48,997 nt of DNA from Candidatus Micrarchaeota archaeon (GTDB lineage Archaea; Micrarchaeota; Micrarchaeia; Micrarchaeales; CABMGC01): the NCBI GenBank assembly GCA_027345185.1, contig DAHWIK010000038.1:1-48997 (forward strand), written 5' to 3'. The notes under the pieces were generated by a model. That model had not been told where the DNA came from. It made no database searches and was given only the letters and a program-made list of their open reading frames with translations. Below are positions 1 to 48,997 of this stretch, piece by piece. Positions within the stretch are counted from its first letter, which is position 1; the number at the start of each line of letters is the position of its first letter. The translations under genes and the position numbers were made by a program.

Positions 1-29
1 TTGTACTTCGTACGGAGAGTGTCAACATC

Positions 30-69
30 CTCTTCCAACATGCCTGGTCGCATGTTTTTGTTGGAAGAG
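30..69. repeat. Perfect 11-bp inverted repeat (CTCTTCCAACA / TGTTGGAAGAG) separated by an 18-nt spacer
   Basis: Read directly: positions 30-40 are the reverse complement of 59-69. It lies upstream of the ORF starting at 138 and of a TTTTATAA box near 95. Confidence 0.8.
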
Positions 70-137
70 AAGGATTATCAGGATTTGTGGCACTTTTATA
101 ATACTGGAAGTTGTATTACTTTATGGGATTGCTATAA

Positions 138-923
138 ATGACCATCCCTCCAGCAGATGAAATACTTAAGAGTATTTCTGGATTGGATGCATACGCTACA
201 ATTAAATGGCTAACTTCTATTGGATTTACTGGATATATCGGTAAGAAAGGATACGAATCAGTAAAAAGTGCTGTACGTACTAAATTCGATGAGAAGAGAT
301 ATGCATTTCCACCAGACAAAGAGGAAGCCAATCTTTTATTACAGTTATCTAATGACTCCTCTTACAAACAAATGAAACTTCTAGTCCCACATTATAAGTA
401 CATAGATGTTGTAAGAACTGGTCTTTTACTTGAAAGATATCACAAAGAAAACACCTCAACTTCCAAAGAAAAGGCTGCCAATATAAACAAACAACTTAGT
501 AAAAGACCCAATGGCATTTTCTTAATAAAACTGGCAATACTTTCTGGTCAGAACGAATCTTTTGGGGCTTTATTACAGTATCTTTATGACCTGAAAACTA
601 AAGAGAATTATTCTGAATCCCAGTTAGAAGAAAAACTTAATGAAAATTTGCAAGCTTGGGATTTATCGTCAAAATTATTCAATAATGATAATAAAATTGA
701 AGATGTAATAGATTTCTGTAAGGCAAAAGTTAATGAGCAACATAGAGAGATATTTTTGATAGGAATGAAACATGCTTCAGATATGATAGTAAGCGGTCTT
801 GATACACTTAACGAAGAAAAGTATTTTGAAAGGAATAATTACAAAAGCTTTACAACTACTCTGAGAGAAGGTGCACAGCCACGTACAACTGCAGTAATTC
901 GCAAACTTGACGTTCTTAGTTAA
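138..923 (+). CDS. Hypothetical protein, AT-rich cargo gene of the integrated element
   Basis: 261-aa ORF with Lys/Asn/Glu-rich composition. I recognise no motif. A TATA-like box lies upstream and a hairpin terminator downstream. Confidence 0.55.
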   Translation: MTIPPADEILKSISGLDAYATIKWLTSIGFTGYIGKKGYESVKSAVRTKFDEKRYAFPPDKEEANLLLQLSNDSSYKQMKLLVPHYKYIDVVRTGLLLERYHKENTSTSKEKAANINKQLSKRPNGIFLIKLAILSGQNESFGALLQYLYDLKTKENYSESQLEEKLNENLQAWDLSSKLFNNDNKIEDVIDFCKAKVNEQHREIFLIGMKHASDMIVSGLDTLNEEKYFERNNYKSFTTTLREGAQPRTTAVIRKLDVLS

Positions 924-970
924 TCAATTAAAAAGGTCTTTTCTTCTTTCATTAGTTCAGACGCCGAGAA

Positions 971-992
971 ACCGCCGACTAAAGTCGGCGGT
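971..992. terminator. Perfect 10-bp stem hairpin (ACCGCCGACT aa AGTCGGCGGT) between convergent genes
   Basis: Read directly. It lies between the stop of the + ORF at 923 and the stop of the integrase at 1007. Confidence 0.6.
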
Positions 993-1006
993 TATTCATT
1001 ATACCC

Positions 1007-1789
1007 TTAAGAAAACGCCCTCTCAATCGCCCCATAAAGCTCTGTCTTGTCCGTGTTTATGTAAGTCATGGTGACGTTGGGGTCGTGATGCCTTGCGAAG
1101 CGTGAGGTCAATATAAGATTACCATTCGTAGCCCTTGCGAACTTGGTTATTGCGTAGTGTCTGAGGCTGTGCGTTGTGAGCCTATGCAACCTTCTAGGCG
1201 TCCTTCCCTTATCCTCGTTGCTCAAATCATAGACTTCATCGAGCCTAGCAAGCTGAATGTAATGCCTGAACCGGTTCCTTACGTAATTGACATCAACCCT
1301 GATATTGTGGGCTTGGCTCATGCTTGTCTTGGTATAGAACAGATAGCCCTGAGCCTGCTCTATCTCCTTCTTATTATCCTCTATGAAGCTCCTGGTCTTC
1401 TCGAATAAGCTCAAGGGCATAATCAGTATGTCTAGCGTCCTAGCCTTCTCAGTCCTTAGCGTAAGCTCCCTAGTGGCAAAGTCTATGTCCTGCACCCTTA
1501 CATTCACCACCTCACCCACCCTAAGCCCCAGATAAGCCTGAAATTCAAAGAGAAGCCTGAACTTGTGGTTATCTATGCCCATAAGGAAAGCCTGAAGCTG
1601 TGGTTCTGTGAAGCCCTTATTCAGCGAGCCGTATTTTGGTATCTTTGGTCTGGGCTTGAACCGCTTGCTGAAGTGCTTGGATATCATTCCCTGCATCTTC
1701 TCTATCTTGTGCTTGCCTAGTGAAGGCAGGAGAGCCTCAAGCTCCGCAGTTACCCTTTCAAGCTCTTGCTCTTTATTAGCTCTATCCAC
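1007..1789 (-). CDS. Tyrosine recombinase / phage-type integrase
   Basis: Catalytic signature is spread as LGLRVGEV (Arg), HSLRHY (His-x-x-Arg) and ARHHDPNVTMTYI (His ... Tyr). The gene lies next to a tRNA. Confidence 0.88.
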   Translation of the reverse strand: MDRANKEQELERVTAELEALLPSLGKHKIEKMQGMISKHFSKRFKPRPKIPKYGSLNKGFTEPQLQAFLMGIDNHKFRLLFEFQAYLGLRVGEVVNVRVQDIDFATRELTLRTEKARTLDILIMPLSLFEKTRSFIEDNKKEIEQAQGYLFYTKTSMSQAHNIRVDVNYVRNRFRHYIQLARLDEVYDLSNEDKGRTPRRLHRLTTHSLRHYAITKFARATNGNLILTSRFARHHDPNVTMTYINTDKTELYGAIERAFS

Positions 1790-2013
1790 TATATCCCCTC
1801 ATTCCCCTTCCTATCCAGCAGCCTATCGAGCTTCTCAAGAACCTCGTTGAGCCTTACGATGGCCCTGGCGTGGGCCTCTATCTGGGCTGCGTAGTAGTTC
1901 AGGTGCTCGCTCTGGGTGAGCTGGGAGGCTGTGAGGGCTTGCTGGGCTTGGGCCAGGCTGGAACTTGAGCTTGATGGCAGCTTGGCTAGGGCTAGGATTT
2001 CCGAACTCTTCAA
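1789..2013 (-). CDS. Small coiled-coil hypothetical protein upstream of the integrase (possible excisionase or regulator, unproven)
   Basis: 74-aa ORF whose stop overlaps the integrase start codon by one base. It has a Ser-run followed by a heptad-like helical segment. No recognisable domain. Confidence 0.35.
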   Translation of the reverse strand: MKSSEILALAKLPSSSSSSLAQAQQALTASQLTQSEHLNYYAAQIEAHARAIVRLNEVLEKLDRLLDRKGNEGI

Positions 2014-2078
2014 AAAGAAAACCGAACTCTTCTGGTTTAAGAGCGTTTTCCTACTACGAGTAGAAGTAGATGATGAAA

Positions 2079-2149
2079 TGGGGGTAAGGAGAATTGAACT
2101 CCTGCCTGCAGAATGTCAATCTGCCATCCTACCACTAGACGATACCCCC
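2079..2149 (-). tRNA. tRNA-Val (anticodon GAC), with no encoded CCA
   Basis: The reverse complement reads GGGGGTATCGTCTAGTGGTAGGATGGCAGATTGACATTCTGCAGGCAGGAGTTCAATTCTCCTTACCCCCA. Acceptor stem is GGGGGTA/TACCCCC, anticodon stem GCAGA/TCTGC with loop TTGACAT, and T arm AGGAG-TTCAATT-CTCCT. Confidence 0.9.
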
Positions 2150-2166
2150 GCAAAATTAAGTTCTTT

Positions 2167-3060
2167 CTAAACAATTATAATATCTCCGTCCTCGGCCACA
2201 TTGGAATTCTTGAAAACTGCCTTTGCCTCCTTCTCAAGCCTCTCGACTGAGCTGTGCCTTGCGCTTATGTGGGTCAATACCAGGCGCTTAGCCTTTGCGG
2301 CCTTAGCTATTGCCGCAGCCTCGCCAGAAGTCGAGTGCTTCCTCTCCTTTGCAAGATTGCTCTCTCCTTCCGAGTATGACGATTCGTGTATCAGCAGGTC
2401 TGCGCCCATTGACGCAAGTACTGTAGATTTTGACGGCCTTGTATCCGTGGCATAAACCACAATCTTGCTTTTCTGCACGGTGGTTACGCTATCTAGAGTT
2501 ATCTTCCTTTTCTTGATCCTTATCCAGCCGCGTTCCTGAAGCACCGAGTGCATCCTGCCCTTTATCCCGAGCCGTTCCGCCTTTTCCACTATGAACCTGC
2601 GCCTGTCGTTCTCCCTGAATACGTATCCGCATGACGATATGGTGTGATTGGTAGGGAATGCGGAAACTGAGAACTCCCTTGTTCTGTAAACGATCCCGGA
2701 GCGTATACCGTGTATGTTTATCCTGTAGGTCATCAGCGCCTTGTCGAAGGAGATCAGCGCCTTTATGACTCTCTCGTATCCCACAGGCACGAATATTTCA
2801 AGATCAGCGCTCCGCCTGTTCATGGCCATGGTCCTGACAAGCCCCGCAAGGCCTATTATGTGGTCACCGTGCGTGTGGCTTATGAATATCGCGTTTATCT
2901 TCGAGAAGTTTATGCCATACTTTATCATCTGCATCTGGGTTCCCTCACCGCAATCGAAAAGTATGATGCTACCATTGTAGGTCAGCGCAATGCCGGGCAT
3001 TGCCCTGCTCTTAGTTGGCGACGAGCCAGATGTGCCAAGCATTGTTATCCTGATCTCCAT
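2167..3060 (-). CDS. rnz: Ribonuclease Z (tRNA 3' endonuclease, metallo-beta-lactamase fold)
   Basis: ISHTHGDHIIGL His motif, N-terminal ITMLGTSGSSPT, length about 300 aa. Confidence 0.85.
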   Translation of the reverse strand: MEIRITMLGTSGSSPTKSRAMPGIALTYNGSIILFDCGEGTQMQMIKYGINFSKINAIFISHTHGDHIIGLAGLVRTMAMNRRSADLEIFVPVGYERVIKALISFDKALMTYRINIHGIRSGIVYRTREFSVSAFPTNHTISSCGYVFRENDRRRFIVEKAERLGIKGRMHSVLQERGWIRIKKRKITLDSVTTVQKSKIVVYATDTRPSKSTVLASMGADLLIHESSYSEGESNLAKERKHSTSGEAAAIAKAAKAKRLVLTHISARHSSVERLEKEAKAVFKNSNVAEDGDIIIV

Positions 3061-3064
3061 GATG

Positions 3065-4174
3065 CTACACCTCTATGATGACTGTTCTGTCCTTGAGGCT
3101 GAGCTCTTCCACGTTCAACTCCGGAAACTCCTGTCTAAGCTCCTCGACAGTGGGCTTCCTTCTCTCCCGTATCCTCATTATCAGCGCGTTTATCTCCCCC
3201 ATCCTCTCAAATATCCTCTTGCCGTACTGCGCATATGTCTCAGAATCATCGTTGAACTGCCTTACAAGATCCCTCTGCTTAGCTATCACCGCGTCGATCT
3301 CACTGGTGTCATTAACTACAGAATCATTTTTCGTGCTTGAGCGCTCTGTTATGCTGGCCCTGTCCAGCATCTCGCTTATGCTTGCGCATGCCTCATGCTC
3401 AAACCCGTCGTACTTTTTCAGCTGCACTACTGAATAGTCGATTGCGACACCGTCCTTCATGTAGATGACCGGAGTCGGCGATTTTATCCTCTCAAGGAAA
3501 GAGAGTATAGAATCCCTCAGGGCGCCTATCTGCGCAGGGGCAAGCCCTTCCTTGGGATTAAGTCCTGCCGAGACTATAATGTCCTCCAGGTATATCGGCC
3601 CTATGTTGAGGTATCTTGAAAGCTCTGATATTGTCCTGTTTCGAGATTCGGATATCTTGTTCAGAATCGATTCTACCTTTTCAGCGTCAAGATCGTCTAT
3701 CGTTGCGCTCTCGCTTTTTGGGAGCACGTAGCTGAGCTTCGGCTTTACCTCCCTGTCCCTGTATGATATCAGCTTGTATGCCAGCTCGACGGTGTTGCCT
3801 TCATCAACCACTACGAGGTTGCCCCTGCCGAACATCTCCATTATTATCCTGTGCTTTGCACCCCTGCCCTGCACCTCGATCACCGCTATCCTGTCGCTTC
3901 CATACTGGTAAAAATCGGTGACTTTGGAATCCTCAACCCTCTTCCTCACCGCAACGGCAAAATTTGTCGCTGCTCCAGACTCCTCCACAAAGGAGGTCTC
4001 GTTCAGGGTGTTGAGCAGATTGCAGTATATCACGAAGTTGCCTTCTCCTCCGTGGAACGAGAACCTAAACGAATCCCCGCCGAGGTCGTAGAATTTCTTA
4101 AGGTAGCTTCCAATGATCTTGCCCCTGAGCTCCTTTATCACAAGCCCAAGTTCAAGCGCAGTTATCCCGTGCAT
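3065..4174 (-). CDS. NFACT-N domain protein (short RqcH/Rqc2/FbpA-like)
   Basis: The N-terminus (ITALELGLVIKELRGKIIGSYLKKFYD ... FRFSFHG) and the GSDRIAVIEV (DR) motif are typical of NFACT-N. The C-terminal half is coiled-coil-like. At 369 aa it is far shorter than the ~650 aa typical for archaeal NFACT proteins. Confidence 0.6.
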   Translation of the reverse strand: MHGITALELGLVIKELRGKIIGSYLKKFYDLGGDSFRFSFHGGEGNFVIYCNLLNTLNETSFVEESGAATNFAVAVRKRVEDSKVTDFYQYGSDRIAVIEVQGRGAKHRIIMEMFGRGNLVVVDEGNTVELAYKLISYRDREVKPKLSYVLPKSESATIDDLDAEKVESILNKISESRNRTISELSRYLNIGPIYLEDIIVSAGLNPKEGLAPAQIGALRDSILSFLERIKSPTPVIYMKDGVAIDYSVVQLKKYDGFEHEACASISEMLDRASITERSSTKNDSVVNDTSEIDAVIAKQRDLVRQFNDDSETYAQYGKRIFERMGEINALIMRIRERRKPTVEELRQEFPELNVEELSLKDRTVIIEV

Positions 4175-4184
4175 GAGTATCAGA

Positions 4185-4991
4185 CTACCTCTTTCTCCTT
4201 TTTGCGCCTTCCTCCTTTATTATTCCGGCGAAGAGTTCTGCCTGCTTCCTTGCCTTGGAAGATTGCTCTATGGCTGTTCCTATCTGTACAATGTCGGCTC
4301 CAGCCTTCAGTGTTGCCTTAAGCTGCTCTGTTGTGCGTATGCCCCCTGCAACTATGTACGGAACCGATATCGTGCTCTTTACTGCGCGCACCATGTCTGG
4401 AGGGACAGGTCCGCTGCCCTGTATCTGCGGATTTGATCCGGCATCAGTTATTATGAACCTGTTGCCAAGGAACTCCCCAGCAAGCGCAAGAGACGCCGCT
4501 ATCTTTGATTTCTCCCTTGGTATGAGGTTGACGTCACCTACCCATCCTACCGTGCCTCCAGGCGAGACCACTATGTATCCCACAGGAAGGGGCTCCATAT
4601 TCATCTGCTTTACTATTGGTGCGGAGAGCATCTGCGCATGCGTTATCCAGTAAGTGCTCCTTGCGTTTAGCAGTGACATGAAGTACATCGCATCTGCATA
4701 TTTTGTGAGCGTGGCTATATTTCCTGGGAAGAGAACCACGGGAGATGAGACTGCGTCCTTTATTCCCTTGGCTACTCTGTCAAGAAGCTCTCCCTGTGCC
4801 CCTGTGCTCCCGCCTATAAGTATCAAATCAGATCCACCCCTGTCTGCTTCAGCCGCTGTCTTTATGGCTATCTCCGGCGTCTTGTAGTCTACCGGGTCTA
4901 TTAGCGTGAACATCAGCGCCCCCTTCTTCTCCAGACTCTCGTATATGTATCTTTCAGTCTTTCCAATCTTAAGTGCCATCAAATCCACCAT
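4185..4991 (-). CDS. Geranylgeranylglyceryl phosphate synthase (PcrB/GGGPS family)
   Basis: FTLIDP, DLILIGGSTG, FFMSLLN, GFRL-like FIITDAGS and IVAGGIRT blocks align with archaeal GGGPS as I recall it from Thermoplasma. Confidence 0.88.
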   Translation of the reverse strand: MVDLMALKIGKTERYIYESLEKKGALMFTLIDPVDYKTPEIAIKTAAEADRGGSDLILIGGSTGAQGELLDRVAKGIKDAVSSPVVLFPGNIATLTKYADAMYFMSLLNARSTYWITHAQMLSAPIVKQMNMEPLPVGYIVVSPGGTVGWVGDVNLIPREKSKIAASLALAGEFLGNRFIITDAGSNPQIQGSGPVPPDMVRAVKSTISVPYIVAGGIRTTEQLKATLKAGADIVQIGTAIEQSSKARKQAELFAGIIKEEGAKRRKR

Positions 4992-5006
4992 CGTATAAAT
5001 GCAAAT

Positions 5007-5996
5007 TCATCCGTTGCTCAGGAAATTCCTCACCATGTCTATCGTAGCATCCCTTACGTCTATGCTCGGCCTCCATCCGAGCTCCTTCTTTATCTTGCTT
5101 ATATCTATTATCCTGTTGCTCATGAGGAACCTAAGCTCGTCGCTGTCAAGCCCTCTGCTCTTGGCAACAAGGTTCACCACGAGCTGGCTTATGTGCTTCT
5201 TCGGCTTCTCGACCTTGAGCATCTCGGCCGCGAGCCCGATCAGCCCCTCCTGCGTGTACTTGACCCCGTCGCTGAGGTTGTATACGTTCCTGTTGCCCTT
5301 CTTCTCCTCTGCAACGAGAAGCAGCGCGCTGAGCACATCCTCTATGTTTACAATGGCAAGATTATTCTTGCCGTCACCTATTATGTACGCCTTTCCTGTC
5401 TTTATCGCCTTGAAGAGCTTGAAATAAGAGCCCTCGAATCCGCTTCCGTATATCGTTGCCATCCTGAGTATGGTGTAGTCTATCTTGTCCCCGTATTCTA
5501 AGATCTTCCTCTCCGCGAGTGCCTTGCTGTAGCCATACTTGTCCGTCGGGTTCAGCGTAGATTCCTCTGTCAGCGCCTCATCCCGCGCCCTGCCGTACAC
5601 GTCGACACTGCTTGTGAATATTAGATGGCCTACGCCATTCTTCCTGCACGCCTCTAGCACGTTCTCCGTTCCGCTAACATTTACGTCCATGAGCGTCTTT
5701 GTGGGCTCCTTGTACTCGCTCACTACGGCGGCAAGATGATAGACTATGTCCGCTCCCCTGCACGCCTCGCTTAGCACCTTCTTGTTGTTGAGGTCGCCCA
5801 CATAAGGCACCACTCCGGCTGGCATCGTATGCATGAAATCCCTGTCATGCGAAAGCGCCCTTACCATGTAGCCGTTCCTCACCAGGGCCCTTGAGAGGCT
5901 CCTGCCTATCCTCCCTCCCCCTCCAGTAACGAAAACCACCTTTCCCTTGCCGCTCTTCTTAAGGTTGAACAATTCATCTTTTGTCTTGGGTGTCAT
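5007..5996 (-). CDS. NAD-dependent nucleotide-sugar epimerase/dehydratase (extended SDR)
   Basis: VTGGGGRIGRSL Rossmann motif and the YGYSK catalytic Tyr-x-x-x-Lys. Confidence 0.8.
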   Translation of the reverse strand: MTPKTKDELFNLKKSGKGKVVFVTGGGGRIGRSLSRALVRNGYMVRALSHDRDFMHTMPAGVVPYVGDLNNKKVLSEACRGADIVYHLAAVVSEYKEPTKTLMDVNVSGTENVLEACRKNGVGHLIFTSSVDVYGRARDEALTEESTLNPTDKYGYSKALAERKILEYGDKIDYTILRMATIYGSGFEGSYFKLFKAIKTGKAYIIGDGKNNLAIVNIEDVLSALLLVAEEKKGNRNVYNLSDGVKYTQEGLIGLAAEMLKVEKPKKHISQLVVNLVAKSRGLDSDELRFLMSNRIIDISKIKKELGWRPSIDVRDATIDMVRNFLSNG

Positions 5997-6831
5997 TCAT
6001 ATTCCCCTCTTTAAGCAATCTTCCAGCAACAAATCTCATATATCCCTCTGGTGCGTTGTTCATTGCGTACTTTATCCAGTCCTTTCCGAACGGCACAAGA
6101 ACGCTTACCTTTGCGCCTCTCTTAATCGCCTTCCCTATCTTCTTCTCGCTGTACCCGAACTCGAACTCCATGCATACGTCGGACTTGTGCCTGCTCCTCA
6201 GAACCTGCGAGACTGATTTATCGGGCAGGTTGGAGAGCACTATGCTCGGGAAGCTCTTCTTGAGAGATTCTATCCTCTTTATTATGTCATCCTTTCCGTC
6301 AGGGGAATAGTCCTTGAACATGAGCTTCACTGCTCCAGCCGTAGCCCCGTGTCTGGCGTAATCCGCGGCCTTATTGCGGTCAACTACCAGGCCGACCCCC
6401 TTCATCTTCGCTATCGGTGATATGGCCGAAGCTGGCATTCCGTCAGTGTCTGCCCAAAGGAAGACGCCGTACTTATTGCCAACCTCCACTATCTCCTTGA
6501 AATTCTCCAATGCGATATCGCTGCCGATTCCCGAGCCGAGCTGTTCAAGGCCTACATGCACTCCAGCCTTTATCCCTGACCTGGCTATCCTCCTCACAAG
6601 CTCGCTGTAAGTAGTAGTTATGTACTTGGCTTTAGCCCTGTCGGTCACGTTAGAGCTTAGGAATGTGAGCGACGCGGGTATGTTCTTGCTGTTGAGATTC
6701 CTTGCCACTTCAAGGGCCGAATCCATTGTTGTACCTGCGATATGTTTGCGCACAAGCCTGTGTATTATCCTTTCTACTATAGGTTCTGGATCCAAGGAAA
6801 CCACAGCAACTAAATATGTGTAAAGACTCAC
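5974..6831 (-). CDS. Proline dehydrogenase family protein
   Basis: VRKHIAGTTMDSALEVARNLNSKNI, FLWADTDG and the C-terminal EFEFGY ... VPFGKDW blocks parallel monofunctional ProDH (Thermus type, from memory). Confidence 0.6.
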   Translation of the reverse strand: MSLYTYLVAVVSLDPEPIVERIIHRLVRKHIAGTTMDSALEVARNLNSKNIPASLTFLSSNVTDRAKAKYITTTYSELVRRIARSGIKAGVHVGLEQLGSGIGSDIALENFKEIVEVGNKYGVFLWADTDGMPASAISPIAKMKGVGLVVDRNKAADYARHGATAGAVKLMFKDYSPDGKDDIIKRIESLKKSFPSIVLSNLPDKSVSQVLRSRHKSDVCMEFEFGYSEKKIGKAIKRGAKVSVLVPFGKDWIKYAMNNAPEGYMRFVAGRLLKEGNMNDTQDKR

Positions 6832-6874
6832 TTATATAATATGTCGTTCAGAGATAGAGCATATAGATGCCACA

Positions 6875-8092
6875 ATGCTCACTCTATCAAAGGAAAAAGG
6901 CACAGGCGGAAAGGTGAAGAGCTCTCCAGAGGACTTCATAGTAAGGGAGATAGAGGCAAACGGAGCAGTGCTTAAGGAGGGCGTCAAGTACTCCCCTGGC
7001 GACGTCGGAGAATCGCAGGATGAGGATGGAGAGTTTACGAAGTTCGTGCTCCAGAAGAGGGACTGGGACACAATACACGCGCTGATAACCATAGGCAAGC
7101 TGCTCGGCAGGGGAAAGAAGTCAATAGGCTACTTCGGCTCCAAGGACAGGCTATCCGTCTCCACCCAGCTGGCAAGCCTGTACGGAGTAGATCCGCTTCA
7201 GCTCATGCAGATAAAGATAAAGGACATATCGATAAACGGGGCATGGAAGAGCAAGACTGCCGTGGATCTGGGAAAGAACATAGGCAACTCATTCTCCGCG
7301 ACGATAAGGGAATGCAAGGACCCTGACAGGATAAAGGCCGTGGCAGAGGAGCTTGACGGGTTCATGCCTAATTACTTCGACAGGCAGAGGTTCGGCATAC
7401 GCATGAACAACGCGGAGATAGGAATGTGCACGATACGCGGTGAGTTCGAGGACGCGGTTATGAAGTTCCTTACGGACACGCAGTTCGAGACTAACAAGGC
7501 CTCCGTGGAAGCGAGGAAGAGGCTCAAGGAGGAGATGGACTTCAAGAAGGCTGCAGAGTATTTCCCAAAGAACCTGAGGAACGAGAGGATGGCTATAGAG
7601 TACCTGGCCAGGTACGACAACTATGCCAATGCGCTGAGGAAGATACCAAGAGGCATTCTTGTCATGTTCATACACTCGGTGCAGTCGATGGTATTCAACA
7701 AGGCGCTCGAGATGAGGATAAAGGACGAAGACTTCAAGTCCAATCTCAGCTGCAGGAAGAACTTCTACGGATTCCCAGACATAGGGAGCATGGGTGCAGG
7801 CAGCGGGGATTTCGCACTGGCAAACCTTATAGGATACGAGACAAAGCCGGAGCTCATAGACGATTACGAAAGGGAGGTGCTGGAAAAGGCAGGCCTCCAG
7901 CCAGGCGACATGAAGATAAAATCGATGCCGGAGCTGAGCATGAAGGGCTCGCATAGGGTGCTGCTTGCCCCTGTAAAGGATCTCTCATATGTATCAGAAG
8001 AGGACTCCGCAAAGGTTGATTTCTCTATACCGGCAGGAAGCTACGCCACGATACTCCTAGCCGAGATAACAAAGAACCAGGAGAGCATATAA
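6875..8092 (+). CDS. truD: tRNA pseudouridine synthase TruD/Pus7 family
   Basis: SPEDFIVREI near the N-terminus and the GSKDRLSVSTQ catalytic-Asp motif (GxKD). Confidence 0.85.
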   Translation: MLTLSKEKGTGGKVKSSPEDFIVREIEANGAVLKEGVKYSPGDVGESQDEDGEFTKFVLQKRDWDTIHALITIGKLLGRGKKSIGYFGSKDRLSVSTQLASLYGVDPLQLMQIKIKDISINGAWKSKTAVDLGKNIGNSFSATIRECKDPDRIKAVAEELDGFMPNYFDRQRFGIRMNNAEIGMCTIRGEFEDAVMKFLTDTQFETNKASVEARKRLKEEMDFKKAAEYFPKNLRNERMAIEYLARYDNYANALRKIPRGILVMFIHSVQSMVFNKALEMRIKDEDFKSNLSCRKNFYGFPDIGSMGAGSGDFALANLIGYETKPELIDDYEREVLEKAGLQPGDMKIKSMPELSMKGSHRVLLAPVKDLSYVSEEDSAKVDFSIPAGSYATILLAEITKNQESI

Positions 8093-8230
8093 TCAGCATG
8101 ATTCTTTGCTGGCATACCAAAACAACAAGACTGTTAATAATTCTGCTAAAAATTGACATGTTTAAATACGAGTTTTGCGCACAATATTGATGCTGTTGAT
8201 GCACCAAATTGCGTCAATTGCATTGCTGGT

Positions 8231-9493
8231 ATGATGATACGACCAAAGATAAAAGAGCAGCCGAATGAGGACCGCAGGTCAGTCATCAAAAGCGTTGCTC
8301 GGAAGGCCGCTGCAGTGGCGCTTGCAGCCTCGCTGAGCATAGGCGCAGGCGCAGCATTTGGCTCATCCAATTCCATTCCAATTGCAGCAGATGCTTATGC
8401 CACGCAGACCTGCAGCGGACAGGTCGCTGCCGCAACGCAGATATCACTGGATCACACTGTCGATCCGGTTATTGCCAATGCGGATAACAAGGCAATGTCC
8501 GCCCTTCAGAAGATGTACAATCCGTCCACCGGCCTATTCAACGGCGCGCAATGGTGGCAGCAGCCAGTGATCCTCCAGACTATAATGGATTATTCGCAGC
8601 TGTCCCATAATTACAAGTACATGGGTGATGTCTGCAGGACATTCGTGCTGAACAGAGGCGGAAATTTCCTGAATGCCTTTAATGACGACGAAGGATGGTG
8701 GGCGCAGGCCTGGCTCCAGGCGTACGGAATGACAAAAAACCCGCAGTATCTGGGCATGGCCAAATCACTGTTTAACAACATGTCCGAAAGTTGGAACGGC
8801 GAATGCGGCGGAGGAATATTGTGGTACAAATACGGTCCATACAAAAACGCAATCGCAAACGAATTATTCATGAGCGTTGCGCTGTCGCTATACTCTGCAA
8901 CCGGTGACAAGGCCTATCTGGACTGGTCGTTCAAGGAGTATGATTGGTTCATGCGCACCGGGCTCCTGGGACGCTCAAATCAGGTAAAAGACGGACTTGG
9001 CAGAGGCTGCGTCGCAGGCGGAGGCATATGGACGTACAACCAGGGCGAACTTATCGGCGCACTTACCCGCCTCACACGGATAACAGGAAACAAGCTATAT
9101 ATCGGAAAGGCAGAGGCAATTGCAACATCAAACGATGCTGAGAGCACCGGCAAATCCGGCACACTTCATGAAATAGGCTGCGCCCACACCAGTCACTGCA
9201 ACATAAGCACCGACAATTTAGGCTCAGGCAATTCAAAGCGCACGACAGGATTTTCAGTCGATAACGCACAGTTCAAGGGCATATACATCATGAACTTATA
9301 CTATATGTACCAGACGGATCACAATGCCGCATATCTAGACTTCATTCTTAAGAATGCACGCGCTATCGAGTCAAAAGACAACAATGGCAGGAACATCATC
9401 GGCCTGAACTGGAGCGATCCATCACGATATTGGAGCGTGACAGAGGCAAGTACCCAGGCCAGCGGCATTGCTGCCCTGAATGCAGGCCAATAA
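8231..9493 (+). CDS. Secreted glycoside hydrolase family 76-like protein (alpha-1,6-mannanase-like) with a Tat-type signal
   Basis: FNDDEGWWAQAWLQAY (the GH76 DD motif context) and WWQQP. The N-terminus is MMIRPK..DRRSVIK followed by an Ala-rich hydrophobic stretch, which looks like a twin-arginine signal. The ORF is open from 8153, but I prefer the ATG at 8231. Confidence 0.6.
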   Translation: MMIRPKIKEQPNEDRRSVIKSVARKAAAVALAASLSIGAGAAFGSSNSIPIAADAYATQTCSGQVAAATQISLDHTVDPVIANADNKAMSALQKMYNPSTGLFNGAQWWQQPVILQTIMDYSQLSHNYKYMGDVCRTFVLNRGGNFLNAFNDDEGWWAQAWLQAYGMTKNPQYLGMAKSLFNNMSESWNGECGGGILWYKYGPYKNAIANELFMSVALSLYSATGDKAYLDWSFKEYDWFMRTGLLGRSNQVKDGLGRGCVAGGGIWTYNQGELIGALTRLTRITGNKLYIGKAEAIATSNDAESTGKSGTLHEIGCAHTSHCNISTDNLGSGNSKRTTGFSVDNAQFKGIYIMNLYYMYQTDHNAAYLDFILKNARAIESKDNNGRNIIGLNWSDPSRYWSVTEASTQASGIAALNAGQ

Positions 9494-9761
9494 AAATGTC
9501 CTGTCAGCTCGGGCTCGCGGCGGCTCCTGTATACTGGTGCTCATACTAATGATACGCCGGGATTGGGATTTCCAAAGCTTCTGATCAAACTTTTTCAAAA
9601 GTTTATTTGAACCCAAAAAGCCCGAAGGCCACCAGATCTCGAGTTTCGCCATTTCTTCTGGCGCGATACCGGATTCTGCCATCCCGGCGCAACAATAAGA
9701 CTTGAACGATAAAAGTAATAAATACCCTTATGCTCATTATAATTGAATTACGCCTGATTCG

Positions 9762-11318
9762 ATGGTTACTACTTTAAAGAAGTCAACGTTGAGGCTCTTT
9801 GTTGTGCTTCTCTTCGTGTTTCTTACGCTATCTGGCCTTATATTCTCGCTCTACCTGATCTATTACGGAGCGCACACGCTGTATACATACGTGCTCGCGT
9901 CCCTGTTCATAATGCTCTCCCTGGTCTCGGGCTTCTTCAACATATTCATAGCCTATTCATACTACAAATCATCATTCTACAGCGAGTATCTTGAGGGCAT
10001 AAAGAGGTACCTCAAGCCGCTAAGCGAACATCCAACAGTAGCAATAGTCATGCCGGTATACAACGAGGATCCGTATACGGTCAAGAGGAACATGCTGAAG
10101 CTAAAAGGCATGAAATATCCAAAAGAGAGGATGCATTTCTACCTGCTTGACGACTCAACGAACGAGCAGCTAAGGAGCGACCTGCGCAGATTCGCAGATT
10201 CGAATGGCATAGCATACATACACAGGGACTCACGCTCCGGATTCAAGGCAGGTGCGCTGAACAACATGCTCAAGCACTCAAAGGACCAATACATAGCCCT
10301 CTTCGACTATGACGAGTACCTGACAAACGCCAACTTCCTCGAGGACCTGCTTCCGTATTTCGAGGACAAGAAGCTTTCATACATACAGACTGAGAAGAGG
10401 TATTTCAAGGGCACCTTCTTCTCCGACACAGTGGACCTGTTCGACGCCTTCTTCTTCAAGTTCGTGCAGCCTTCCAGGGCGCTGAACAATACGGCGATAT
10501 TTGCAGGATCATGTGGGCTCATAAGGAGGTCTGCGCTTGACAGGATAGGCGGATTCCCAGAATACATAATAGAGGACACCTTCTTCAGCCTGGAGTCAGA
10601 CATGCACAACTACACGAGCATATACCTGCCCAAGGTTTACGCATACGGCAAGCCGATAACCACATTCACGGACCTCGTCAAGCAGCAGTGGAGGTACAAT
10701 TACGGGGACACGCAGTTCATGCTCTATTACCTGAACAGGTCAAAGAACCCTGAAGCCAAGAGGCAGAGCCTAATGTCAAAGATAGACTATGTGACCCACG
10801 GCCTAGGCATGAACTATGTATCGGTCATACTCATAATGTTCACCTTGATGTCCGTCCTGATAATATTCGCAGCCGTGTCGCCGTCGGAGGTGACCGTTGC
10901 CCAGATGCTTCAGGCCAAGTACATAACCACTGCAATGGAGGTGCTGGGCATAAGCACGTTCGTCATGAGCATAATAGCGCCTGTTGTCCTAACCAAGATA
11001 CACTTCAAGTCATTGAGGAAGGGCTTCATGGTCTTCACCCTCAACTTCTCACTCTCCTTCATAAGGACAAAGGCAGCCCTTGCCGCAGCAATGAACCATT
11101 CTCCGAGCGCAGGCTGGGCAAAGGGCGAGAGCCGCGCAATAAAGAGCAGGGCGCTGCACACCCTGAGAAGCACGCTCACGGAGACTACATTCTCATCGAC
11201 CCTGCTTGTCCTGGGCCTCTTTGCGTTCCTGTTCAACAACGTATACGGTGCCATATGGCTGATATGGTACGCCATACTCTACTCCTCGACATTCATACTG
11301 TTCTACAAATATGGCTGA
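9762..11318 (+). CDS. Membrane-embedded processive family 2 glycosyltransferase (cellulose/chitin/hyaluronan synthase-like)
   Basis: VMPVYNED, LLDDS, FDYDE and the QQWRY (QxxRW) motif. Two N-terminal and several C-terminal TM helices. A TATA-like box lies about 20-25 nt upstream. Confidence 0.8.
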   Translation: MVTTLKKSTLRLFVVLLFVFLTLSGLIFSLYLIYYGAHTLYTYVLASLFIMLSLVSGFFNIFIAYSYYKSSFYSEYLEGIKRYLKPLSEHPTVAIVMPVYNEDPYTVKRNMLKLKGMKYPKERMHFYLLDDSTNEQLRSDLRRFADSNGIAYIHRDSRSGFKAGALNNMLKHSKDQYIALFDYDEYLTNANFLEDLLPYFEDKKLSYIQTEKRYFKGTFFSDTVDLFDAFFFKFVQPSRALNNTAIFAGSCGLIRRSALDRIGGFPEYIIEDTFFSLESDMHNYTSIYLPKVYAYGKPITTFTDLVKQQWRYNYGDTQFMLYYLNRSKNPEAKRQSLMSKIDYVTHGLGMNYVSVILIMFTLMSVLIIFAAVSPSEVTVAQMLQAKYITTAMEVLGISTFVMSIIAPVVLTKIHFKSLRKGFMVFTLNFSLSFIRTKAALAAAMNHSPSAGWAKGESRAIKSRALHTLRSTLTETTFSSTLLVLGLFAFLFNNVYGAIWLIWYAILYSSTFILFYKYG

Positions 11319-11637
11319 CGGCGATAGCTTGATATACCTTAACAAATTCGACTCACCCAAGGGAGTGATGATAGCGATGTGCGACGAGGAGGTGATGGGA
11401 AGGGTGCTAAAGGACGGAAAGGTGGAGATAGACCTTAAGCAGTACGGCGGATTCTACAAGGGCGAGCTCGTGAGCGAGGAGCAGGCGAGGAGGGACATAA
11501 ATGGCAGGGTTTACTCAGCCAACGTGATAGGCGAGAGATCTGTGAAGCTGCTTATAGACGCAGGGCTTGTGAAGCCTGAGGAGGTGAAGTCTGTGCAGGG
11601 CGTACCTGTAGTGCACCTGTTCAAGGTAGAGAAGTAA
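11311..11637 (+). CDS. DUF424-family small archaeal protein
   Basis: VMIAMCDEEVMGRVL ... GGFYKGELVSEEQA resembles DUF424. It overlaps the GT2 stop by 8 nt. Confidence 0.5.
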   Translation: MADGDSLIYLNKFDSPKGVMIAMCDEEVMGRVLKDGKVEIDLKQYGGFYKGELVSEEQARRDINGRVYSANVIGERSVKLLIDAGLVKPEEVKSVQGVPVVHLFKVEK

Positions 11638-11736
11638 GGGGGCAGGATGTGCGCTGTCCGCAGATAATCAGACGAGCGAAAACTATATTAATTAGCGTTA
11701 CCATAATTATATTATAATATAACTATAGTGATTAAT

Positions 11737-12393
11737 ATGCCTACGCCAATCGCAAATATCCTGCTAAGGAAGGATTTTGTAGAGATAGCGCAGCTGCAGG
11801 ACGAGACTATAGAGGGACTATACGAGCTTGATCCTAAGATAGTGCTTCATGGGGGAACTGCAATATGGCGATGCTACAATGGAAACAGGTTTTCCTATGA
11901 CATCGATGCATATGTCTCTTCTGAGCGCGAATTAAATGCAGTGGCAAACGAGTTGACTTTCACTGTCAGGAGGCGCGGAGGACAGCTTGATAAGCTCAAC
12001 ATCATCGAAAGGACGGCCATGGGTCAGGTATCCGATGGGCATGCCAGAGTCAAACTGGATATCATGTATCAGAGAAAACCTGTAAAGTCTATCATAAAGG
12101 AGTATACCCGCATTGACGGGACGCTCTTCAACGTGCTGACGCTTTCCGCAGAAGATTTCATAATCGAGAAGGTCGGCGCGTATGGAAGCAGAGGATACCT
12201 TAGGGATCTATACGACATATACCATCTGATAAATTATGTTGGCGACAAGACCAAGATACGGGAAGCACTGCTCGATTTCCTTAGAGACATAGAGAAGCCT
12301 TCCAACAGAAACGATCTCGAAATGATAGTATATGCGGGTGTGGCGCCGTCATTCGATGAGATGATCGATTATATAAGGGTCAAATTGGAATGA
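11737..12393 (+). CDS. AbiEii/AbiGii-type nucleotidyltransferase toxin-like protein (DUF1814)
   Basis: LHGGTAIWRCYNGNRFSYDIDAYV matches the GGTAL..R.S.DIDF core of AbiEii. The ORF is open from a GTG at 11728, and I prefer the ATG at 11737. The upstream promoter region is AT-rich. Confidence 0.65.
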   Translation: MPTPIANILLRKDFVEIAQLQDETIEGLYELDPKIVLHGGTAIWRCYNGNRFSYDIDAYVSSERELNAVANELTFTVRRRGGQLDKLNIIERTAMGQVSDGHARVKLDIMYQRKPVKSIIKEYTRIDGTLFNVLTLSAEDFIIEKVGAYGSRGYLRDLYDIYHLINYVGDKTKIREALLDFLRDIEKPSNRNDLEMIVYAGVAPSFDEMIDYIRVKLE

Positions 12394-12983
12394 AGCACAT
12401 AAACGAGATTAGAAAGCAGCTGCAGGACGTACGTTTTCCAGTCTTCAAGGTCTCAGACCTTAAAAGCATAGAAGGGATTAGCGATGGCTATAGGCGGGTA
12501 CTGTTGCATAACCTGCTTTCACGCGGAGAGATAGTGCGGATAACCCGCGGCGTATACACATTTCACAGGGACGCAGATGTGGTCTGTTTTGCCTTCTCGC
12601 CCTCATACTACGGGTTTGAGGATGCCCTATCAATACGGGGGCTCTCGGATCAGGCCACAAATCCCATAGTGATGTCTAAAAGGAACGTAAGAAGGGGCCC
12701 AAGGCATTTTATCGGCAGGAATTATCTAGTTTATCATGTAGACAAAAGGCTTTTCTTCGGCTATGACATGGTAAAACACAACGATTTCTGGATTCCTGTA
12801 TCAGATCCGGAGAAGACCCTGATTGATATGTTATACTTTAATTATGATATAAGGGATGAGCTCTGGCCAGGGATCCTGAAGGCGATAAGCAAAAGCAAGC
12901 TGTCGGAATACCTGGGTTTTTACAGCGCAAGATTTAGGAAAAGGGTTTTGGATGAAGTAAAAGCCAATTCCAAGGAGTCCTGA
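12390..12983 (+). CDS. AbiEi-type antitoxin / transcriptional regulator-like protein
   Basis: N-terminal wHTH ending in LLSRGEIVRITRGVYTF, followed by PSYYGFEDALSIRGLSDQ, both typical of AbiEi. A 4-nt ATGA overlap links it to the preceding gene. Confidence 0.6.
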   Translation: MKHINEIRKQLQDVRFPVFKVSDLKSIEGISDGYRRVLLHNLLSRGEIVRITRGVYTFHRDADVVCFAFSPSYYGFEDALSIRGLSDQATNPIVMSKRNVRRGPRHFIGRNYLVYHVDKRLFFGYDMVKHNDFWIPVSDPEKTLIDMLYFNYDIRDELWPGILKAISKSKLSEYLGFYSARFRKRVLDEVKANSKES

Positions 12984-12990
12984 CATGGCT

Positions 12991-13193
12991 TTATGGGCGC
13001 TCCGGAATTATGGCCCATAATATCAGGTATATTACAATGAAAGGTATGAACGCAGTAAATACCGTCAGCAGCACGTAAATTATCCTTATTATGTCGGATC
13101 AACTTCCAAATATTCGGCAATGCCTCCGCACACCCCTGCTATAATCCTCTCCTTTCTGTACCTGTAAAGCCTCTTTATCCTTTTAACTGCCAT
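12991..13193 (-). pseudogene. PspC-domain small membrane protein interrupted by a 1-nt frameshift
   Basis: Minus-strand reading gives MAVKRIKRLYRYRKERIIAGVCGGIAEYLEVDPT then a stop. One base out of frame it continues IIRIIYVLLTVFTAFIPFIVIYLILWAIIPERP then a stop. Joined, these form a canonical ~67-aa PspC domain. Confidence 0.65.
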
Positions 13194-13199
13194 GCCTTG

Positions 13200-13547
13200 T
13201 CATCCTTCCTTGAGCTTCATTATTGCTGCGGCTATGTCTCCGCCTGTCTCCTCAAGCGCAGCGCGGGCTTTGGCTTCGTCGTTGACCCCGGACCTTTCCA
13301 TGACGAGCCTTACGTCGTCCTCATCTATCTCCACCTTTGCCGCTATCCTCTCCACTTCACGTATCTCGCCGCTTATCTGGAAGCTCACGTTTCCCTGCGC
13401 GTTTATCTGCGTGACCTGGGGATTGTCTATCACTATGTCCCTGTCCTCTCCCTCTATGACCACCCTGCCTGCCTTTATCTCAGAGGACTTTATCCCCATG
13501 CTCTCCATCATGCGCTTTAGCTGCCTTGGATCTATGTTTGGCATCAT
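13200..13547 (-). CDS. nac: Nascent polypeptide-associated complex protein (archaeal NAC, NAC + UBA domains)
   Basis: MMPNIDPRQLKRMMESMGI ... NPQVTQINAQGNVSFQISG, plus the C-terminal UBA-like ARAALEETGGDIAAAIMKL. Confidence 0.9.
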   Translation of the reverse strand: MMPNIDPRQLKRMMESMGIKSSEIKAGRVVIEGEDRDIVIDNPQVTQINAQGNVSFQISGEIREVERIAAKVEIDEDDVRLVMERSGVNDEAKARAALEETGGDIAAAIMKLKEG

Positions 13548-13804
13548 GCTTCAACCTGTTACCTATTATATTCTATATTATGTACGCTGCAAAGGTTTAT
13601 AATCTAATTTTCCCAATTACACAAGCATGGGAGCTGCAAAAGACCTATGCAATGCAGAACTGGTCTGGAATCAATCCACGATTGCCGAAATGCCTGCCTT
13701 TTTGGCTTTCGTCGAAGCACTTCGCTTTCAAAAGAAGACATCTACTACAAACAACGTAAATTTATGTTTAATATGCAAACTAAAAGATAAACAAATGGAA
13801 AGCC

Positions 13805-13812
13805 TTTAAATA
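13805..13812 (+). promoter_or_regulatory. TATA-like box (TTTAAATA) upstream of the large surface protein gene
   Basis: Read directly. It lies about 45 nt upstream of the ATG at 13855, with a purine-rich AAAGGGA just before the ATG. Confidence 0.4.
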
Positions 13813-13854
13813 CCTTACGTGCACTCTATACTCAGAAATACTAAAGGGATCGAA

Positions 13855-16800
13855 ATGAAATCCATAAATGCAAAGAGAATAGCTGCAGTCGCAGCAAGCG
13901 TATTGATGGGCCTTGCGTTCGCAGGGTCAGGAGGGGTAACGTGGAGCAACATACCGATAATAAGCAACTCGGGACAGCCTGTAGTGCAGGTTGTAGTTGG
14001 TTCATCCGCTGCACCTAGCGACGGAGTGGTCGCAGCAAACATCGCTGCTGTGCTTGGAAACCTAGCGTTCACAACCCAGAATGTAACAGCAACTCCATCA
14101 GGTTTGAGCAACGTAAAGTGCGTTGTAACAACACCTACATGCACTCTGACAGCCCAGGAGGTCTGGTTCGGAGAGAAGGGATTTGTGGGTCCAAGCGGAT
14201 CGTACACATTCTCAGCATTGATAGGATCAGTGCTTAACGGCGGAGTCCAGTACGGATCGCCTCAGAGCACAAAGCAGCTGCAGACAGGCACAAGCTATGC
14301 ATTTTCAGTATATGGCCCCTCGTCACAGCTCCCTGTTGCGACATCGCCGCCATCATCCCCGTTCTCTGCACTGAACCAGGTTCCATATCCAAACGGAGTA
14401 GGATCCTCGAACGGAGGCGGACTGGCATTCAACGGCTTCAGGAACAACGGATACGATAACGTGCTGCAGGTAACCCCAACGCAGCTGGCAAGCCTTGCAA
14501 ACAACTGGGGCACATACGGTGAGACAGAGAACCTATGGATTACAGGATTCCCTGTATACGACCAGCAGACAAATGCAAACCCATCAACGACACTTGCTAC
14601 CTTTGATGCAGGAGGAGCATACCAGGTGACCTTCAATAAGCCAATACCTGAGCCATACTACCAGTCTTCAGCGAACTCAGTGCTTCAGGTGCCAATAGTC
14701 CTGTTAGGAAAGAACTATACTATACTGAATGTATCAGAGCCATCAGCAGTTTCTGGACTTGGAACACAGAAGGCAGTTCTGGGAGGAAAGCTATCGCTTG
14801 CAGCGTCGCTTACAAACTGGCAGACAGTATACGTAGGGCACAATGTCTCAAGCAACAACTTCACAGTTGAAGTAACGGACTTGGGTCAGACAGTGACTCC
14901 GGCTTCAGGATCGTCTTACACTCCTGTAGCAGTTGACGTGTTCTACCATGGAAACCTCACAGCCAATGGAGTGACAACTCTTGCTCCAAAGACAGTGACC
15001 AAGTTTTCAGTAGGAACGCACAGCGTATATATTGACGTAAACAACACCTTCGCAGGTTTGTACGCATACCAGAAGTGGGCCCAGTTAAAGCTCTACTCCA
15101 ACGTATTCAACTTCACAGGAAACGGAGGGACCTTCAACGCAACAGGCGCAAACGGATGGAACTCATACATATACTGGACAAATGGTACAAGCACCGGAAA
15201 CCTTCCGAACCAGTTGTATAGCATAGTGATATACAACAATACGCCACCTACGCTGACACCTGGACAGAGCTTCACGTTCGTAGCTCCTAACTTCACTGCA
15301 TACAAGCTGAACTTTGTAGGAAGCTCACTGAGCGCATCTCAGTACGATCCTATGACATTCGCCTTGAGCACGCAGTCGAATGTGAACTACCAGAACAATC
15401 CAGGAAGCCATGTGCCAGGACTTAGCAGCATAACCAACATAACGCAGCCTGCGCAGCTTCTGACCATAACAAGCCAGATACCAGGCTCGCTTACAACTCC
15501 TGGACAGGTCGGATCGACATCGTCAGTTGCATACGACCTCACTCCATACCAGCTTACGGAGACAGCAAACGTTATGGGTACAGGAGCAGGAGTTGCAGCA
15601 GGTCCAAGTGCAGCTCAAGGATTGCCAGTGAACGTGGTTGTGACATACACAAACGCGAACATAATACCAAACACTGTGCCATCGTATGTGAACCTAAATA
15701 TAAGAGGATACACATCGAATACAGCAACGAGTTATTCAACAATAACCGTGCCTCTATATGGGTTGGCTGCAGGGTCAACAACAAACACCCTTAACGGCGC
15801 ATCTTATGGATGGCTTAATTCAGGTTCTCCAACTGCGCTGTACAATGTGACCAACATATGGCTCTCAACTGCGTTGCCAGGAATGACGGTGGAAGTCTAT
15901 TCAGATTTACCAACCAGTGCAAACGTGCTTGCGACACTGAGTTCACAGAATCCGCAGACTCTGATTCCTGCAAGTGGAAAGGGATATCAGAATACCCTAG
16001 GAACTGCGGGCTCTGGAGTTACATACAACCAGCAGAATGGCCAGGCAGTGATAAACCAGGGAATAACAGTCACATCGACATCGGGTTCGTACCCTGGAGT
16101 AAAGGCATACCAGTACTTCACTGTGAATGTGCCTGAATACAACGTGCCTGCATCCCAGACATATGAGGATGCATTGGGCTTCGGCATAGTGAACAGCACA
16201 ACGTCCGGAGGAAACGGAGGTCAGATGAACTGGGGATACGAGCTGAACAACTCTGAACAGGGTGGATTCTCTCCGACCACAGCAGTAGGCACAAGGCAGA
16301 ACATGACCTACGAGTCATCGCAGTTCTTCCAAGGTGTGAGTGGATCATCAACGGTCAGTGCACCAGTCGGTTTCATAACAGAGCGTGGAAGCAAAGTGGC
16401 TCAGATATCAACCAACCAGGACACGATAGACCTTGCAACGACCCCAGATCTGCTGCAGTTCGTGGTAACTCCATCAGCAACAGTGGTAAACAGCTCAACG
16501 ACCTCAAAGACCGTTGGTCCGGTAAGCTTGGGACAGGCAGTGCCTGGCTTCGCAAACCTGACAGTAAAGGCTGTGAATGCGACATGCACATTCTCGTCCA
16601 CAAGCTGCACAGTCTCAGGACTTGCTAACGTGACTGCAACACCGTCAGTGACCCAGGCAGTAGTGCCTGTAGCGCTGAACACTGCAACAACGCCTCTCGT
16701 AGTGCTTGACAGCAATGCGAACAGCGCTGCAACATTGGTTGTAGTAGGGTCGAAGTATGTGAACTCCGTAGCAGCACAGGTATTCGCACAGAACCCAACG

Positions 16801-16944
16801 CTCAACTCGAGCTTCGGGCCAACATCTGTAGTGGTACAGGCATATGGAACAAACCGCATACTGGTCGCTGGATACACGGCAAACCAGACAGTACAGGCCG
16901 GAAACCAGTTCATAAACGACCTATTGCAGTCTGCCACAAAGTAA
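13855..16944 (+). CDS. Large secreted, sequon-rich surface glycoprotein (S-layer-like, SlaA-analogous)
   Basis: Signal peptide MKSINAKRIAAVAASVLMGLAFAGSGG. Thr/Ser/Asn/Gly/Val-rich with 23 N-x-S/T sequons by my count, and no C-terminal TM helix. A strong hairpin plus T-tract terminator follows. The ORF is open from 13819. Confidence 0.6.
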   Translation: MKSINAKRIAAVAASVLMGLAFAGSGGVTWSNIPIISNSGQPVVQVVVGSSAAPSDGVVAANIAAVLGNLAFTTQNVTATPSGLSNVKCVVTTPTCTLTAQEVWFGEKGFVGPSGSYTFSALIGSVLNGGVQYGSPQSTKQLQTGTSYAFSVYGPSSQLPVATSPPSSPFSALNQVPYPNGVGSSNGGGLAFNGFRNNGYDNVLQVTPTQLASLANNWGTYGETENLWITGFPVYDQQTNANPSTTLATFDAGGAYQVTFNKPIPEPYYQSSANSVLQVPIVLLGKNYTILNVSEPSAVSGLGTQKAVLGGKLSLAASLTNWQTVYVGHNVSSNNFTVEVTDLGQTVTPASGSSYTPVAVDVFYHGNLTANGVTTLAPKTVTKFSVGTHSVYIDVNNTFAGLYAYQKWAQLKLYSNVFNFTGNGGTFNATGANGWNSYIYWTNGTSTGNLPNQLYSIVIYNNTPPTLTPGQSFTFVAPNFTAYKLNFVGSSLSASQYDPMTFALSTQSNVNYQNNPGSHVPGLSSITNITQPAQLLTITSQIPGSLTTPGQVGSTSSVAYDLTPYQLTETANVMGTGAGVAAGPSAAQGLPVNVVVTYTNANIIPNTVPSYVNLNIRGYTSNTATSYSTITVPLYGLAAGSTTNTLNGASYGWLNSGSPTALYNVTNIWLSTALPGMTVEVYSDLPTSANVLATLSSQNPQTLIPASGKGYQNTLGTAGSGVTYNQQNGQAVINQGITVTSTSGSYPGVKAYQYFTVNVPEYNVPASQTYEDALGFGIVNSTTSGGNGGQMNWGYELNNSEQGGFSPTTAVGTRQNMTYESSQFFQGVSGSSTVSAPVGFITERGSKVAQISTNQDTIDLATTPDLLQFVVTPSATVVNSSTTSKTVGPVSLGQAVPGFANLTVKAVNATCTFSSTSCTVSGLANVTATPSVTQAVVPVALNTATTPLVVLDSNANSAATLVVVGSKYVNSVAAQVFAQNPTLNSSFGPTSVVVQAYGTNRILVAGYTANQTVQAGNQFINDLLQSATK

Positions 16945-16975
16945 GCAGTAGCTGAACCGCAGGTTTAGTTGAATT

Positions 16976-17050
16976 GTGAAGCCTTTTTGGCTTCACGATT
17001 TTCTTTTTCTTCCTTTATTTTTCCTTTTGGTTTCTTCTCCTTCTTTTTTC
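16976..17050 (+). terminator. Hairpin (GTGAAGCC ttttt GGCTTCAC) followed by long T-rich tracts
   Basis: Read directly. A perfect 8-bp stem at 16976-16996 is followed by repeated T4-T6 runs. Oligo-T is the archaeal termination signal. Confidence 0.7.
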
Positions 17051-17110
17051 AATCCTACAGCATGCTCCATGTCCATGCATGCCTGGCAGCGCACCAAGGC
17101 ATAGAGAAAT

Positions 17111-17119
17111 ATTTATAAG
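17111..17119 (+). promoter_or_regulatory. TATA-like box (ATTTATAAG) for the downstream membrane-anchored surface protein
   Basis: About 30-35 nt upstream of the ATG at 17151. This favours 17151 over the upstream in-frame ATGs at 17079 and 17127. Confidence 0.45.
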
Positions 17120-17150
17120 CTTGAATATGCAACTTATAACCGTGTTGTCT

Positions 17151-19226
17151 ATGGGCGCTAAACTCTATTCAATTATTGCGGCCTTTATCATGTTTGCCTC
17201 ATTTAACACCGCATTCGCAACATCATCCGCATCCCTTCCCAAAGTCGATGCATTCCTCAGCGGCTTCAACGTATCGGGCGCAACGGAAAACGCGCTCACA
17301 TATGCGAACATAAGCTATGACGGCGGCAGCTACCTTCTTGCATACTACGGCGGCAGTCCGTACCTGCTGATAAATTCCACTTCAGGATACTCGTTTGTGC
17401 TCAATCCGTCGGCAATATCGGCAGTGATAACCCCGGCGATACTGCAGTCAAGCATATCCCAGCTAAACGACACATACCTCTCCAATGCGCTCATAGCATA
17501 CAATGCATCGTCTGCATCCACAATCAACGACTGCCTGGTGGAGACCGGGCTCAACCAGCCGAATGCGTCATGCACAGCGGCAAACTTATGCGAATCGTGC
17601 CGCACTGTGCCGATATGCGGCGGTGTGCAATCAAAGCCCGAATCGCAATTATCAGCATCAGGAGGCTACGGCAGCCCATTCCAGATAGGCATAGAGAACT
17701 TTGAGTCGAACTATACGCGTCTGGTCAGCAACATATCAATATACATGTCCGCAGTCTCATCGCTGAAATCGGCATCAAGTGCTCAGCTTGGCATTACAGA
17801 CCTAAACAAGGCATTTGACAACATAACTACAATAACCGAGCTCATCTATCAGAACCCAATATTCACTCCTACGACCAGCCAGGGAGGATGCAATCCTGCG
17901 CTTGCATACAGCCAGCAGCCGTGGTACTGCGTTGCATACGGATTCTGCGGAACAGTGACATACAACTACACACTATTGAGCAACATACAAAACTACATAA
18001 GCAGGATAAACGCGCTGCCAATCTCCTCAGCGCAGATAAGCAGCATAGCGCAGGGCATAAGCAGCAATGAGAACAAGTACGCATCGGTGATAATAGCCAG
18101 CGACGAGCTGAAGCAGAGGAACAATATACTGGCCACCACGATGTCCGGGTACAACGGGATTTCAGCAGGCGCAGCCTATCTTCTGGCGAACGTCAGCAAC
18201 GCGACGCTCTCTTCAAGGCTGGCCGCCCTAAACGCAAATTATTCGCTGCTCCTGAATTCATACGCCTCTGTCAATCTCACCAAGCTGAATTACACATTGG
18301 ATAGGCAATACTCGTCATTAAAGTCGCTGTACCTGTCGGTCAACGCATCATACAGATCTGCACTGGGGCTCTCATACAACAACACAGCCCTCCTGCTGGG
18401 ACTAGAGTCTGAATCTAGCTCGCCAAGCCAGCAGGTGGTAAGCCTGAGCTTCCGGGAAGCCACGCTTGAGAACCAGCTGACGTCAAAACCGTCAAACATA
18501 AATGCAGTGGAGAGAAACCTCAGCTCCTTGAACACAGAGATAAAGGCCGTGCCACCCACCATCGACGTTGCAGGGGAGGTATCAAGGTCGTTCGGCGGCC
18601 CGCTGGCCGCACTGCTTCTTGGTTCATCGTCATTCTCAAACGGAGTGGCAAACGCCCCGCTTGCTGCAACTGTGCCATCGATAATCATAAGCATAGTGAT
18701 ACTAGCTGTACTCTTCCTTGTCTACAAGCGCCTGCATAGGCACGGAAGGATAAGGCACAGCAGGAAGACAAGCAAGAACTGGAAGATACTGTTTGCCATA
18801 TCTGCAATATTGCTGCTGCTATACATATTCTGGTCGTATTCCACAGCAGTCGCTGCGAATTCAAGCGCGTCCCTGCCTGAAGCGGCTGCAGCAATAGGTG
18901 CATCCAAGAGCGTTGCCATAGCAATAAATGGCACTTCAACCCCGTCCCTTGTCGCCTGCGAAAGCAGGATATCCGCGATTCTTGTAAACCAGTCGAAGAC
19001 AGTGCACAAGATAACGATCAACGGAGAGGCCTGCAATACAGGCACAGGCATACAGACCACCGATTCGTGCCTTGGCCAGTATGCAGCAAGCGGGGTGCCT
19101 GTGATAATACTTACGAACAGCACAAGGAATACGCTTACAGCGTATTCGTTCTACGGTACCATACTAAGCCAGAGCGGCAACCAGCAGTTCACTGACTCAT
19201 GCCTGGCATCACTTTTCTTGGGATGA
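17151..19226 (+). CDS. Membrane-anchored, sequon-rich surface protein (candidate S-layer anchor, SlaB-analogous)
   Basis: Signal peptide MGAKLYSIIAAFIMFASFNTAFA. A long Ser/Ala/Leu/Asn-rich helical region carries 22 sequons by my count. Two TM helices flank a basic loop (KRLHRHGRIRHSRKTSKNWK), followed by a 124-aa Cys-containing ectodomain. Confidence 0.55.
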   Translation: MGAKLYSIIAAFIMFASFNTAFATSSASLPKVDAFLSGFNVSGATENALTYANISYDGGSYLLAYYGGSPYLLINSTSGYSFVLNPSAISAVITPAILQSSISQLNDTYLSNALIAYNASSASTINDCLVETGLNQPNASCTAANLCESCRTVPICGGVQSKPESQLSASGGYGSPFQIGIENFESNYTRLVSNISIYMSAVSSLKSASSAQLGITDLNKAFDNITTITELIYQNPIFTPTTSQGGCNPALAYSQQPWYCVAYGFCGTVTYNYTLLSNIQNYISRINALPISSAQISSIAQGISSNENKYASVIIASDELKQRNNILATTMSGYNGISAGAAYLLANVSNATLSSRLAALNANYSLLLNSYASVNLTKLNYTLDRQYSSLKSLYLSVNASYRSALGLSYNNTALLLGLESESSSPSQQVVSLSFREATLENQLTSKPSNINAVERNLSSLNTEIKAVPPTIDVAGEVSRSFGGPLAALLLGSSSFSNGVANAPLAATVPSIIISIVILAVLFLVYKRLHRHGRIRHSRKTSKNWKILFAISAILLLLYIFWSYSTAVAANSSASLPEAAAAIGASKSVAIAINGTSTPSLVACESRISAILVNQSKTVHKITINGEACNTGTGIQTTDSCLGQYAASGVPVIILTNSTRNTLTAYSFYGTILSQSGNQQFTDSCLASLFLG

Positions 19227-19231
19227 TCCGA

Positions 19232-19774
19232 ATGGCCGAAAAGAAGCAGACAAAACAGAATAAGGGCGCAAAGAGGGAGTCGCATCAAAGGCGCAATCCC
19301 TACCTTTATGCCGCAGTCGTAATCGTAATAGTTGCAGCCGCACTGGTATTGTTCCTTGCAGGGCCAGCGCTGAACGTCTCGGTTCCATTCTCCACATTCA
19401 AGGCCAACTTCCAGAGCGCAGCGAGGGTGAGCGTTACGGCCACATACTCCAACCAGAGCCAGTACGAGGCTGAGAGCCCATGCTTCACCTCTATGCTCGA
19501 GGTCATAGCACATTCAAGGAAGGCCTCCACCATAGACTTCTTCATAATCGACAGTTCAAATGCCACATGCACATATTCGGCCACAGGGCTGGGCGGATCC
19601 GTATCCCCGGTCACAACAAACTCAAGCTACTGCCTGGGAAAAGCGGATTCGGAGCCTGGCATCTTCCTTAACTACAGCACTGCGAACTACACATCAATAA
19701 CGTCATCACGCATGCTGGTTTACGGAAACAGCGCATACATGACGAGATGCCCTATTGCAGTGGAGCTGAACTGA
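19232..19774 (+). CDS. Single-pass membrane protein whose ectodomain is paralogous to the C-terminal domain of the preceding protein
   Basis: Basic N-terminus, TM helix YLYAAVVIVIVAAALVLFLAG, then an ectodomain with 4 Cys including S-Y-CLGK. This aligns with S-CLGQ in the upstream protein. The start lies 5 nt after the upstream stop. Confidence 0.5.
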   Translation: MAEKKQTKQNKGAKRESHQRRNPYLYAAVVIVIVAAALVLFLAGPALNVSVPFSTFKANFQSAARVSVTATYSNQSQYEAESPCFTSMLEVIAHSRKASTIDFFIIDSSNATCTYSATGLGGSVSPVTTNSSYCLGKADSEPGIFLNYSTANYTSITSSRMLVYGNSAYMTRCPIAVELN

Positions 19775-20180
19775 CTGCCTCAGCATGCATAGCTGCAGTA
19801 GGATTTGAGATAGAGAGTATGGCCTGCAGGTCCCTTTTTATCTCGAAGGTCCTCTTCATGGTGACGTTGTAGTTGCTTTCACCCTTGCTGAACTCGTCGA
19901 GCCTTATGAAGTACCAGCCCTTGCCCTTTATCTTCCAGGCCACGAACGTGAATCCATCCGTATTCCTCTCCCATTCGACCAGCTTCTGGTACTGGTCGGG
20001 TTCAAGCGAGAGGCTTCCTCTGTCCCACGCCTTGCACTCTATCGAGAGGCACACTCCCTTTCGCATTGCAATTATGTCAGGCCCTAGCGCATTAACTCCG
20101 CTGCCAGCCGCCCTCACAACAGAGTATCCCAAGTCATAGAACTTGTTGAGTAGCTCACGTTCGCTCCTGGCCCCCTTCAT
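19752..20180 (-). CDS. hjc: Holliday junction resolvase Hjc
   Basis: MKGARSERELLNKFYDLGYSVVRAAGSG ... PDIIAMRKGVCLSIECKA matches the Hjc nuclease core. The position of the TATA-like box favours the ATG at 20180 over 20204. Confidence 0.85.
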   Translation of the reverse strand: MKGARSERELLNKFYDLGYSVVRAAGSGVNALGPDIIAMRKGVCLSIECKAWDRGSLSLEPDQYQKLVEWERNTDGFTFVAWKIKGKGWYFIRLDEFSKGESNYNVTMKRTFEIKRDLQAILSISNPTAAMHAEAVSSAPLQ

Positions 20181-20411
20181 GTACCTGTGCAAGCATAGAC
20201 CCATACTATTAGGACACTGAAAATTTAAAAGACCTGCACTTCAGCTAAAACAGAAGGAATTTGTCCTTTTCTATTCGGAAATGTTATGGTGGCCGCTTCC
20301 GCGCATTTCCGCGATTGCAAGGTATGAACATACATACAGAAAGGGATTGACATCGTGGTCTTTATACCTACAGACAGCAAGGGCTTCAGCATACCAACCT
20401 CGATAGGGTTG

Positions 20412-20516
20412 ATGGGCATCCGCGACCTGCAGCAGCTTCAGACGAGGTCAGGCAAAGCCCAGAAAGAAGTCAAGAACAAGGCCAGCAAGCTGGAAGGCGA
20501 GAGCAAGCCCAAATAA
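20412..20516 (+). CDS. Candidate 34-aa basic micro-protein
   Basis: MGIRDLQQLQTRSGKAQKEVKNKASKLEGESKPK. A TTTATA box sits at 20361-20366. It falls below the ORF-track length cut-off. Confidence 0.3.
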   Translation: MGIRDLQQLQTRSGKAQKEVKNKASKLEGESKPK

Positions 20517-20557
20517 TCCGTACATCAGCTTTAAATATCTTCAAATGCCCATATAAA

Positions 20558-20710
20558 ATGGGTATTGGAATGGGGAGAAATACTAGAAAGAACAACAAGA
20601 CAGGCAGGAACCATGCACAGCGGGTAAGCGATATGTCAAACATAACGCTTGTGGCTTCAATAATGCTGATATACTTTGCAGCAATAACAGTCGTGTTGGT
20701 TTATCTCTAA
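20558..20710 (+). CDS. Candidate 50-aa tail-anchored micro-membrane protein
   Basis: MGIGMGRNTRKNNKTGRNHAQRVSDMSNITLVASIMLIYFAAITVVLVYL. A TTTAAATA box at 20530-20537 lies about 24 nt upstream of the ATG, the spacing expected for a leaderless transcript. Confidence 0.4.
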   Translation: MGIGMGRNTRKNNKTGRNHAQRVSDMSNITLVASIMLIYFAAITVVLVYL

Positions 20711-20978
20711 CGGACAGTTTTAGGGGCGTTGCAAGGTAAAACCTTAGCGCACAACAAGCATTATTAATCTTATTATGCTAATAACATATTAGAAACAAGG
20801 TGCAAGAATGGCATATCATACTAATCAAAGTATCAACTGCAGACTATGTGATTACTCCTGCGCCTCGATATAAGTTAATCCAAGGTATTATCATGGCAGG
20901 AGCAATCAGAGCTGAGCAATATTCAATACTAAACCTTAGTTCATCTTACGAAAGGTCATACTTAAAAATGGTGTAAAA

Positions 20979-22376
20979 ATGGCAAAGACTTATCTTGAAA
21001 TAGTAAAGTATATGGTTGAAGCTAAATTCAACATAGACGGAGTTGTGGACAAGCCTGACATAATAGGCGCAGTCTTCGGACAGACAGAAGGGCTCCTCGG
21101 AAACGAACTGGACCTCAGGGAGCTGCAGAAGAACGGCAAGATCGGAAGGATCGAGATAGATGTGCAGCAGTCGTCAAACAAGACCTTCGGCAAGCTTCAT
21201 CTTCCGGCCTCTCTGGACAGGATAGAGACATGCAAACTCGCAGCCGCAGTGGAGTCTGTGGACCGCGTAGGACCATACGAGGCGCAGTTTTCAGTTGACA
21301 AGGTTGAGGATACAAGGTCGGAGAAGAGGAGGAAGATACTTGCAAGGGCAAAGGATCTGCTCAAGAAGCTTCTTGATACTGAGATACCCGACAGCAAGGA
21401 GATATCTGAGATGGTATCATCGGATGTAAAGGCCAGCGAGATAGCCGAGTTCGGACCTGAGAAGCTAGCGGCAGGGCCAGACATAGCCTCCTCAGAAGAG
21501 GTTATAATCGTGGAAGGCAGAGCAGACGTTCTCAACCTGCTAAGGAATGACATAACGAACGCAATAGCTGTGGGAGGCGCGGCAAGCAACATACCAAAGA
21601 CCATAGTCGACCTGATAAACCAGAAGGACGCAACGCTCTTCCTAGACGGGGACAGGGGAGGAGACATGATTGCAAGGTCAATACTCAATGTAGCCGAGGT
21701 GGACTATATAGCCAAGGCTCCGGACGGGAAGGAGGTCGAGGATCTCACCAGGAAGGAGATAATCAAGTCAATGAGGACAAGGGTTCCTGTAGATCAGTAC
21801 AGGGGGCTGGGGACAAGCGGTGGCGGGCCTAACCAGAGGTTCCAGAGGAGGCCTGAACAGCAGGGCTACAGGCAGGCGCAGCAGCAGGCGGCAAAGCCTG
21901 AATCCAGGCCGGAGCCTAGGCAGCATGAGCCTCAAAGGCCAGTCCAGCAGCCAACCCCCACAGTATCTTCGGTGGTTGAAGACGACCAACCAGCATCAAG
22001 GATAGAATCAGTGAGCTACGAACCAGCGTCAAGGCTAGGAAAAGCAGAGGCAAAGCCTCAGGCGCCTGTTCTCGAAGCGCAGGTACTGGCCCAGCTATCA
22101 AGCAGTCTTGACGAGCTTTCAGGAACTCTCAGGAGCAGGCTGTACGACAGCGCCGGCAACGTGATAAAGGAGATGCCGATAAGGGAGCTCCTTTCGGAGA
22201 TGGACTATTCTAACGGGGTATATGCGGTTGTGCTCGACGGAGTAATAACGCAGAGGCTTGTTGAGCTCGCCCTGCAGAAGAACATAAGGGCGGTGTACGG
22301 GATAAAGGCGAATCCTCTTACAAGGAAGTTCCACGACATACTGCTATACACCAAGGAGCAGGGAAAGATCTCCTGA
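20979..22376 (+). CDS. dnaG: Archaeal DnaG primase-like protein (TOPRIM; exosome-associated DnaG)
   Basis: N-terminal KFNIDGVVDKPDIIGAVFGQTEGLLG and the TOPRIM blocks IIVEGRADV and FLDGDRGGD. It carries a Gln/Pro-rich linker. Confidence 0.88.
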   Translation: MAKTYLEIVKYMVEAKFNIDGVVDKPDIIGAVFGQTEGLLGNELDLRELQKNGKIGRIEIDVQQSSNKTFGKLHLPASLDRIETCKLAAAVESVDRVGPYEAQFSVDKVEDTRSEKRRKILARAKDLLKKLLDTEIPDSKEISEMVSSDVKASEIAEFGPEKLAAGPDIASSEEVIIVEGRADVLNLLRNDITNAIAVGGAASNIPKTIVDLINQKDATLFLDGDRGGDMIARSILNVAEVDYIAKAPDGKEVEDLTRKEIIKSMRTRVPVDQYRGLGTSGGGPNQRFQRRPEQQGYRQAQQQAAKPESRPEPRQHEPQRPVQQPTPTVSSVVEDDQPASRIESVSYEPASRLGKAEAKPQAPVLEAQVLAQLSSSLDELSGTLRSRLYDSAGNVIKEMPIRELLSEMDYSNGVYAVVLDGVITQRLVELALQKNIRAVYGIKANPLTRKFHDILLYTKEQGKIS

Positions 22377-22395
22377 CAGGGCTTCCAGTGATGTG

Positions 22396-22908
22396 ATGTC
22401 GGATCCAGAGGAATTTGAGATAGCAAAGCACGTAATCTCATGCCTTAATTCAACTCCGTTAGCGGTGCTTTCTACTAGGGACAAGGATGCGGTCTGGGGA
22501 ACCCCTGTCTACTTCATACACGATGATGAATTCAACTTCTACATACTCTCAAACTCAAAGAGCAGGCACTACAGGGACATAAAGAGAGACTCAAAGGTTG
22601 CGCTTGTCATAACCATGCCTCCAGACCAGTCAAACGGCTTCGAGGTGGGCATACAGATTGCAGGCACTGCATCAGAGGTATCGGAAAATAGGATGGAAGA
22701 GATATACAGGCTTAGGAGCTCAAGGATCACCGGAGACGGCGCCTACTTTTTCGACTCAAACGGAGCTCAGGTGATAAAGAACGAGGGCGGCGCATTCATA
22801 AAGATAGTCCCAAAGCTCGTAATGTACCTTGACAGGAGGTATCATGGCCCGAATAGCAGGAAGGTCTCGATAAAGAGGCTCGTCCAGCTGAGCAAATACA
22901 TAAGGTAA
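22396..22908 (+). CDS. Pyridoxamine 5'-phosphate oxidase-like FMN-binding split-barrel protein
   Basis: LAVLSTRDKDAVWGTPVYFIHDDEFNFYILSNSKSRHYRDIKRDSKVALVI is typical of the PNPOx-like family. Confidence 0.6.
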   Translation: MSDPEEFEIAKHVISCLNSTPLAVLSTRDKDAVWGTPVYFIHDDEFNFYILSNSKSRHYRDIKRDSKVALVITMPPDQSNGFEVGIQIAGTASEVSENRMEEIYRLRSSRITGDGAYFFDSNGAQVIKNEGGAFIKIVPKLVMYLDRRYHGPNSRKVSIKRLVQLSKYIR

Positions 22909-22943
22909 AATCAGTAAGCAGTAGCACCCAACTGAAAGTACGT

Positions 22944-24659
22944 TCAGCACTTCCTTTTCCTAATTTCATCGTTTAGCTGGGTTACGAAGTCCTCAAGCTT
23001 CTGCTGGTTCTTCTGGGTTCCGTCCCTCATCCTTACCGATATGGTCTTTGCCTCGGCCTCGTTTCTCCCAAGTATTATTGTGTAAGGCGTCTCCTTCATC
23101 TTGGCATCCCTTATCTTGTACTGCAGGGTCCTGTCGGATATGTCCAGATTGGCGCGGATACCTCCCTCCTTCAGCATCTTGTAAACCTCCTCGGCATAGC
23201 CGCTCACCTGTTCCGATATCGATACGACAACCACCTGCGTGGGCGCCAGCCATGTGGGGAACTTTCCATGAAGATGCTCAACCAAGACTGCAATGAATCT
23301 CTCCACAGAACCCAGAGCAGCCCTGTGGATTATCACCGGGGTGTGCTGCTTTCCATCCTCGCCTGTATATTCAATCCCGAATCTCAACGGCTGCTGGTAA
23401 TCAACCTGCATTGTTGCGCATTGCCACGCCCTTCCCATGGAGTCATATACGTCGAAATCTATCTTCGGACCGTAGAATGCCCCCTCCTTATCCTTCACCT
23501 CGTACTTCATGCCGCTTCTTTCAAGCGCCTGCCTGAGCGACTTGGTGGCCTTATCCCACAATGCTTCGTCTCCCATATGGCTGTCTGGCATTGTGGATAG
23601 CTTTGCAACGAATTTCATGCCGAATGTATCGTAAACGGTCTTTACAAATTCAAGGAACTTCTCAACCTCGTTCTCCACCTGGTCCTCTGTGAGGAATATG
23701 TGGCCGTCGTCCTGGGTGAGCTCCATGACCCTGAACAGCCCCGTAAGCGCGCCGCTGACCTCCTTCCTATACAGCTTGTCGAACGTCGCGGTCCTGAATG
23801 GAAGGTCCCTGTAGCTCCACTTCCTTGATTTATATATCAGTATTGTGGAAGGGCAGCTCATGGGCTTCAAGCCAAGTTGGCCCATGTCCGTATCAAACAT
23901 AAACATGTTTTCTTTGTAGTGGTCGTAATGACCGCTTACATGCCAAAGGGCCGTGTTCGCAATTACGGGCGTGCTTGTCTCCTCGTACCCATATTGCTCT
24001 TCAAGCTCCCTTATGAATTTTATGATCTGCCTGTACACGGTATTGCCGTTTGGATGCCAGTATACCATCGATGGTGAGACCTCCTGAAAGCTGTAAAGGT
24101 CGAGCCTCTCGCCTATGGTTCTGTGGTCCGTTTCCGGAAGGCCTGACCAGTCGCTCTTTCTTACAATTGCAGTGTTCACCTCTACTGGCTTTGCCTTATT
24201 GTATATCTTCTGCGGCTCATCTATGCCATAACTTCTTGACTGCTCTGCCAGCGGATGACCCTTGACGTCGACGCTCATCTTCTTGGTCCACCCAAAAGGT
24301 GCCTTCCTCACATCATAATCCTTGGAGAAATGCTTGTACATGTGGTCAAGTATCTTCATGGCATGATTTGGCGATTCAAGATTGTTGCTCAAGTGGGCAA
24401 ACGGATAGATGAGCACGCTCCTCCTCGACAGCTTCTTCATGAAATCCTCGGTATCCTTGATCGACTGGTCTGCCATGTGGATTGTGTCTCCCTTCTCCAC
24501 GCTGACGAATATTACAAGTATGTTGTCCAGCGAGATCTTCTCCTTCTTGGCATCCTCGTATATGCTTGCCTCAGGAGCTATTGGCTCATAGGTTATGTTG
24601 TTTGCATCCATCTGAAGTATCTTCAATAAAGCACCGACCACACGATAATAATCAGCCAT
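22944..24659 (-). CDS. thrS: Threonyl-tRNA synthetase with the archaeal-type N-terminal editing domain
   Basis: Editing-domain blocks VIFVSVEKGD, VLIYPFAHLSNNL and KAPFGW..KGHPLAEQSR. Class II core blocks FRVMELTQDDGHIF and HRAALGSVERF. A C-terminal anticodon-binding domain is present. Confidence 0.9.
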   Translation of the reverse strand: MADYYRVVGALLKILQMDANNITYEPIAPEASIYEDAKKEKISLDNILVIFVSVEKGDTIHMADQSIKDTEDFMKKLSRRSVLIYPFAHLSNNLESPNHAMKILDHMYKHFSKDYDVRKAPFGWTKKMSVDVKGHPLAEQSRSYGIDEPQKIYNKAKPVEVNTAIVRKSDWSGLPETDHRTIGERLDLYSFQEVSPSMVYWHPNGNTVYRQIIKFIRELEEQYGYEETSTPVIANTALWHVSGHYDHYKENMFMFDTDMGQLGLKPMSCPSTILIYKSRKWSYRDLPFRTATFDKLYRKEVSGALTGLFRVMELTQDDGHIFLTEDQVENEVEKFLEFVKTVYDTFGMKFVAKLSTMPDSHMGDEALWDKATKSLRQALERSGMKYEVKDKEGAFYGPKIDFDVYDSMGRAWQCATMQVDYQQPLRFGIEYTGEDGKQHTPVIIHRAALGSVERFIAVLVEHLHGKFPTWLAPTQVVVVSISEQVSGYAEEVYKMLKEGGIRANLDISDRTLQYKIRDAKMKETPYTIILGRNEAEAKTISVRMRDGTQKNQQKLEDFVTQLNDEIRKRKC

Positions 24660-24736
24660 TATATTTATACCTTTTTATATCAGACTTGCCCAACAACCGC
24701 ATGAAATGCAAGGAATTATATATCCTGTTTAATAAT

Positions 24737-24744
24737 GTTATAAC
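24737..24744. promoter_or_regulatory. Palindrome GTTATAAC (TGTTA/TAAC half-sites) between a TATA-like box and the RHH gene start
   Basis: Read directly. The TATA-like AATTATATAT lies near 24715-24725 and the RHH ATG is at 24768. Confidence 0.4.
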
Positions 24745-24767
24745 GTCATGTGGCACGATGTGAATCT

Positions 24768-25001
24768 ATGAAGAAAGGTCAGACTACAGAGAAGAGAAAG
24801 TACACAACAATAACAATACCTACAAGATTATTCGAAAAGATACAGGAAAGGATAAAGGATACCGGGTTCTCATCAGTATCCGATTACGCCACATATATAT
24901 TGCGTGATACGCTTGCAGACATGGCCATGGGCAAAAAGAAGGGCAACAGTGAAACTGGCAACGTAGTTGAGAAGCTCAGGGCTTTGGGTTACGTGGACTG
25001 A
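24768..25001 (+). CDS. Ribbon-helix-helix (CopG/Arc/MetJ-like) DNA-binding protein with a CysD-like C-terminal tail
   Basis: KYTTITIPTRLFEKIQERIKDTGFSSVSDYATYILRDTL shows a beta-alpha-alpha RHH pattern. The C-terminus is VVEKLRALGYVD. The ORF is open from a GTG at 24750. Confidence 0.65.
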   Translation: MKKGQTTEKRKYTTITIPTRLFEKIQERIKDTGFSSVSDYATYILRDTLADMAMGKKKGNSETGNVVEKLRALGYVD

Positions 25002-25108
25002 CATTGTGACAGAAGCAACTACGACTCAGGCGCTCAAGCAGGCATTTTCTTCAGGTGTAGTATACGATAAAACAAGATGTAACCAAACTTGAAGAGAGAA
25101 GCATATTC

Positions 25109-25852
25109 GTGATCAGGGAGGCAAAGTCAAGATTCAAGAATGTGGCTGCACTATGGAGCATGGGCAAGGACAGCACTGCAATGCTTTCCATAGCAAGAAA
25201 GGCGTTTCTGGGCAAAGTGCCATTCCCAGTAATACATATTGACAACTCGATCGATTTTCCTGAAACATACCAATTCAGGGAGAACCTCGAGAGGATGTGG
25301 AAGCTTGACCTTATAGTAGAAAAGAGCAAAATAAAGCCAAACTTATCCGGCGCAGCATGCTGCGGCGCGAACAAATCCGCAGCACTCAAGAAGGTCATGT
25401 CAAAATACGGATTCGATGCCCTGATAGTGTCGATAAGGAGAGATGAGCATGCAATAAGGGCAAAGGAAAGATACATGTCCCCAAGGGACGAGCACTTCAG
25501 GTGGAACTACAGGGACCAGCCTGCGGAGATGTGGGGCGACTATTCACAGAGCCCGGATTCAAAGGGGCACATAAGGGTGCATCCGCTGCTCGATTTCAAT
25601 GAGATTGACATATGGCAGTACATACAGAAGAACAAGGTGCCAGTGAATCCTCTCTATTTTTCAAGGAATGGATTCAGGTACAGAAGCCTTGGATGCACGC
25701 GCTGCACATCTCCAGTCAGGTCAAATGCGAATAATGTCAAGGAAATAATAAAAGAGCTCGAAACCACCACTGTCGAGGAGAGATCGGGGCGTGACCAGGA
25801 TAAGGAACAGGAGTATTCAATGCAGAAACTGAGAGAATTAGGGTACATGTAA
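25109..25852 (+). CDS. cysD: Sulfate adenylyltransferase subunit 2 (CysD, PP-loop ATP pyrophosphatase). Its true N-terminus probably lies upstream of the annotated GTG
   Basis: WSMGKDS PP-loop, HIDN..FPET, RRDEHAIRAKER, IRVHPLLDF..DIWQYI, RYRSLGC, ERSGR and a C-terminal KLRELGYM. All are collinear with E. coli CysD as I remember it. Confidence 0.8.
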   Translation: MIREAKSRFKNVAALWSMGKDSTAMLSIARKAFLGKVPFPVIHIDNSIDFPETYQFRENLERMWKLDLIVEKSKIKPNLSGAACCGANKSAALKKVMSKYGFDALIVSIRRDEHAIRAKERYMSPRDEHFRWNYRDQPAEMWGDYSQSPDSKGHIRVHPLLDFNEIDIWQYIQKNKVPVNPLYFSRNGFRYRSLGCTRCTSPVRSNANNVKEIIKELETTTVEERSGRDQDKEQEYSMQKLRELGYM

Positions 25853-25861
25853 GCTGGTCGA

Positions 25862-27097
25862 ATGCGGATAAATAGGATAGTTGTCTTGGGCAACAAGGAC
25901 CATGGCAAATCCACTATTATAGGCAGCATGCTCATAGCAACAAAATCCGTTTCCGAGGAAAGGGTAAAAGAGGCAAGAAGGCAGAGCAAGAGGCTTGGAA
26001 AGAGGTTCGAGCCGGGCTTCATACTAGACAGCTTTTCCGCAGAACGCGAAGGCGGGCTGACAATCGACGCGTCAATGGCGCAGATAAAATACAGAGACTC
26101 TGCGTTCGAGCTCATAGACGTGCCGGGCCATGAGGAGCTGATAAAGAACATGGTAAGCGGGGCATCATATGCCAAGTTCGCCATTCTGGCAGTATCAGCT
26201 AAAAGAAGTGAGGGAATCTGCCCGCAGACAAAGAGGCACGTTTTCCTTGCCAAGATGCTCGGCATAAATAACATAATAGTAGCAGTAAACAAGATGGATA
26301 CTGTCGGATACAGCGAGAGCAGGTTTAATGAGCTAAAGCATGAGCTATGCATATTCTTGGATAGAATTGGAATAGAAAGCAAAAATGTCAAGTTTGTGCC
26401 GATATCCGCTTACAATTCAGATAATCTTGCAAGCGTATCAAAAAATATCCGGTGGCACTCAGGCAAGTCACTGCTTGAAGAGATGAGAATCCTGTCAAAA
26501 CACGGAAACGATGCGGCATCTGATGGAAATCTGCGGGTCATACTACAGGGAAGCATGATGCACGGAACAGATTCCCTGCTTATAGGAAATGTTGCAAGTG
26601 GGACAGTAAAGGCCGGCAGCATGGTAAGGATACTGCCCATCGGAACAGCATCAAGGATAAGCACGCTGTTTGTAAAAGGCCAAAAGAGAAGATATGCAAA
26701 TGCCGGAGAAAATGTTGCCATAAAGCTCGATAGTCAAGTTAGCGCCGATTTAAGGGGCGCAGTGGTATACAACTACGACTACAAAAATGCGAACGTTGCA
26801 AACCATTTAGATGCACTAATCTTCATGACCAAGAAGATCAAAGTAGGCGTGTCAATAAAGTTCAACGGAATCGAGCTCAATGGAAAGGTAAAGATAAAGA
26901 CGGTGATTGACACTGCAGATGGCTCAGAAAACGGTCCAAAGCATGAACAACCTCTGAACGCCGCAGTTGTCCGCATAGAGCTCGAACACGGAGTACCCGC
27001 AGAGCCGTTCAACTCTTCAAAAGAGCTTGGCCGATTCGTGCTTTATCAGGCAGGCAAATTTTCAGGAATCGGGATAATAAGCTCGGTCTCAAAATAA
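25862..27097 (+). CDS. cysN: CysN-type translational-family GTPase (sulfate adenylyltransferase subunit 1-like, no APS kinase domain)
   Basis: G1 GNKDHGKST, AEREGGLTID, G3 DVPGHEE and G4 NKMD. The PQTKRHVFLAKMLGINNIIVAVNKMD and FVPISAYNSDN blocks are collinear with E. coli CysN. Two beta-barrel domains follow. Confidence 0.78.
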   Translation: MRINRIVVLGNKDHGKSTIIGSMLIATKSVSEERVKEARRQSKRLGKRFEPGFILDSFSAEREGGLTIDASMAQIKYRDSAFELIDVPGHEELIKNMVSGASYAKFAILAVSAKRSEGICPQTKRHVFLAKMLGINNIIVAVNKMDTVGYSESRFNELKHELCIFLDRIGIESKNVKFVPISAYNSDNLASVSKNIRWHSGKSLLEEMRILSKHGNDAASDGNLRVILQGSMMHGTDSLLIGNVASGTVKAGSMVRILPIGTASRISTLFVKGQKRRYANAGENVAIKLDSQVSADLRGAVVYNYDYKNANVANHLDALIFMTKKIKVGVSIKFNGIELNGKVKIKTVIDTADGSENGPKHEQPLNAAVVRIELEHGVPAEPFNSSKELGRFVLYQAGKFSGIGIISSVSK

Positions 27098-27114
27098 ATC
27101 ATATTTGCCGCGTT

Positions 27115-27441
27115 TTACATTCCGCGTAGCCTAAGCATAAGGGCTCTTGTAATTAAGAAGCGTTCATTTCCCAGTACACTTGCTACTTTCTCGTTTTCGT
27201 AATCCCTAACCAGCGAATGTATCCCTTTTCTCTGTGCCTGCTTTATCTTCCCTTCCGGTGAGTCATCCAGGATATACCCAGGATTCTCATGTATCCTGTC
27301 ATTCGGATCAGGTATCCAGGATCTATTGTCCAGATAAACTATGGCTTTCAGTGCTTCCGACGGCTTGCCTGACTCAAGTGACCTTCTCACCGATTCCACA
27401 GAGAACCTCTCGCTCCTTTTCTCGCTCATTTTTTGAAACAT
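27115..27441 (-). CDS. Hypothetical 108-aa protein downstream of the CysH-fold gene
   Basis: ORF only, with no recognisable motif. It lies 84 nt downstream of the preceding same-strand gene and is convergent with cysN. Confidence 0.4.
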   Translation of the reverse strand: MFQKMSEKRSERFSVESVRRSLESGKPSEALKAIVYLDNRSWIPDPNDRIHENPGYILDDSPEGKIKQAQRKGIHSLVRDYENEKVASVLGNERFLITRALMLRLRGM

Positions 27442-27525
27442 CCCCGTATTATCACCATTAGGGCAGTGTGAAGCCTGCCAAACACCACGGCAGGCTCCAT
27501 TATCAAGATTCTCTTTAATCGGGTC

Positions 27526-28320
27526 TTAGGTGTAACCCAAAGCCCTGAGCTTCTTCATCACCCTCTCCCTTGCAACTCCCCTTCCTGCTCTTTCATGCAT
27601 TCCAGGGTTCTTGTTAGGCGTGGTGTCGATCGTGGAGCCCAGTGAAGTATAACCTCTGTCATAAAGCGGATGGTATGGGAGCTTGTTTGATTTTATGTAC
27701 TCGATCACGTTCTCCCTTCTCCAGAACAGCAGCGGATGCACTCTTATATGAACTGGATTGTGCCTGACAGAGAACAGGTTTTCCTTTGCCCTCTCCTCAT
27801 GCTCAGTTCCTCTTATGCCGTTAATGAAGGCGTCAAAGTCCAGTGTCCTTATCCCTCTGTTAAGGGGCTCTATTTTATGGTATTTATTGAATTCCAAAGT
27901 AAATCTAGGCGTTCCCTTTCCGTATTTTTTTGTAAATTCCCCAAGTCTGTCCTTTCCGGCCCTAACAGTAGTAAGGCTCTCAATGTTCCATTCCGTCCTA
28001 ATCCTTTCTATAAAACCTGCCGTTTCTGGGAATTCGTATCTAGTATCAACGAACAGCACTGGCACATCTGGCTTGAGCTGCAATAGCATATGCAACAGCA
28101 CTTCGCTGTCAGCTCCACCGCTGAACCCTACGCCCACATTCCTATATCTCCTGATCGCTTCCTTAATCACTTCCCTGCTCTTCTTCACTTTCTTTTCCAA
28201 AGGCCAGTCAATCATTGCCTTTATCTCAGGCTTCATCAGGTCTATGCATCTCTGGGTCCTGTCGCTTCCAAATTCATCTGCAGGGGGGCTGTTGGGTTCC
28301 GCTTCGTTTTTATTTGACAT
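27526..28320 (-). CDS. PAPS reductase (CysH)-fold PP-loop protein lacking the catalytic C-terminal Cys motif and carrying a CysD-type tail
   Basis: FSGGADS PP-loop. KPDVPVLFVDTRYEFPET, KIEPLNRGI and LPYHPLYDRGYTSLGS are collinear with E. coli CysH. The C-terminus is ERAGRGVARERVMKKLRALGYT where CysH has ECGLH. Confidence 0.75.
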   Translation of the reverse strand: MSNKNEAEPNSPPADEFGSDRTQRCIDLMKPEIKAMIDWPLEKKVKKSREVIKEAIRRYRNVGVGFSGGADSEVLLHMLLQLKPDVPVLFVDTRYEFPETAGFIERIRTEWNIESLTTVRAGKDRLGEFTKKYGKGTPRFTLEFNKYHKIEPLNRGIRTLDFDAFINGIRGTEHEERAKENLFSVRHNPVHIRVHPLLFWRRENVIEYIKSNKLPYHPLYDRGYTSLGSTIDTTPNKNPGMHERAGRGVARERVMKKLRALGYT

Positions 28321-28343
28321 TCAATCACTTAAATATAGTTTAA

Positions 28344-28363
28344 TGTAATAACATGTTACTACA
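28344..28363. promoter_or_regulatory. Imperfect 20-bp palindrome TGTAATAACATGTTACTACA (perfect core TAACATGTTA) in a divergent promoter region
   Basis: Read directly. It lies 24 nt upstream of the CysH-fold gene start at 28320 and about 100 nt upstream of the GT-C gene. Confidence 0.45.
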
Positions 28364-28461
28364 TGCAAATATATAAACCTTTGTTTTTGGCTCCAATAGA
28401 AGGGCTAATCAAGCTGGACCTTCGCAGTGTTTTTAAATTCACACCCATAATACCTAAATAA

Positions 28462-30759
28462 ATGGGCACCAATTTGAAGCACAAAATAAAAGAGCATGTA
28501 TCGGCTGCAAAGCCATACTGCAAGCCATTTCTGATATACCTTGCAATATCCCTGGTCATGTTCTGGCAGGTTACAGCGAATATATTCGGTTATGTGGTGA
28601 ACGGCCACGGAGACGTATACCAGAGCCTGTTCAACCTATGGTGGGCTCCGTATTCGGTTTTTATGCTGCACCAATCACCATATTTCACCAATCTCCTGTT
28701 TAGTCCTATCGGTGCAAATCTTGCCACACAAACATTAATGCCGCTGGCAGGGATTATCACCGCTCCACTGCAGCTTGTCAGCCCTGCATTTGCCTACAAT
28801 GCGCTCTTCTTCAGCAGTTTTGCGCTGTCTGGCATATTCATGTTCTATCTTGCAGAATATCTGCTCAAGAACAGATACGCGGCTTTCATAGCTGGACTTG
28901 TCTACGCCTTTGCTCCGATGCACATAGCCCAATCCTACATCCACCTTGACTGGACCATAATAGAATGGATCCCGTTATTACTCCTGTTCTATATTAAAAC
29001 CATAAATGAGCGCAAGATGAAATATGCCTTCTTGGCTGCCGTTAGTCTAGTACTTGCAACCTTCATGGGAGACATTGAGCAGGGGATAATGGCATCATTG
29101 GCCATAGCCTTATTCACGATACTGTACTTCGTATTTAATCGGAAGGACATACTGGGCCAGCTTCGGCCATATCTTACCTACATATGCTATTTCCTAATGT
29201 TTACTTTTGTAATGTGCATCCCATTCCTTATTGCCATGCTTCCTTACCTAAACGGCAACGCCTTATCCACCGCGCAGCAGGGCTCCAGTACCTTGAGCAA
29301 CATGCTTGAGAGCAACAATCTCCTCTCATTTTTCCTTCCGAGCTATTACAACGGGATTTTCCATTCCCTATCCTTGTCGTATGCTCCTGATATATACTCG
29401 TTGACTTCTGCTGGGATTACATACCAAACCACAGTGGCCACATCGCACGGGTTCGAGTACATAATGAACATAAATGAGCGCGTTTCGTATATCGGATATA
29501 CTGTTCTTGCATTGACAGCCGTTGGCCTGTACTCTGATTTCAAGAAGAACAAGCTTCAGCACCTTGGAATATGGCTTGTGCTAGGAATAATATTTGCCTG
29601 GCTATCCCTTGGGCCTTACATACAGATAGGCAGCGATATAACCGGCATACCATCATTATACCTCATTTATAAATATATCCCAATTCTCAACATAATAAGA
29701 GAACCGGGGAGATTTGACCTGATATTTACCCTCTGCCTGGGAATAATGGCCGCATTCGGGTTCCAGCACCTAGTAAAGGATAAGGGCGGAAAAGCCGCAT
29801 TCAGGTACGCTGCCATAATATCTATACTAATACTTATAGAATACAACGGCATGCCTCTGTCAGGATCTTTTGCAAACTCCCTGATAACTTCCACCAGGGT
29901 GCCATCGGTGTACAATGAACTTGGAAATATAACCAAAAACTTTTCAGTCCTTATACTGCCCGCCCTTGCAAACACATCGTCATCGCCAGTCCAGTACCCT
30001 GGCCTTGAGACATACTACGTATCCGTGCTTCATAAGCCGATAATGGGGGGATATACAAGCAGGGAAAACAGCAGCCAAACAAGCTCAATAAGCGAAATAC
30101 CACTAGCAATCTCTGCTACTGCACTGGAAGAGGGCAGAGGATTGGCATACGCATCGCCCATAAATGAAAATGAAAGCAATGTGACTCTGTTCTGGCTTGC
30201 CAATTCTAACGTCCATTTCGTTTCAGTAATAAGATCTGCATACAACGGCTCTGAGCAGCAACAGCTATACGCGTACCTGAGTGGCTTATTCGGCCAGCCG
30301 GTCTACCAAGACAATTCTACATATGTTTTCGGGACCAGCGGGGCAATTTCAAGATCCATGGGCAAATCATCAATCGCATATCTTATAGGAAACTGGACCT
30401 ACGGCAGTACCATCCTGGGCCCATCGTTTTGCAACCAGAACCTGCAGTGCAACCCAACAAACGCAAATGCCTGGTGGGGGTTCAATCCGAGGGGCATGGA
30501 GATATTTTCTCCAGAAACAGAAAAAACCCGCATCTCCTTTTCGGTGCACACCTATTTGCAGAATAACACAAACTTAGAGATCGCCCTAAATAACGAGGTT
30601 ATCGGCAATGTCAATTTGTACACGACACCGGAAGAGTATTCGCTGAATGTCACATTATCAAAAGGATTTAATGAGCTGGAATTTTATGACCCAAATTTGA
30701 TTATCCCAACCCAAGCCCAGTATATAACTTATGGCATAGAAAACATAACGATAATATGA
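28462..30759 (+). CDS. Polytopic membrane protein with a large C-terminal extracytoplasmic domain (GT-C-fold glycosyltransferase-like, YfhO/PMT/ArnT-like)
   Basis: More than 10 predicted TM helices over about 450 aa. An acidic motif (NGHGDVYQ) sits in the first loop. The ~300-aa soluble C-terminal domain carries sequons. Confidence 0.45.
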   Translation: MGTNLKHKIKEHVSAAKPYCKPFLIYLAISLVMFWQVTANIFGYVVNGHGDVYQSLFNLWWAPYSVFMLHQSPYFTNLLFSPIGANLATQTLMPLAGIITAPLQLVSPAFAYNALFFSSFALSGIFMFYLAEYLLKNRYAAFIAGLVYAFAPMHIAQSYIHLDWTIIEWIPLLLLFYIKTINERKMKYAFLAAVSLVLATFMGDIEQGIMASLAIALFTILYFVFNRKDILGQLRPYLTYICYFLMFTFVMCIPFLIAMLPYLNGNALSTAQQGSSTLSNMLESNNLLSFFLPSYYNGIFHSLSLSYAPDIYSLTSAGITYQTTVATSHGFEYIMNINERVSYIGYTVLALTAVGLYSDFKKNKLQHLGIWLVLGIIFAWLSLGPYIQIGSDITGIPSLYLIYKYIPILNIIREPGRFDLIFTLCLGIMAAFGFQHLVKDKGGKAAFRYAAIISILILIEYNGMPLSGSFANSLITSTRVPSVYNELGNITKNFSVLILPALANTSSSPVQYPGLETYYVSVLHKPIMGGYTSRENSSQTSSISEIPLAISATALEEGRGLAYASPINENESNVTLFWLANSNVHFVSVIRSAYNGSEQQQLYAYLSGLFGQPVYQDNSTYVFGTSGAISRSMGKSSIAYLIGNWTYGSTILGPSFCNQNLQCNPTNANAWWGFNPRGMEIFSPETEKTRISFSVHTYLQNNTNLEIALNNEVIGNVNLYTTPEEYSLNVTLSKGFNELEFYDPNLIIPTQAQYITYGIENITII

Positions 30760-30871
30760 TGGCCAGAAGCCCGGGATTTGTGAATTCGACGTGAAAGCCA
30801 GCCTTCTGGGTCTTCTCCAACTCATATTATAAATCATCGCCCCAAATAAAGTTATCCATAAGATGGGATAG

Positions 30872-32338
30872 ATGAAGAAACTTTACATGATTGGAATAGA
30901 CGCGGTTCCTTTATGGATACTTGAGCAGCTTAGGAAGGAGAAGGGCCTGGGGATATTCGATAAGATGCTTAAGGACGGCACCATTGTGGACATGGAATCA
31001 ACGCTGCCTCCGATGACCGGCCCTGCCTGGCCCACGATATACACTGGCCTTAAGCCAGGCGAGCATGGAGTTCCGGATTTTTTCACGATGAGCAGGGACT
31101 ACACTCCGGATCTGGCATTCTATGACTCATACAGTGTGCCTCCATTCTGGAAGAAGCTGGCAGAAGATGGGAAAAAGTGCCTCTTGATAACTCCTGCAAC
31201 AGACATAACGCTTCCTGACTATGCGAATGTAGACATGATAACCGGATTTCCGCTTCCTGCAAAGTCGAACACAAAAGAACTCAGGAGCCTGATGAAAAAG
31301 TACAAATTTAAAGGGGAGCCTGACATAGAAGCGGACATAAAAAGCGGGAAGATGAGCATAGACGAGGCTGTAAGGGAATTTATCAGGAGCATAAGGGCAA
31401 GGGTATCGATAGCCAAGGAGATGATGGCCCAGAAAGACTACGATTTTATCTATGTCTGCTTTACAGAGACGGACAGGATACAGCATTTCATAATGGGAGA
31501 AAAGAACATGAAGGAGCACATACTTCCAATATACGCGGAGCTTGCGTCATTCGTGGATGACATTGCCAAGTCTGCGGAGAAAGAGGGCTCGCTTATGATC
31601 GTAGTATCGGATCATGGAATGCAGCCTATAAAGGGCAAATTCCTTATAAATTCTTGGATGGTCAACAACGGATATGCCAGATTTAAGGAATCTTTCGCAA
31701 ATTCAATGAAGGGCTCAGGAAAAGAGGGCTCAATATCATACAGCGTAAGAGAGAAGCTGCTCAAGACAAAACTTAGGAAGGTATATGATAAGATGCCTCA
31801 TCAGGTGAAGAGGGCCACGTTCAAGATGATGGGGTCAGCGTTTTCAGGGTCTGCGTCAGGAGAGTATGTAAGGATGCATCTCTTTGATCTTGACATGGGT
31901 GTCACAAAAGCCTTTGCAGCCATAGCAAACGAACCTGTGTCGACAATATGGATAAACGACGAGCGCTTCTCCAGCCCTACTGTCAGCAAAAAAGATAAGG
32001 ATAAACTTAAGTCAGAACTGATAAGCGGCCTGAAAAAGGTAAAAACCCCAGAAGGCGAACAGCTCATAGTCGATGTGATCGATGGTGACTCATATTACGG
32101 GAAAACCAAAAAGTTCATGGCTCCAGACCTGTTCATAGAGGCCAGGAAGGGCTACACCATAGACCTGTTTTACTACTCAACGAGCACGAACTTCATGAGG
32201 CCGGAAGGCGCCAAGAGCGGTGACCACCTGAGGAGTGGCATATTCGGATACTATCCGAAGACATTCAAGATCGACACAAAAGGCATGAACGTGGCCGATG
32301 TAATGCCGACAGTGCTTAGATACTTCAATTCAGGATAG
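30872..32338 (+). CDS. Alkaline-phosphatase superfamily enzyme (type I phosphodiesterase / nucleotide pyrophosphatase family)
   Basis: IGIDAVP, STLPPMTGPAWPTIYTGLKPGEHGV and VVSDHGM are metal-ligand and nucleophile blocks of this family. No signal peptide. Confidence 0.7.
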   Translation: MKKLYMIGIDAVPLWILEQLRKEKGLGIFDKMLKDGTIVDMESTLPPMTGPAWPTIYTGLKPGEHGVPDFFTMSRDYTPDLAFYDSYSVPPFWKKLAEDGKKCLLITPATDITLPDYANVDMITGFPLPAKSNTKELRSLMKKYKFKGEPDIEADIKSGKMSIDEAVREFIRSIRARVSIAKEMMAQKDYDFIYVCFTETDRIQHFIMGEKNMKEHILPIYAELASFVDDIAKSAEKEGSLMIVVSDHGMQPIKGKFLINSWMVNNGYARFKESFANSMKGSGKEGSISYSVREKLLKTKLRKVYDKMPHQVKRATFKMMGSAFSGSASGEYVRMHLFDLDMGVTKAFAAIANEPVSTIWINDERFSSPTVSKKDKDKLKSELISGLKKVKTPEGEQLIVDVIDGDSYYGKTKKFMAPDLFIEARKGYTIDLFYYSTSTNFMRPEGAKSGDHLRSGIFGYYPKTFKIDTKGMNVADVMPTVLRYFNSG

Positions 32339-32351
32339 AAGAGGTGATTGC

Positions 32352-33563
32352 GTGAAGGTACTCATAATGGATCTTGGATCAAAGTTCAACGAATTCGGAG
32401 GCCAGGCGCGGATCGCGGCAATTCTCAACAAGAAGCTCAGCAGGTACTTCAGGACATATTATCTCGGATATTCCACCTCTTACTCGAACGGGATGAAGCG
32501 CCCCATATTCATCAAGAGGGGAAAGACCCTAGGCGTATCCGTAAGGAAGAGTGGCATAAGCGAGATGTGGGTTCCCAGGTTCGCATACAACCTGTTCATA
32601 GTCCACAGGATGGCCGACCTTGACAAGGAGTCGCTTCTGTCAAAGGTAAAGGCGATAGGCCCTGACGTCATTATTGCCAATTCAATACAGGACATAAATC
32701 TGCTCAGGTTCTTCAGGAAGCGCGGATTGGGCTTCAAGTCCGTCTACATAGACCACGGCAGCGTCTCCACAAGCATAAACGGCTATCTTTCAAAGGAGGG
32801 GATACCCCTCACCGTGGGCACCGGCATAAACTCCTTGACCGTCTCGCAGAAGAAGGGCAAGTTCTTCAATTTCTACGACGTTAACGTGGCGCTTAACCAC
32901 GAACAGCTGAAGAGCATGTGCAATTTCACTGATAGGGTAGCCCTGATCCAGAACGGACTGAACATAAAGCCTGGAAAAGATGCATCAATAGAGCGCAGGT
33001 TCAGGAAAAAGTTCGGGATAAAGGCAAATGATTTTGTAGTGCTGTACATCGGCAGGATGTTCGACAGGCAGAAAAATGTAGGCGCGCTCATACGCGCGTT
33101 CATGGGCGCGGAAGGCAAGCGCCTCAAGCTCCTGCTGGTTGGTGAAGGGCCGTCGCTTTCGGGCTACAAAAGGCTTGCAGAAGCAGACAAAAGGGTCATA
33201 TTTGCCGGAAGCGCAAAAGAGGGCGAGATAAGTGCCATATACAGCATATCCAATCTCTTTGTCCTGCCGTCGTTTTGGGAGGGCTTCAGCCTTACCATAA
33301 TCGAAGCTGCGTCGCACTCGCTTCCCATGGCGCTATCTGATAATGCATACATAGAGGACCTTAAAGGTAATGGAATAGGGGAGATAACCTCGTTCAACCC
33401 AAACAGCGAGTCGGAGATAAGGGATAGCATACTAGAGCTCTACAGAAACAGGGCAAAGAGAGCCAGGGCCGTAAGTGCGTCAATCAAGATAAAAGAGATG
33501 TTCACGGAGAAGAGGATGGTGGAGAAATACAGGGATCTACTTGAAAAATTGGCAAAATCCTAG
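32352..33563 (+). CDS. GT4-family (GT-B fold) glycosyltransferase
   Basis: LPSFWEGFSLTIIEAASHSLP (E-x7-E motif). The GTG start is preceded by GAGGTGA at 32341-32347. Confidence 0.8.
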   Translation: MKVLIMDLGSKFNEFGGQARIAAILNKKLSRYFRTYYLGYSTSYSNGMKRPIFIKRGKTLGVSVRKSGISEMWVPRFAYNLFIVHRMADLDKESLLSKVKAIGPDVIIANSIQDINLLRFFRKRGLGFKSVYIDHGSVSTSINGYLSKEGIPLTVGTGINSLTVSQKKGKFFNFYDVNVALNHEQLKSMCNFTDRVALIQNGLNIKPGKDASIERRFRKKFGIKANDFVVLYIGRMFDRQKNVGALIRAFMGAEGKRLKLLLVGEGPSLSGYKRLAEADKRVIFAGSAKEGEISAIYSISNLFVLPSFWEGFSLTIIEAASHSLPMALSDNAYIEDLKGNGIGEITSFNPNSESEIRDSILELYRNRAKRARAVSASIKIKEMFTEKRMVEKYRDLLEKLAKS

Positions 33564-33564
33564 C

Positions 33565-34395
33565 CTAGACGAATGCAATGCTTGAATATGAGACCACAGA
33601 ATCGTAGTCCCCGGTCACATTCCCGGAATTAGAGTATTTGAGCAGGATTCCCTCCTTTGCGCCTCTGTTCTTTGCGAACATCGCAGACACCGTTATGGGG
33701 CCGTATCCGCATGCGCTGTCATCCAGTTCCTCTATCTTCCCGTGGAATTGCTCGAACCTAAGCCCTTTTAGCTCCTCTATGGCCTGCATGTCCTTTTCCT
33801 CAGCAATCTTCGCCGGTTCATAATGGTCGAAGTCCGAGCTGGCAATTACTACGATATTCCTGCCCAGCCTCTTTGCCCCTTTCAATATTGCCGAAGAGAG
33901 CATCATGCAGTAATCAAGGGACTGGTTGCCCATGCATACAAAGCAGCATCTGGGACGTTCAACTACCCTCTGAAGAAAAGGAAGCTGGACCTCAACCGAG
34001 TGCTCCAGACTATGCGCTTCTTCGTCTATAGATATCCTTTCAGATTGCAATGCAATCTCATTTGATAGCTCAAGGTCATTGTCTACCAAACCAAGTGGAG
34101 TATTCCAATCAGCCATGGAAACCGAGACAGGATACCCCAGCCCTGTGTGGTTTGGGCCTATGATGACAAATGTATCTATCTTGTCAAGATCCTTTTTCAT
34201 TGATAAGGCCTTGTAAGTGAAGGCCGCAACCTGCCCAGAATACCTGTATCCTGCGTGCGGCGCAACATATGATACTGCATCTCCCACCGAATTACCGGAA
34301 AGCCTCGCATTGCCAAGGAAGCCGTCGATCTCTTCCTTAAGCTTTTCACTGCGCCCAGTATAAAAGGCATTGGCCACTGCAGGTTCGCGTTGCAT
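33565..34395 (-). CDS. MEMO1-family protein (AmmeMemoRadiSam system protein B-like)
   Basis: PAVANAFYTG, YVAPHAGYRYSG, IIGPNH and EHSVEVQLPFLQ blocks. Confidence 0.8.
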   Translation of the reverse strand: MQREPAVANAFYTGRSEKLKEEIDGFLGNARLSGNSVGDAVSYVAPHAGYRYSGQVAAFTYKALSMKKDLDKIDTFVIIGPNHTGLGYPVSVSMADWNTPLGLVDNDLELSNEIALQSERISIDEEAHSLEHSVEVQLPFLQRVVERPRCCFVCMGNQSLDYCMMLSSAILKGAKRLGRNIVVIASSDFDHYEPAKIAEEKDMQAIEELKGLRFEQFHGKIEELDDSACGYGPITVSAMFAKNRGAKEGILLKYSNSGNVTGDYDSVVSYSSIAFV

Positions 34396-34431
34396 GAAAA
34401 CACATTTTAATATGAACTTCAGATTACTTAT

Positions 34432-35079
34432 ATGCCTTCTGATAAATACATAACGACAGTCCTGATGCGGCTTTCAAGAAGGTATGGGTACAGTCCAAGG
34501 ACCAAGCTTGCCCACGTAAGCATGTGCGAGCTCTTTGTTGCGGTATTCCTATCACCCCAATCAACAGACGCACAGATCAACAGGGCAACTGCGCAGCTGT
34601 TCAGAAAATTCAGGAGCTTTGAAGACTATGCAAATTCAGACCAGGGGACACTCCAGAGATACCTCAGCAGCGTAAATTTCTACAAGACAAAGGCAAGAAA
34701 TCTTAGGAGGTCAGCCAAGATGATACTTGAAAGATTCCACGGGGAGGTTCCGCGCAGCCTGAACGAGCTCATGGAGCTTCCAGGCGTAGGCAGAAAAGTT
34801 GGGAACGTAATACTGAATGAAGGATACAATATCGACGAAGGGATAGCCGTCGACACTCATGCCGGAAGAGTGGCAAGGAGGCTTGGCTTGTCAAGGCACA
34901 CAGACGCAAACAAGGTGGAGCAGGACCTTCTCGTAAAGATACCGCGGAAGGCGTGGGGAAGGGCCTCGAACCTTCTCATAGAATTGGGCAGGGACGCATG
35001 CACGGCAAGGAACAAGGAGTGCTTCCGGTGCGTCCTTAATGACATATGCCCTAGCAGTGACGTTAAGAAAAGTCCGTGA
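34432..35079 (+). CDS. nth: Endonuclease III (HhH-GPD DNA glycosylase with a 4Fe-4S cluster loop)
   Basis: LMELPGVGRKVGNVIL HhH, the VDTH catalytic-Asp context, and C-x6-C-x2-C-x5-C (CTARNKECFRCVLNDIC). Confidence 0.88.
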   Translation: MPSDKYITTVLMRLSRRYGYSPRTKLAHVSMCELFVAVFLSPQSTDAQINRATAQLFRKFRSFEDYANSDQGTLQRYLSSVNFYKTKARNLRRSAKMILERFHGEVPRSLNELMELPGVGRKVGNVILNEGYNIDEGIAVDTHAGRVARRLGLSRHTDANKVEQDLLVKIPRKAWGRASNLLIELGRDACTARNKECFRCVLNDICPSSDVKKSP

Positions 35080-35081
35080 AC

Positions 35082-35930
35082 TCAATTTCGCCGCAGGCCG
35101 GAGAGCACATCAAGCAGGCATTCAGTGGATTCAAGATGGTGCTTGACTATCCTTTGGTCTCCTGCCCTTCCAAGAAGCCACTCCCCAACATTCTTGTCGT
35201 GGTTTGCAGGCACTATCACAGTCCCATTCCCGGCAAGTGCGGCATCGAATGCAGGCCTGTCGTTGTCTCCATCCCCGTATACAGTGAATCTGTCAATGCC
35301 AATACCGAAGAGTTCAGACATGAACCTTATTGCACGCGATTTATCTGCCCCTTTGTGGTTTATGTCAATGAGCGTATGGCTATAGGTAGTGAATAGCCTA
35401 TCCTGAACTTCAAAAGGCAGAGTTGCTACAAATCCAAATACTGCATCCCTGAAATCTGCCATCTGCACGTTTTCAGGCTTATGGTATGTCGCCATCGTAA
35501 GCTTTCCATCGGATTTCTCATAGCCCGGGAACTCGCTGTCAAGAAATGCCTCTATCTTCGGAGCGACCTGCTTGATTATGAAATCTGCCTCTTCCTGAGG
35601 GATCAACAGCCTTAGCTTGCCGGAAGGCGCTCTTGGATCATAAAGAACTCCTGCATTCTCTGCGAAAAGTGGCGCACCGCTTTCATCCGACCATGGCTTT
35701 GCCCTGGATATCCTGCTTCCTGTTACAGTGGCGAACCTACATTGCGTCACGCCAAGCCCTCTAACGAGTTCAGCTGCCTTGAGCACAAGCGGATCTTCTA
35801 TGTAGTTCTTTAGGTGATCTGGAACTATAGATCCATCAAAATCCGCAGCTATGATGCCTGTCTTCCTCAGTGCCACTGATAGGTCTGTATGCCCATGCGC
35901 AAATACCTGCCCTGCCTTAAGCTGTGCCAT
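35082..35930 (-). CDS. HAD-superfamily (IIB-like) sugar-phosphate phosphatase
   Basis: Motif I is DFDGS and motif IV is GDGDNDRPAF. There is a large cap insertion. Confidence 0.7.
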   Translation of the reverse strand: MAQLKAGQVFAHGHTDLSVALRKTGIIAADFDGSIVPDHLKNYIEDPLVLKAAELVRGLGVTQCRFATVTGSRISRAKPWSDESGAPLFAENAGVLYDPRAPSGKLRLLIPQEEADFIIKQVAPKIEAFLDSEFPGYEKSDGKLTMATYHKPENVQMADFRDAVFGFVATLPFEVQDRLFTTYSHTLIDINHKGADKSRAIRFMSELFGIGIDRFTVYGDGDNDRPAFDAALAGNGTVIVPANHDKNVGEWLLGRAGDQRIVKHHLESTECLLDVLSGLRRN

Positions 35931-36235
35931 AAAATTCCCATTAAAAACAATGCATTATGTGATATAAAAAGTTTGCCTTTTGAACTCCCTATCAGAACAG
36001 ATTGCATACTCCTGCAATACTTATCTCCAGCTCACCGAGATCGGTATTCTTCCCTAGTTTTCAGATAGTGGGCGCTGTTTTCCTCTACCCTTGCAGGGCC
36101 CGCGCTGTCAGCAGCAAGCTCATTTAATTCCGGCAAGGAAGCCCACAACCATTTATGGGTATGCGAGATCACCTCTGGCCACACTTAAATGGTCAAATTT
36201 ACAGCCAACCAGCTAAAACTGTTCATTTTAGCCAT

Positions 36236-36243
36236 ATTTATAT
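36236..36243 (+). promoter_or_regulatory. TATA-like box (TTTATATA) about 27 nt upstream of the ATG at 36267
   Basis: Read directly. This supports 36267 as the start rather than the ORF-track start at 36189. Confidence 0.45.
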
Positions 36244-36266
36244 ATCAAAAAAGCCCACAATATGTT

Positions 36267-36950
36267 ATGTCAACAGCAGAGTTTAAGGTGAAGGCAGATC
36301 GCATTCAATCCCAGTTGGAGAGGGGCAGCATAGTCTGTGCTAAAGATGCATGGACCATGCTTTTTGACAATTGGACCGACGCAGGCCTTAAGTCTGAAAT
36401 AGCCGCAGCATTGAGGTCTGGAATCAAGGATTCGGTTGCCAGGCCCTCTTCTGGTGCAGCGCATGCGGATTATGGGATACGTGGATTGGGTTCGCTATCA
36501 GAAGATACGCTAACTGCAATAGTCATGTCGGGCGGATATGAGATGTCAAGATACTTCTATCCCTGCCTTAAGGAAGCAGGGATTTCAAGCAACTTCGTGA
36601 TGATAGGGTACTCCTCAGGCGCCACCAATCACACGCGCGCAAAGCTGTTCTCCGACGGCACTGAAATGACCGGAAAGATATTTGTACTAGAGGAAGACCT
36701 CCATGCCTTGATGGAAAGCAGCAATGTGCTCTTCATCGACGATTATATCGAGACCAGGGTGACCCTTACTGCAATAGGAGATGCACTGATAAGGATGGGA
36801 TATTCTGGCAAGATGAATGAGATGGATTTTTCAGGCCATGTGCGTGACTGGTCCTACAAGCTGCTTGTGCCTGACATAGAGCTACCGTCTAGGGACAGGA
36901 TGGTGATGACCGAAAACGGCATCGCCCTAAAGGAAACGGAGAGGAAGTGA
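36267..36950 (+). CDS. Hypothetical protein with a degenerate phosphoribosyltransferase-like motif
   Basis: VLFIDDYIETRVTL resembles the PRPP-binding loop of the PRT fold, but several consensus positions are not met. Confidence 0.45.
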   Translation: MSTAEFKVKADRIQSQLERGSIVCAKDAWTMLFDNWTDAGLKSEIAAALRSGIKDSVARPSSGAAHADYGIRGLGSLSEDTLTAIVMSGGYEMSRYFYPCLKEAGISSNFVMIGYSSGATNHTRAKLFSDGTEMTGKIFVLEEDLHALMESSNVLFIDDYIETRVTLTAIGDALIRMGYSGKMNEMDFSGHVRDWSYKLLVPDIELPSRDRMVMTENGIALKETERK

Positions 36951-36957
36951 GCTGCAG

Positions 36958-38055
36958 CTAAGGCAGGAAGTCCTTGTCCTTTATCTTATCCTTTATGTAG
37001 TCTCCAACGAATGTTAGCCTTGGCCCCTGCAATGCATCCTGCTCGAGCTTCTTCTTCGACTTTATCATGCGCTCAAGCTCAACCACCCAGGGCTTGCTCC
37101 TCTTTATCCACTCATAATTGAGCATCTCCTGTGCCCTCTTCAGGTCTACCTCGCTGGCATTCATAGTGAGCTTGTTCAGGAATTCGTACTTGTCAAGGTC
37201 GGCCATGGTAACGCCTATGTAGCGCGCCTCAGGCGTGGCAACCGCACTTCCTATGTATGCAAGGTTTATGCTCCCGGTCTTTATCGTCCAGTATATATAC
37301 CATCCCCACGCATCTGCGTCAGTGAACACGTAAATCGGCAGTCCCTGGTCAGCGAGCTTCCTTATAAGCCTCCTTGTTCCTCTGGCGGCCTGCCCCTGCG
37401 GCGTTATCAGTATGGCGTTTTCCTTCTTCCAGAATCCATCCTCGTTAAGCCTCTGCCACAAGGCGTCCTTCTCAACCACTATCACGTACCTGGCTTTCAC
37501 GTCGACGAACTTTATATCGTTGTCCACGTCGCTGGGTATGGCCCATCCGCTCCTTCCCTGCCTGCCGCAGTCTATCTCCACCCTTTCGTCACCGAATTTG
37601 TCGAGCACCTTCATGTTGCCTGCAAGAACCCCCTTCCTGTTCGCGTTAAGGTTGAGGTATTCCCTTGTGGTGTCAAGAGATACTTCGAGGTCCTCTATGA
37701 GCGGGTTTGATTCCGCCTGCTCGCTGAATATGTTCTCATCTACGTCCTCACCAAGGGAGTATTTCAGCTGGTAGAAAAGCCCCCTTATTGTAGTGTGCAG
37801 ATTCTCCTTCACGAACTTGTGGCACTTGGATGCTATCGCAACGGTCTGCATGAATCTCTTAGACTGTCCGACATTGACGAAATCCCTCTCCTCCTTTGCC
37901 TTCCCTAGCTTAAGGTACCCTATCTTGGGATCGTATGTTATGTTGGATCTGGTCCTTGCCGCTGTCACGAACTTGGGGTTCTTTCCGGCCTTTATGCTCT
38001 TTACAATTTCGTTGCCCATCGATTCAAGCTTGCCCTTTGCATCAGAGTCGCTCAT
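36958..38055 (-). CDS. top6A: DNA topoisomerase VI subunit A (Spo11-like)
   Basis: [11 protein letters not shown] (catalytic Tyr context), and TOPRIM blocks VIVVEKDA and [11 protein letters not shown]. Length about 365 aa. Confidence 0.85.
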
Positions 38056-40028
38056 TCTGCAACCTCATTAGCCACTAGCGGCGACCTCTCCCTCGAGTCG
38101 CCTGTTATGTACTTCCTTAGCTTGCCCACCAGATCGTCCCTTCTCGAGCTCTTCTTAAGCGCAAAATGCAGTACCTCGGCTATGTTCTTCACAGGCAAAA
38201 CCTTGACCTTACTAAGCTCCTTTTTGTCTATGTATATGTCCTTTGCATTGCTGTCCGGCACTATCACATATTTCATCCCTGCTTCTATTGCTGCCCGCAC
38301 CTTGTTTGTTATGCCCCCGACAGGAAGAACGTCCCCCCTAACAGACAGCGATCCGGTCATTGCCACGTCCTGGCTTACAGGCATTCCCTCAAGCGCGGAT
38401 ATTACTGCAACGGCCACGGAGACGCTTGCGCTGTCTCCCTCGACACCTTCATAAGTCTGCAGAAACTGGACGTGGATGTCGTAGCTTGCCATATCCCTGT
38501 TCATGTGCCTCTTTATCACTGCGCTTATGTTCTTGACGGCCTCACGCGCTATCTTCCCGAGTTTTCCCGTGGCTATGAGCTTGCCCTCTGTCTTGGAGCT
38601 TGATTTTGTGACTTCAGCAACTATCGGCAGGACCATTCCGGCCGAGAGATAGGATGATCCCACTATGGCAAGACCGTTTACCCTCCCAATTGCAAATCCG
38701 GACGTCTTGAATATCTTGTAGTCCTTCCTGTACTCAAGCGACTGCTCGACGTACTGGGCCTCTATTGGCGTTGTTATCTTGAGGGCGTCCTTTACCTCCT
38801 CCATTGTGACCACCTTCTTGTTCCTCTCCACGGCCATGTCCCCTGCAGCCCTGACAACACCTCCAAGCTCCCTGAGTATAAGCGTGAGCTTGTCCTTCCT
38901 TCCGCTCCTCCTCTTTGCCTCCTCTATTATCTCCATGCAGGCATCGAAGTCGAACGGCGGTATCTTTCCGTCCTTCTTTACCTCCTGTGCTATGAACCTT
39001 ACGAGCTTCTCCCTGTTTGCGTCGGTGTCAGCCATTGATGACTGCATGTATACCTCGTAACCATAACCCCGTATCCTGGACCTCAGCGCAGGGTGCATCT
39101 TAGTTATGTCCTGAAGGTTTCCTGCTGCGACTAACAGGAAGTCGCACGGTACGGCTTCCGTCCTGACAAGCGCACCTGAGCTCATCTCGCTCTGGCCTGT
39201 TATTGAATACTTCTTCTCCTGCATGGCCGTGAGCAGCTCCTGCTGTGATCTCGGCTCTATGTCTGCTATCTCGTCTATGAATAGCACCCCCTTGTTTGCC
39301 TTGTGTATCAATCCGCTCTCCACCCTAAGGTGTGCCGGAGTTCCAAGCCCGCCTGATTGCAGCGGATCGTGCTTGACATCTCCAAACAGATGTCCGGCCC
39401 TTGCGCCGGTTCCATCATAGAATGGAGCATGCGTCATCCCGGTGTTGTCGACTATGAGCTTTGGCTCGTTGCTATCGAACGTTCCAGGCAGCATTCCCGC
39501 ACGCCTGAAGCTGCCGACAAAGATGAGCACAGATCCGAATATCATTATCCCAAGGATCAGCGCGCCTATTAGTACCAGCTGATAACCCACTATAAGGTTT
39601 GTAAAGGAGAGCACTACAAGCAGCACCACTATGATCATTATTATCGGAGTGACAAGGCTTCCCCTTCCCTTCCCTACGTCCATCCTGCCCTTCATCTTCT
39701 CTTTCTGTATTAGAAGCCTTCCCTGCCCGTCTCCGAGCGGCTTTCCGGCCTCTATCTTCGGATATGTCTTTACGCTCTTTATCACCGGATGATTTTCGTC
39801 GTTGGGGTTCTTGTATACCAATACGTCCTCAAGGTCCGTAATAGGAAGCTGCTCGGCTATTGCCTGTGCAAGAAGTGTCTTTCCTGTCCCAGGGTCTCCG
39901 ATCAGCATCACGTTGCGATGCTGTTTTGCGGCCTTTTTTATTATGTTTACTGCCTTATCCTGCCCTATTACCTGGTCTACCAGCTTGTCAGGTATCTTCA
40001 CTTCATCTGTAGTCTTGAATCTCTTCAT
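38052..40028 (-). CDS. lonB: Archaeal membrane-bound Lon protease (LonB)
   Basis: Walker A GDPGTGKT, two TM helices inserted in the AAA+ domain, protease Ser in GDSASVS, and the downstream Lys context GGITNKV. Confidence 0.9.
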
Positions 40029-40235
40029 AATGACCAGAATTTAGGATTTAATAACGCAATCAATCTTTATAATCCTTTATAGTAATTTGGGTTTTGGGAC
40101 TGCCTGATCCACCAGTATCATTATACTAGATAACGCCACAAGTTAATGCTCCAAGTATTATAAACATGTAGGATGCTCTATACATTTGGTACGGCTTTTG
40201 GAACAGGCCACAGCTTAATCAAGGATCCAAAAATT

Positions 40236-40280
40236 GCGTTTAGAGGGTGGGGAAGGACAAATAGAAAATTCTCTAAACGC
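40236..40280. other. 10-bp perfect stem (GCGTTTAGAG / CTCTAAACGC) with a 25-nt G/A-rich loop in the lon-mscS divergent spacer
   Basis: Read directly. Confidence 0.6.
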
Positions 40281-40406
40281 AGTTAAGTCTATTAATATTA
40301 AGTTTTATAAACGTTTCTCAAAACTTCAATGCCATCCAATCTACGGATACGCAAGCGATCGTAATTTATAATCAGTTGCTGCACATTGAATAATTGTTGC
40401 AATCAA

Positions 40407-41309
40407 ATGGTTATCATGGACGACGAAGCGCACCAACACAAGAGGGCAAGGCGAAACAAGGCGCTGCTCAGGCTACTTTACGCATTGACGGTAATTCTTG
40501 TAGTCATATACCTGGCTCTTACCTATACCAATACTATCCCTGGATCTGCGCTGGGCTACGCAATCGTAACAATCATATTCGGCCTCCTGATAGTAGAGGT
40601 CATTGCAAGGATAGTCTTCTACTACATGATAAATGACGTGCACAGGGCAGAGGCGCAGGCGCTTAGCAGCATAACTAGGATAATAGGCATCTGTCTCGTA
40701 TTCCTGATTGCGCTTTACCTGATCTTTGGATATCAGTATCTAGGGGAAATATTTGTAAGTGCAGGTTTTCTTGGTATAATCCTAGGTCTTGCAGCGCAGG
40801 CGACCATATCAAACTTCATAGCCGGCATCTATCTTATTGCAAGCAATGCGGTAGAGCCTGATGACAACGTAATACTTCAGACCTGGCAGTATACATTGCA
40901 GCCGCAGAGCTATCCGCATGACAAATTCGTTCCAGGAATCTCCGGAACAATAGAGAGCATAGACGTGCTTTACACAAAGATCATCAACGAGGAGGGAATT
41001 CCTGTATACATACCGAACAACATAGTGGCGCAGTCCCTCATTATAAACTACCACAGGGCAAAGGAGCATATCAGGAAGATACAGTTCGACGTGGACATAT
41101 CTGTACCCTTCCAAAAACTTAAGAAGATAATAGACCGTATCATAACCAAGCACGGCGCAGATGCTCACGATGTAAAGATAGAATACTTGCATCAGCTGTT
41201 CTATGTTGTCACCATACATGTAAAGATTCAGGAAAAGGAGATTGTGGCTCTCAAGTCAGAGATATTCAAGGAACTGGTAAAGGACGTGAGCAACGCAAAG
41301 AATAAATAA
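40407..41309 (+). CDS. Small-conductance mechanosensitive channel (MscS family)
   Basis: GIILGLAAQATISNFIAGIYLIAS pore-helix signature, three preceding TM helices and a C-terminal beta domain. The ORF is open from a TTG at 40386. Confidence 0.8.
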   Translation: MVIMDDEAHQHKRARRNKALLRLLYALTVILVVIYLALTYTNTIPGSALGYAIVTIIFGLLIVEVIARIVFYYMINDVHRAEAQALSSITRIIGICLVFLIALYLIFGYQYLGEIFVSAGFLGIILGLAAQATISNFIAGIYLIASNAVEPDDNVILQTWQYTLQPQSYPHDKFVPGISGTIESIDVLYTKIINEEGIPVYIPNNIVAQSLIINYHRAKEHIRKIQFDVDISVPFQKLKKIIDRIITKHGADAHDVKIEYLHQLFYVVTIHVKIQEKEIVALKSEIFKELVKDVSNAKNK

Positions 41310-41310
41310 T

Positions 41311-41652
41311 TCAGCTAAGACCTATAAGCGCAGTCCCTATTGCTATTATCACAACTCCTGCCCATCTCTCAGGCCCAACGGCCTCACCGAGCACCGAGAA
41401 GGCGAGTATCGTAGTGAATATGTAGCTGAATCCAACGAATCCGTAAGCCCAGCTTAGGTGCGACCTTCCGAGTATGTACAGGTATATCAGCGTGGCCACT
41501 CCGTAAGCGATTATTCCAGTCAATATGAACCCTGCCAGTAATGATGTCGACTGCGCATCTACCCCCATCTTGAAGAAGAGCTGGCCGAAGCTTCCAAGAA
41601 GAGTGCTTACAAGAAGAAGCGCGGCGAAAAATATCTTTTTTTCCTCCATCAA
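41311..41652 (-). CDS. Small 4-TM EamA/SMR-like membrane protein (ArnE/ArnF-like half-transporter)
   Basis: 113 aa with four hydrophobic helices. A 4-nt overlap links it to the upstream paralog. Confidence 0.55.
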   Translation of the reverse strand: MMEEKKIFFAALLLVSTLLGSFGQLFFKMGVDAQSTSLLAGFILTGIIAYGVATLIYLYILGRSHLSWAYGFVGFSYIFTTILAFSVLGEAVGPERWAGVVIIAIGTALIGLS

Positions 41653-42032
41653 AAAACCAGAAGCGATGATACCAGGGCTATGCCAAGCATTATCATCAGT
41701 ATTCCTGCAAGCCGCACCTTCCCTATCCTCTCATTGAGCATGAAATGCGATATCAGTATTACGAATATGAATGTGCTTGAGAAGGCAGGATAGACGAAGG
41801 AGAGCTGACCGGAGCCCAATGCGAAAAGGTAGAAGACCAGACCGAACATGTAGATGAGCACGCCTGCAATAACCATCTTGTTCTTTGCAAGCGACAGTAC
41901 CCCTGACAGACTGAACCTGAACTTGGGAACCGACTTCTTGAACACGTATTGCGCGTAAGCAACTATCGCGGCAGCCACTACCGTAAGCAGTACCACATAA
42001 TATATGCCCAGCATGTTAGGATGTTGTATCAC
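41649..42032 (-). CDS. Small 4-TM EamA/SMR-like membrane protein, partner of the preceding gene
   Basis: 127 aa with four hydrophobic helices, translationally coupled to its partner. Confidence 0.55.
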   Translation of the reverse strand: MIQHPNMLGIYYVVLLTVVAAAIVAYAQYVFKKSVPKFRFSLSGVLSLAKNKMVIAGVLIYMFGLVFYLFALGSGQLSFVYPAFSSTFIFVILISHFMLNERIGKVRLAGILMIMLGIALVSSLLVF

Positions 42033-42055
42033 ATATTTATAATCTTTTCAATAAA

Positions 42056-42477
42056 ATGCGATCTGACGCATCTATCGTATCCAGTAAAAGCAGAGCGCAG
42101 TCGCCCAAGCACGCGATTCAAGGAGATGCAGCCTTGCTAAGGGGCGGAAGCGCAGAGTTCTCAAGGGCTCTAAGCTACCTAACCGAAAATCTCCGGCTGA
42201 GGCTGGTCACGCTCACTGCCGGGCTGCATGATGCAGGAATAATCAAGCCCTGGTCAGAGGGAAGGGCACGCCAACTGAGGAGCAGAAGGAAAGGATCGAC
42301 ATACTGTGTGAAGCCCTGAAGAGCATAACCAAGAGAGAAAGCCCGGCCGTTGCAAGGGCCTTTCTCATGGGCATGAACCATGAACTAGGCGACCGCTCAA
42401 TAGTGCTTGTCATAGCAGAGTTGGCCAGTACAAGAGCAGACGTAATGGCGGCTGTAAGCGCATTTCTATATTATTAG
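42056..42477 (+). pseudogene. Possible frameshifted Xre-HTH / DUF2384 (ParS/MbcA-type antitoxin-like) gene
   Basis: One frame gives an HTH-like stretch ending ...LTAGLHDAGIIKPWSEG. The next frame continues KGTPTEEQKERIDILCEAL...ARAFLMGMNHELGDRSIVLVIAE...VMAAVSAFLYY. The frames overlap in 42232-42319, with a likely shift in the AGAGGGAAGGG run near 42255-42265. Confidence 0.3.
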
Positions 42478-42924
42478 CTGGCTGTTGTAGAATTGCAGTG
42501 CTGTAAGCACGTTCAGGTCGGCTATCTTGCCCTCCTTGAACATCCGCATCACTTCAAGCCTGTCGAACGCTTTTATAAAAATGGATTCGTCATTTTCCAT
42601 CTTCTGCTTGTCCTTCTCAAGTCCTGTTGCAAGGAAGAAGTGCATGTTGCAGTCTGAATACCCCAGAAGCGGATAGCCGCTGAACATGTACTTGATCCTT
42701 TTTGCAACATGTCCGGTCTCCTCCCTCAGTTCCCTGCGCGCAGCATCACCAGCGCTTTCCCCGTTTTTCAGTGTGCCTGAAGGCATCTCATAGACGTAGC
42801 CATCCAGTTCCGGCCTGTACGACCTTATCATAAGCACCTTCCCATGCCTAGTTATCGCAAGCACAGCTGCGCAGTCGTTATGGCTTATGTACGGCTTGTT
42901 GACTATCCTGCCCCTTATCCTCAA
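42466..42924 (-). CDS. Nudix hydrolase (ADP-ribose pyrophosphatase-like)
   Basis: Nudix box GTLKNGESAGDAARRELREETGH. The annotated start is a TTG, and similarity to ADPRase N-termini seems to continue upstream. Confidence 0.75.
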   Translation of the reverse strand: MRIRGRIVNKPYISHNDCAAVLAITRHGKVLMIRSYRPELDGYVYEMPSGTLKNGESAGDAARRELREETGHVAKRIKYMFSGYPLLGYSDCNMHFFLATGLEKDKQKMENDESIFIKAFDRLEVMRMFKEGKIADLNVLTALQFYNSQLII

Positions 42925-43067
42925 CTTCGAGTCGACAACAATGAACCTCCTCGTCCTTAGCAGTATCCTCTTTCCTAGCTTGTGCGCCTCGTCAGCTTTT
43001 TTGCTCTTGATGGTACCACCGGTTATCCATTGGATATATTAACGTTTTATATCTTAATAATATCGAT

Positions 43068-43283
43068 TTGATGCCAGGAAAACAGGAAGAGGAGAGGCTT
43101 CTCTTTATCTCGATAGGCGTTGTGTTTTTCAGCGTATTGGCCGTGATTCTTTTCATACTGAACATACAGATAGTCTTTTACGTTTCTGCGCTGCTTGCAA
43201 TAGCTCTCGGATTCTATCTCTCGCGCAGCCTCTCAAATGCTGACAGGGACCAGCAGCAGAAGCCTGGCAAGAAGACAAGATAG
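43068..43283 (+). CDS. Small two-TM membrane protein, hypothetical
   Basis: 71-aa ORF with two hydrophobic helices and a charged C-terminus. Confidence 0.4.
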   Translation: MMPGKQEEERLLFISIGVVFFSVLAVILFILNIQIVFYVSALLAIALGFYLSRSLSNADRDQQQKPGKKTR

Positions 43284-43300
43284 GCACAGGGAAGTTAGTC

Positions 43301-45547
43301 ATGAACAAGCTAATAGTGGCGGAAAAGCCAAGTGTAGCGATAAGGATAGCCATGGCCCTGGGCGAATCCAGGCCGAGGGCCGAGAACATAAATGGCATAA
43401 GGTACTTTGTTGTAACCCGGGGAACGGACCAGATATTCATCGTGGCAGCTGCAGGGCACCTGTTTACTCTCACGCAGTTGGGTCCGAACAAGACCCCGGT
43501 TTTCGATATAGAATGGACCCCATCATACAAGGTCAGCTCCGGCGCATACTTCACAAAGAAGTACCTGGATGCCATAGAGATTGTTGGCAGGCAGTGCAGC
43601 TTCTTCATAAACGCGTGCGACTACGATATAGAGGGCACGGTGATAGGCACAAACATAATAAAGCAGGTCATGAACAAGAACGTAAATTCAGAGCTCCAGA
43701 GTGCGAACGTGAAGAGGATGAGGTTCTCCACCACTACAAATGCAGACCTAATAGAATCGTATTCAAGCCTGAATGAATTCGACAACCTGAACTTCGATGC
43801 CGGAGAGACAAGGCACAAGCTCGACTGGATGTGGGGCATAAACATGAGCAGGGCCCTCATGGCGGCCATATCAGCAAAAGGCATACGGAAGACTCTCAGC
43901 GTGGGGAGGGTTCAGGGCCCAACCCTTAGCATACTCGCAAAGCGCGAGATAGAGATAAAGGGCTTCGTACCAAAGCCTTACTGGAAGATAGTGATAACTG
44001 CCAAAGGGGTGAACTTCGAGGCGAACAACAAGGAGATATTCGAGAGGGAGGCAGCCGACAGGCTCTTCGATAAGGCAAAGGCAAGTCAGATAAAGGTGAA
44101 GTCTGTCGAAAAGGAGGAGAGGGGGGCGAGACCGTTTCCCCCATTTGACCTGACGTCCCTGCAGCTTGAGGCGAGCAGGGTCTTCCACATAGACCCGTCA
44201 AGGACGCTTGCCGTGGCGCAGACCCTGTACGAACGCTCATACATATCATATCCAAGGACGTCATCGCAGAAGCTCCCGCCGACCCTCAATCTGCCAAGAG
44301 TGCTCACAGACCTGGCCAAGCAGCCCAAATATTCCGAATCCGCCACAAAGCTGATAAACGAGAAGAGGTTCAGACCTGCCGAGGGAGCAAAGACCGACGA
44401 GGCGCATCCTGCAATATATCCCACCGGAGAGGATCCGAAGAAGATGGGAGATGAGGAGGAAAAGGTATATGACCTCATAACAAGGAGGTTCCTCGCGTGC
44501 TTCGGCGACTACTCCAAGTCAGAACTAAGGAAGGTTGCAATAGATGTTGGCGGGGACGAGTATAGGGCAAGCGGAGAGTCGACGTCATTCAAGGGATGGA
44601 TAGACATATACAAGTACTTCACCCCGAAGGACAACCCCCTACCAGACTTCGCTGTAGGCGAACAGATATTCCCAGAAAAGATTGACATGAAGAGCCTAAA
44701 GACCCTGCCGCCAAAGAGGTTCAGCAAGGCAAGCCTAATATCCCTTTTGGAAAGCAAGGACCTTGGCACAAAGGCCACAAGGGCCGAGATTATAGACACC
44801 CTGTTCAGGAGGGACTACATAAAGGGATCCAGCATAGAGGTCACCGAATTCGGCCTGAGCATATACAACGCGCTTTCAAAATACTGCCCCGACATACTCG
44901 ACGAGGAAATGACAAAGAAGCTCGAGTCCGACATGGAGAAGATACAGAAAGGCCAGGAGAAAAAGTCGGTAGTCATAGGTGAAGGAAAGGAGATAATAAC
45001 AAAGCTCATCGGGGAGTTCAGGGGCAAGGAGGCACAGATAGGAGACGAGCTGCTCAAGGGACTTAAGGAGAGCGAGAACTCGAGCCTCATAGGCCCATGC
45101 AAGGTGGACGGAGGAAACCTTATACTCAGAAGGTCAAAGATGGGGAAGAATTTCATAGGCTGTTCAAACTATCCGAAGTGTACCAACACGTACTCCGTGC
45201 CGCAGAACGCGAAGATAGTGGCGACAGGAAAGATGTGCGAGCTCTGCCATACACCTAAGATAAAGGTCTTCAGGAAGGGAAAAAGGCCCTTTGAGATGGA
45301 TCTCGATCCGAACTGCGAATCCAAGAAGGATTGGGCGAAGCCTGGAGAACAGAAACCAGAGGCCAAGAAGGCGTCTGAGATAAAGTCAGCAGCAGCCCAA
45401 GTAAGAGAAGAGATAAAATCAGTGGCCATTGCAACTGCCGAGGCAAAGCCCGTAACAGCATCAAAAGACATCAAATCAAAAAAGAAGGCCGCCCCAAAGA
45501 AAAGGCCGCCAAAGAAGGAGAAGGCCGGCAGAAATGGAAGCAAGTAG
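43301..45547 (+). CDS. topA: Type IA DNA topoisomerase (archaeal Topo I/III) with C-terminal zinc ribbons and a Lys-rich tail
   Basis: LIVAEKPSVA, TOPRIM ACDYDIEGT, catalytic Tyr in ISYPRTSS, Cys4-type ribbons (CKVDGG..CSNYPKC and CELCHTP) and a KKKAAPKKRPPKKEK tail. Confidence 0.9.
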   Translation: MNKLIVAEKPSVAIRIAMALGESRPRAENINGIRYFVVTRGTDQIFIVAAAGHLFTLTQLGPNKTPVFDIEWTPSYKVSSGAYFTKKYLDAIEIVGRQCSFFINACDYDIEGTVIGTNIIKQVMNKNVNSELQSANVKRMRFSTTTNADLIESYSSLNEFDNLNFDAGETRHKLDWMWGINMSRALMAAISAKGIRKTLSVGRVQGPTLSILAKREIEIKGFVPKPYWKIVITAKGVNFEANNKEIFEREAADRLFDKAKASQIKVKSVEKEERGARPFPPFDLTSLQLEASRVFHIDPSRTLAVAQTLYERSYISYPRTSSQKLPPTLNLPRVLTDLAKQPKYSESATKLINEKRFRPAEGAKTDEAHPAIYPTGEDPKKMGDEEEKVYDLITRRFLACFGDYSKSELRKVAIDVGGDEYRASGESTSFKGWIDIYKYFTPKDNPLPDFAVGEQIFPEKIDMKSLKTLPPKRFSKASLISLLESKDLGTKATRAEIIDTLFRRDYIKGSSIEVTEFGLSIYNALSKYCPDILDEEMTKKLESDMEKIQKGQEKKSVVIGEGKEIITKLIGEFRGKEAQIGDELLKGLKESENSSLIGPCKVDGGNLILRRSKMGKNFIGCSNYPKCTNTYSVPQNAKIVATGKMCELCHTPKIKVFRKGKRPFEMDLDPNCESKKDWAKPGEQKPEAKKASEIKSAAAQVREEIKSVAIATAEAKPVTASKDIKSKKKAAPKKRPPKKEKAGRNGSK

Positions 45548-45628
45548 ATCAAACTGTTCAGTGCAGTATGCATTTAAGGGGTCAGGCCAGACACCTGTCA
45601 TAGCCAAGATGCATCAAAGCAGTTAAAT

Positions 45629-46267
45629 ATGGTCGCCAAGATAATAATCCCAGCTGAAAAAATGTTCATATATCCAAGGATGTACCGCAAGATGAAGAGG
45701 GGTCCGCAGGTGATACTGCCCAAGGACATAGGTATAATCATAGCCTATTCGGGAATAGACAAGGACAGCGTATGCGTAGATGCTGGAACTGGAAGCGGAT
45801 GGCTGGCTGTGAGCCTTGCAAGGCTCTGCAAGCACGTTTACAGCTATGACATTAGGCCAGACTTCATAAGCATAGGGGAGAAGAACAGGGCTCTTCTAGG
45901 GCTTGACAACATAGATTTTGTTAACAGGGACGTGACAAAGGGAATACTCCAGAAAGGCGTTGATCTCGTAGCTTTAGACATGCCCGGATCCGACAAGGCC
46001 CTGGCAAGTGCAAAGAAGGCTCTCAAGCCAGGCGGCGTTGTGGTAGGATACCTTCCGCACACAGAGCAGATGAAGAAGTTCGCAGAGCGACTGGAGAAGC
46101 TGCAGTTCAGCGACCTTCATGCGGTCGAGGTAATAGTCAGGGACATGATGGTCAGGAAGGAGGGCACAAGGCCTTCAACAAAGGGCATATGGCATACTGC
46201 ATACCTGCTCTTCGCTAGAAAATCCGAATCAATTCCGAATCAATTTAAACCTTATCCTGCAATATAA
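45629..46267 (+). CDS. trmI: tRNA (adenine-N1)-methyltransferase TrmI/Gcd14 family
   Basis: RGPQVILPKDIGIIIAYSGI.., the SAM motif VDAGTGSGWLAVSLA, and LDMPG. Confidence 0.75.
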   Translation: MVAKIIIPAEKMFIYPRMYRKMKRGPQVILPKDIGIIIAYSGIDKDSVCVDAGTGSGWLAVSLARLCKHVYSYDIRPDFISIGEKNRALLGLDNIDFVNRDVTKGILQKGVDLVALDMPGSDKALASAKKALKPGGVVVGYLPHTEQMKKFAERLEKLQFSDLHAVEVIVRDMMVRKEGTRPSTKGIWHTAYLLFARKSESIPNQFKPYPAI

Positions 46268-46305
46268 TCTAATCACTGCGGATTTTCCGGAATTCGGTAG
46301 ATATT

Positions 46306-48816
46306 TTGACTAGTGAAAACGAAGATAACCACCAACATCATGTTGCTGAAAGCGGTGCTACTCATGAGCACAGCGCACACGATGGTCATCAAGCGCACCA
46401 CCCAAAATCCTCATCGCTTGTCAGGATAAAGTCGTGGTTCACTCCTGCAAACTGCACATTCCTCGTTCTGGCTGCCATAGCAGCCATACTTGCCGTCCAC
46501 TACAGGACAACCATGCTAAACTTCTACGGCTTTTATGAACCGGACGGATTCTACTATTTCACTGCCATGCGGGCCATAGTCAACAACGGTTTACAGTTTC
46601 CTCCTGTGCTTGGCATATCGGGATGGCCGCAGCACTCGCCGATAGCCGAGGCCCATGGAATCTACTATCTGACCCTAATACCCTATGTGCTTCTCGGAGA
46701 GAGCGTGAGCTACTACACCATAATGCGGCTGCTGCCTGTGCTCTTCGCGCTTCTAGATATGTTCGGCGCTTACATGCTCTCAAGGTATATAAGCAGGGAC
46801 AAGCTCTTCGGGTTCTTCGTACTGCTTTTCGTGGCCCTCAGCATGGGCAATGCCGCGAGGACGAGTGCGCTTGTGTACAGGGGGGACAGCTTTGTCACTT
46901 TCTTCCTGATAGCCGCATTGGTATTCTTCGTCGAGGTTATTAAACAGGAGGATCATAAAAAAAGGCTGATGATGTCAGTTGCAGCTGCAATCTCGCTGCT
47001 TCTGGCGAACATGGTATGGAACGGGTCTCCGTTCACTACTGTCATATTCATAGTGTCATTTGTCATTCTTATTTCATATGCATTTATATTCAGGAAGGAT
47101 AAGCTGATCGAGAGCAGCAAATACCTTCTCGTGTCGCTGCTGTTGTGGTTCGTGCTTGTGAACATGGTAAAGGCAACCGGATTCATACCTTCACAGCAGC
47201 TTACAGGCCTTTCATTCATACCTATCTATATCGGCCTGTTACTCATCTGGTTGATGGCCCATTATTCAAATTCAAGCCAGCTTCCGGATTTCATGAGGTT
47301 GCCCTTGTACAGGTTTTTCATCCTGCTGTTCGTTGTCGTAGCTGGACTTGCGTTATTCGCCCTGCTCGATCCTACGACCATACATAACATATTCATAGGA
47401 AACGGATTCGTGGCGCCTACGTCATTCGCTTCCACAACACAGGAGCTGCAACCTCCGACATGCATGTTCCTGTATACCAGTTTCGGACTCAATCTCTTCA
47501 CAGCGCTGCCAAACCTGGTAATGACACTGACAACACTGGCAAACGGGCTCCAGTGCCAGGGTGCAGTGACAGGCGCAATGCAGTCGATATGGACAGAGTC
47601 ATATGGCGTGTATGGAATAATATTGCTGCTGTTGCTCTTCATACCTTACCTGTTCATGCAGGTATACGATTCGCAGGGACTGCTTGGCGGAAAGCCAAGG
47701 CTGAAGTTTGACGCAACTCCGGGAATGATCACCCTGATGGCATTCTTCATAATCACCGGATACTTGCAGATGCACGTAATAAGATACAACTCGCTGCTCT
47801 CCGTTCCTCTTGCCATCCTGAGCGCATTCACCCTGTACTGGTTCATACTGGTGGCTAACAACCTCAAGAACTTTACGGCAAGGGCAGTCTCCCTTGTAAT
47901 ACTTGGAATCATATTCATATACATCCTATACCAATTGGTATACTATGCAGGGCTTTATTCAAGCGGACTTACGCAGGCTGACAGCATAAACCCCCAATTC
48001 ATAAGCGCACTGCAGTGGCTTAAGGCAAACTCCCCGCCCACAAGCGTTGTGCTTACCCTTTGGCCTGACGGATCGGTGGTTGAGGGAATAGCAAACAGGA
48101 CCAGCGTAATGGACAGCGTAGGATCGGAGAACGGATCCAAGATCACGCCGTTTGACGCATGGCTGCTTAATACAACCCCAGATCCGCAGCTTCTTACGAC
48201 CCCTACACTGATCGGAAGCCCCAACTATCTCCTGGTAAGGACAACCTGGCTGCAGGAGACCCAGGGGGTCTTCACAGAGGCAAACTCCTCTGGCGCAATG
48301 AAGGGGGTAAACATCTCCTTGTATGGATACGCACCTCTGGTATCATTTTCGGAATCTGCAGTAAACTCCACATTCAGGCAGATAACACTCAGTCCAGACC
48401 CAAGCTACAAATACCCAGATGTTTTGTTCAGCATGAGCTATTCTAACGCCACCGGGAAGCTTCAGGGAATATACGGCACGTTTCAAATCTCGCAGAGTGA
48501 AGAATCTCCATTCCAGCAGGTAGTACTCTATGACCAGCAGACAGCGAACTTCAGCATAGTAAATCAGGGTCTTGCTAACCGGACCAACGGCGAGATGCTA
48601 TTGCTACAATATTCCCAGGTTCCAAGGAGCGGATTCTTCCTAAATCTCACAGGTGCGTACGTATTCGCAGCAGGCATAGCAAACAGCAACATGCTAAAGT
48701 TCCTATACCTGTGCAACGACTACCAGTGCGTGTGGGACAACAGCAAGGCAACCATGCATCTGGTTTACATCAACTCCGACACAAGGATATTCAGGATAAA
48801 CTACAACGCAACCTAA
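46306..48816 (+). CDS. aglB: Oligosaccharyltransferase AglB (STT3 family) with a variant WWDYG motif
   Basis: First-loop acidic motif YEPDGFYYFTAMR, about 13 TM helices, and ALQWLKANSPPTSVVLTLWPDGSVVEG in the position of the WWDYG block. A large C-terminal soluble domain follows. TTG start and a His-rich N-terminus. Confidence 0.75.
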   Translation: MTSENEDNHQHHVAESGATHEHSAHDGHQAHHPKSSSLVRIKSWFTPANCTFLVLAAIAAILAVHYRTTMLNFYGFYEPDGFYYFTAMRAIVNNGLQFPPVLGISGWPQHSPIAEAHGIYYLTLIPYVLLGESVSYYTIMRLLPVLFALLDMFGAYMLSRYISRDKLFGFFVLLFVALSMGNAARTSALVYRGDSFVTFFLIAALVFFVEVIKQEDHKKRLMMSVAAAISLLLANMVWNGSPFTTVIFIVSFVILISYAFIFRKDKLIESSKYLLVSLLLWFVLVNMVKATGFIPSQQLTGLSFIPIYIGLLLIWLMAHYSNSSQLPDFMRLPLYRFFILLFVVVAGLALFALLDPTTIHNIFIGNGFVAPTSFASTTQELQPPTCMFLYTSFGLNLFTALPNLVMTLTTLANGLQCQGAVTGAMQSIWTESYGVYGIILLLLLFIPYLFMQVYDSQGLLGGKPRLKFDATPGMITLMAFFIITGYLQMHVIRYNSLLSVPLAILSAFTLYWFILVANNLKNFTARAVSLVILGIIFIYILYQLVYYAGLYSSGLTQADSINPQFISALQWLKANSPPTSVVLTLWPDGSVVEGIANRTSVMDSVGSENGSKITPFDAWLLNTTPDPQLLTTPTLIGSPNYLLVRTTWLQETQGVFTEANSSGAMKGVNISLYGYAPLVSFSESAVNSTFRQITLSPDPSYKYPDVLFSMSYSNATGKLQGIYGTFQISQSEESPFQQVVLYDQQTANFSIVNQGLANRTNGEMLLLQYSQVPRSGFFLNLTGAYVFAAGIANSNMLKFLYLCNDYQCVWDNSKATMHLVYINSDTRIFRINYNAT

Positions 48817-48997
48817 TGATTCGCTCCGGCTCGTCAGGCACAAGCGTCAAATATAAATGTGACATCCTACTATGTTGATTTGACTGCAGCAGAACGCCGC
48901 AATCAATAATGTTTCCCGGTTAATTCATGATTCACCTTGCAGTCTTTTATACCTTTATACCAAATTCATAATGTTCTACTATTCATCGCATATCGAT

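Follow-up and report, generated by a model that had tools for sequence, protein, structure and literature searches.

In the CysE-CysK cysteine synthase complex and its mimics (CdiA-CT/CysK, and CymR-CysK in Bacillus), a short C-terminal tail docks into an enzyme of the sulfur pathway, and unrelated proteins (a transcription factor complex among them) rely on this same docking to couple regulation to the state of the enzyme or its ligand. The motif there is ...GDGI/GYGI-COOH, whereas the tail described here is KLRxLGY followed by 0-2 residues; the enzyme folds differ as well, and here the tail appears to be the enzyme's own lid, with docking only a candidate function. The repressor Mnt has a C-terminal helix beyond its RHH core, and the helix of an RHH-like protein in our locus resembles it. 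As with Mnt/Arc-type repressors, we find a small RHH protein and a palindrome of two half-sites overlapping a promoter, here a predicted operator. In contrast to these repressors, Pfam RHH_1 is matched weakly, and the tail is about 10 residues long and identical to those of the enzymes predicted to be regulated.

One close known system is CysD-CysN, the GTP-coupled ATP sulfurylase (P. syringae, 1ZUN; E. coli CysDN). There, as in our locus, the gene of a translational-type GTPase comes immediately after that of a PP-loop protein of the CysD type, and the CysD C-terminus reads ...GY-hydrophobic. The GTPase found here is, however, nearer to archaeal EF1A than to CysN and has no APS-kinase domain, and the operon in related loci starts with a tail-bearing RHH gene, usually includes a protein of about 98 aa, and has an alkaline-phosphatase (AP)-superfamily enzyme after the GTPase. 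In assimilatory APS and PAPS reductases the C-terminal tail is a mobile lid, R(S/E/A)GR(W/F) ... ECG(L/I)H (PMC8173546). Our enzymes share the fold, their tails begin with the same sulfate-binding motif RxGR (RAGRG, RSGR), and prediction makes the tail helical, with less confidence in its placement than in that of the core; unlike in the reductases, its distal part is common to non-homologous proteins. Finally, the archaeal ribosomal stalk protein aP1 binds aEF1A by its C-terminal helix (3WY9; PMC4267659). Here too an amphipathic C-terminal helix follows a flexible charged linker and an EF1A paralogue is a candidate receptor, but the distribution of the tail is independent of the GTPase and K324 is not conserved by alignment.

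The locus and its three tailed proteins

The window (the whole stretch of 48,997 nucleotides that was analysed) is from a Micrarchaeota (DPANN) archaeon. The locus is the Micrarchaeota version of a widespread sulfate-activation/sulfo-transfer gene module. The module comprises CysD and its EF1A-like GTPase, a Cys-less enzyme resembling PAPS reductases and, in most cases, an AP-superfamily "sulfatase/phosphodiesterase"; a small RHH repressor is its predicted controller.

24768..25001, + strand: RHH-like protein, 77 aa, C-terminus ...GNVVEKLRALGYVD
24963..24998, + strand: LGY tail of the RHH-like protein, VVEKLRALGYVD, residues 66-77, with L70, G74 and Y75 invariant
25109..25852, + strand: CysD-like PP-loop protein (ATP sulfurylase small subunit type), 247 aa, PF01507, C-terminus ...EYSMQKLRELGYM
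25781..25849, + strand: CysD C-terminal lid, RSGR at 25781-25792, then LGY tail YSMQKLRELGYM at 25814-25849
25862..27097, + strand: EF1A/CysN-type GTPase, 411 aa, partner of CysD, with G1 GNKDHGKS, G3 DVPGH and G4 NKMD
27526..28320, - strand: Cys-less PAPS-reductase-like (CysH-like) protein, 264 aa, PF01507, C-terminus ...RERVMKKLRALGYT
27529..27591, - strand: CysH-like C-terminal lid, RAGRG at 27577-27591, then LGY tail RVMKKLRALGYT at 27529-27564
30872..32338, + strand: AP-superfamily enzyme, Pfam match to PF01663 Phosphodiest

Read directly, the three C-termini and their ORFs are exactly as quoted in the original prediction. Within the window, a KLR[AE]LGY C-terminus is found only on the RHH-like, CysD-like and CysH-like proteins, and when all 48,997 bases were scanned in six frames, LGY at most two residues from the stop of a real ORF turned up only in these three places. 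The strict core [KR]L[RK].LGY had 0 matches in the other ORFs of at least 100 aa from the fetched related loci, 718,200 residues in all, and the shared tail is therefore far beyond chance. It is a short amphipathic helix with a Gly-Tyr cap.

The RHH-like protein has a basic N-terminus, a strand (RKYTTITIP), two helices, a variable basic linker and a C-terminal helix, and its AF2 model (mean pLDDT 80) places helices at residues 19-29, 37-57 and 64-73. Weak matches to Pfam RHH_1 were obtained for 12 of 30 family members, and it is on these, the predicted strand-helix-helix topology and the palindromic operator that the probable RHH assignment rests. The tail, with the consensus [VI][IVM]EKL[RK]ALGY and then 1-2 residues, is kept in 120/120 homologues among the matches listed and is present in 80/80 RHH orthologues from GTDB species loci. 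When the RHH domain without its tail was the query, 106 of the 150 representatives found still ended in the LGY tail.

The CysD-like gene starts at the GTG at 25109, although conserved N-terminal codons are present from 25061, after a TAG at 25058-25060. Its product scores 274.5 bits against NF003587 CysD (cut-off 195) and matches P. syringae CysD (1ZUN_A) at 1e-47. The end of the latter, SMEEKKRQGYF, aligns with the tail in the window; the E. coli CysD end given in the original prediction is of the correct kind, and the two agree that a ...GY tail is a trait of the CysD family. All 69 CysD adjacent to an RHH gene have the tail. In 65 of the 74 informative loci the GTPase gene comes after CysD. 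The original prediction's CysN-type label needs qualifying: archaeal EF1A gives the window GTPase a better score than CysN does (204 versus 163 bits), and the protein falls below the CysN cut-off; it is an aEF1A paralogue. The APS-kinase domain was found neither in this GTPase nor nearby.

The CysH-like protein scores below the CysH cut-offs, and its AF2 model (mean pLDDT 89) has PAPS/APS reductases as its top Foldseek matches. The catalytic ECGLH cysteine motif is absent from 120/120 homologues and these are consequently not reductases of known mechanism. The LGY tail is present in all 120, where RE..M..LR.LGY occupies the place of ECGLH; R244, G246, R247, G248, R251, E252, M255, L258, R259, G262 and Y263 are invariant. 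The two tail helices of the model (243-247 and 249-260) have a pLDDT of 63-75, against more than 90 in the core. In both CysD and the CysH-like protein the tail is, judging from sequence, the distal part of a mobile C-terminal active-site lid that follows the RxGR motif. The presence of the tail on an RHH protein and a CysH-fold enzyme, a claim of the original prediction that proposed conservation in related genomes as its test, is thus real and strongly conserved (RHH 80/80, CysD 69/69, CysH-like 120/120), and we found no account of it in the literature searched.

The AP-superfamily enzyme has no LGY tail. It is 70% identical to the PDE of locus L001, which directly follows the GTPase there, and an AP-superfamily gene accompanies RHH in 63 of 74 informative loci, so that the enzyme in the window is likely a member of the module.

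Distribution of the tail

A tail-bearing PAPS_reduct gene stands beside RHH in 74/74 informative RHH loci and a tail-bearing RHH is found in 36 of 50 CysH-anchored loci of at least 5 kb; the RHH and CysH-like pairing occurs in Micrarchaeota, Nanoarchaeota and one CPR bacterium. In the 80 RHH-anchored loci the tail carriers are only RHH and PAPS_reduct proteins, with two exceptions: a 117-aa deletion chimera in L017, which joins the ~98-aa family protein to the CysD tail and shows how tail capture can happen, and one unclassified ORF that fits the loose pattern only.

Elsewhere, the tail is C-terminal in 45 of 120 homologues of a tail-bearing sulfatase (L113), a sample biased by that query, and internal in TPR-fused sulfatase-like enzymes, at the end of the domain before the TPR repeats. 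It is also carried by one APS kinase adjoining RHH and by acidic mini-ORFs of 43-58 aa that have little beyond an acidic stretch and the tail. Tailed RHH genes occur beside Sat-type ATP sulfurylase or sulfatases only, as in L175, where the sulfurylase has no tail, and L174, where the only neighbours are tail-less sulfatases; loci of the A_DKE type have RHH, CysD and GTPase only. AP-superfamily neighbours have the tail in 0/66 and 4/58 cases. The tail recurs on several unrelated sulfate-pathway proteins of tiny archaea and bacteria, independently of a neighbouring GTPase. LxxLGY is also found within aEF1A (EKLLKTLGY, internal) and in eS17 (ETKEMLKKLGY); it is plausible that LxxLGY is a generic helix C-cap, and some of the recurrence may thus reflect convergence.

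Promoters and operators

24716..24723, + strand: TATA-like box of the RHH operon promoter, TTATATAT, read directly, 9 nt upstream of operator O1
24733..24748: operator O1, TAATGTTATAACGTCA, which matches the palindrome TAATGTTATAACATTA except at 2 positions; the RHH ATG follows 19 nt downstream
28341..28356: operator O2, TAATGTAATAACATGT, which differs from the palindrome at 3 positions and lies upstream of the CysH-like start by 20 nt

The 16-bp palindrome TAATGT-N4-ACATTA is located between TATA box and start codon of RHH in 71 of 80 species loci, counting sites just upstream of the start or overlapping it where the ORF start was over-called, and AT-rich TATA-like boxes have the same position in related loci. 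The window has 2 matches versus 0.18 expected, one before the RHH-CysD-GTPase operon and one before the CysH-like gene, where O2 sits downstream of a TATA-like box (28369-28377). L025, L031 and L053 have sites equivalent to O2 where the CysH-like ORF begins, and L173 has one too. The half-site centres are 10 bp apart, the spacing expected of two RHH dimers in Arc/Mnt-type repressors. From the position of the operator, we predict that the RHH-like protein is an autorepressor. The link of the RHH protein to transcription in the original prediction is upheld by these conserved operators, while the GTPase as the partner of its tail is not.

Possible roles of the tail

We tentatively favour, on sequence grounds and at somewhat short of even odds, a portable docking or latch helix that couples the repressor to the enzymes of the sulfation module. 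The LGY helix would be the portable element, and the RHH protein, some sulfatase-like enzymes, the APS kinase and the acidic mini-proteins would each carry a copy on a flexible linker. These copies would bind one common site in the module. It might be the groove of the PP-loop enzyme into which the lid docks, it might lie on the AP-superfamily enzyme, or the tails might bind one another. The repressor would then be titrated by the enzymes under its control or sense their ligand state. The receptor would probably not be the CysN-like GTPase. No single neighbour is universal (A_DKE-type loci, L174, L175), a point against this reading, as is the occurrence of LxxLGY in aEF1A and eS17.

According to the original prediction, the tail would dock onto the adjacent CysN-like GTPase much as ribosomal stalk tails recruit translational GTPases, the two PP-loop enzymes could share this single GTPase, and the RHH protein could compete for it or sense its nucleotide state. 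The frequent position of the GTPase after CysD, its nature as an aEF1A paralogue, the resemblance of the aP1 helix LSALFG to LRALGY, and the fact that, of the 9 positions at which P. horikoshii aEF1A contacts aP1, the window GTPase keeps or conservatively replaces 7 (K, F, K, F, I, V, S) agree with this. However, the tails persist at loci without the GTPase: in a span of ±8-10 kb, 8 GTDB loci that keep the RHH and CysH-like tails lack such a GTPase, loci of the CPR bacterium and a nanoarchaeon likewise keep both tails without one, and 0/79 CysH-anchored metagenome loci have the GTPase. A single GTPase serving two PP-loop enzymes is not supported either. A divergent CysD (L021) also has the tail and no GTPase, tails occur on sulfatases, the APS kinase and RHHs beside Sat or sulfatases only, and K324, essential in the aP1 site, falls in a deletion in the alignment of the window GTPase. 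In 1ZUN, 204 of 325 residues of the CysD chain are ordered (a count, not positions), giving no sign of a CysN-bound tail. GTPase docking is thus disfavoured as a general explanation and very improbable, and the stalk analogy may be confined to the CysD-GTPase pair itself.

A serious rival, although we consider it unlikely, has no common receptor at all. LGY would be a favourable helix end (hydrophobic-x-x-hydrophobic-Gly-aromatic cap), part of a lid or domain within the enzymes and, in RHH, a Mnt-like oligomerisation helix joining two dimers on two half-sites, its identity due to a captured 3' end of a neighbour or to convergence. Two half-sites one helical turn apart need a dimer of dimers, and with RHH core, linker and short helix in 77 aa the protein is laid out like Mnt; the motifs in the unrelated aEF1A and eS17, its internal place in TPR-fused sulfatases, the L174 RHH without a tail-bearing neighbour and the 3'-end capture in L017 also suit this explanation. 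But a tetramerisation domain would be expected to exceed 10 residues, Y (never F) and G do not vary across RHHs only ~40% identical from archaea to CPR, and the strict core, with no match in the 718,200 residues, is nevertheless carried by five or six families unrelated to one another, always in loci of the sulfate pathway, and by mini-ORFs. More doubtful still is the proposal that the AP-superfamily enzyme (sulfatase/PDE) is the specific receptor, taking the tail in trans from the donor-making CysD, CysH-like protein or APS kinase in a channelling complex, with the repressor occupying that site as well; it falls under the portable docking or latch explanation as a special case. Such genes are present in the 63 of 74 RHH loci, most CysH-anchored loci, L087, L088, L174 and L175, and L156 is a natural fusion of a putative AP-like N-terminal region to a CysH-like enzyme. 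The neighbours mostly have no tail (0/66, 4/58), which fits docking in trans but is not proof of it, while many L113 sulfatase homologues have one in cis (C-terminal or internal before TPR), a comparison biased by its tail-bearing query. Yet loci of the A_DKE type lack an AP enzyme over ±10 kb, and the E. coli-type CysD has a degenerate tail without such a partner.

A further ORF of the locus

27115..27441, - strand: 108-aa ORF between the GTPase and CysH-like genes, function not assigned by homology

Pfam and NCBIfam searches gave no match for this ORF, and among the compared loci it was found only in the close relative L173, which has a counterpart of 86% identity in the same position.

A conserved C-terminal tail on three proteins of the locus

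ORF listing and translation reproduced exactly the three similar C-termini on which the original prediction was built, those of an RHH-like protein, a CysD-like protein and a CysH-like protein. The genes concerned, with that of the GTPase lying among them, are as follows.

Genes of the locus
24768-25001, + strand: RHH-like protein, C-terminus ...GNVVEKLRALGYVD
25109-25852, + strand: CysD-like protein, C-terminus ...EYSMQKLRELGYM
25862-27097, + strand: translational-type GTPase with intact G1, G3 and G4 motifs
27526-28320, - strand: PAPS_reduct protein (CysH-like), C-terminus ...RERVMKKLRALGYT

A six-frame scan of the whole window found LGY at most two residues from a stop codon, in ORFs longer than a few codons, at these three genes only. 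The strict core [KR]L[RK].LGY occurred 0 times in the 718,200 residues of other ORFs of at least 100 amino acids in about 2 Mb of related loci. The ending of E. coli CysD given in the original prediction was confirmed by sequence, and the CysD of P. syringae (1ZUN) ends in ...SMEEKKRQGYF, which aligns with the tail of the window CysD. All 120 of the RHH homologues listed carry the tail. In the alignment of this family a conserved core, RKYTTITIP ... TGFSSVSDY.TYILRET, is followed by a variable basic linker and then by the near-invariant tail, with the consensus [VI][IVM]EKL[RK]ALGY plus one or two residues. The consensus is Y[VI]M[EQ][KR]LR[AS][LF]GY[ML] for the CysD tail and R[IV]MKKLRxLGY[NT] for the CysH-like tail. 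Because the tail positions of both the RHH and the enzymes hardly vary at all, a search for covariation between them was judged hopeless.

The NCBI names of the RHH homologues place the window in the Micrarchaeota, a DPANN lineage, and the locus is flanked by genes for a ThrRS of archaeal type, which includes the editing domain specific to archaea, and for an archaeal-type Toprim-domain primase (DnaG-like). Its gene order recurs in a close relative, locus L173, and the arrangement is therefore not an assembly artefact.

Identity of the enzymes

The CysD-like protein matched PF01507 (1.2e-36) and 1ZUN_A (1e-47). It scored 274.5 bits with NF003587, above the curated cut-off of 195 and thus within the CysD family, and missed the stricter TIGR02039 (203 against 396.6). 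The GTPase gene starts 10 nt past the CysD stop codon, and the same order was found in 65 of 74 related loci, so that by position the GTPase appears to be the partner of CysD, and the CysD-like protein to pair with the CysN-type GTPase that it adjoins. The GTPase itself scored 228.1 with the CysN model TIGR02034 (cut-off 336.1) and higher, 265.7, with EF-1-alpha models, falling under the cut-offs of both; compared with PDB entries it reached 204 bits with aEF1A versus 163 with 1ZUN_B (CysN). These scores do not make it a member of CysN, and it is gene context that suggests a CysN-like role.

The CysH-like protein matched PF01507 at 3.7e-44 and scored 136.5 with NF002537 (cut-off 154). Its AF2 model has a mean pLDDT of 89, with 6VPU, 1SUR and 2GOY as the best Foldseek matches, and we are confident of the predicted PAPS-reductase fold. 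The last 40 residues contain no cysteine, the window protein lacks the catalytic cysteine of a C-terminal ECG(L/I)H, and this motif was absent from all 120 homologues examined, which end instead in HERAGRG..RE..M..LR.LGY[TN]. The protein does combine the PAPS_reduct fold with the sulfate-binding motif R(S/E/A)GR, as defined in PMC8173546, on its C-terminal tail, where R244-A-G-R247-G is invariant. In APS and PAPS reductases the R-x-G-R belongs to a mobile lid at the C-terminus and makes contact with the substrate's sulfate (PMC8173546). Compared with the lid of the (P)APS reductases, the CysH-like C-terminus has thus kept the RxGR motif, whereas the cysteine of ECG(L/I)H is missing. CysD presents the same order, ER[SQ]GR and then the tail, which indicates that in both proteins the tail is the distal end of a homologous lid and explains why the two paralogues have it in common.

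The RHH-like protein and its predicted operator

The RHH-like protein matched no RHH family model at E<=0.01, and RHH_1 was matched weakly in 12 of 30 members of the family, at best with 0.0031. NCBI and JGI name its homologues CopG or Arc/MetJ. In the AF2 model an extended segment (residues 12-18) precedes two helices, at 19-29 and at 37-57; a linker predicted with low confidence then leads to a last helix, 64-73, at the C-terminus. Foldseek gave no meaningful match with the monomer model, which is no surprise, since only dimers form this fold.

A common sequence, TAATGTTATAACATTA, was found ahead of the RHH genes; it is a perfect palindrome of 16 bp, TAATGT-N4-ACATTA, and falls between TATA box and start codon. 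A search of 1.31 Mb of related loci, with three mismatches allowed, returned 84 sites. Of these, 74 belong to promoters of RHH or CysH-like genes, with 71 (71/80 loci) immediately before the called start of the RHH ORF or overlapping it and three at CysH-like ORF starts. The window has two sites versus 0.18 expected.

Operator sites in the window
24733-24748: flanked by a TATA-like box (24716-24723) and by the ATG of the RHH gene
28341-28356: flanked by a TATA-like box and by the start of the CysH-like gene, which is on the minus strand

Equivalent sites are present in L173, and the palindrome precedes the CysH-like gene in the window, in L173 and in loci L025, L031 and L053. Its location downstream of the TATA box implies repression, and the 10 bp between half-site centres imply a pair of dimers bound on the same face of the DNA. 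Palindromic half-sites at its own promoter are typical of an RHH repressor, and these results, drawn from sequence, show a predicted autorepressor with a defined operator that would control both the CysD-GTPase operon and the CysH-like gene. The proposed link of the RHH protein to transcription of the locus therefore stands, with operators ahead of the RHH operon and of the CysH-like gene. In the nanoarchaeal-type relatives an AT-rich palindrome of the type TAATTAT...ATAATTA is seen at the corresponding place.

Locus types and the GTPase

A scan of GTDB with one genome per species found 156 genomes with a relative of the RHH, from which 80 loci were fetched.

Types of locus around the RHH gene
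65/80: RHH, in most cases a protein of about 98 amino acids, CysD and GTPase in this order, with a PF01663 phosphodiesterase or a sulfatase-like gene usually coming next
8/80: RHH, CysH-like gene and sulfatase or phosphodiesterase, GTPase absent within +-10 kb
1/80: RHH and a divergent tail-bearing CysD between two sulfatases, without GTPase
6/80: loci cut by contig ends

The PP-loop enzyme was the sole neighbour found in 74/74 Micrarchaeota loci, and an enzyme of the alkaline-phosphatase (AP) superfamily was the commonest neighbour overall. The cultured Micrarchaeum A_DKE has a minimal set of RHH, CysD and GTPase, with the AP enzyme absent within 10 kb. The window is atypical in having both enzymes, in missing the 98-aa gene and in carrying a lineage-specific 108-aa ORF.

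The original prediction took the tails to be docking peptides for the adjacent GTPase, likened to ribosomal stalk tails. This was not borne out, as nine GTDB loci keep the RHH and enzyme tails without a local GTPase, and a CysN-like GTPase was found in 0/79 metagenome loci, collected through the CysH-like protein, within +-8 kb (absence was judged within +-8-10 kb around each gene). A tail-bearing RHH was present in 36 of the 50 CysH-anchored metagenome loci of at least 5 kb. The CysH-like family reaches Nanoarchaeota and CPR bacteria: on a Liptonbacteria contig an RHH ending in ...RERLKALGYL adjoins the CysH-like gene, and on a nanoarchaeal contig a sulfatase gene is followed by that of the RHH (...RLRLKNLGY) and then by the CysH-like gene, both arrangements lying within glycan-biosynthesis clusters. 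The tail thus does not follow the presence of the GTPase, as a stalk-type tail would that of the GTPase it recruits.

A direct comparison with the stalk-binding cleft points both ways, the cleft being preserved in part. The stalk protein aP1 contacts K125, F129, R132, L166, K324, L359, A360, I384 and S423 of P. horikoshii aEF1A (PMC4267659), and the alignment puts K, F, K, F, a gap, I, a gap, V and S at these positions of the window GTPase. Seven of the nine are by this alignment kept or conservative, while K324, the essential lysine that reads the carboxylate of the peptide, and A360 fall in gaps. A partly conserved cleft is expected of an aEF1A paralogue. The CysD tail may contact the GTPase inside the CysD-GTPase pair; such a contact leaves the tails on the RHH and CysH-like proteins without an explanation, and we consider GTPase docking very unlikely. 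The common tail is thus upheld, as is the link to regulation, and the specific mechanism through the GTPase is not. The literature found on CysDN makes no mention of a role for the CysD tail, and Foldseek counted 204 ordered residues in 1ZUN_A.

Distribution of the tail beyond the window

The tail proved to range further than the original prediction assumed. The RHH domain alone, as a tail-free query against 1.84 billion representatives, gave at least 150 matches; 106 of those listed end in the tail, with the consensus FSxEDEEKVKERLRALGYLD, and most of the tail-less matches are fragments. In one context the RHH lies between two tail-less sulfatases. In CysH-anchored loci several sulfatase-like enzymes end in ...ERLRNLGYF, ...KMLKKLGYLE or ...EMLKELGYVK, and 45/120 homologues collected with one tail-bearing sulfatase, which come from Woesearchaeota and many bacterial phyla, have the motif at the end. 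Tail-bearing sulfatases are also found with no PAPS_reduct gene nearby, and the AP-superfamily neighbours of PP-loop enzymes are mostly without tail (tail in 0/66 and 4/58). A bacterial locus (L175, 7001-10587) has the order RHH(LGY), Sat-type ATP sulfurylase, PF01663 phosphodiesterase, APS kinase and sugar-nucleotide enzymes, and its APS kinase ends in ...KVLAKLKELGYIDNSEED (tail KLKELGYIDNSEED). This has the appearance of a cluster for PAPS-dependent glycan sulfation that is controlled by a regulator of the same kind. In the window and 160 related loci no APS kinase and no Sat-type sulfurylase was found. What the contexts of the tail have in common is sulfate activation plus sulfatase-like enzymes and the repressor of these, and not a GTPase.

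Several further forms of the motif were observed. In large bacterial 'sulfatase-like hydrolase/transferase + TPR' proteins (P0264-P0358) the motif E..RL[RQ][AS]LGY[VI] is internal, at about residue 415, exactly at the junction of the sulfatase domain and the TPR repeats. L156 (2812-4233) encodes a 473-aa fusion of an N-terminal region of about 240 residues, which from its sequence alone we read as AP/phosphodiesterase-like, to a tail-bearing CysH-like enzyme; the fusion suggests that the two enzymes work together physically. CysH-anchored loci also contain mini-ORFs of 43-58 amino acids that consist of a highly charged, mostly acidic stretch and an LGY tail (e.g. ...EEEAEIKRRLRDLGYV) and could be decoys, anti-repressors or remnants.

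Mini-ORFs directly beside RHH genes
L103, 9043-9219
L115, 6240-6404
L118, 6260-6391
L162, just upstream of the RHH gene

Pairs of CysH-like and sulfatase-like genes, and tail-bearing sulfatases, lie in L087, L088, L089 and L170-L172 within surface-polysaccharide/glycan clusters of CPR bacteria and DPANN archaea that contain Wzy, flippases, epimerases and glycosyltransferases. In L089 a RuBisCO large-subunit homologue directly follows the CysH-like gene.

Possible roles of the tail

The RHH, CysD and CysH-like proteins all end in the conserved helix, which on the two enzymes forms the end of the mobile lid. Our tentative model, which we hold to be plausible if somewhat short of probable, is that the helix serves as a portable element for latching or docking, and that the copy on the repressor binds a site in the module. 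Candidate receptors would be the lid-docking groove of the PP-loop enzyme, the AP-superfamily enzyme, or other tails; whichever the receptor, repression would respond to the amount or the ligand state of the enzymes. Binding between tails would also explain tetramerisation on the operator and the decoy mini-proteins. The AP-superfamily enzyme as receptor is a special case of this model and, taken by itself, is distinctly improbable. The closest parallels are the docking of the CysE tail to CysK and its mimics, the (P)APS reductase lid and the stalk-EF1A interaction. In docking of the CysE/CysK type the C-terminal tail of the partner enters the active site of the enzyme and competes with the substrate.

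Perhaps there is no shared receptor at all, the RHH tail being an Mnt-like oligomerisation helix and part of the recurrence being convergent. L-x-x-L-G-aromatic is plausible as a generic helix C-cap, a peptide search matched ETKEMLKKLGY of eS17 (E 0.02; PDB 4BTS/9AXT, residues 91-111), and P. horikoshii aEF1A has an internal EKLLKTLGY (residues 163-172); these near-copies suggest that LxxLGY is also a generic helix-capping sequence. As a full account, however, this has to face the absence of the strict motif from background ORFs, the invariance of G and Y across RHHs only about 40% identical, the restriction of the motif to one functional neighbourhood and some mini-ORFs that are little more than a tail, and we regard it as unlikely. 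A C-terminal degron was set aside since the motif is conserved across archaea and bacteria, whose proteolytic machineries differ, and a membrane-targeting helix since the motif, with its invariant L, G and Y, is far more sequence-specific than known amphipathic membrane anchors.

True PAPS reductases use the cysteine of their homologous tail to move the sulfo group out of the active site and over to thioredoxin. By a covalent 'swinging arm' of this kind, the invariant terminal tyrosine of the Cys-less enzymes would accept sulfate (or AMP) from APS/PAPS and the group would pass to the neighbouring AP-superfamily 'sulfatase', run in reverse as a glycan sulfotransferase; the tails on the repressor, APS kinase and mini-proteins would be charged likewise. 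We rate this as an extreme long shot. If true, transcription would read the activated-sulfate charge of the cell directly, and DPANN and CPR organisms would have a new sulfation pathway independent of the sulfotransferase fold.

The gene types are known, and in the searchable literature we found neither a description of the tail or of the module of a Cys-less PAPS-reductase-like protein with a sulfatase-like enzyme, nor a C-terminal motif common to a transcription factor and unrelated enzymes of the pathway under its control and conserved from DPANN archaea to CPR and other bacteria. If a docking code, the tail would be a simple, transferable wiring of a repressor free of a ligand-binding domain to the state of its enzymes, and could allow enzymes of different folds to assemble into one pathway complex. 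The uncharacterised module of a Cys-free PP-loop 'reductase' and a sulfatase-like enzyme is very common in DPANN archaea and CPR bacteria, often in surface-glycan clusters, and may mark an unrecognised way in which host-attached organisms make sulfated (or similarly modified) glycans for the cell surface. Experimental handles are the defined operator, the 77-aa repressor, the 10-residue peptide and a cultured carrier of the minimal version, Ca. Micrarchaeum A_DKE.

Other features of the loci

The 15 codons before the CysD GTG (25061-25108, YTIKQDVTKLEERSIF; region 25058-25111) encode an N-terminus conserved among homologues. An in-frame TAG (25058-25060) stands just before these codons, with no ATG, GTG or TTG ahead of 25109. 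L173 has a sense codon (Ser) in place of the TAG, and its ORF runs on upstream. The TAG of the window could reflect a truncated N-terminus, a non-canonical start, read-through or an error of sequencing.

The protein of about 98 amino acids between RHH and CysD (L001, 6231-6527) occupies the same position in about 61 loci, that is in most Micrarchaeota operons, and no copy is encoded anywhere in the window. Its consensus is ...NWeaFxkaLkkSgikYYrvvF..GKL...QDL.KS.AELYDsK...KVPIF...GK...GATIYLKGL..., and its one family match is a sub-threshold ParBc_2. A 117-aa ORF of L017 (2388-2741), where CysD and the GTPase are missing, joins the N-terminus of this family to a CysD-type tail (...LMRQKLSALGYM); by sequence it looks like a deletion chimera, showing how another gene can capture the tail.

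Between the GTPase and the CysH-like gene of the window lies the 108-aa ORF (27115-27441, - strand), without family match and kept only in the closest relative, L173, at the same position and with 86% identity. A 765-aa polytopic membrane protein without Pfam match is encoded between the CysH-like gene and the phosphodiesterase (28462-30759, + strand) and may belong to the same surface-modification module.

Follow-up and report, generated by a model that had tools for sequence, protein, structure and literature searches.

What reaction does a protein catalyse when it has the fold of CysH, the (P)APS reductase, but carries a CysD-type tail where the ECGLH motif should be? This question is raised by a gene at positions 27526..28320 (minus strand) of a 48,997-nt stretch of DNA, here called the window, whose host is a small DPANN-type archaeon; the gene encodes a 264-aa PAPS_reduct-fold protein. 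An earlier note, made from the sequence alone, had taken it for an adenylyl-transferring or ATP-pyrophosphatase enzyme of unknown substrate. The motifs agree with that enzyme class, and the substrate, we believe, can be narrowed by gene context to sulfate. On balance we lean towards the view that the protein is a CysD-type sulfate adenylyltransferase that replaces Sat and provides APS for glycan sulfation.

The CysH fold proposed in the earlier note was borne out. Pfam PAPS_reduct (PF01507) matches the protein at E 3.7e-44, far from chance, and the motifs quoted in support were all located in the ORF, namely FSGGADS (residue 66), VLFVDTRYEFPET (88), KIEPLNRG (149), HPLYDRGYTSLGS (217), ERAGRG (243) and KLRALGYT (257). 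PP-loop and TilS N-terminal profiles also match, weakly. An AF2 model (pLDDT 87.6) agrees: Foldseek places CysH and APS reductase best, FAD synthase next and CysD after that. Within the model the helix at 243-260 has a pLDDT of only 64-77 and the last four residues fall below 50.

ECGLH is indeed missing, since alignments of the protein with solved CysH structures end at ...ERAGRG. In its place stands the C-terminal element HERAGRGVARERVMKKLRALGYT (residues 242-264, 27529..27597, minus strand), which holds the ER.GR arginines and the LR.LGY tail. The family comprises at least 220 homologs; the C-terminal motif was inspected among the 120 homologs listed, of which none has ECG and in which the tail HERxGRG..RE..M..LR.LGY[TN] is near-invariant. 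The PP-loop FSGGADS (residues 66-72, 28105..28125, minus strand) is of the canonical ATP-pyrophosphatase type and aligns with SFGIQAA of E. coli CysH. A CysD-type 'DEH..RA.E' motif, EHEERAKE, lies at residues 173-180 (27781..27804, minus strand); across the family E173-A178 do not vary and E180 hardly varies, and K149 and R244/R247 are likewise invariant. The protein falls under the cut-offs of all NCBIfam CysH, APS-reductase and CysD models, scoring, with the cut-off in brackets, 136.5 (154) on NF002537, 125 (254) on TIGR02057, 116.5 (165) on TIGR00434 and 98 (235) on TIGR02055 among the CysH-type models, and 83.9 (195) on NF003587 and 59.5 (396.6) on TIGR02039 among those for CysD. Given the lack of ECG[LI]H, the scores below cut-off, the ATP-type PP-loop and the CysD-type motifs, the protein is best read as an adenylyl-transferring or ATP-pyrophosphatase enzyme, and the view that it is no conventional (P)APS reductase holds.

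These features recur together in the wider superfamily. In a motif table of about 150 representatives, the [ST]GG.DS loop, DEH..RA.E, ER.GR and the LR.LGY tail co-occur; the PP-loop position reads mostly [ST]GG[KAT]DS in tail-type proteins, as against SFGxxx in most ECG-type proteins (several of which have SFGKDS), and tail-type relatives carry DEHPARA.E where ECG-type proteins carry R(D/E)Q(S/T)..R. The resemblance of the ERxGR element and tail to CysD, claimed at the outset, thus stands: HERAGRG...KLRALGYT is of a type carried by 68 of the 149 best representatives, including those with a PAWEQ insertion, which we take, by motif only, as the mark of canonical CysD. Scored without its tail, the core reaches 205 bits on a tail-type profile and 180 on an ECG-type one, and these 25 bits are a modest preference. 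A neighbour-joining tree of 144 representatives was comb-like, with saturated distances, and was used for a nearest-leaf census only, the core profile scoring taking its place; its 42 nearest non-family leaves were 18 standalone proteins, 20 fusions, one PAWEQ-type protein and three unclassified proteins, with no ECG-type protein among them. Tail-type PAPS_reduct domains are fused to Phosphodiest in P0129, P0132 and P0140, to Sulfatase in P0134, P0135, P0138 and P0174, and to an EF-Tu G-domain in P0147, after which come Sulfatase-like and Phosphodiest genes. The fusion genes are located in ABC-2-exporter and Wzx/Wzy clusters. Database sources label the family 'PAPS reductase', an annotation that misleads for a large clade, and neither the family nor a PAPS_reduct/AP-domain fusion is described in the literature that we searched on PAPS reductase with sulfatases or fusions, on DPANN, on PAPS-independent sulfation and on sulfated EPS. 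A collection of viral sequences contained only one clear homolog; the gene is no typical auxiliary gene of viruses.

Two kinds of gene accompany the family. The first encodes an alkaline-phosphatase (AP)-superfamily enzyme, present within 10 kb in 43 of 51 family loci at a median gap of 297 bp and on the same strand in 34; it is either sulfatase-like or NPP-like, with Thr or Ser at the nucleophile position. In the window this is a 488-aa NPP-like protein (30872..32338, plus strand; Pfam Phosphodiest 1.2e-30) with Thr at that position (PPMTGPAW), whose orthologs adjoin homologs of our gene in L016, L018-L022 and L064 and for which a sequence search detected no relatives in the PDB. Across loci the partners fit arylsulfatase, choline-sulfatase and PMH models and structures, or Pfam Phosphodiest, all of them scoring far under the curated cut-offs, and by eye the partner sequences inspected show neither a signal-like N-terminus nor a stretch that would span a membrane. 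The second encodes a small CopG/RHH-like protein, in the window at 24750..25001 (plus strand) and ending EKLRALGYVD, which is a probable regulator. Homologs of it lie within 10 kb in 36 of the 51 loci (median gap 72 bp), and the LGY tail is present at the C-terminus of 33 of 37. They belong to a family of at least 1931 proteins, in which an RHH fold may be present but is weakly supported by sequence, RHH_1 matching 7 of 18 members with a best E of 0.005.

It is this pair of neighbours that points to sulfate. In Pyrococcus yayanosii a cluster runs copG, ATP sulfurylase, DHH pApase, type I phosphodiesterase/NPP and APS kinase, with TauE (PMC8268124). We find the same in Thermococcus, where the CopG-tail gene lies directly upstream of ATP sulfurylase, DHH pApase, NPP-like, APS kinase and TauE genes, and in Thermoplasmatales, where it lies upstream of Sat, DHH and APS kinase. 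The CopG-like protein of the window is 52% identical to the one upstream of ATP sulfurylase in Thermococcus (L070), and the NPP-like proteins are 25-30% identical to the NPP of the same sat-cysC cluster (25%, E 4e-21, for that of the window). In our loci the CopG-tail and NPP-like genes flank the PAPS_reduct-fold gene in place of Sat. Since its conserved neighbours belong to the set of genes for archaeal sulfate activation, with the protein itself in the sulfurylase slot, sulfate is its most likely substrate. The module differs from the archaeal Sat cluster in having a PAPS_reduct-fold enzyme and in lying within glycan loci; Sat, APS kinase, DHH pApase and TauE were found neither among the window ORFs scanned (22.4-48.8 kb) nor among the conserved neighbours. 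A C-terminal LRxLGY peptide is common to the protein, CysD, many archaeal APS kinases and the CopG-like regulator.

The glycan setting is apparent in the window from a GT4 glycosyltransferase gene (32352..33563, plus strand; Pfam Glycos_transf_1 9.4e-22), which is syntenic in L064 and L065 and has homologs within 10 kb in 12 of the 51 loci. A larger cluster of glycosyltransferase-containing ORFs lies within 6 kb in 24 loci, ORFs of the GDP-mannose-dehydratase/epimerase type occur in 25, an aminotransferase in 11 and a flippase in 11. It counts against our reading that the genes conserved around the 51 loci include neither a sulfate transporter nor an APS kinase nor a classical sulfotransferase. 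The module lies among genes for glycan assembly, and for this reason we suggest that its APS would be used to sulfate surface glycans. Haloferax Agl7, a protein of low-salt glycan sulfation, was dropped as a lead, since its paper assigns it to no family. Archaeal polysaccharide sulfotransferases are uncharacterised according to a 2024 review (PMC11625862), and a sulfotransferase was not found in P. yayanosii (PMC8268124).

We therefore propose the following model. The protein would bind ATP through its canonical PP-loop and move AMP onto sulfate, giving APS and PPi, rather than carry out thioredoxin-dependent (P)APS reduction. Sat-type ATP sulfurylase belongs to a conserved archaeal sulfate-activation cluster, in which it is joined by a CopG-like regulator, whose tail is LRALGY, and by an AP-superfamily enzyme; its slot there would be filled by our protein in DPANN archaea and in some CPR bacteria. 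The APS would be consumed in sulfating cell-surface glycans, with the partner enzyme either hydrolysing PPi, and so pulling an unfavourable reaction, or serving as the sulfuryl transferase, and the common LGY peptide could serve for docking or regulation. What we observe is the fold, the motif pattern, the conserved partners, the domain fusions and the context shared with Sat/APS-kinase clusters; the sulfate substrate, the APS product, its use on glycans and the roles of the partner enzyme and the LGY peptide are inferred. Against a CysD-type enzyme it must be said that the curated HMMs favour CysH (136 bits) over CysD (84), that structure comparison ranks CysH and APS reductase first, that the preference of the core for the tail-type profile is modest, and that a pure adenylyltransferase does not explain a near-invariant cysteine.

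That cysteine, Cys25 (28246-28248), is the only one in the protein. The earlier note had counted it correctly as a single cysteine near the N-terminus, but it is not incidental, being kept in 167 of the 168 family sequences that cover the column; nearly invariant, it goes halfway towards the overlooked conserved catalytic cysteine that would have refuted the earlier note, and it may be catalytic. It lies within a family-specific N-terminal motif, FGSDRTQRCIDLMKPE (residues 17-32, 28225..28272, minus strand), of the form F-x3-R-T-x2-C-x2-L-M-x-P-E, in which 167 of 168 sequences also keep R21 and practically all keep L28-M29; a motif of this type is missing from the wider tail-type relatives and the fusions. 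AF2 models residues 21-34 at pLDDT >90. A CC...CxxC cluster, whose absence was also remarked on before, is lacking in the protein and in 104 of 172 relatives, whereas a Cys-Cys or Tyr-Cys pair together with CxxC is present in 42 of the 172.

Because Cys25 is nearly invariant, it might take part in a reductase-like or thiol-dependent step. The protein could be a variant sulfonucleotide reductase, or a combined sulfurylase and reductase, in which the nucleophilic cysteine has shifted from ECGLH to Cys25; it would attack bound APS to give S-sulfocysteine and then sulfite, for example for sulfoquinovose-type sugars. The confident modelling of this clade-specific element would fit such a role, as would the closeness of CysH and APS reductase in sequence and fold, the invariance of K149 and R244/R247, which we take from the structure of P. 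aeruginosa APS reductase to be phosphosulfate-binding positions, the retention in part of the family of the CC..CxxC set of APS reductases, and the SDR/epimerase genes often found nearby. However, the PP-loop is fully of the ATP type, unlike the SFG of most ECG-type proteins, and the full-length family member P0086 has Arg in the Cys25 column. Nor are thioredoxin, sulfite reductase or an identified sulfoquinovose synthase conserved nearby in the 51 loci, the example epimerase ORF resembles a GDP-mannose dehydratase, and a reductase has no evident need for the AP-superfamily enzymes that are its conserved partners and fusions. We consider a reductase unlikely.

The partners themselves raise another alternative. 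The formylglycine position is occupied by Thr in 39 of 44 and by Ser in 5, and the C/S-x-P-x-R motif is missing from the partners; a hydrolytic formylglycine sulfatase was rejected as partner on these grounds. The phosphodiester-handling enzymes NPP, LtaS and EptA use a Thr/Ser nucleophile and not formylglycine. The protein could then be an adenylyltransferase for another oxyanion, resembling FMN adenylyltransferase and yielding an ADP-linked alcohol phosphate (ADP-X), from which the Thr-nucleophile partner would move phospho-X to a glycan, much as LtaS- and EptA-type enzymes do with lipids. This would suit a fold that also fits FAD synthases (8ron, 8rom, 3fwk), the cytoplasmic glycan-cluster setting and the fact that most loci need no GTPase. 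Set against it is the finding that in other archaea the CopG-tail gene and the NPP-like gene are tied specifically to Sat, APS kinase and pApase. The window, L042 and L063 have CysD-like/CysN-like genes alongside the module, and canonical CysD shares the ER.GR and tail signature. In addition, the PF00884-type partner is far nearer to true sulfatases (E 1e-30 to 1e-20) than to LtaS/EptA (E 1e-10 to 1e-4). An ADP-X synthase seems to us as improbable as the reductase.

A sulfurylase of the CysD type raises the question of a GTPase, since canonical CysD requires CysN. The window does encode such a pair: a 247-aa CysD-like paralog (25109..25852, plus strand) with CC...CxxC cysteines and the tail QKLRELGYM, which scores 274.5 bits on NF003587 (cut-off 195) and is 30% identical to our protein, and, beginning 10 nt past its stop, a 411-aa CysN/EF-1alpha-like GTPase (25862..27097, plus strand; Pfam GTP_EFTU 2.6e-41). 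The GTPase scores 228 against a cut-off of 336 on the CysN model TIGR02034, carries G1 GNKDHGKS, G3 DVPGH and G4 NKMD, and is without an APS-kinase domain. That a true CysD-like gene and a CysN-like GTPase come after the CopG-tail gene here, and that L042 has such genes in one operon with ours, speaks for our reading. The functional link to this neighbour suggested in the earlier note proved weak. The GTPase is 429 bp away on the opposite strand and is coupled to the other CysD-like gene, and one lies within 10 kb of a homolog of our gene in only 1 of the 51 related loci. Both genes of the pair are missing from L064, a syntenic relative (79% identical), so that we regard the pair as a lineage-specific insertion. 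As a general partner the GTPase was rejected, since it sits with the other CysD-like gene and the pair is missing in L064 and in 49-50 of the 51 loci. With no GTPase nearby in 50 of 51 loci, the uphill synthesis of APS would need another driving force.

Two further genes of the window lie beside the module. A 108-aa ORF downstream of our gene (27115..27441, minus strand), without a Pfam, NCBIfam or PADLOC match, is an ORFan of uncertain reality with homologs in none of the 51 related loci and is missing from L064. A 765-aa hydrophobic protein (28462..30759, plus strand), encoded between our gene and the NPP-like gene and likewise unmatched in Pfam, NCBIfam and PADLOC, is from its sequence probably a polytopic membrane protein; its gene is an insertion relative to L064, which is without it.

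In the window and in L042, where an operon holds the CysD-like gene, our gene, the GTPase and two sulfatase-like genes within a flippase and nucleotide-sugar cluster, the separate CysD-like/GTPase pair makes a second sulfurylase look redundant. The protein might instead consume APS made elsewhere, by the CysD-like/GTPase pair or by Sat, and present or transfer the sulfuryl group together with the AP partner. Its core is CysH-like, CysH binds APS/PAPS, and the AP-domain fusions suggest a physical complex. Yet no other sulfurylase is encoded within 10 kb in 49 of the 51 loci, L064 has our gene with the CopG-tail and NPP-like genes but neither a CysD-like nor a GTPase gene, and binding APS would not require an intact ATP-type PP-loop. 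We think a role as APS consumer quite unlikely. A DndC/SspD/BrxP-type modifier of DNA or RNA in a defence system, with a DNA-binding RHH protein and a PglZ-like AP protein, is very improbable and was rejected: BREX type 4 does pair the PAPS-reductase-like BrxP with the AP-superfamily PglZ (PMC12839542) and a small DNA-binding-type protein is a conserved neighbour here, but the weak PADLOC matches (BrxP 3e-13, 46.9 bits on part of a 779-position model; SspD 3e-5, 21.7 bits) are fold-level only, PADLOC matches nothing in the AP partner, the RHH protein or the GTPase, no cysteine desulfurase, DndD/E or BrxC/L genes lie nearby, and the neighbours are glycan genes or, in other archaea, Sat and APS kinase.

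Returning to the CysD-type sulfurylase, there is a bolder form of it, which we would call speculative. Glycan sulfation in DPANN and CPR organisms might dispense with PAPS and with a classical sulfotransferase altogether, the GTPase-independent enzyme passing APS to a sulfatase/NPP-fold transferase with the LGY peptide as dock. The exchange of formylglycine for Thr or Ser would then allow a stable sulfo-enzyme intermediate and make the partner a transferase instead of a hydrolase, and LRxLGY, as a dock used in common, might let the regulator sense whether the sulfate-activating enzymes are occupied.

If our principal reading is true, there would be, besides Sat and CysD/CysN, a third design of ATP sulfurylase, namely a short, CysH-shaped relative of CysD whose GTPase is usually not encoded nearby, and it would account for activated sulfate for the cell surface in the very small genomes of DPANN and CPR organisms. 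The pairing and fusion with sulfatase- and NPP-fold enzymes that lack formylglycine make these enzymes a concrete candidate for the glycan sulfotransferase that has been missing in archaea, and the shared LGY tail is a testable handle on the CopG-type regulator of archaeal sulfate-activation operons.

How does this protein compare with known systems? CysH (1SUR, 2O8V, 6VPU, 2GOY) gives the best matches in sequence (E 5e-26) and structure (6vpu, E 6.8e-17) and shares its length class, K-I/V-E-P and ER.GR, and the division of our family into members with and without the Fe-S (CC..CxxC) set parallels that between APS and PAPS reductases. However, the protein differs from CysH in lacking ECG[LI]H, in having SGGADS for SFGxxx, in gene context and in its scores below cut-off. 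FMN adenylyltransferase/FAD synthase (3FWK, 8RON) shares the fold and the transfer of an adenylyl group from ATP to an oxyanion, but it matches far less well (E 1e-9 to 1e-13) and only in part, our protein is without the flavin-binding region and those enzymes are without ER.GR and the LGY tail. The partners, in turn, depart from S1 formylglycine sulfatases in having Thr or Ser in the formylglycine position and no C/S-x-P-x-R. With CysD, the small subunit of the GTP-coupled CysDN (1ZUN), the protein has in common the PAPS_reduct fold (Foldseek 1zun_A, E 2.8e-10, rmsd 2.4), the ATP-type PP-loop, DEH..RA.E, ER.GR and the C-terminal LR.LGY[FMT] tail. It differs from CysD in being, at 264 aa, about 40 residues below the CysD models (294-317 positions), to which only its N-terminal part (46-188) aligns, in its extra N-terminal Cys motif, in usually having no CysN-like neighbour and in an overall sequence closer to CysH. 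The dedication of CysD relatives to glycans has precedents. NodP is a glycan-dedicated CysD paralog, and NodPQ are CysDN paralogs serving glycan sulfation. Similarly, in the HS:19 cluster of C. jejuni, CysDN paralogs are given over to the sulfation of a glycan (PMC8743553).

The target, a 264-residue ORF at window positions 27526–28320 (minus strand), matches Pfam PAPS_reduct with an E-value of 3.7e-44 and contains, in the order in which the earlier note gave them, all of the motifs quoted there. The observation made in that note is real and no chance match: alignments to solved CysH structures reach ...ERAGRG and end there without ECGLH, the C-terminus being HERAGRGVARERVMKKLRALGYT, and Cys25 is the only cysteine in the protein. 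The target also failed to reach the cut-off of any curated CysH, APS reductase or CysD model in NCBIfam; its top score was 136.5 against a cut-off of 154 for the CysH model NF002537, and the CysD model NF003587 gave 83.9 against 195. We therefore agree that it is not a conventional CysH, since the catalytic Cys motif is absent, the P-loop is of another type and the scores are below the cut-offs.

At least 220 relatives were recovered from a homolog search of 5.8 billion proteins. Among the 120 listed, identity to the target was 54–87%, the named hosts were Micrarchaeota, Nanoarchaeota and some CPR bacteria, and the source annotation, where there was one, was solely 'PAPS reductase (family)'. 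A scan of species-representative genomes gave 51 target-homolog loci, from Micr-, Woese-, Pace-, Nano-, Aenigm- and Parvarchaeota and a few CPR bacteria. A 47%-identical homolog spanning residues 41–264 was also seen on L066 (5959–6669), a predicted viral contig from IMG/VR, where BLAST of the module genes matched solely a weak GT4 (L066 210–1418, E 6e-05). Across the family the C-terminal HERxGRG..RE..M..LR.LGY[TN] is near-invariant. A Cys-Cys or Tyr-Cys pair with CxxC is found in 42 of 172 members, and an Fe-S-free form (FN..SxxD) in 104, including the window protein, with intermediate forms also present; this split mirrors that between APS reductases and PAPS reductases. Position 25 is Cys in 167 of the 168 sequences covering it, within an N-terminal motif (F-x3-R-T-x2-C-x2-L-M-x-P-E) that is specific to the family and was not found in its more distant relatives. 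A reductase with a relocated cysteine would have Cys25 to draw on; we consider this unlikely. The clade is uncharacterised, well conserved, and mislabelled as PAPS reductase by current annotation.

Searched exhaustively with HMMER, 1.84 billion representatives yielded 4477 matches, just 23 of them below 1e-30. Among the best 149, a CysD-type end (ER.GR..DKE..M..LR.LGY[FWM]) occurs in 68 and ECG[LI]H in about 35. The CysD-type tail co-occurs with the ATP-type PP-loop [ST]GG[KAT]DS and with DEH..RA.E; most proteins with the ECG-type terminus have SFGxxx and R(D/E)Q, and several have SFGKDS. Since it has SGGADS and, as the counterpart of DEH..RA.E, EHEERAKE, the target carries the ATP-type set. 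Stripped of its tail, the target core scored 205 bits on the tail-type profile versus 180 on the ECG-type profile, the corresponding values for the CysD-like paralog of the window being 211 and 110. The AF2 model (pLDDT 87.6; the tail is a helix of poor confidence) has as its closest structural neighbours CysH and APS reductases, followed by FAD synthases and then CysD 1ZUN. Taken together, profile scores, motifs and structure comparison make the target an intermediate, with a CysH-like body and CysD-like catalytic-site signatures. As it has the CysD motifs but does not reach the CysD score threshold, and as the GTPase 429 bp away on the opposite strand is coupled to the other CysD-like gene, we describe it as working like CysD rather than as being CysD. 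K149, R244 and R247 are invariant in the family; we take these to be the phosphosulfate-binding positions of APS reductase. An adenylyltransferase for a phosphomonoester is just as unlikely as the relocated-cysteine reductase.

Within 10 kb of the target homolog, 43 of the 51 loci carry an alkaline phosphatase (AP)-superfamily gene (median gap 297 bp; four of the other eight are truncated contigs) and 36 a small CopG-like gene (median gap 72 bp). The AP partners are either PF00884-like, with arylsulfatase, choline sulfatase and PMH as top matches, or NPP-like, as at window 30872–32338 (+). Both kinds lack the formylglycine motif C/SxPxR, and the nucleophile position is Thr in 39 of 44 and Ser in five. 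Other frequent neighbours encode GDP-mannose-dehydratase/epimerase, GT4, aminotransferase, flippase, radical-SAM and methyltransferase proteins. The target homolog of L005/L006 is followed directly by a PHP-domain gene (6833–7603). The PHP family includes some pAp phosphatases, so the gene could be a sign that this lineage uses PAPS.

Of 37 CopG-like proteins, 33 terminate in (K/R)L(K/R)xLGY plus 0–2 residues, the same tail as the target. In the window this type of ending is confined to the CopG-like protein (24750–25001, +), the CysD-like protein (25109–25852, +) and the target. The form L(R/K)xLGY(x0-2) is also common to many archaeal APS kinases (69 of the 120 listed, as ELGYL(P)) and L070 8741–9265. 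It can be read as a putative docking or regulatory peptide shared by sulfate-activation proteins. Beside the CopG-tail gene of L005/L006, a mini-ORF of 38–40 residues (4258–4428, +) consists of an acidic linker and the tail alone (...EEDKEKMNKRLKALGYLD).

L064, whose target relative is 79% identical, is syntenic with the window: DnaG, ThrRS, CopG-tail, target, NPP-like, GT4, Memo and HhH-GPD. It lacks the window's CysD-like gene, GTPase, 108-residue ORF and 765-residue hydrophobic ORF. From this comparison, the CysD-like/CysN-like pair was inserted in the window lineage directly downstream of the CopG-tail gene, recreating a 'copG - sulfurylase' order. Although above the cut-off of the CysD subfamily model, the CysD-like paralog bears APS-reductase-style cysteines (AACCGANK ... 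SLGCTRCT), which its L042 counterpart lacks and which canonical CysD is not known to have. The GTPase (25862–27097, +) is CysN/EF-1alpha-like, with G1, G3 and G4 intact, three domains and no APS-kinase domain; it is below every curated cut-off, EF-1alpha models scoring slightly above CysN models. Independently, L042, a MAG labelled Saccharibacteria, has one operon of CysD-like, target, GTPase and two sulfatase-like genes within a nucleotide-sugar and flippase cluster. Such an operon would suit an APS-consuming subunit beside a separate sulfurylase; with a CysN-like GTPase within 10 kb of the target homolog in one of 51 loci and a CysD-like gene in two, we find this role quite improbable. Between target and NPP-like gene, the 765-residue protein (28462–30759, +) matched nothing in Pfam, NCBIfam or PADLOC; it reads like a putative polytopic membrane protein, perhaps a glycan-related enzyme. 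The 108-residue ORF (27115–27441, −) that directly follows the target has no homolog in the 51 loci and no family match, and may not be a real gene. The flanks (20979–24659 and 33565–48816) encode PNPOx-like, Memo, HhH-GPD glycosylase, Topo VI subunit A, LonB, MscS-like channel and topoisomerase I proteins, with the DnaG-type primase and ThrRS named from the annotated syntenic genes of L064; these ordinary archaeal housekeeping genes fit a DPANN chromosome and not a mobile element.

Among distant relatives, tail-type PAPS_reduct domains are fused to Phosphodiest (P0129, P0132, P0140), to Sulfatase, mostly with DUF4214 (P0134, P0135, P0138, P0174), and to an EF-Tu G-domain (P0147), the last with Sulfatase-like and Phosphodiest genes downstream. 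Fusion genes are found in an ABC-2 exporter/GT cluster and in a GT/flippase/Wzy cluster. These fusions and their neighbours show that the tie of tail-type PAPS_reduct to an AP-family enzyme, at times with a CysN-like GTPase, is recurrent and old.

Most likely, the target activates sulfate for a compact module that would sulfate surface glycans. Starting from its fold, ATP-type PP-loop, invariant K149/R244/R247, CysD-type tail, partner genes and fusions, we propose that it would convert ATP and sulfate to APS and PPi. Fusions of ATP sulfurylase (Sat) with pyrophosphatase have reportedly been described in eukaryotes. The AP partner might hydrolyse PPi or otherwise pull an unfavourable equilibrium, as guessed for an NPP-like gene (PMC8268124). 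The Thermococcales cluster fits this role. Alternatively, the AP partner might be a sulfuryl transferase: when Ser replaces formylglycine in a sulfatase the sulfo-enzyme is trapped, so a Thr/Ser sulfatase scaffold would suit transfer rather than hydrolysis. The expansion of the AP gene to two or three paralogs in each of L042, L048 and L063, like the glycan context, fits transfer better. A DndC/BrxP-like nucleic-acid modifier is highly improbable, PADLOC matches being at fold level only.

A CopG-tail profile search found at least 1931 proteins, which the sources call CopG or Arc/MetJ RHH; the C-terminus is LRALGYL[DE] or nearly so in 116 of the best 120. On a Thermococcus contig the CopG-tail gene, whose product is 52% identical to that of the window, lies directly upstream of genes for ATP sulfurylase (PF01747), DHH phosphoesterase, Phosphodiest/NPP-like protein, APS kinase and TauE, and in a Thermoplasmatales genome it precedes Sat, DHH and APS kinase. 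Just this cluster, conserved among archaea, has been described in P. yayanosii, where it comprises a copG gene for a putative transcription factor, ATP sulfurylase, pAp phosphatase, type I phosphodiesterase/NPP and APS kinase, with TauE adjacent; no sulfotransferase was identified for it, and PPi removal by the NPP is the authors' speculation (PMC8268124). The NPP-like proteins of the Thermococcus cluster and the target loci are 25–30% identical. In the DPANN and CPR loci, the CopG-tail and NPP-like genes thus flank the target, which stands where other archaea have Sat. This gene order is a pattern of non-orthologous displacement, and it is mainly for this reason that we name sulfate as the substrate.
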